Shown one piece after another: positions 1 to 24,000 of a stretch of DNA of 24,000 nt (positions are counted from its first letter, which is position 1; the number at the start of each line of letters is the position of its first letter). The notes beneath the pieces were generated by a model that searched no databases, was not told where the DNA came from, and was given only the letters and a program-made list of their open reading frames with translations. The position numbers and the translations under genes are program-made. This DNA comes from Actibacterium sp. MT2.3-13A (GTDB lineage: Bacteria; Pseudomonadota; Alphaproteobacteria; Rhodobacterales; Rhodobacteraceae), in NCBI RefSeq assembly GCF_018139985.1, contig NZ_JAGSOU010000003.1:198663-222662 (forward strand), written 5' to 3'.

Positions 1-1009
1 TTTCGGCCTTGATCATGTCATAGGCGGCCTGGGCATCGACGCCGGTGGCCGCGATCTCCTTCAGCACGGTCTCGGTCACGCCGGCGGCCAGTTCGTTGAA
101 CTTGGCGACATCGGCCTCCGAGGCCACGGTGATGGTGTTGCCCTCGGTCTGCTTGGTCAGCTCGACGCTTTCGATGTCGCCGGCGTCCCAGATCTTGCCG
201 ATTTCGCGGCTCAGCGGCTCGCCGAAGACCTTTTCCTCAAGCGCCTGCCGGATGTCCTCGGGCAGGTCGGCGAGGGCGTCCTCGTTCATGATGAAGGCGA
301 AGGAGCCGCGGTAGAACCCGCCGGGCATCTCGTACATGTGCGGCGCGACCTCGGTCAGCTTGAAGCCCTTGCGGCTGTCGATCGGCATCACCACGCCGTC
401 CGCGGCCTTGGAGGCCAGCGTCTCGTAGACCTTCGGCGCGGGGACCTGGATGCCGGTCGCGCCCAGTGCCGTGCCGACGTCGCCGCCCACGCCGCCGGGA
501 ATGCGCAGCTTGAGGCCGGCGATGGCGTCGAGGCTGTCGATCGGGTCGGCGGTGTGCAGCTGGGCCGGGCCGTGGGTGTGCAGCGCGATGACTTTGACGC
601 CGCGATGCTCCTCGGCCTTCGACAGGTATTTCTCATAGGCGCGCCAGTAGGCGACCGAGGCGGCCTCGGCATTGCCTTCGAAGCCCGGCAGTTCGATCAG
701 TTTGGTGGTGACGAAGCGACCGGCCTGGTAGCCGTGGAAGATGATCGACAGGTCGGCGGCGCCGTCCATGATCAGGTCCATCTGCGCCGGCGGCGGGGCG
801 AGGCCCAGCTTCAGCTCGGCGGTGACCTGGCCGCCGGTGGCCTCCTCGATCATCTCGACGAACTTGGGCCACATCTGCGCGTTGATGTTGTGGGTCGGCG
901 GCGCCCAACTAGAAATCGTCAGCGTGTAGTCCGCGGCGAAGGCCGCTGCGCCCGACAGCGCGAAGGCCGCGCTGGCCAGCAAAGTGCTCAGTTTCGAGAA
1001 TTTCGCCAT
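1..1009 (-). CDS. TRAP transporter solute-binding protein (DctP family); C-terminal end cut by the window edge
   Basis: Absent from the ORF track because it runs off the window. My minus-strand translation from the ATG at 1009-1007 reads MAKFSKLSTLLASAAFALSGAAAFAADYTLTISSWAPPTHNINAQMWPKFVEMIEEATGGQV...IDSLDAIAGLKLRIPGGVGG... That is a signal peptide followed by a DctP-type receptor, including the GLKLR arginine context typical of carboxylate-binding TRAP receptors. The SD GGGAGG (rc of 1015-1020) lies 5 nt upstream of the ATG. The + ORF 338..1042 is its shadow. Confidence 0.85.
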   Translation of the reverse strand, partial: MAKFSKLSTLLASAAFALSGAAAFAADYTLTISSWAPPTHNINAQMWPKFVEMIEEATGGQVTAELKLGLAPPPAQMDLIMDGAADLSIIFHGYQAGRFVTTKLIELPGFEGNAEAASVAYWRAYEKYLSKAEEHRGVKVIALHTHGPAQLHTADPIDSLDAIAGLKLRIPGGVGGDVGTALGATGIQVPAPKVYETLASKAADGVVMPIDSRKGFKLTEVAPHMYEMPGGFYRGSFAFIMNEDALADLPEDIRQALEEKVFGEPLSREIGKIWDAGDIESVELTKQTEGNTITVASEADVAKFNELAAGVTETVLKEIAATGVDAQAAYDMIKAE

Positions 1010-1064
1010 GGTTTCCTCCCTAGATGGCATTTTGTTGCGTAAGTAACAGTTTCGGGTGCAACCA

Positions 1065-3113
1065 TCAATCCTCCGCTGACGGTCGCTCCCGCTCCGCCAG
1101 CGGGCCGATGATCCACGAGCCGGGGCTCTCCTCGGCCACGCGCCGCATCGTGGCGGCGGTCTCTTCCCATCCGACCGCGGCGGCGTAGTGCATCGGCCCG
1201 CCCCGCCAGCGCGGAAAACCGTAGCCGTGGACCTGCACCATGTCGACGGCGGCATCGTCCTCGGCGATGCCCTCCGCGACGATCCGGGCGCCCTCGTTGG
1301 CCAGAACGGCCAGCAGGCGCGACGCGATCTCGTCTTCGGCGAAGTGGCGGCGCGCGATGCCTTGCGCGGCGGAATACCCTTCTATCAGGGCCTCGACCTC
1401 GGGGTCGCGGACGGGCGTGCGGCTGCCCTCTTCATAGGCATACCAGCCCTTGCCGGCGCGCTGCCCCAGCCGCCCCATCTCGCACAGCTGATCGGCGATG
1501 GTCACATAGCGTTCCTGCGCGGGGCGGCTATCGGCTTGGCGCTTGCGGTTGGCCCAGGCGATCTGCAGTCCGGTCAGGTCCTGCATCTCGTAAGGGCCCA
1601 TCGGCACGCCGAAGGCGCGCATCGCGGAGTCCACCTGGTAGGGCAGGGCGCCATCGGCCAGCAGGTAATCGGCCGCGCGCCGGTAGGCGGCCAGCATCCG
1701 GTTGCCGATGAAGCCGTCGCAGATCCCCGACAGGACCGAGATTTTCCGCAGCCGCCTGCCCAGGGCGAAGCCGGTGGCCAGAACCTCGGCCGAGGTGTCG
1801 GGAGTCTTCACGATCTCGAGGAGCTTCATCACATGGGCCGGGCTGAAGAAATGCAGGCCGAGGCAGCGGTCCTGGTTCGCGAGCCCGGCGAAAATCTCGC
1901 GCGGGTCGAGGTAGGAGGTGTTGGTGGCCAGGATCGCGTCGGGCCGCATCGCGGCGGACAGCCGGGCGAAGACCTCGCGCTTGACGGCGACATCCTCGAA
2001 CACCGCCTCGATGGCGAGGTCGGCCGCGCCTGCCTTGGCATAGTCGGTCTCGGCGGCGAAGGCGCCCATCCGCTCGCCGAGCTGCGCCTCGGTGATCTTG
2101 CCGCGCTTGAGGCCCGATTCCAGCAGCTCGCGGACGCGGGCGCGCGCGGCCTCGGCGGCTTCGTCGTCGCGTTCCAGCAGGGTCACCGGCAGGCCCGCGT
2201 TCAGCAGCGCGGTGGCGATACCCGCGCCCATCAGCCCGCCGCCGACGACGGCGACATGGGCGATCTCGCGCGGCGCGGCGCCGGTGATCGCGTCGGGTCT
2301 GGCGATCTTGCGCTCGGCAAAGAAGGCATGGCGCAGCGCGCGCGACTGCGACGAGCGGCGCAGGGCGAGGTGGCGCGCGCGTTCCCTGGGTTGGCCTTGT
2401 GCGAAGGGCAGGGCGGCCCATTGCAGCGCCTCGAGATTGTCGAGCGGGGCGGTGGCGCCCTTCGCGCGTTTGGCGATCTCGGCGCGCCTGCCCTCGATCA
2501 GCGCGGGGTCGATCCCGACCGCGGGGCGCTGGCTGACGGCCACGGGGCGGGCGGGCAGCTCGGCGGCGAAGGCGCGGGCGGCCGCGATCAGGTCGCCGCC
2601 GGCGATGGCGTCGATCCCGCCCAGCTCCAGCAGTTGCTCGGCCTTCAGAAGCGCGCCGTTGCAAGCCAGGTCGATGGCGGGCTCCATCCCGATCAGGCGG
2701 GGCAGGCGCTGGGTGCCGCCGGCGCCGGGGATCAGCCCCACGTTGACCTCGGGCAGGCCGAAGCGCGTGCCCGGCGCGGCGATCCGCCAGGCGCAGCCCA
2801 TGGCGATCTCGAACCCGCCGCCCAGAACGTTGCCGTGCAGCAGCGCGAGGAATGGCGTCGCGCTGTCCTCGATCAGTTGCACCACGTCGGGCAGGTGCGG
2901 CTCGGCCGCGGGGGCGTCGAATTCGGACATGTCGCCGCCGGCGATGAAGGTCGGCCCCTCGCAGCGCAGCACCGCCAGCTTGGCGTCCTGCGCCTGGCGG
3001 ACCGCGGCCTCCAGCCCGGCGCGGACTGCGGTCGAGGTCGCGTTCACGGGCGGATTGTTCACCACCACCCAGGCGATTTCGCCCTCGCGTTCGACTGTCA
3101 CCACGTCCGTCAT
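1065..3113 (-). CDS. Fused enoyl-CoA hydratase (crotonase) / 3-hydroxyacyl-CoA dehydrogenase; probable PaaF+PaaH-equivalent beta-oxidation enzyme of the paa pathway
   Basis: 682 aa. The N-terminal crotonase fold shows FIAGGDMSEF and GNVLGGGFEIAMGC. The central Rossmann motif is VAVVGGGLMGAGIA, followed by 3-hydroxyacyl-CoA dehydrogenase C-terminal repeats. GGGAGG SD lies upstream of the ATG at 3113. The gene is divergent from paaG. Confidence 0.9.
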   Translation of the reverse strand: MTDVVTVEREGEIAWVVVNNPPVNATSTAVRAGLEAAVRQAQDAKLAVLRCEGPTFIAGGDMSEFDAPAAEPHLPDVVQLIEDSATPFLALLHGNVLGGGFEIAMGCAWRIAAPGTRFGLPEVNVGLIPGAGGTQRLPRLIGMEPAIDLACNGALLKAEQLLELGGIDAIAGGDLIAAARAFAAELPARPVAVSQRPAVGIDPALIEGRRAEIAKRAKGATAPLDNLEALQWAALPFAQGQPRERARHLALRRSSQSRALRHAFFAERKIARPDAITGAAPREIAHVAVVGGGLMGAGIATALLNAGLPVTLLERDDEAAEAARARVRELLESGLKRGKITEAQLGERMGAFAAETDYAKAGAADLAIEAVFEDVAVKREVFARLSAAMRPDAILATNTSYLDPREIFAGLANQDRCLGLHFFSPAHVMKLLEIVKTPDTSAEVLATGFALGRRLRKISVLSGICDGFIGNRMLAAYRRAADYLLADGALPYQVDSAMRAFGVPMGPYEMQDLTGLQIAWANRKRQADSRPAQERYVTIADQLCEMGRLGQRAGKGWYAYEEGSRTPVRDPEVEALIEGYSAAQGIARRHFAEDEIASRLLAVLANEGARIVAEGIAEDDAAVDMVQVHGYGFPRWRGGPMHYAAAVGWEETAATMRRVAEESPGSWIIGPLAERERPSAED

Positions 3114-3145
3114 GCGCCCTCCCGGGGAATCGAAGCTTTCGGTTA

Positions 3146-3174
3146 TTTATTGACCAACCGTTCGGTTTATGCAA
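3146..3174 (-). promoter_or_regulatory. Putative sigma70-type promoter for the 1065..3113 gene
   Basis: On the minus strand: -35 TTGCAT (rc of 3169-3174), a 17-nt spacer, and -10 AATAAA (rc of 3146-3151), about 30 nt upstream of the ATG at 3113. On the + strand a -35-like TTGACC lies at 3150-3155, but I could not find a convincing matching -10 for paaG. Confidence 0.4.
3149..3170. promoter_or_regulatory. Putative PaaR (TetR) operator, copy 1
   Basis: ATTGACCAACCGTTCGGTTTAT. It matches 12129..12150 (ATCGACCGTGTGGTCGGTATAA) at 15 of 22 positions, in the blocks AT-GACC and TCGGT-TA. The core is ACCA-N6-CGGT and it contains the dyad AACCG-TT-CGGTT. It sits inside the spacer of the minus-strand promoter and covers the + strand TTGACC. 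Confidence 0.5.
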
Positions 3175-3209
3175 GATGCTTGTAGAAATCTTCGGAAAGG
3201 GAGGCGGGG

Positions 3210-4001
3210 ATGAGCGACACGATTCTTTCGCACAGGAATGGCGAGTGGGTTGAGATCACCCTCAATCGCCCGGACCGGCTCAACAGTTTCAACGACGAGA
3301 TGCACCTCGCGCTGCGCGCCGCGCTGGAGGAGGCCCGCGATTCGGGTGCCCGCGCGCTGCTGCTGACAGGCAGCGGCCGCGGCTTCTGCGCGGGGCAGGA
3401 CCTTGGCGACCGCGACCCGGCCAGGATGGACAGCCCGCCCGACCTCAGCCTGACACTGAGGAATTTTTACAACCCGCTGATCCGGCTGATCCGCTCGCTG
3501 GAGTTCCCGGTGATCTGCGCCGTGAACGGCGTGGCCGCGGGGGCGGGGGCCAACCTGGCGCTGGCCTGCGACATCGTCCTGGCCGCCGAGACCGCCAGGT
3601 TCATCCAGTCCTTCGCCAAGGTCGGGCTGGTGCCCGACGCAGGCGGCAGCTGGGCGCTGCCGCATCTGCTGGGCGAGGCCCGCGCCAAGGCGCTGGCCCT
3701 GACGGCCGAGCCGCTGCCCGCCCCGCAGGCCGCCGAATGGGGCCTGATCTGGAAGGCGGTCCCCGACGAGTTCCTGATGGAGGAGGCCCGCGCCCTGACC
3801 GCGCGGCTGGCCGGCGGCCCCACGGTGGGGCTGGGCCTGACCAAGCAGGCCATCCAGGCCGCCGCCGGCAACACGCTCGACCAGCAGCTTGAGCTTGAGG
3901 CGCAGTCGCAGAAGACCTGCGGCATGACCCCGGATTACGCCGAGGGCGTCAGCGCCTTCCTGCAGAAACGCGCGCCCAGCTACACGGGGAAGAAAGCATG
4001 A
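3210..4001 (+). CDS. paaG: 1,2-epoxyphenylacetyl-CoA isomerase (oxepin-CoA forming), crotonase family
   Basis: 263 aa, collinear with E. coli PaaG as I remember it: ITLNRPDRLNSFNDEMH, LLLTGSGRGFCAGQDL, FYNPL, ICAVNGVAAGAGANLALACD, ADYAEGVSAFLQKRAPSYTGK. SD AAGGGAGG upstream. Confidence 0.92.
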   Translation: MSDTILSHRNGEWVEITLNRPDRLNSFNDEMHLALRAALEEARDSGARALLLTGSGRGFCAGQDLGDRDPARMDSPPDLSLTLRNFYNPLIRLIRSLEFPVICAVNGVAAGAGANLALACDIVLAAETARFIQSFAKVGLVPDAGGSWALPHLLGEARAKALALTAEPLPAPQAAEWGLIWKAVPDEFLMEEARALTARLAGGPTVGLGLTKQAIQAAAGNTLDQQLELEAQSQKTCGMTPDYAEGVSAFLQKRAPSYTGKKA

Positions 4002-4423
4002 CACCGAAGCAACGCGCCGAACGGTCGGCCGCCGCGATGTGGGCCGAGGATCACGCCTCGCAATGGGCGGGCTTCTCGCTCGACGAGGTGGACGAGGGCG
4101 TTGCCACCCTGTCGCTGAAGGTGGAAAAGCACCATGCCAACGGCCACGGCATCTGCCACGGCGGGGTGACCTTCATGCTGGCCGACACGGCTTTTGCCTT
4201 TGCCTGCAATAGCCGCAACCAGGCCACCGTCGCGCAGCACAACAGCATCACCTTCGTGGCGCCGGGCCGGGTGGGCGACACCCTGACCGCCCGCGCCCGC
4301 GAGGTCAGCCTGACCGGGCGCAGCGGCATCTACGACGTGACCGTCACCAACCAGGACGGCGCCGTGATCGCGGAATTCCGGGGAAATTCCCGCGCGATCC
4401 GGGGTCAATTGTTCGAAGAATAA
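3998..4423 (+). CDS. paaI: Hydroxyphenylacetyl-CoA thioesterase (hotdog fold)
   Basis: 141 aa with the PaaI-type motif HGICHGGVTFMLADTAFAFACNS. Its ATGA start/stop overlaps the end of paaG (3998-4001). Confidence 0.9.
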   Translation: MTPKQRAERSAAAMWAEDHASQWAGFSLDEVDEGVATLSLKVEKHHANGHGICHGGVTFMLADTAFAFACNSRNQATVAQHNSITFVAPGRVGDTLTARAREVSLTGRSGIYDVTVTNQDGAVIAEFRGNSRAIRGQLFEE

Positions 4424-4441
4424 CCGGGCGAGGAGGACATC

Positions 4442-5752
4442 ATGAAAGACCTGACCCCCAGGAAATCCGAGCTTGATCCGATCGAGATCGCCTCGCGCGA
4501 CGAGATCGAGGCGCTTCAGCTGGAACGGCTGAAATGGTCGCTGCGCCACGCCTATGAAAACGTCCCCATGTATCGCCAGCGCTTCGACCAGAAGGGTGTG
4601 CACCCGGACGACCTGAAGTCGCTCAAGGATCTGTCGAAATTCCCCTTCACGGTGAAAACCGACCTGCGCGACAACTATCCCTTCGGCCTCTTCGCCGTGC
4701 CGCGCGAACAGATCGTGCGCCTGCATGCCTCCTCCGGCACCACCGGCAAGCCGACCGTCGTGGGCTACACGAAAAGGGACATCGACACCTGGGCCGACCT
4801 GATCGCGCGCAGCCTGCGCGCCTCGGGCACGCGGCCCGGCGACATCGTGCACAACGCCTATGGCTACGGCCTGTTCACCGGGGGGCTCGGCGCGCATTAC
4901 GGGATCGAACGGCTGGGCGCCACGGCGGTGCCCGTCTCGGGCGGCCAGACCCCCCGGCAGGTGACCCTGATCCAGGATTTCCAGCCGCACACCATCATGG
5001 TGACGCCCTCCTACATGCTGAACATCCTCGAGGAATTCCACCACCAGGGCCTCGACCCGCGCGAATGTTCCTTGCAGGTGGGCGTGTTCGGGGCCGAGCC
5101 CTGGACCAACGCCATGCGCCACGAGGTGGAACAGGCCTTCGACATGCACGCGGTCGACATCTACGGCCTCAGCGAGATCATGGGCCCCGGCGTCGCCAAC
5201 GAATGCGTCGAGACCAAGGACGGCCTGCACATCTGGGAAGACCACTTCTACCCCGAGATCATCAACCCCGAGACCGGCGAGCCGGTCGAGGACGGCGAGA
5301 TCGGCGAGCTGGTCTTCACCACGCTCACCAAGGAAGGCCTGCCGATGATCCGCTACCGCACCCGCGACCTGACGCGGCTGCTGCCGGGCACCGCGCGCTC
5401 CATGCGCCGGATGGAAAAGATCACCGGCCGCTCCGACGACATGATCATCCTGCGCGGCGTCAACGTCTTCCCCACCCAGATCGAGGAGCAGGTGCTGGCC
5501 ACCGGCGGGCTCGCCAACCATTTCCAGATCGAGCTTTTCCGCGCCGGCCGCATGGACGCCATGCGCGTGCACGTGGAATGCACCCCCGACGCTACCGACG
5601 AGGCCTCGAAAACCGCCGCCGCCCGGATGCTGACCAAGCGCATCAAGGACATCGTCGGCGTTTCGACCGAGATCGACATCAAGGATCCCGGCGAGGTAGA
5701 ACGCTCGCAAGGCAAGGCCAAGCGCGTCGTCGACAACCGGCCCAAGGAGTGA
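4442..5752 (+). CDS. paaK: Phenylacetate-CoA ligase
   Basis: 436 aa. Adenylate-forming P-loop SSGTTGKPTVVGYT, PaaK-type length and motifs (YGLSE, RYRTRDL, ITGRSDDMIILRGVNVFP). SD GAGGAGGA upstream. Confidence 0.95.
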   Translation: MKDLTPRKSELDPIEIASRDEIEALQLERLKWSLRHAYENVPMYRQRFDQKGVHPDDLKSLKDLSKFPFTVKTDLRDNYPFGLFAVPREQIVRLHASSGTTGKPTVVGYTKRDIDTWADLIARSLRASGTRPGDIVHNAYGYGLFTGGLGAHYGIERLGATAVPVSGGQTPRQVTLIQDFQPHTIMVTPSYMLNILEEFHHQGLDPRECSLQVGVFGAEPWTNAMRHEVEQAFDMHAVDIYGLSEIMGPGVANECVETKDGLHIWEDHFYPEIINPETGEPVEDGEIGELVFTTLTKEGLPMIRYRTRDLTRLLPGTARSMRRMEKITGRSDDMIILRGVNVFPTQIEEQVLATGGLANHFQIELFRAGRMDAMRVHVECTPDATDEASKTAAARMLTKRIKDIVGVSTEIDIKDPGEVERSQGKAKRVVDNRPKE

Positions 5753-5756
5753 GCAA

Positions 5757-6353
5757 GTGGTCCGCACCATCGCAAAAGACCACGATCAGAAGCGCGATCA
5801 GATCCTGAAATCGGCGGCCAAGGTGTTCGCCGACCAGGGCTTCGATCGCGCCTCGATGAGCATGCTCGCCCGCGAATGCGGGATCTCCAAGGCCAATATC
5901 TACCACTATTACGACAGCAAGGACGCGCTGCTGTTCGACATCCTCGACACCTACCTGTCCGAACTGCGCGACCAGATCTGCGGCATCCCGCTCGAGGGGC
6001 TGGCGCCCGAGGACAAGCTGCGCGCGACCATCTCGGCCACGCTCAAGGCCTATCAGGGCGCGGACAACGAGCACCGGGTGCAGAGCACGGGCATCCCCGC
6101 GCTGCCCGAGGCCCAGCAGGAAATCCTGCGCGGCTATCAGCGCGACATGGTGGGCCATATGTCCGGCCTGATCCGCGCCGTCGCGCCCGAGGTGTTCGAC
6201 AGCGACAAGGGCAAGCTCTATGCCGCCACGATGTCGGTCTTCGGCATGCTGAACTGGTTCTACATGTGGAACAGCAAGGCCGGCGCCAAGGCGCGCGAGG
6301 AGTATGCCAACCTCGTCACCGACCTCACGCTGAACGGCGTCCGGGGCCTCTGA
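5757..6353 (+). CDS. paaR: TetR-family transcriptional regulator, probable phenylacetate regulon repressor
   Basis: 198 aa with a GTG start at 5757, 4 nt after the paaK stop. The SD AAGGAG (5744-5749) lies inside the paaK 3' end. N-terminal TetR HTH: ILKSAAKVFADQGFDRASMSMLARECGISKANIYHYYDSKDALL. The symbol is assigned by context only. Confidence 0.8.
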   Translation: MVRTIAKDHDQKRDQILKSAAKVFADQGFDRASMSMLARECGISKANIYHYYDSKDALLFDILDTYLSELRDQICGIPLEGLAPEDKLRATISATLKAYQGADNEHRVQSTGIPALPEAQQEILRGYQRDMVGHMSGLIRAVAPEVFDSDKGKLYAATMSVFGMLNWFYMWNSKAGAKAREEYANLVTDLTLNGVRGL

Positions 6354-6444
6354 CCCCCTTCTTCTGGCCGCAAATGTCCCGGGGTTTGGGGCAGAGCCCC
6401 AATTGGACCCAAGGCTTGCGCCGCAGGCGCGCAATTCAACAAAA

Positions 6445-6472
6445 GGCCCCCGCCGACGCGTCGGCGGGGGCC
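6445..6472. terminator. Bidirectional intrinsic terminator between the convergent paaR and minus-strand paa operons
   Basis: Perfect 28-nt palindrome GGCCCCCGCCGACGCGTCGGCGGGGGCC, flanked by AAAA (6441-6444) on one side and TTT (6473-6475) on the other. Either strand therefore reads as a GC stem followed by a U-tract. Confidence 0.7.
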
Positions 6473-6494
6473 TTTCCAGTTCATGCAACGGGCC

Positions 6495-7256
6495 TCAGCC
6501 CGCCGTCAGCCCCAGCGGCTTCAGCACCGCACGCGCCTCGGCCGCCCAGCGGGTGCGCAGCTCCTCGCCGGTCGTCCGGCGCAGACCCATCGCCTTCAGC
6601 GCCGCGAATTTCGCCGCGTCCGCCGCGCCGAAGCTCGCCGCCACCCGCGGCCACCAGTAATCGACCGAGGCCCGCAGGGCGTCGCGCCCCGCCGGCTCCG
6701 CGACCAGCTGCGCCAGCCCCTCCTCGGCCAGTTCCGCATGGCGCGCCTCGCGCGGGGCGATGGCGCGGAAGGCCTCGGCCAGCGGCTGGTAGCTGACCAT
6801 CGCCAGTTCGGCCAGCTGCACCCCCACCGCGCGGCCCATCAGCAGGTTCATCACCACCGCGTCGGACCAGCCCTCCAGCGGGTAGTTGAACACCGCCAGC
6901 CGCATGTCGTGCTCCGACCGCGTCGTGCCGATATCGGCGTCGCGGGGCAGGCGGGCGGTCCAGGGGTGGTGGCTGGCGTAGCGTGCGGTGTCGGCGCCGA
7001 ACTCGCCCATCACCTTCAGCACCCGCTCGGCATGGTCGGTCTTTTCCAGCACGATCCGAGCGGCGGCGATGCGCTCCTTCAGCCCCGGTGCTGCGTTGAT
7101 GATGTCGGCAAACCCCGCCGCGCCCGCCAGCTCGCTGTCCACGAAGGTCGCCATCAGCTTCATCAGTTCCGCGCGGTACCGCGGCGGCACGTTGGCAGGG
7201 TTCGACAGGATGCCGCCTGCCTCCAGGTAGCGCTCGATGCTCATGTCCTCGGCCAT
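6495..7256 (-). CDS. Extra PaaA/PaaC-family (ferritin-like, 'phenylacetic acid catabolic' family) protein; seventh gene of the paaJABCDE unit
   Basis: 253 aa. By-eye alignment to the PaaA in this window: AVFNYPLEGWSDAVVMNLLMGRAV...IAPREARHAELAEEG versus [24 protein letters not shown]...[14 protein letters not shown]. The paaE stop is followed directly by an SD, TGA-GGGAGG-AACGGCC-ATG, leaving a 13-nt gap. Confidence 0.8.
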   Translation of the reverse strand: MAEDMSIERYLEAGGILSNPANVPPRYRAELMKLMATFVDSELAGAAGFADIINAAPGLKERIAAARIVLEKTDHAERVLKVMGEFGADTARYASHHPWTARLPRDADIGTTRSEHDMRLAVFNYPLEGWSDAVVMNLLMGRAVGVQLAELAMVSYQPLAEAFRAIAPREARHAELAEEGLAQLVAEPAGRDALRASVDYWWPRVAASFGAADAAKFAALKAMGLRRTTGEELRTRWAAEARAVLKPLGLTAG

Positions 7257-7269
7257 GGCCGTTCCTCCC

Positions 7270-8343
7270 TCACTGGTCGTAATCGACGACGACCCTGTCG
7301 GTCACCGGGAAGGACTGGCAGGACAGGACATAGCCCTTCTCCACCTCGTAATCCTCCAGCGCGTGGTTGGCGACCATCTCCACCTCGCCCTCCAGCACCC
7401 GGCAGCGGCAGGTCGAACAGACCCCGGCCTTGCAGGCATAGGGCGCGTCCATCGCGTTCTGGAGCGCCGCGTCGAGGATGCTCATGTCCTTGGGCATGGT
7501 CACGCTCTGCGTGGCGCCATCCAGCGTGATCGAGGCCGTGGCCTGGTTGGCCGAGGATGCCGCGTCCCGCGACGCCGCCTTGCGCTTCAGCCGCCCCGGC
7601 TGGGCGCTGGCGAACAGTTCAAACTTGATCAGCGCGTCGTCCAGCCCGTGATCGCGCAGCGCCTTGGCGATGCCCAGCATCATCGGCTCGGGTCCGCAGA
7701 TGAAGGCGGTGTCCACGTTCCCGATGTCGATCCAGTGCCGGAACAGCTCGGCGCATTTCGCCTCGGTCACCAGCCCGGTGAAGAGGTCGATCTCCTGTGC
7801 GTCGGTTTCCAGCACATGGATCACGTTCAGCCGGCCCATATAGAGGTTCTTCAGATCCTCCAGTTCCTCGCGGAACATGATCGTGTTCACGCCCTTGTTG
7901 GCGTAGACGAGGGTGAAGTTCGACTTCGGCTCGCGTGCCAGCGTGGTCTTCAGGATCGACAGAACCGGCGTGATGCCCGAGCCGCCGGCGAAGCCCAGAT
8001 ACTGCTTCTCGGCCTGCGGGTTCAGCTCGGTGTGGAAGCTACCCATCGGCGGCATCGCCTCCAGCGTGTCGCCGACCTTCAGCTCCTCGTTGGCCCAGGT
8101 CGAAAAGGCGCCGCCCTCGACGCGCTTGATGCCCACCTGCAGGATGCCCTCGTCCTTGCCTGCGCAGATCGAGTAGCTGCGGCGCAGCTCCTCGCCGTCG
8201 AAATCGCGGCGGAAGGTCAGGTACTGGCCCTGGATGAAATCGAAATCCTGCGCCGCGCCATTGGCGGGCTTCAGGGTCACCACCACCGCGTCGCGGATGG
8301 TCTTGTGAACGTCGGTGACGGTCAGTTCGTGAAAGCGCGCCAT
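7270..8343 (-). CDS. paaE: Phenylacetyl-CoA epoxidase reductase subunit (FNR-like domain plus plant-type 2Fe-2S)
   Basis: 357 aa. FAD-binding RRSYSIC, an NAD(P)H-binding GGSGITP-type segment, and the C-terminal ferredoxin motif CKAGVCSTCRCRV...LSCQS. Confidence 0.92.
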   Translation of the reverse strand: MARFHELTVTDVHKTIRDAVVVTLKPANGAAQDFDFIQGQYLTFRRDFDGEELRRSYSICAGKDEGILQVGIKRVEGGAFSTWANEELKVGDTLEAMPPMGSFHTELNPQAEKQYLGFAGGSGITPVLSILKTTLAREPKSNFTLVYANKGVNTIMFREELEDLKNLYMGRLNVIHVLETDAQEIDLFTGLVTEAKCAELFRHWIDIGNVDTAFICGPEPMMLGIAKALRDHGLDDALIKFELFASAQPGRLKRKAASRDAASSANQATASITLDGATQSVTMPKDMSILDAALQNAMDAPYACKAGVCSTCRCRVLEGEVEMVANHALEDYEVEKGYVLSCQSFPVTDRVVVDYDQ

Positions 8344-8355
8344 CGGTTCCTCTCC

Positions 8356-8817
8356 TCAGATGCACTTGAAATAGTCGAAGGGTTCGAGACAGTCCTTGCA
8401 GCGCCATGCGGCCTTGCAGGGGGTCGAGCCGAACTGGCTGACCTTCTCGACATGTCCGCTCCCGCAGCGCGGGCAATGATCGGGGCCGCCGGCGGGCCGG
8501 GGCGGCGCGATGCCGTATGCCTCCAGCTTCCGCTTGCCCTCATCGCTCAGCCAGTCGGTGGTCCAGGCAGGCGAGAGCTGGCGTTTCAGCGCCAGCTTCT
8601 CGATGCCTTTTTCGCGCAGCGCGGTCTCGATATCGAGATTGATGATCGAGGTCGCCGGGCAGCCCGAATAGGTCGGCGTGACGGTCACGACCAGCGTGTC
8701 GCCCTGCCATTCGACATCGCGGATGATGCCCAGGTCGGTCAGCGAGATCACGGGGATCTCGGGGTCCGGGACGGCCGACAGCCAGTCCCAGACCTGTTCG
8801 GTGCTCGGATGTTGCAT
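8356..8817 (-). CDS. paaD: Phenylacetyl-CoA epoxidase subunit PaaD
   Basis: PaaD-like core DPEIPVISLTDLGIIRDV...TPTYSGCPA plus a C-terminal Cys-rich ribbon CPRCGSGHVEKVSQFGSTPCKAAWRCKDCLEPFDYFKCI. I chose the ATG at 8817 (MQHPSTEQVWDW), 5 nt after the paaC stop. The track ORF begins at 8859, which would overlap paaC by 37 nt and add an Arg-rich, unconvincing N-terminus. Confidence 0.85.
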   Translation of the reverse strand: MQHPSTEQVWDWLSAVPDPEIPVISLTDLGIIRDVEWQGDTLVVTVTPTYSGCPATSIINLDIETALREKGIEKLALKRQLSPAWTTDWLSDEGKRKLEAYGIAPPRPAGGPDHCPRCGSGHVEKVSQFGSTPCKAAWRCKDCLEPFDYFKCI

Positions 8818-8822
8818 CGCTC

Positions 8823-9587
8823 TTACCAGCTTGCGCCGGGATAGGCGCGTTGCAGCCACTGCATCTGGGTCAGCAGATGGCCCAGGTGCTCGGTATGCAT
8901 GGTGCCGGTCTTGCCGCCCTTGTGGGCGAAGGGGCTGTCGGGGATCGCCAGCGTGGCATCGCCCAGAACGCGGCCCACCAGCGCGTCGTAATCCGCGCGC
9001 AAGGACGCCGGGTCGGACGCCACGCCCGCGGCCGCCATCTCGGCATCCACGGCGTCGCCGGTGAACATTTCGCCCACATAGGGCCAGAGATACTCCAGCG
9101 CCGCCTGCATGCGGGCGTGGCTTTCCTCGGTGCCGTCGCCCAGCCCCACCACCGTGCCGGCCGAGCGTTCGAGGTGATAGCTCACCTCCTTGCTGGCCTT
9201 CTCGGCGATCTCGGCGACGCGGGGGTCGCTCGATTTCATAAGCTTGCCCAGCAGGATCGAGTGGAAGGCGTCGAACAGGAATTGCCGCATCAGGGTCCGG
9301 CCGAAGTCGCCGTTGGGCATCTCGACCAGCAGCACGTTGCGGAAATCCCAGGCGTCGCGCAGGAAGGCGAGCTTGTCGGCGTCGCGTCCCTTGCCCTCGA
9401 CCTCACCGGCAAGCCCCAGCCACAGCTGCGTCTGCCCGATCAGGTCGAGCGCGGTGTTGGCCAGCGCGATGTCCTCTTCCAGAACCGGCGCGTGCCCGCA
9501 CCATTCCGAGACGCGGTGGCCGAGGATCAGCGTGTTGTCGCCCAGCCGCAGCAGGTATTCGAAAAGAGCCTCGTCGCGGGTCATCAC
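8823..9587 (-). CDS. paaC: Phenylacetyl-CoA epoxidase structural subunit PaaC
   Basis: About 254 aa. LRLGDNTLILGHRVSEWCGHAPVLEEDIALANTALDLIGQ matches the PaaC N-terminus as I recall it. The start is either GTG at 9587 (GTGA overlap with the paaB stop) or ATG at 9584 (TGATG overlap). Confidence 0.9.
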   Translation of the reverse strand: MMTRDEALFEYLLRLGDNTLILGHRVSEWCGHAPVLEEDIALANTALDLIGQTQLWLGLAGEVEGKGRDADKLAFLRDAWDFRNVLLVEMPNGDFGRTLMRQFLFDAFHSILLGKLMKSSDPRVAEIAEKASKEVSYHLERSAGTVVGLGDGTEESHARMQAALEYLWPYVGEMFTGDAVDAEMAAAGVASDPASLRADYDALVGRVLGDATLAIPDSPFAHKGGKTGTMHTEHLGHLLTQMQWLQRAYPGASW

Positions 9588-9868
9588 ATCGCCCCCACGT
9601 CTTCGGGAATGTCGAAGAAGGTCGGGTGGCGGTAGACCTTCGACTGCGACGGCTCGTAGAGCGGGCCCTTGTCGCTGGGCGAAGAGGCGGCGATATCGGC
9701 GGCCTTCACCACCCAGATGCTCACCCCCTCGTTGCGGCGGGTGTAGACGTCGCGCGCGTTCTTGATCGCCATCTCGGCGTCGGGGGCGTGCAGGCTGCCC
9801 ACATGACGGTGGCTAAGCCCGTGCTGTCCGCGGATGAAGACTTCCCACAGGGGCCATTCGTTCTTCAT
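9584..9868 (-). CDS. paaB: Phenylacetyl-CoA epoxidase subunit PaaB
   Basis: 94 aa. MKNEWPLWEVFIRGQHGLSHRHVGSLHAPD...VYTRRNEGVSIWVV is typical PaaB. SD AAGGAGG upstream. Confidence 0.93.
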   Translation of the reverse strand: MKNEWPLWEVFIRGQHGLSHRHVGSLHAPDAEMAIKNARDVYTRRNEGVSIWVVKAADIAASSPSDKGPLYEPSQSKVYRHPTFFDIPEDVGAM

Positions 9869-9889
9869 GTCTCGTCCTCCTTGAGAAAC

Positions 9890-10879
9890 TTACTCGGCCG
9901 CGACCCGGGCGGCGCGCTTGCGCGCGTGCGCCAGCAGGCCGTCGCGCACCCATTTGCCTTCGTCCCAGGCCTTGTTGCGGGCGGCCATGCGGTCCGTGTT
10001 GCAGGGGCCGTTGCCCTTGATCACGTCGAAGAACTCCGTCCAGTCGGGCTGGGTGAAGTCGTAATGCCCGGTCTCCTCGTTCCACTTGAGGTTCTCGTCC
10101 GGGACGCTCAGCCCGAGGTATTCGGCCTGCGGCACCGTCTGGTCGACGAATTTCTGCCGCAGCTCGTCATTGGTGTTGATCTTGATCTTCCATGCCATCG
10201 ACTGGGCGGAATGGATGGAGTCCTTGTCCGAGGGGCCGAACATCATCAGCGAGGGATACCAGAAGCGGTTCAGCGCATCCTGCGCCATGCGCTTCTGCTC
10301 CGGCGTGCCCTGTGCCATCTTCATCATGATGTCGTAGCCCTGCCTCTGGTGGAAGCTCTCTTCCTTGCAGATGCGGATCATGGCGCGGGAATAGGGCCCG
10401 AAGGAGGTGCGCTGCAGCGGCACCTGGTTCATGATCGCGGCGCCGTCGACCAGCCAGCCCACCGCGCCGATATCCGCCCAGGTAAGGGTCGGGTAGTTGA
10501 AGATCGACGAATACTTCATCTTGCCCGACAGCAGATCCTCGGTCAGCTCGTCGCGCGAGACGCCCAGCGTCTCGGCCGCGCAATAGAGGTAGAGGCCGTG
10601 GCCCGCCTCGTCCTGCACCTTGGCCAGCAGGATCGCCTTGCGCTCCAGCGTCGGCGCCCGGGTGATCCAGTTGCCCTCGGGCAGCTGGCCGACGATCTCG
10701 GAATGCGCGTGCTGGCCGATCTGGCGGATCAGCGTGGCGCGGTAGTCGTCGGGCATCCAGTCCTTGGGCTCGATCTTTTCGCCCGCGTCGATGCGGTCCT
10801 GGAACCTGCGCTCCTCCTCGGTCATCTCCTCGCGGGATTTCACGCCGGTGGAGGCGGTCTTGATCATCTGTGCATACAT
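9890..10879 (-). CDS. paaA: Phenylacetyl-CoA 1,2-epoxidase catalytic (diiron) subunit PaaA
   Basis: 329 aa, near-identical over long runs to E. coli PaaA as I remember it: [75 protein letters not shown] lies 8 nt upstream, immediately after the paaJ stop. Confidence 0.95.
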
Positions 10880-10894
10880 CTCAGGGTCCTCCCG

Positions 10895-12097
10895 TCAGAT
10901 CCGTTCGAGGATAATCGCCGCGCCCTGGCCCACGCCCACGCACATGGTGCACAGCGCATAGCGCCCGCCGCTGCGCTTCAGCTGGTAGGCCGCGGTCAGC
11001 ACCAGCCGCGCGCCCGACATGCCCAGCGGGTGGCCCATGGCGATGGCGCCGCCATTGGGGTTCACATGCGCCGCGTCGTCGGGCAGCCCCAGCTCGCGCA
11101 GGGTGGCCAGGCCCTGGGACGCGAAGGCCTCGTTCAATTCTATCACATCCATCTGGTCCAGCGTGAGCCCCGCGCGCGCCAGCACCTTGCGGGTGGCGGG
11201 GACCGGGCCGATGCCCATGACGCGCGGTGGAACGCCGGCCGCGGCCATCGCCACGACGCGCGCCATCGGGGTCAGCCCGTTCCTTGCCGCCGCTGCCTCA
11301 CTCGCCAGCAGCAGCGCCGCCGCGCCGTCGTTCACGCCCGAGGCATTGCCCGCGGTCACGGACAGATCCGGCCCGTTCACGCCCTTGAGCCTGGCCAGCT
11401 GCTCCAGCGTGGTTCCGGGGCGGGGGTGCTCGTCGGTGTCGACGATGACGGGGTCGCCCTTGCGCTGGGGCACGGCGACGGGGACGATCTCTTCGCGGAA
11501 GATCCCGGCGGCCTGCGCGGCAGCCCAGCGGTCCTGGCTGCGCAGCGCGAAGGCGTCCTGATCCGCGCGCGAGATGTTATAGTCCTCGGCCACGTTGTCG
11601 GCGGTTTGCGGCATCGAATCCGTGCCATACATCGCGTCCATCTTAGGGTTGACGAAGCGCCAGCCGATTGTGGTGTCGTAGACCGCGTTCGCGCGGGTGA
11701 AGGCGCTCGTCGCCTTGGGCATGACGAAGGGCGCGCGGCTCATGCTCTCCACGCCGCCGGCGATGGCGAGGTCGTAGTCGCCCGCCCGGATGCCGCGCGC
11801 GGCCATGCCCACCGCGTCCATGCCGGAGGCGCAGAGCCGGTTGATGGTGGTGCCTGGCACCTCGACCGGGAGGCCGGCCAGCAGGGCGGCCATGCGGGCC
11901 ACGTTGCGGTTGCTTTCGCCCGCCTGGTTGGCGTCGCCCAGGATCACGTCATCGACGCTGGCCCAGTCCACCCCGGCGTTGCGTGCCTTCAGCGCGGCGA
12001 TCGGGGCGGCGGCCAGGTCGTCTGTGCGGACCGAAGACAGCGCCCCGCCATAGCGCCCGATGGGTGTACGGATTGCGTCGCAGATGAATGCGTCCAT
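10895..12097 (-). CDS. paaJ: 3-oxoadipyl-CoA / 3-oxo-5,6-dehydrosuberyl-CoA thiolase
   Basis: 400 aa thiolase. Active-site region [11 protein letters not shown], then [20 protein letters not shown] and [17 protein letters not shown] upstream. It is the first gene of the minus-strand paa unit. Confidence 0.92.
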
Positions 12098-12128
12098 GCG
12101 GCGGACCCTCCCTGAACTCTCAATAATA

Positions 12129-12150
12129 ATCGACCGTGTGGTCGGTATAA
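12129..12150. promoter_or_regulatory. Putative PaaR (TetR) operator, copy 2, in the paaJ / iorA-like divergent region
   Basis: ATCGACCGTGTGGTCGGTATAA has the core ACCG-N6-CGGT and the dyad CGACC-GTGT-GGTCG. It matches copy 1 (3149..3170) at 15 of 22 positions. It lies 32-53 nt upstream of the paaJ ATG, in the locally AT-rich stretch 12110-12220. Confidence 0.5.
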
Positions 12151-12320
12151 GTGCCCCAGGGGCGATTCGGCAATCTTTAAGTTACAAAATGATCGCAGAT
12201 TGGAAAAATCTGTAACAATGCATCCGGCGCGTGCCGCGGCGTCATTGTTCTCGCCCCCGCCACATCCCGCCCGCGGATGCTATAGTGCCTGCGAACGACC
12301 CGCAGGCAGGGAGGCGGCGG

Positions 12321-12779
12321 ATGCAACTGACGGTGAACGGCGTGGCGCATGAACTGGATGTCGAGGCAGACATGCCGCTGCTGTGGGTGCTGCGCGACGA
12401 GCTGGGGATCACCGGGCCGAAATATGGCTGCGGCATTGCCCAATGCGGGGCCTGCACCGTGCATGTCGATGGTCAGGCCGTGCGCGCCTGCCAGGTGGCG
12501 GCCGGCGATGTCTGGGGCGAGATCACCACGATCGAGGGGCTGGGCACGCCGCGGTCGCTGCACACGGTGCAGGCGGCATGGATCGCGCATCAGGTGGCGC
12601 AATGCGGCTATTGCCAGTCCGGCCAGATCATGCAGGCCGCGGCCCTGCTGGCCGAAAATCCCGATCCGACCGACGCCGAGATCGACGAGGCGCTGTCCGG
12701 CAATCTCTGCCGCTGCGGCACCTATCCGCGCATCCGCGCCGCGGTGAAAACCGCCGCCGCCATGTTGCGGGAGGGCTGA
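12321..12779 (+). CDS. (2Fe-2S)-binding small subunit of an aldehyde oxidase/xanthine dehydrogenase-family molybdoenzyme (IorA-like)
   Basis: [51 protein letters not shown]..., then [10 protein letters not shown] and [10 protein letters not shown] chose the ATG at 12321 with SD GGGAGG (12309-12314). The track start at 12231 is a GTG that adds an implausible 30-aa leader. Confidence 0.88.
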
Positions 12780-12782
12780 ACC

Positions 12783-15026
12783 ATGAGCCGCATCGGACGC
12801 CCGGCCCGCCGCAGCTTCCTGATCGGTTCCGCCGCTGTCGCCGGCGGCGTGGCCTTCGGCTACTACCGCTACCGGCAGCCGCTGCCCAACCCGCTGCTGG
12901 AGGGTCTGGCCGAGGGCGAGGCGGCGCTGACGCCCTTCGTCAGGATCGACGCGCAGGGCGTGACCCTGATCACCCCGCGCGCCGACATGGGGCAGGGGGC
13001 CAGCTCCATTCAGGCCTACCTGCTGGCCGAGGGGCTGGACCTGGACCCACTGACCGTGCGCCTCGACCCCGGCGACCCAAGCCCTGCCTATTACAACGGC
13101 GCCGTGCTGGCCGAGGGGCTGCCCTTCGCGGCCACCGACACCGGCTGGCTGGCCGAAACGGCCCGGGCCGCCGCCGATGTTCCGGCGCGGCTGATGGGGA
13201 TGCAGATCACCGGCGGCTCCTCCACCGTGCCGGATATGTTCGACCGGCTGCGCCACGCCGGCGCCGTGGCCCGCGAGACGCTGAAGGAAGCCGCGGCGCA
13301 GCAGACCGGCATCGCGCGCGACCGGCTCGGCACAGATGACGGCGCGGTGATCCTGCCCGACGGTCAGAGACTGCCCTACGGCGCGCTCGCGGCCCGCGCG
13401 GCCACGCTGGAGCCCGTCACGGATGCGATCCCGCGCCCCGCAAGCGCCTGGCGCTATCTCGGGAAACGGGTGCAGCGCACCGATATCGTGGCGAAGTCCA
13501 CCGGGACCGAGACCTATGGCATCGACCTCGCGCTCGACGGCATGCTCTACGCCTCGGTCCGGACCAATCCCGGGTTGGGCGGCGCGGTCAACGGTTACGA
13601 CGCCAGCGCGGCCGAGGCGATGCGCGGGGTGCTGAAGGTCGTGCCGGTCACCGGCGGCGTGGGCGTGATCGCCGACAACACCTGGCGCGCCTTCAGGGCC
13701 GTCAACGCCATCGCGATCGACTGGGGCGCGCCGGGCTATCCGGCCAGTTCTGACCAGATCTGGCCGGCGCTCCGGGCCGCCATGACTGCCGGAAACCGCG
13801 ACAGCCGGTTCCGGGACGAGGGCGACGTGGAAAACGCGCTGTTCGAGGGCGAGGCGATCGCGGCCGAGTACCGCGTGCCCTATCTCGCCCATGCACCGCT
13901 GGAGCCGATGAACGCCACCGTCCGCGTCACCGACAGCCGCGCCGATATCTGGACCGGCACGCAGATCCCGCGCTTCGTGCAGACGCACGCGGCCCGGCTG
14001 ACCGGCCTTGATGAGGCAGCCGTGCATGTCCATGCCCTGCCCATGGGCGGCAGCTTCGGCCGGCGGCTGGAGGATGACTATGTCCTGCAGGCGGTGGAAC
14101 TGGCGATGGCGGTGAAGGGCCGGCCGGTGAAGATGACCTGGACCCGCGAAGAGGACATGACCCACGATTTCCCCCGTCCCGCGCAGATCGCCCGCGGTCG
14201 TGGCACGGTGCGCGAGGGCAGGGTCGAGGCGCTGGACCTCTCGGTCGTCGGCCAGTCGGTGAGCGCCTCGTGGCTGGGGCGGGTGATGGTGGCCCCGCCG
14301 GGTCCCGACACGACGATCGTGGCCGGCGCCTGGGATCAGCCCTTCGCCATCCCGCATTACCGCGTCACAGGCTACCGCGCGCCGGAAATGGTGCCGGTCA
14401 GCTCATGGCGCTCGGTTGGGGCCTCTGCCAACGGCTTCTTCCACGACTGTTTCCTCGATGAGCTGATCCATGCCGCCGGCGCCGACCCGCTGGAGGAGCG
14501 TCTGCGGCTGTGCGCCGACCCGCTGTCGCGCAAGGTGCTGGAGGCGGCGGCCGAGATGTCGGGCTGGAGCGGACCGCGGATCAGTGAGACCCGCGCGCGC
14601 GGTGTGGCCTTCTGCCTGTCCTTCGGCGTGCCGATGGCGGAGGTGGTGGAGATCAGCCGGACCGAGGCCGGCATCAGGATCGACAAGGTCTACGCCGCCT
14701 GCGAGATCGGCCGCGTCCTCGACCCCGACAATTTCGAGGCGCAGGTCGCGGGCGGGATCCTCTTCGGCCTCGGCCACGCGATGAATTGCGAGCTGAGCTA
14801 TGCGGATCACGCCCCCGAGCAGGCGAATTTCGACAGCTATCCGGGGATGCGCCTGTCGCAGGCGCCGCAGATCGAGGTGCGCGGGCTGGAAAACGGCGAC
14901 CGCATCCGCGGCATCGGCGAGCCGGGCGTGCCGCCCGCGGCGCCGGCGCTGGCCAACGCGATCTTCGCGCTCACCGGGCAGCGCATCCGCGAATTGCCGC
15001 TGAACCGGCATGTGACCTTCGCCTGA
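12783..15026 (+). CDS. Molybdopterin-binding large subunit (IorB-like) with a twin-arginine signal peptide
   Basis: 747 aa. The N-terminus MSRIGRPARRSFLIGSAAVAGGVAFG is a Tat-type RRxFL motif plus a hydrophobic region. The body has the look of the xanthine dehydrogenase/aldehyde oxidase molybdopterin-binding family (GGSFGRR, EPGVPPAAPALANAIF). It starts 3 nt after the small-subunit stop. Confidence 0.9.
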   Translation: MSRIGRPARRSFLIGSAAVAGGVAFGYYRYRQPLPNPLLEGLAEGEAALTPFVRIDAQGVTLITPRADMGQGASSIQAYLLAEGLDLDPLTVRLDPGDPSPAYYNGAVLAEGLPFAATDTGWLAETARAAADVPARLMGMQITGGSSTVPDMFDRLRHAGAVARETLKEAAAQQTGIARDRLGTDDGAVILPDGQRLPYGALAARAATLEPVTDAIPRPASAWRYLGKRVQRTDIVAKSTGTETYGIDLALDGMLYASVRTNPGLGGAVNGYDASAAEAMRGVLKVVPVTGGVGVIADNTWRAFRAVNAIAIDWGAPGYPASSDQIWPALRAAMTAGNRDSRFRDEGDVENALFEGEAIAAEYRVPYLAHAPLEPMNATVRVTDSRADIWTGTQIPRFVQTHAARLTGLDEAAVHVHALPMGGSFGRRLEDDYVLQAVELAMAVKGRPVKMTWTREEDMTHDFPRPAQIARGRGTVREGRVEALDLSVVGQSVSASWLGRVMVAPPGPDTTIVAGAWDQPFAIPHYRVTGYRAPEMVPVSSWRSVGASANGFFHDCFLDELIHAAGADPLEERLRLCADPLSRKVLEAAAEMSGWSGPRISETRARGVAFCLSFGVPMAEVVEISRTEAGIRIDKVYAACEIGRVLDPDNFEAQVAGGILFGLGHAMNCELSYADHAPEQANFDSYPGMRLSQAPQIEVRGLENGDRIRGIGEPGVPPAAPALANAIFALTGQRIRELPLNRHVTFA

Positions 15027-15044
15027 GCGACACATATCTGTCGC
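15027..15044 (+). terminator. Weak stem-loop immediately after the IorB-like stop
   Basis: GCGACA-CATATC-TGTCGC, a 6-bp stem with no clear T-tract. Confidence 0.25.
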
Positions 15045-15075
15045 CCGGTTCCGTCCTGTCTGACTGGAGAGAAAT

Positions 15076-15150
15076 TGGAGCGGGCGATGAGATTCGAACT
15101 CACGACCCTTACCTTGGCAAGGTAATGCTCTACCCCTGAGCTACGCCCGC
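15076..15150 (-). tRNA. tRNA-Gly (anticodon GCC), CCA encoded
   Basis: The reverse complement is GCGGGCGTAGCTCAGGGGTAGAGCATTACCTTGCCAAGGTAAGGGTCGTGAGTTCGAATCTCATCGCCCGCTCCA. It folds as a 75-nt cloverleaf: 7-bp acceptor stem, D arm GCTC/GAGC, anticodon arm TTACC-TTGCCAA-GGTAA, and T arm GTGAG-TTCGAAT-CTCAT. Confidence 0.93.
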
Positions 15151-15167
15151 TCACTGACGTGGGGCGG

Positions 15168-15196
15168 GATTTACGACGTCCGCTAGAGCTGTGCAA
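15168..15196 (-). promoter_or_regulatory. Putative sigma70-type promoter of tRNA-Gly
   Basis: On the minus strand: TTGCAC (rc of 15191-15196), a 17-nt spacer, then TAAATC (rc of 15168-15173), ending 17 nt before the mature tRNA 5' end. Confidence 0.35.
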
Positions 15197-15580
15197 GCAG
15201 AAAATTCTGGCGGATCCCATGTCCCAGATTTTTCCGTGTTTCCGCGCCCTTCCCGGCGCTGACATGGATTTTCCAGTCCCCGGTCGCCGGACGTCCAGAG
15301 GCCCGGGAAGAGCCCTGGAGCACCGTTGCCGGAACGCCCGAGGTGTCGCCGATATCGGCCGCAAGGCCGGGATCGTCCCGGCGACCTGTTTCGACTGCGA
15401 CCGGAAGAGGACATATCCCGGCCTCCCGCCTGGTGACGCGGCGCCGCGCGCCTGCAAGGGCTGCCGCGGACCCGGCGCGTGGCCGGGAGATGCCCGGGGG
15501 GCGCGATCAGGGAATGCGCAGGGGCCTGCCCGGAAATGCGCCCCGCGCCGTGTTCTTCGGATCCGCCTCCCCGCGTCGGG

Positions 15581-17431
15581 TCAGACACGGTCGAGCTGGG
15601 TTCGACGCGGCGTCAGGGTGGCGGCGCGCCCATGCGTATCCTCGCGCGGCCCTTGCGGCGGCGTCCCGAACAGCAGGGCGCGGGCACGGTCCTGGACGGC
15701 CACGAAATGGCCTTCCGCCACCTCGACCATCTCCGCGCGGGCCGGCGCCTGCCTGGCGCGCAGAAGCAGCCTGGGTGGTTGCGGGGCGGCAAGGCTCGGG
15801 CGCCGATCGTCGCGTCGGGACGGATCCGGCACCGGGACGGCCGACAGCAGGCGCTGCGTGTAGGGATGCTGCGGGTTGTGCAGGACTGCCTCGGTGGGGC
15901 CGGTCTCGACGATCTGGCCGGCCCACATGACGGCGACCCGGTGGCTGACCCGCTCGACCACCGCGATGTCGTGAGAGATGAACAGGAACGACACCCCTTC
16001 CTCGTCCTGCAGCCGCGCCATCAGGTCGGTGACCTGGCGCGCGACCGAGACGTCCAGCGCCGACACCGCCTCGTCGGCGACGATCAGGGCGGGCCGCACC
16101 GACAGGGCGCGGGCGATGCACAGCCGCTGGCGCTGCCCGCCCGAGAACTGGTGCGCGAAGCGGTCGGCGGCCTCGGACTCCAGCCCGACCTTTTCCAGCA
16201 ACTCCCCGGCCAGCGCGCGCCGGTCGCGGCGGGACAGGCGGTGATGGATATGGGCCGGCTCGGTGATCAGATCGCGCACCGGAAGGCGCGGGTTGAGGCT
16301 GGCGAAGGGGTCCTGGAAAACCATCTGGGCGCGCTGGCGCAACGGCCGCATTTCGGAGGCGTCTAGGTGGGTGATGTCCTGCCCCTTCAGGCGCAGGCGG
16401 CCTTCGCTGGGTTCGACGAGGCGAAGCACGGCGCGGGCCAGGGTGGATTTGCCACAGCCGGATTCGCCCACAAGTCCCAGCGTCTCGCCCGGGGCGATCG
16501 ACAGCGAAACACCGTTGACCGCGTGGTAATCGAGATGCCCGCCCGGCAGCAGGCCGCGCCGGATCGGAAAGCGTACGGCCAGGTTCTCGACCGTCAGCAC
16601 CGGCGCGGCGGGACGGCGCAGCGGTTTCGGCGCGCCGCTGCCCAGTTTCGGCGTCGCGGCCATCAGCTGCCGGGTGTAGGCCGCGCGGGGGCGGGCGAAC
16701 AGGTCTTCGACCGGCCCCTCTTCGGCTTTTTCCCCCTGTTTCAGCACCACGACCCGGTCGGCGATCTTGGCCACCACGCCCATGTCGTGGGTGATGAACA
16801 GAACGGCCATGCCGATCTCGTCCTGCAGCTGCCGGATCAGCGCCAGGATTTCGGCCTGGGTGGTCACGTCCAGCGCGGTCGTCGGCTCGTCCGCGATCAG
16901 CAGATCGGGCCGGCAGGCCAGCGCCATGGCGATCATCACCCGCTGGCGCAACCCGCCCGAGAGCTCATGCGGGAACTGGTCGAGACGGCGCTCGGCCTCG
17001 GGGATCTTCACCCGCTCGAATGCCTCGCGGGCGGCGGCGCGGGCGGCGGCGGCGTCCAGGCGCTGATGCAGGCGCAGCACCTCGGCCACCTGCTCGCCCA
17101 GCGGCATCACCGGGTTGAGCGCCGTCATCGGCTCCTGAAACACCATCGAGACGCGGTTGCCGCGCACCTGCTGCATCTGCCGGTCGCTCAGCGCCGACAG
17201 CTCCAGCGCGGGGGCGCCATGCAGCGTGATGGTGCCGCCGGCGATGCGCCCGCCCTCGCGCTCGATGAGGCGCAGGAGCGCCAGCGCGGTGGCCGATTTG
17301 CCGGACCCGGATTCGCCGACCAGCGCCACCGTCTCCCCCTTCGCGATGTCGAAGGAAAGGCCCCTGACGGCCTGGTGTGATCCGAAGCTCAGGTGCAGGT
17401 TCTCGACGCTCAGAAGGGGGGTGCGGGGCAT
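15581..17431 (-). CDS. Fused double ATP-binding protein of an Opp/Dpp-type ABC importer (DppD-DppF fusion)
   Basis: 616 aa with two complete ATPase cassettes. The first has [16 protein letters not shown] and [12 protein letters not shown]. The second has [16 protein letters not shown] and [12 protein letters not shown]. The ATG lies 3 nt after the metallophosphoesterase stop (TGAGCCATG). Confidence 0.9.
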
Positions 17432-17434
17432 GGC

Positions 17435-18307
17435 TCAGCTCTCGGCTTTGATGTGGCGGGCGCGCAGCTCGGGATGGGCGCGGAAATCGGGCAGGACCGG
17501 GGTCCAGCGCCGGGCGGTGGGGGTGATCTCGGCGCGGTAGGGATCGCGGCCCGCGACCTCCCAGCGCACGGTCTCTCCCAGTTCGATCACGCCCATGGCG
17601 CCGGCGGGGGCGCCTTCGGTGGTGAAGCTTTCGGTCAGAGACTGCTGGGTCAGGTGGGGGATGCCGTCAACGGTGGTGACGGTGTTCCAGTGGACGTGGC
17701 CGGCCAGGCAGACCACAGGCACCCTGGCCTGCGCCAGTGCGGCGCGGGCGCGTTCGGCCATCGGGTAGGTCGCGTTGGACGGGTTGTTCTGGAAATAGTA
17801 GTTGCCGACCTGCGAATGGCCCGAGACCGGCACATGGCTGACCACCAGAAGCGGCCGGTCGGCGGCCTGCACGGTGCGCGACAGCCACAGCAGGTCGGCC
17901 TCGCGCAGCACGAAACCCGAGCGTTCGGCCGTGCGCCGGATGCGGGTGTCGGCGCGCCACAGCACGATGCGCCAGCCGCCGAGGTCATGGGTCTCGTGGC
18001 CCAGAGACTGGCCGAGGATCTGTTCGTTCTCCTCGACGCTGAGGAAATCGCGGTCGTGGTTGCCGTTCAGGTGCCAGATCGGTTTTTCGACCGCGCGGAA
18101 GGCCTCGGCGACCTCGGCCTCCAGCCGCAGGTCGGTGTCGTGGTCTACGTCCGAGATCCGGTCGCCCAGGTCCAGCACATGGCTGACATCGGCGTCGCGG
18201 ACATAGCGGGTGAAGTCCTCCATCAGTCCCATGGCGGCGTCCCCGCGCTTGGTGGCGGAGGGGATGCCGTGGTGGATATCGGCGACGATGGCTAGGCGAA
18301 CGGTCAT
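17435..18307 (-). CDS. Calcineurin-like metallophosphoesterase, cytoplasmic (no signal peptide)
   Basis: 290 aa with all five canonical blocks: IVADIHHG (DxH), DLGDRISD (GDxxD), NGNHD (GNHD/E), VSHVP (H), AGHVHWN (GHxH). It is embedded between the SBP and ATPase genes. Confidence 0.88.
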   Translation of the reverse strand: MTVRLAIVADIHHGIPSATKRGDAAMGLMEDFTRYVRDADVSHVLDLGDRISDVDHDTDLRLEAEVAEAFRAVEKPIWHLNGNHDRDFLSVEENEQILGQSLGHETHDLGGWRIVLWRADTRIRRTAERSGFVLREADLLWLSRTVQAADRPLLVVSHVPVSGHSQVGNYYFQNNPSNATYPMAERARAALAQARVPVVCLAGHVHWNTVTTVDGIPHLTQQSLTESFTTEGAPAGAMGVIELGETVRWEVAGRDPYRAEITPTARRWTPVLPDFRAHPELRARHIKAES

Positions 18308-18342
18308 GGCGGGGGCTTTCCTGAATGGAGGGGAGGGGGGGA

Positions 18343-18365
18343 CCCGCCGCCGGCAGGGCGGCGGG
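18343..18365 (-). terminator. Intra-operon GC stem-loop just downstream of the SBP gene (attenuator or mRNA-stabilising hairpin rather than a full terminator)
   Basis: CCCGCCGCC-GGCAG-GGCGGCGGG, a perfect 9-bp stem located 12 nt after the SBP stop on the minus strand. It is followed by a C-rich tract, not a U-tract. Confidence 0.4.
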
Positions 18366-18376
18366 CCTGTTGGAGC

Positions 18377-19930
18377 TCAGTTCGACGCGAATGAGATCGA
18401 GCCGGCGCGGAAGTCGAGCACATAGGGGATGTGGCCCGGCTTCGGCGCCCAGCTCACGTCCTTGCGCATGGCCCAGCTTTCAAACGGGCGGTAGAGCGGC
18501 AGCACCGGCGGGTCCTGCCTGATGCGCTCCATCAGCTCTGCATAGGCGGCCTTGCGGGCCTCGACGTCCTTCGAGAAGCGGAAGCGTTCCCAGATCTCGG
18601 CGTATTGCGCATCGGTGTTGAAGCGGCCTTCGCCCTCGGAGGGGCCGTTGGGCGCCCACATCACGCCGAAGGAGCCGAACGGGTCGGCGAAATACATCGG
18701 GTTCGACCAGTTGCGGGTCATCATCTCGGGCGAGCGGCCCGACCATTTCTCGGCGATGTTGACGCGGCCCTTGACGCCGACCTCGGCCCACATCTCGGTG
18801 ATGGCCTGCGCGGCCAGCAGACCGTTGGTATAGTAGGTCGGGTGGGTGTCGAAGGTGACCTCGAACCCGTCATAGCCGGCCTCTTTCAGCAGCTGCCTGG
18901 CCTTTTCGGGGTTGTATTCGAAGGTCTTGAGTTCCGGCATGTAGAGGTCGCCGTATTCCTCGAGCGTGTGGGTCGAGGGGACGACCGCCTTGCCCAGCCA
19001 CAGCGCCTCGTTCAGCGTGTCGCGGTCGATGGCGAGGCTCAGCGCCTGGCGGATGCGCGGATCCTTCAGCTTGGGGTGGTTCACGTTCATGATCATGACG
19101 TGGAACAGCGGCGTGGCGCTACCCACGGTGCGGAGGTTCTTGTCGGCCTCGATCAGCGCCAGCTGGTCGGGCGCGATGTTGGTGACGATGTCGGCCTCGC
19201 CGGTCTTCAGCGCGGTCACCCGCGATGCGGTTTCGGGGATGTGCTGAACGGTCGCCTTGGCCAGCGGCGCCTTTTCGCCCCAGAAATCGTCGAAGCGTTC
19301 ATAGACCACGCGCTCGCCCGGCACGAACTCGGCGATGCGGTAGGGGCCGGTCCCCACGGGTGCCAGCGAGAAGGCCTCGAAATCGTCATGCTCGGCCACC
19401 TCGGGATCGCCGGTCAGGGCCTTGGTGTAATCCTCCGGGATGATCATGACCTGCTGCAGGTTCAGCAGGGTCTCCCACAGCGGTTCTTCCTTCTCGACGG
19501 TGACGCGCACGGTCAGGTCATCGACCTTCTCGGCCTTGAGGAAGTTCGACAGCCGATCGCGCGAGCGCACCACATAGGGCGGGAAATCGGCCTGATACAT
19601 GCGGTTGAGCGAGAACACCACGTCGTCGGCGGTCATCGCCTCGCCGTTGTGGAAGGTCACGCCGTCGCGCAGCGTCAGCTCCATGACCTTGGGTTCGACC
19701 AGTTTCCATTCGGTTGCCAGCGCCGGAACCCACTCGGCCTCCAGCTTGTCGTGGTTCTTGCCGATCAGGGTGTCGAAGGCGTTGTAGTAGAATTGCGAGC
19801 CGACGTTGGAATGGTCGCGGCCGGGGTCGAGGTAGCTCGACACGTTGGCGGCGCCGACAGTGATCTCCTGGGCGCAGGCGCCCGAGGCAAGCCCGGCGGC
19901 GAGGGCGGTGGAAAGCAGCAGTTTCAGCAT
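18377..19930 (-). CDS. ABC transporter substrate-binding protein, family 5 (Opp/Dpp/Nik/opine type)
   Basis: 517 aa. Signal peptide MLKLLLSTALAAGLASGACAQ. The body is family-5 in character (VPALATEWK, LRDGVTFHNGE, DDVVFS, GTGPYRI). SD GGAGAA upstream. Confidence 0.92.
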   Translation of the reverse strand: MLKLLLSTALAAGLASGACAQEITVGAANVSSYLDPGRDHSNVGSQFYYNAFDTLIGKNHDKLEAEWVPALATEWKLVEPKVMELTLRDGVTFHNGEAMTADDVVFSLNRMYQADFPPYVVRSRDRLSNFLKAEKVDDLTVRVTVEKEEPLWETLLNLQQVMIIPEDYTKALTGDPEVAEHDDFEAFSLAPVGTGPYRIAEFVPGERVVYERFDDFWGEKAPLAKATVQHIPETASRVTALKTGEADIVTNIAPDQLALIEADKNLRTVGSATPLFHVMIMNVNHPKLKDPRIRQALSLAIDRDTLNEALWLGKAVVPSTHTLEEYGDLYMPELKTFEYNPEKARQLLKEAGYDGFEVTFDTHPTYYTNGLLAAQAITEMWAEVGVKGRVNIAEKWSGRSPEMMTRNWSNPMYFADPFGSFGVMWAPNGPSEGEGRFNTDAQYAEIWERFRFSKDVEARKAAYAELMERIRQDPPVLPLYRPFESWAMRKDVSWAPKPGHIPYVLDFRAGSISFASN

Positions 19931-20004
19931 GTCTTTTCTCCGTGAGGAATGGGTGGACGTTTGAACGGGGCGGGCGTTTCAGCCTCTGTTGTTGGTGTTC
20001 GGGG

Positions 20005-20892
20005 TCATCGCGCGCGCAGCCGCACATCGGCGCCGTCGCGCAGCCAGTCGCCGAGGATCTGCACGGCGAAGGTGACCAGCAGGATCATCATTGCCGGGGC
20101 CGCCACGATCCAGGGGGCGGTCGGCATGTAATCGCGGCCGATGCCGACCATCGACCCCAGCGTCGCGGTGGGCGGCTGCACGCCGAGGCCGAGGAAGGAG
20201 AGCGTGCTTTCCAGCAGCACGATGTTCGACAGCGCCAGCGTGAACTGCACCACCAGCGGCGAGACGATGTTGGGCAGAAGGTGGCGGTGCGCGATGCGCA
20301 GCGGGGCGGCGCCGGCGGCGCGGGCGGCCTCGATGAAGGGCAGCTTCATCAGCCGGCGCACCTCGCCGCGGACGATGCGGGCATATTGCTCCCACCCGGC
20401 CAGGCCCAGAACCAGCACGATCACCTCGATCGAACTGCCGAGGATCGCCAGCAGGAACAGCGCGACCAGGGTGAAGGGCACCGCGATCTGGGTGTCGACC
20501 GCGGCCATGATGCTGGCCTCGGTCCGGCCGCCGACGATCCCGGCCAGCAGGCCCAGCGTGCCGCCGATCAGCAGACCCAGCGTCGCGCCCAGTCCGGCCA
20601 GCATCAGCGTCAGGCGCAGACCGAACAGGCTGCGCGAGAACACGTCGCGGCCCAGCTCGTCGGTGCCCAGCAGGTGCCCGGCCTTCGCCCGCTCGAAGCC
20701 CAGCGGCGGGCGCAGCCGCGCGATCAGGCTTTGCGAATTGGGATCGAACGGGGCGACGATCGGCGCCAGCACGGCCAGCAGGACCAGGCTCAGCCCGATC
20801 ACGATCGCGGCTTTCTGGATGGCATCGGCGCTGCGCCACAGCTGCAGGGCGGCGGCGGGGGCAGAGGGGGCGGGGACGGCGGGGTTCATCAT
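20005..20892 (-). CDS. ABC transporter permease (DppC/OppC-like)
   Basis: 295 aa, multi-pass hydrophobic. N-terminal DppC-type segment IVAPFDPNSQSL and EAA-loop region FIEAARAAGAAPLRIAHRHLLPNI. It starts 6 nt after the upstream permease stop. Confidence 0.9.
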   Translation of the reverse strand: MMNPAVPAPSAPAAALQLWRSADAIQKAAIVIGLSLVLLAVLAPIVAPFDPNSQSLIARLRPPLGFERAKAGHLLGTDELGRDVFSRSLFGLRLTLMLAGLGATLGLLIGGTLGLLAGIVGGRTEASIMAAVDTQIAVPFTLVALFLLAILGSSIEVIVLVLGLAGWEQYARIVRGEVRRLMKLPFIEAARAAGAAPLRIAHRHLLPNIVSPLVVQFTLALSNIVLLESTLSFLGLGVQPPTATLGSMVGIGRDYMPTAPWIVAAPAMMILLVTFAVQILGDWLRDGADVRLRAR

Positions 20893-20898
20893 GGGAGA

Positions 20899-21828
20899 TC
20901 AGCCTTTCACGGTATGGCGCAGGCGCGGATCGGCCCAGGCATAGGCAAGATCGACGGCGGCATTGATCACGATCACGGCCAGCGCGACGGTCAGCACGCC
21001 GAACTGCAGCACAGGGTAGTCGCGGCGCAGCGCCGAACTGACCAGCAGGTCGCCGATCCCCGGCCAGGCGAAGATCGCCTCGATCACGACCGAGCCCGAT
21101 GCCGCCAGCCCCGCCACCTGCAACCCGATGACCGACAGGATGGTGATGCCGGCGTTGCGCAGCCCGTGCCGCAAGATCACGGCGTTCTCGGGCAGGCCCT
21201 TGGCGCGCGCCGTGCGCATGAAATCCTGTCCCAGCACGTCCAGCATGGCGTTGCGGGTGAAGCGGGTCAGCGCCGCGATCAGCACGCCCGCCAGCGCGAC
21301 GGTCGGCATGATGAAATGCAAAGCCGTGCCGTTGCCGACCACCGGCAGCCAGTTGAGCCAGTAGGAGAAGAGGAGCACCATCACGATGGCGAGGACGAAA
21401 TTCGGCACCGCGTAGCCGAGGAAGGCCACGACCATCACCGCGCTGCCGATCCAGCTCTTGCGCCAGATGGCCGCCGCGATGCCCAGCGGGATCGACACCA
21501 GAACGGTCAGGCCCACCGCGGACAGCAGCAGTTGCGTCGAGGGCCAGATGCGCTCCAGCACCATTTCAGACACCGGCCGCCTTTCGATGAAGGACAGGCC
21601 GAACTGGCCATCGGTGAAGGCCCGCAGGAAGGCGAGGTACTGGGACCAGATCGGCCGGTCCAGTTCGTAGTATTTGATGAGCAGATCGCGATCCTCGGTG
21701 GTCATCCCCTCGCCGATCACGAAGTCCACCGCGTTGCCCGACAGGCGGGTTGCGAAGAACACGATGGTCACGATCACGAAGAAGGTCAGGACCATGCGGA
21801 TCAGGGTTCGCAGGGCGTAGCTCAACAT
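20899..21828 (-). CDS. ABC transporter permease (DppB/OppB-like)
   Basis: I chose the ATG at 21828 (MLSYALRTLIRMVLTFFVIVTIVFFATRL...), giving 310 aa. EAA loop: FMRTARAKGLPENAVILRHGLRNA. The track ORF start at 22065 adds 79 Arg/Gly-rich residues that overlap the HAD gene out of frame. Confidence 0.9.
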   Translation of the reverse strand: MLSYALRTLIRMVLTFFVIVTIVFFATRLSGNAVDFVIGEGMTTEDRDLLIKYYELDRPIWSQYLAFLRAFTDGQFGLSFIERRPVSEMVLERIWPSTQLLLSAVGLTVLVSIPLGIAAAIWRKSWIGSAVMVVAFLGYAVPNFVLAIVMVLLFSYWLNWLPVVGNGTALHFIMPTVALAGVLIAALTRFTRNAMLDVLGQDFMRTARAKGLPENAVILRHGLRNAGITILSVIGLQVAGLAASGSVVIEAIFAWPGIGDLLVSSALRRDYPVLQFGVLTVALAVIVINAAVDLAYAWADPRLRHTVKG

Positions 21829-22592
21829 GTGCAGGCTCCGGTCTTGGCTGGAAGGGAGGGCTCTTCGCCCGGGCGCGTCAGACGTATGAACTCGACCCCG
21901 ACCGCCGCGGCGGCCGCGCCGTCGGTTTCGGCGGTGTCGCCGATGAAGACGGCCGCCCCGGCGGTGACGCCGGCGCGGCGCAGCGCCTCGCGCGGCAGAT
22001 CGGGGGCCGGCTTGCCCAGGCTGGGCGCCCGGACCTGCGGCACCACCGCGGCCACCGCCGCCCACAGCGCCCCGGTCTCGGGCTGCGGCGTGCCGTCGGC
22101 GCCCGGATGGCTGGTATCGGGATTGGTCAGGGTGACGGGCACGCCGGCATGGGCGAAGGCGGCGATGCGGGCGATGTCGGAAAAGCTCAGCGAGGGGTCG
22201 CGCGCCAGCACCACCGCCTCGGGCCGCGCGCGGTCGGGGCGCAGACCCAGCGCGCGCGAGAGATCCTGAAGCGGCTCGGCCGCATAGAGCGCGACCCGCG
22301 CCCCGGGGCGTGCCGCCTGCAGCGCGCGCAGCGTCATCTCGCCGGCCAGCAGGATCCGTTCGGGCGGCAGGGCCAGGCCCAGGGCCGCCAGCCGGGCCGA
22401 CAGGCTCTGCGCGGTGTCAGAGGAATTGTTGGACACGATCCAAAGCCGCTCGCCGCAACGCGCGAAAAGCTCGGGCACGTCCGGCAGCACCGTTTCCCCG
22501 GAGATGAGACAGCCGTCCAGATCGGCCAGTATGGCGGCCCGGTCCGGCCAGGGACCGTCGAGGAAACGCTGCAATCGGACCGGTTGGTGCAT
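21822..22592 (-). CDS. HAD-superfamily hydrolase, subfamily IIA (NagD/sugar- or nucleotide-phosphatase-like)
   Basis: I chose the ATG at 22592 (MHQPVRLQRF...) with SD GGAGAG 8 nt upstream, giving 257 aa. HAD motifs: I ADLDGCL, II IVSNNSS, III SLGKPAP, IV FIGDTAETDG. The stop overlaps the permease start by 7 nt (ATGTTGA). Confidence 0.8.
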   Translation of the reverse strand: MHQPVRLQRFLDGPWPDRAAILADLDGCLISGETVLPDVPELFARCGERLWIVSNNSSDTAQSLSARLAALGLALPPERILLAGEMTLRALQAARPGARVALYAAEPLQDLSRALGLRPDRARPEAVVLARDPSLSFSDIARIAAFAHAGVPVTLTNPDTSHPGADGTPQPETGALWAAVAAVVPQVRAPSLGKPAPDLPREALRRAGVTAGAAVFIGDTAETDGAAAAAVGVEFIRLTRPGEEPSLPAKTGACTC

Positions 22593-22702
22593 GCCAATAA
22601 CTCTCCGTTCGGGGAAACGCCCCGTCTGCGCCTTGCCGGCGCTGTCTTCGATGGTCTCTGGGTCGGCGCTGTGCCGGCTGTGAGAAGAGATATGGCGCCC
22701 GA

Positions 22703-22722
22703 CTGTAACCGTACCGTTACAG
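22703..22722. promoter_or_regulatory. LysR-box-like palindrome in the divergent HAD-operon / LysR intergenic region
   Basis: CTGTAAC-CGTACC-GTTACAG has 7-bp perfect arms and a 6-nt spacer. By my count it is T-N12-A rather than the canonical T-N11-A. It ends 10 nt before the LysR ATG. Confidence 0.45.
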
Positions 22723-22732
22723 GTGAAAGCAT

Positions 22733-23659
22733 ATGTTCCGGGGCATGAAGTCATCGGTTTCAGAATCGGCCACGGGCCTCTCGCTTTCGCGTTTGCGCGC
22801 GCTGACGGCGGTCGCCGAGGAAGGATCGTATTCCGCTGCGGCCCGTCGAATCGGGATTTCGCACACTGCGGTGGCCCAGCAGATCCGCGATCTGGAGCGG
22901 ATCCACGACATCCACCTGTTCGATCGCCTGCGCGGGGTGCTGCGCCCCACGCCCGCCTGCCTGGAACTGTGCGACATCGGCAACCGCATGCAGCAGGCCG
23001 CGCGCGACGCCGCGCGCGTGCTGGCGCGTCGCGGTCCGTCGGGCAAGCACCGGCTGCGGGTCGGTCTGGGGAACTCGATGCCGGGGATCGCCATCGTCGG
23101 ACATGTGCTGAAACTGCACCCGACGCTGACGGTGTCGGTCGAAAGTGGCTCGCATCAGGACATCATGGCGGCGGTGTCCCGGCGCGAGGTCGATGTCGCC
23201 GTCCTGCCCGACCTGCCCGCCGACCCGCGCTTTCGGCGCGCGCCCGTCCTGTCGCAAGAGGTGGTCGCGATCGTCTCGCCCGAAAGCCCGATGGCGGAAT
23301 GCAGCGACGTGACGCTGGAGCATCTGGCGCAGAACCCGCTGGTGTTCCGCTCCCCTGGGTCGTCGACCCAGAAGATCGTGGACCGCGGCTTCCGCCAGGC
23401 GGGCCTCGAGCCCGAGCCGCGGCTGACAGCGGATACCCGGGACGCCGTCTATGAGGCGGTCGCTCTCGGAATCGGGGTCGGGTTCATGTGGCGCTTCGGA
23501 ACCTACCGTTCGGATATCGTGCGCCGTGTGCCGGTCCCGGAATTTCGTTCGACCGTGGACGAGGTGGTGTTCGCCCTTGCCGATGAACGGAACCCGCTCG
23601 TCGATCTGTTCTTCAACGTTGCCGGGCAGTTCCGGCCGGAGGCGATGATGCGGGGTTGA
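22733..23659 (+). CDS. LysR-family transcriptional regulator, divergent from the importer/phosphohydrolase operon
   Basis: 308 aa. N-terminal wHTH LSRLRALTAVAEEGSYSAAARRIGISHTAVAQQIRDLERIHDIHLFDR, followed by an LTTR-like periplasmic-binding-protein-type effector domain. Alternative start at M5 (22745). Confidence 0.9.
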   Translation: MFRGMKSSVSESATGLSLSRLRALTAVAEEGSYSAAARRIGISHTAVAQQIRDLERIHDIHLFDRLRGVLRPTPACLELCDIGNRMQQAARDAARVLARRGPSGKHRLRVGLGNSMPGIAIVGHVLKLHPTLTVSVESGSHQDIMAAVSRREVDVAVLPDLPADPRFRRAPVLSQEVVAIVSPESPMAECSDVTLEHLAQNPLVFRSPGSSTQKIVDRGFRQAGLEPEPRLTADTRDAVYEAVALGIGVGFMWRFGTYRSDIVRRVPVPEFRSTVDEVVFALADERNPLVDLFFNVAGQFRPEAMMRG

Positions 23660-23665
23660 TATCTC

Positions 23666-23683
23666 CCCGGCCCCGGGGCCGGG
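23666..23683 (+). terminator. Possible stem-loop after the LysR stop
   Basis: Perfect 18-nt GC palindrome CCCGGCCCCGGGGCCGGG starting 7 nt after the stop, with no T-tract. Confidence 0.3.
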
Positions 23684-24000
23684 CGAATTGCCTGTTCAAC
23701 CGAGCAATGATCCCCCCGCCACGACCAGGGCCGAGGGAAACGAGGTGCTCCCGACCGTGGCGCGGCCGTTGCCTGACGATACGGGCGCCGCAACCGAGCT
23801 TCGGTTTTCCCACGGCTGTCCGCTGGCGGGCGAACTGCGCACGACGGTCAACCTGCTGCCCGAGGGTGACGCCTTTCCGACCTGTTCCCTGAGCCCTGGC
23901 CGTGACGACCAGAGCTTGGGCGGCAGCGCCGGAATTCTCGGCGTTCCGCGGCGCTCGTCCCGATCGGCGCGCTGACGAATATCCCTTTCATCTCCTGACA

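Follow-up and report, generated by a model that had tools for sequence, protein, structure and literature searches.

A conserved LysR-linked operon with an AccA-family importer and two phosphohydrolases in Actibacterium: a candidate uptake-and-degradation module for an organophosphate ester

Six tightly packed genes lie on the minus strand of the window (the whole 24,000-nucleotide stretch of DNA that was analysed), in the order HAD-IIA phosphatase, permease, permease, family-5 substrate-binding protein (SBP), calcineurin-like metallophosphoesterase (MPE) and ATPase, as given by the open reading frame coordinates (Table 1). The same order had been described in the initial annotation, together with a divergent LysR gene, and all open reading frames were found at the coordinates, in the families and with the junctions reported there. 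Direct reading of the sequence gives a 7-nt overlap (ATGTTGA) at the junction of the HAD and permease 1 genes, with the true ATG of permease 1 leading to the N-terminus MLSYAL, and a gap of 3 nt between the MPE and ATPase genes; by coordinates, the two permease genes are separated by 6 nt. Both hydrolase genes are translationally coupled within the operon.

Table 1. Genes and sequence elements of the locus (positions in the window).
Feature	Positions	Strand	Description
ATPase	15581-17431	-	Fused double ABC ATPase of GsiA/YejF architecture, last operon gene; two ABC_tran + oligo_HPY
MPE	17435-18307	-	Calcineurin-like metallophosphoesterase, cytoplasmic, predicted phosphodiesterase; Pfam Metallophos, E 1.3e-9
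SBP	18377-19930	-	Periplasmic AccA-family substrate-binding protein; SBP_bac_5, E 5.6e-80
Permease 2	20005-20892	-	DppC/AccE-like; BPD_transp_1 + OppC_N
Permease 1	20899-21828	-	DppB/AccD-like; BPD_transp_1
HAD-IIA phosphatase	21822-22592	-	Cytoplasmic, first operon gene, predicted phosphomonoesterase; Pfam Hydrolase_6, Hydrolase, Hydrolase_like
Divergent promoter/leader region	22593-22732		140 nt between the HAD and LysR genes
Dyad TGTAAC-N6-GTTACA	22704-22721		12 nt upstream of the LysR ATG; probable LysR recognition site
LysR	22733-23659	+	Divergent regulator, predicted operon activator; HTH_1 + LysR_substrate

The seven-gene arrangement recurs gene for gene, in identical order, in 67 of 80 species-level genome loci, which is far beyond chance. 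Complete loci were found in Rhodobacterales, Stappiaceae, Phyllobacteriaceae/Rhizobiaceae and Halomonas, so that the hydrolase genes are syntenic with the transporter across classes of Proteobacteria. The hosts are marine and saline bacteria, in which the genes lie on the chromosome or, occasionally, on a plasmid. The initial annotation had raised the question whether orthologues of this SBP co-occur with both hydrolase genes, and this fixed order shows that they do. The reverse search, started from the MPE, agrees, as the SBP gene lies directly upstream in 64 of 70 metagenome loci. The LysR gene is divergent and adjacent in 69/80 loci, and the HAD-IIA gene is present in 68 of the 72 core loci. 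Its absence from four to five otherwise complete loci (L006, L069, L038, L048 and L074) implies that the cell can do without the second enzyme step or that a gene at another site in the genome provides it. The 80 loci share no conserved flanking gene, so the module is self-contained. Against the reading proposed below, the closest outgroup SBP (P0241, 55% identical) has no MPE at its locus.

The SBP carries a typical signal peptide, MLKLLLSTALAAGLASGACAQ, as judged by eye from the translation. In a phmmer search of the PDB it matched AccA with an E-value of 1e-78 (268 bits, ~34% identity); the best non-AccA match reached 2.6e-34, and peptide, nickel or haem binders scored at most 122 bits. The predicted fold gave the same picture in Foldseek, where the best 11 matches were all AccA structures (E ~1e-42, TM 0.80-0.90) and DppA came next (E 2.8e-36). 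By sequence and predicted fold, AccA is the nearest characterised relative, and the SBP is a true AccA-family homologue; nesting among the peptide binders, which the initial annotation had considered, was not found. In AccA, the phosphate is held by N54 and S419, each also touching the sugar OH1, and by Y375 and Y376 (PMC4526662). Their counterparts in the SBP (N42, S409, Y366 and Y367) are invariant in 120 orthologues and also kept in most AccA-like cluster representatives, consistent with the phosphate-coordinating pocket that the initial annotation suggested looking for. On the other hand, H40, R126, Q159 and L275 replace AccA I52, Y145, W178 and N284, and P411, Y413 and M424 replace G421, W423 and E434, all of them invariant in 120/120 orthologues; S420 (AccA T430) is kept in 115/120. 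Since the sugar-recognising residues are swapped (N284 to L, Y145 to R, W178 to Q, W423 to Y and E434 to M), agrocinopines are unlikely ligands. This comparison rests on sequence alignment at ~34% identity because the ligand-binding loops of the model are of low confidence (pLDDT <50 at 41-44 and 411-435), and it points to retained phosphate-binding residues within a new specificity pocket.

The SBPs of all examined AccA-like operons carry this Asn/Ser/Tyr/Tyr (NSYY) set, complete or partial, and most of these operons have a phosphoesterase gene embedded or adjoining. The enzymes found beside other AccA-like SBPs include alkaline-phosphatase-family proteins with PhnF or C-P lyase genes, PF01663 (NPP) phosphodiesterases, a PHP domain protein and unrelated MPEs. 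The second, acc-like operon of pAtK84b/pAt12D1 comprises an AccA-type SBP, two ATPases, a GDPD enzyme, two permeases and a divergent histidine phosphatase.

Both hydrolases had been claimed to keep complete catalytic motifs and to lack signal peptides, and the homologue alignments and translations uphold this. In the MPE, residues D10, H12, D49, N83-H84, H158, H204 and H206 are invariant among 39 homologues and the dinuclear metal site is complete; in the HAD protein, motifs I-IV (DxD at D24 and D26, S54-N55, K194 and D219/D224) are conserved to 95% or more among 70 orthologues. By eye, neither protein has a signal peptide: the first metal motif of the MPE begins at residue 10, and the HAD N-terminus is non-hydrophobic. 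The MPE represents a separate, uncharacterised clade, found almost only after the AccA-family SBP of this operon type. It had no phmmer match in the PDB with E <0.08, and its sole NCBIfam match of note was the 2',3'-cNMP phosphodiesterase SpdA (28.5 bits, far short of the cutoff of 400). The nearest folds to its AF2 model (pLDDT 89.7) are its best matches Rv0805 (E 2e-12) and the zebrafish dimetal phosphatase 2nxf (highest TM-score, 0.69), together with Lmo2642, purple acid phosphatases and GpdQ, all at 13-18% identity. With the class III/GpdQ-type metallophosphodiesterases among them (Rv0805, GpdQ and Lmo2642) the MPE shares the fold and the complete dinuclear metal site, but the identity is low. 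Given this identity range, and since the neighbours also include monoesterases (the purple acid phosphatases) and 2nxf, a pyrophosphatase related to ADPRibase-Mn, the structural matches alone do not fix the MPE as a diesterase. For the HAD protein, the best NCBIfam match was TIGR01460 (HAD-SF-IIA; 77 bits, under the cutoff of 100), and the PDB relatives are small-molecule phosphomonoesterases, namely the p-nitrophenyl phosphatase Pho2, the glycerol-3-phosphate phosphatase Rv1692, a PLP phosphatase and NagD. A diesterase activity of the MPE and a monoesterase activity of the HAD protein are predicted.

These data also bear on what the substrate might be. The two enzymes could both be phosphomonoesterases, each removing one phosphate from a phosphomonoester or bisphosphorylated compound. 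AccA also binds the phosphomonoesters arabinose-2-phosphate and glucose-2-phosphate (PMC4526662), so the SBP alone is no proof of a diester substrate; moreover, the gained Arg126 and His40 could hold a second anionic group, and the purple acid phosphatases fit a monoesterase. However, a single phosphate would not call for two monoesterases, most other AccA-like operons examined contain enzymes from recognised diesterase families (GDPD, PF01663 and AP-type), and diesterases are the best structural neighbours of the MPE, which leaves this reading unlikely. A compound derived from nucleotides is another candidate (2',3'- or 3',5'-cyclic nucleotides, short oligonucleotides, NDP-alcohols or NDP-sugars); here the MPE would open the diester or pyrophosphate bond in the manner of class III phosphodiesterases or ADPRibase-Mn-type enzymes, and the HAD protein would be a NagD-type nucleotidase. 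The Rv0805, 2nxf and SpdA matches, the presence of NagD and PRK10444 among the HAD relatives, and the carriage of the nucleotide antibiotic agrocin 84 by AccA (PMC4526662) speak for such a substrate. Nevertheless, it is rather improbable, as all of these similarities stay at superfamily level (13-18% identity), the HAD protein resembles sugar-, glycerol- and PLP-phosphatases just as closely, and none of the 80 loci has a linked gene for nucleoside salvage or catabolism.

In the intergenic region, the dyad is unique in the window, with none expected in shuffles. Its GTNAC-N6-GTNAC core occurs exactly in 50 of 70 LysR-HAD intergenic regions and with at most one mismatch in 70/70, compared with 0.5% and 7% of shuffled sequences, respectively, and its position is near-constant in nearly all of the 70 regions. 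The dyad, in the form TGTNAC-N6-GTNACA, is thus the probable LysR recognition site. Neither a sigma-70 consensus nor an Rfam family was detected in 22593-22732, and the fold of this leader has a z-score of only -1.8. The best NCBIfam match of the LysR protein was TIGR03339, the aminoethylphosphonate-catabolism LysR family (162.8 bits), followed by CbbR (96.5 bits). Since the closest regulators thus serve an organophosphorus pathway, the match supports an organophosphate ester as the substrate. The same match, along with the PhnF, phnGHIJ, aepX and aminotransferase genes that adjoin related NSYY SBP operons, might suggest a phosphonate ester, for example with a 2-aminoethylphosphonate head group, as the substrate, the MPE being a phosphonate-monoester hydrolase whose released phosphonate would feed separate catabolic genes. 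Such a role is distinctly improbable: the LysR score falls well short of the 341-bit family cutoff, none of the 80 loci has a linked phn gene, and, because phosphonate-ester hydrolysis yields no phosphomonoester, the strongly conserved HAD-IIA phosphatase would be left without a role.

Permeases 1 and 2 are each 42% identical to their counterparts on pAtK84b (AccD and AccE, respectively), and the permeases and ATPase domains share 42-49% identity with those of an acc-like operon, as is frequent among Opp/Dpp systems. The best NCBIfam matches of the ATPase are GsiA and YejF. By Pfam and NCBIfam the transporter parts belong to the generic peptide/nickel family, and the public annotation of the SBP is a 'peptide/nickel' binder. 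It is nonetheless highly implausible that the locus encodes a plain Opp/Dpp transporter for peptides, nickel or opines, with the two hydrolase genes as unrelated passengers: all NCBIfam equivalog scores are far under their cutoffs, no peptide or nickel binder comes nearly as close to the SBP as AccA does, and the hydrolase genes are translationally coupled within the operon and syntenic with it.

Comparison with known systems sets the operon beside the Agrobacterium acc operon, whose SBP is homologous and has identical phosphate ligands. The diesterase here is a metallophosphoesterase, whereas that of acc is GDPD/UgpQ-like; the phosphatase is HAD-IIA rather than IMPase-like; and the regulator is a divergent LysR protein instead of the repressor AccR, presumably of DeoR type. 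Furthermore, a single protein here unites the two ATPases, the genes stand in another order, and acc is carried on Ti/opine-catabolic plasmids. Common to both is the logic of import (AccA-E), cytoplasmic diesterase (AccF), monoesterase (AccG) and dedicated regulator (PMC4526662). Phosphate limitation also elicits a response of acc (PMC4086400, citing Kim et al. 2008). The initial annotation had regarded the locus as acc-like logic built from unrelated folds in the two enzymes; this stands, and for the transporter the link is more than analogy. As the SBP and transporter are related to acc and acc-like systems, non-orthologous replacement concerns the two enzymes and the regulator. The interleaving of enzymes among transporter genes, considered atypical earlier, is present but not unique, since the pAtK84b/pAt12D1 operon has its GDPD gene between the ATPase and permease genes. 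That operon likewise combines an NSYY-type AccA-family SBP with an esterase gene among the transporter genes and a separate phosphatase; in contrast, its enzymes have GDPD and histidine-phosphatase folds, its regulator is a sugar-binding SorC/SmoC-like protein, and its SBP retains the sugar-type Y145, W178 and N284. The Ugp/GlpQ/UgpQ system of E. coli and rhizobia shares the theme of an ABC phosphodiester importer followed by a cytoplasmic diesterase (UgpQ), serving phosphorus acquisition, but UgpB belongs to SBP family 1 and has no relation to AccA, UgpQ is of the GDPD type, and the system is PhoB-controlled and has no dedicated phosphatase gene. The Xanthomonas xanthosan system likewise pairs an uptake route with a phosphodiesterase, both dedicated to one specialised nutrient, a sugar phosphodiester, although no component is homologous: XanT is a TonB-dependent outer-membrane transporter, XanP has the 2H fold, and the substrate is known, a bacterial effector producing it in the host plant (PMC12807533).

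No biochemical or genetic data for any member of the operon were found in the literature. As to the kind of substrate, which enzyme acts first and what induces the operon, we infer the following. The SBP would grip the ester phosphate with the Asn/Ser/Tyr/Tyr set of AccA and recognise the attached group through its clade-invariant pocket (His40, Arg126, Gln159, Leu275, Tyr413 and Met424), and the permease pair, together with the fused ATPase, would bring the compound in intact. The cytoplasmic MPE would then hydrolyse the diester, and of its two products, an alcohol and a phosphomonoester, the HAD-IIA enzyme would dephosphorylate the latter to phosphate and a second carbon skeleton. LysR would bind the TGTNAC-N6-GTNACA dyad, probably activated by the imported compound or the monoester product, by analogy with AccR. 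On balance, the evidence favours the view that this seven-gene unit, near-unchanged in many marine bacteria, is a self-contained, LysR-controlled module for the uptake and degradation of a specific organophosphate ester, most probably a non-agrocinopine phosphodiester.

It is somewhat probable that the operon is a LysR-controlled, AccA-family ABC importer for a specific phosphodiester other than an agrocinopine, combined with cleavage by a calcineurin-like metallophosphoesterase (MPE) and dephosphorylation by a HAD-IIA hydrolase (HAD). That it carries some organophosphate ester is the more secure part of this reading and is very likely. Along the predicted route, the substrate would enter through the AccA-family importer, be cleaved in the cytoplasm by MPE and then be dephosphorylated by HAD. 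The six minus-strand genes and the divergent plus-strand gene at 15581-23659 are present exactly as the initial annotation had claimed, and direct reading of the sequence confirmed the 7-nt ATGTTGA overlap as well as the 3-nt gap. According to Pfam, the Opp/Dpp-type (PepT) importer set is complete, comprising an SBP_bac_5 substrate-binding protein (SBP), two BPD_transp_1 permeases and ATPase domains with an oligo_HPY C-terminal region.

Features of the operon and of its surroundings in the window
Feature	Position	Strand	Evidence
HAD-IIA hydrolase	21822-22592	-	Pfam and NCBIfam
BPD_transp_1 permease	20899-21828	-	Pfam and NCBIfam
BPD_transp_1 permease	20005-20892	-	Pfam and NCBIfam
SBP_bac_5 binding protein	18377-19930	-	Pfam and NCBIfam
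Calcineurin-like metallophosphoesterase (MPE)	17435-18307	-	Pfam Metallophos
Fused double ABC ATPase	15581-17431	-	Pfam and NCBIfam
LysR regulator	22733-23659	+	Pfam and NCBIfam
Dyad TGTNAC-N6-GTNACA	22704-22721		
GC hairpin CGGGG-N3-6-CCCCG	22606-22620	-	
tRNA-Gly(GCC)	15076-15150		
Two-gene oxidoreductase, then tRNA-Gly(GCC)	12231-15150		
Phenylacetate catabolism cluster	1065-12097		

The tRNA-Gly(GCC) gene marks the downstream boundary of the operon and follows a two-gene [2Fe-2S] and molybdopterin-binding oxidoreductase (aldehyde oxidase/IorAB-like). The phenylacetate catabolism cluster, which has no relation to the operon, includes PaaA/C-family subunits, PaaD, a PaaE-type reductase, a PaaK-like ligase, a thiolase, enoyl-CoA hydratases and a fused hydratase/3-hydroxyacyl-CoA dehydrogenase.

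When the SBP was compared with all PDB sequences by phmmer, the seven best matches were AccA proteins of C58, Bo542 and S4 (E 1e-78 to 3e-73), aligned over the full length with about 34% identity, and the first non-AccA match was a haem/dipeptide binder (HbpA/DppA; E 2.6e-34). The AlphaFold model of the SBP (pLDDT 76 overall, below 50 in the ligand loops) was ranked by Foldseek closest to AccA structures, which occupied ranks 1-11 (TM 0.80-0.90), with DppA next. The likeness to the Agrobacterium agrocinopine (acc) operon, drawn in the initial annotation as an analogy, has therefore proved to be real homology of the SBP to AccA. Since AccA is nearest by both sequence and predicted fold, the SBP does not nest inside the characterized peptide binders.

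In AccA, the phosphate of pyranose-2-phosphate is bound by N54, S419, Y375 and Y376, the sugar OH1 is anchored by N54, S419, N284 and E510, and the site is lined by Y145, W178, W423, T430 and E434 (PMC4526662). When 120 orthologues of the window SBP were aligned to AccA (E510 lies beyond the aligned fragment), the result suggested retention of the phosphate-coordinating pocket: the four phosphate ligands (N, S, Y and Y; the NSYY set), corresponding to N42, S409, Y366 and Y367, are invariant in 120/120 orthologues. The AccA sugar contacts are swapped for H40, R126, Q159, L275, P411, Y413 and M424, all invariant, and S420 is kept in 115 of the 120. Within the aligned fragment, the pyranose-2-phosphate template is invariantly lost, with N284 changed to L275, Y145 to R126, W178 to Q159, W423 to Y413 and E434 to M424. 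The NSYY set was detected in 47 of 138 cluster representatives (clusters at 50% identity), mostly among the closest clusters, and no other cluster had the R-Q-L-Y-M pocket. The SBP may be read as a phosphate-ester binder with a new and tightly fixed specificity, for which agrocinopines would be unlikely ligands. The gain of Arg126 and His40 suggests that the substrate bears a further anionic or strongly polar group, and the absence of both gate tryptophans of AccA speaks against a head group of the sugar or choline type.

The catalytic motifs of both hydrolases are complete and, on inspection of the translations, neither enzyme has a signal peptide, as had been claimed; the SBP does carry one. 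The MPE metal motifs DxH, GD, GNH(D/E), H and GHxH (D10/H12, D49, N83-H84-D85, H158 and H204/H206) are invariant in orthologues, and HAD motifs I-IV (DxD, S/T, K and DD) are all present and at least 95% conserved. HAD scores above the Pfam cutoffs for Hydrolase_6 and Hydrolase_like and below that of TIGR01460 (77.1 bits, cutoff 100.15), and resembles phosphomonoesterases acting on small molecules, including Pho2, the glycerol-3-phosphate phosphatase Rv1692, PLP phosphatase and NagD. [quoted passage not shown] MPE is 100% identical to the NCBI protein recorded for Actibacterium sp. MT2.3-13A. The MPE model is confident (pLDDT 89.7), its Foldseek matches are MPEs, and the fold supports a phosphoesterase with a probable dinuclear metal site. 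The predicted fold would be compatible with a diesterase, a pyrophosphatase or a monoesterase alike and does not decide among them. The leading alternative, itself unlikely, is a monoester or bisphosphate as substrate. A nucleotide-derived substrate, similarly unlikely, is the next alternative. The nearest solved folds of MPE include the cyclic-nucleotide phosphodiesterase Rv0805, together with the zebrafish dimetal phosphatase 2nxf, Lmo2642, purple acid phosphatases and the glycerophosphodiesterase GpdQ, all at 13-18% identity; phmmer of the PDB gave no relative of MPE, and its score against the SpdA model was 28.5 bits (cutoff 400), so that kinship to class III cNMP or GpdQ-type phosphodiesterases is at fold level only.

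The operon as a proposed phosphodiester importer shares with acc the same working logic and the same SBP family; acc proper differs in five features, namely the sugar template, GDPD, IMPase, AccR and plasmid context. The acc operon has the GDPD/UgpQ-like AccF, whereas the window operon lacks a GDPD gene and its embedded esterase belongs to Pfam Metallophos; HAD-IIA takes the place of the IMPase-like AccG; and the repressor AccR, which responds to the pyranose-2-phosphate product, has its counterpart in a divergent LysR-family protein. AccR is a DeoR-type repressor. Agrobacterium already provides the precedent for the general mechanism. The proposal of an import-then-cleavage logic built from unrelated enzyme folds (MPE and HAD-IIA here, GDPD and IMPase in acc) was supported. 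The description of the operon as apparently uncharacterized also stood: in the literature searched, no paper was found on it, on its relatives or on AccA-like systems outside Agrobacterium, a search for later structural work on AccA added nothing, and public records use generic names ('ABC transporter substrate-binding protein', 'metallophosphoesterase'). The xanthosan system of Xanthomonas is a parallel in logic only (PMC12807533).

The best model for the LysR protein was the aminoethylphosphonate-catabolism LysR (TIGR03339; 162.8 bits, cutoff 341.1), followed by a family at 96.5 bits. Because this score lies below the cutoff yet far above the next family, the protein is probably a relative of regulators sensing small organophosphorus compounds and not a member of the aminoethylphosphonate-catabolism family. 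A phosphonate ester as substrate, a further and improbable alternative, would be in keeping with this kinship; no phn genes, and hence no adjacency to phnW, phnX or phnA, were found in the window or the 80 related loci analysed. A generic peptide or nickel transporter is very unlikely, given the AccA kinship of the SBP. The SBP and permeases fall below the cutoffs of all Dpp, Opp, Nik, Gsi and Cnt equivalogs of NCBIfam. The fused ATPase exceeds the cutoffs of several single-domain NCBIfam models (the dipeptide subfamily model, NikD/NikE and CntD/CntF) because both halves score, and these hits therefore assign no substrate.

A dyad, TGTNAC-N6-GTNACA, precedes the LysR start codon by about 12 nt. 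The core of the dyad occurs exactly in 50 of 70 intergenic regions and with at most one mismatch in 70/70, compared with 0.5% and 7% of shuffled sequences, respectively. The PhoB box (CTGTCAT-N4-CTGTCAT) showed an apparent enrichment (35/70 with up to four mismatches vs. ~6 expected), which proved to be this same dyad. As an inverted repeat adjoining the LysR gene, the dyad is better read as a putative LysR site than as a Pho box. A GC hairpin just upstream of the HAD ribosome-binding site, with no Rfam match, is conserved at the same position in the closest relatives (L001-L007). In the leader, no riboswitch or leader RNA was matched in Rfam and the fold z-score was only -1.8; promoter and terminator consensus scans yielded nothing useful. 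In acc, the effector of AccR is the diesterase product and not the imported diester (PMC4526662), and phosphate limitation also induces the operon (PMC4086400, citing Kim et al. 2008).

A scan of species-representative genomes yielded 133 relatives, and the best 80 of these 133 loci were analysed. Both hydrolase genes are syntenic with the transporter: all seven genes occur in the order and orientation of the window in 67/80 loci, seven of the 13 exceptions being cut by contig ends, and the five-gene core (permease, permease, SBP, MPE and ATPase) in 72/80. The carriers include Roseobacteraceae, Paracoccaceae, Stappiaceae (Roseibium and Stappia), Mesorhizobium, Hoeflea, Oricola and Aquamicrobium as well as the gammaproteobacteria Halomonas and Billgrantia, with plasmid copies in Octadecabacter, Halomonas, Chelatococcus and Ciceribacter. 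When the ORFs of the 80 loci were clustered in search of conserved flanking genes as substrate clues, only generic ABC components recurred, the sole exception being a second AccA-type system in seven loci; with no conserved flanking gene, the operon is a self-contained, mobile unit. In the reciprocal search of metagenomes from MPE, an SBP orthologue was directly upstream in 64 of 70 testable loci, so this MPE clade is essentially dedicated to the AccA-family transporter of the operon; the fused ATPase was directly downstream in 53 of 76 loci.

Several variant and decayed loci were also observed. HAD is less constant than MPE, being absent in L006 (Actibacterium naphthalenivorans) and L069; in L048:145-7882 and L038:2904-3611 (Thermohalobaculum and one MAG), a SAM-dependent methyltransferase replaces HAD and there is no LysR gene. 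In L048, genes for a PhoD phosphatase, a PF01663 enzyme and a further transporter of the Opp type are found directly upstream, and the region resembles a small island for organophosphate scavenging. A metagenomic sub-variant (SBP about 60% and MPE 59-65% identical) keeps permease-permease-SBP-MPE with no ATPase after MPE (L124-L128, L136, L137, L139, L142, L145, L146, L156, L159 and L160). In Sediminimonas qiaohouensis (L008, 9766-11935) the operon is decayed, with an intact SBP (91% identical), MPE in out-of-frame fragments, missing permeases and LysR reduced to a fragment. L006 is a mosaic, its SBP being 88% identical to that of the window and its MPE, permeases and ATPase 68-74%; this mosaic and the plasmid-borne copies (L083 and H2-H4) suggest that the module has undergone horizontal exchange and internal recombination. 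The second AccA-type ABC system is complete and is separated from the operon by no more than about 1.4 kb (L006, L027, L039, L047, L053, L065 and L069; for example, L069:14376-20867 and L053:14968-21297). Its SBP keeps the NSYY residues in 7/7 loci and is 47-51% identical to the pAtK84b AccA1-type protein in six of seven, that of L047 being closer to the second pAtK84b AccA (39%). In L053 and L069, the two loci inspected closely, two ATPase genes come after the SBP gene, along with permease genes and one for a xylose-isomerase-like TIM-barrel protein. The juxtaposition of two AccA-family systems suggests that their substrates are related.

Different esterases accompany other AccA-like SBPs. 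In acc itself, GDPD and IMPase genes lie beside AccA (PMC4526662), and the acc-like operons of pAtK84b and pAt12D1 have GDPD between the ATPase and permease genes, plus a histidine phosphatase. NSYY SBP operons on plasmids of Roseibium, Rhizobium gallicum and Mesorhizobium (L089-L091) contain an alkaline-phosphatase-family gene and neighbour PhnF, phnGHIJ (C-P lyase), aepX (PEP mutase), cytidylyltransferase and aminotransferase genes; such operons may serve to take up phosphonate esters. In two metagenome clades with SBPs 36-38% identical to that of the window (L093:8001-15925 and L095:8001-15854), a PF01663 phosphodiesterase lies inside the operon, which also encloses a Meth_synt_2 (MetE C-terminal-like) protein. 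An SBP clade 44% identical to the window SBP (L085:2072-2512) is followed by a gene for a PHP-domain metal-dependent phosphoesterase and not by MPE, and a paralogous SBP gene precedes it. NSYY SBP operons of Pseudoroseomonas and a TARA contig (L082:7905-11158 and L095:136-6803) end in an MPE and a GntR/UTRA regulator. Orthology of these MPEs to the window MPE was rejected at an hhalign probability of only 30-41%, which indicates that they are independent recruitments with superfamily-level kinship. That the esterase has been exchanged again and again next to a conserved, phosphate-binding SBP is strong contextual evidence for transport of esters that have to be cleaved in the cytoplasm. A bolder and rather doubtful extension would regard NSYY SBPs as one broad and unrecognized class that brings in organophosphate diesters intact, each member being paired with a dedicated cytoplasmic esterase and the esterases drawn from five or more unrelated folds (GDPD, AP/NPP, MPE, PHP and, by analogy, 2H-like), the window clade being the marine version for one defined 'opine-like' phycosphere phosphodiester from algae or other hosts. 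If this were true, roseobacters, Stappiaceae and Halomonas would gain a private phosphorus and carbon route bypassing extracellular phosphatases.

Phosphodiesters form a sizeable and poorly understood share of marine dissolved organic phosphorus, and the known bacterial routes are mainly periplasmic or extracellular (PhoD, PhoX, PafA and GlpQ) or use the Ugp system. With 66-94% SBP identity and an invariant binding pocket across at least 133 species genomes, and with hundreds of metagenome contigs in addition, the level of conservation points to one specific, ecologically common substrate, and the association of many carriers with algae may point to a phycosphere compound. The operon exposes a family-wide rule by which many 'peptide/nickel' SBPs could be re-annotated, with the NSYY and pocket residues as the sequence signature once the substrate is identified. 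The transporter could also be an entry gate for Trojan-horse antibiotics, as with agrocin 84. The operon is widespread and tightly conserved, and it makes it directly testable which phosphodiesters marine bacteria import intact. Naming the substrate would bring a further pathway into marine phosphorus and carbon cycling and would carry the agrocinopine/xanthosan idea of dedicated sugar-phosphodiester nutrients beyond plant pathogens.
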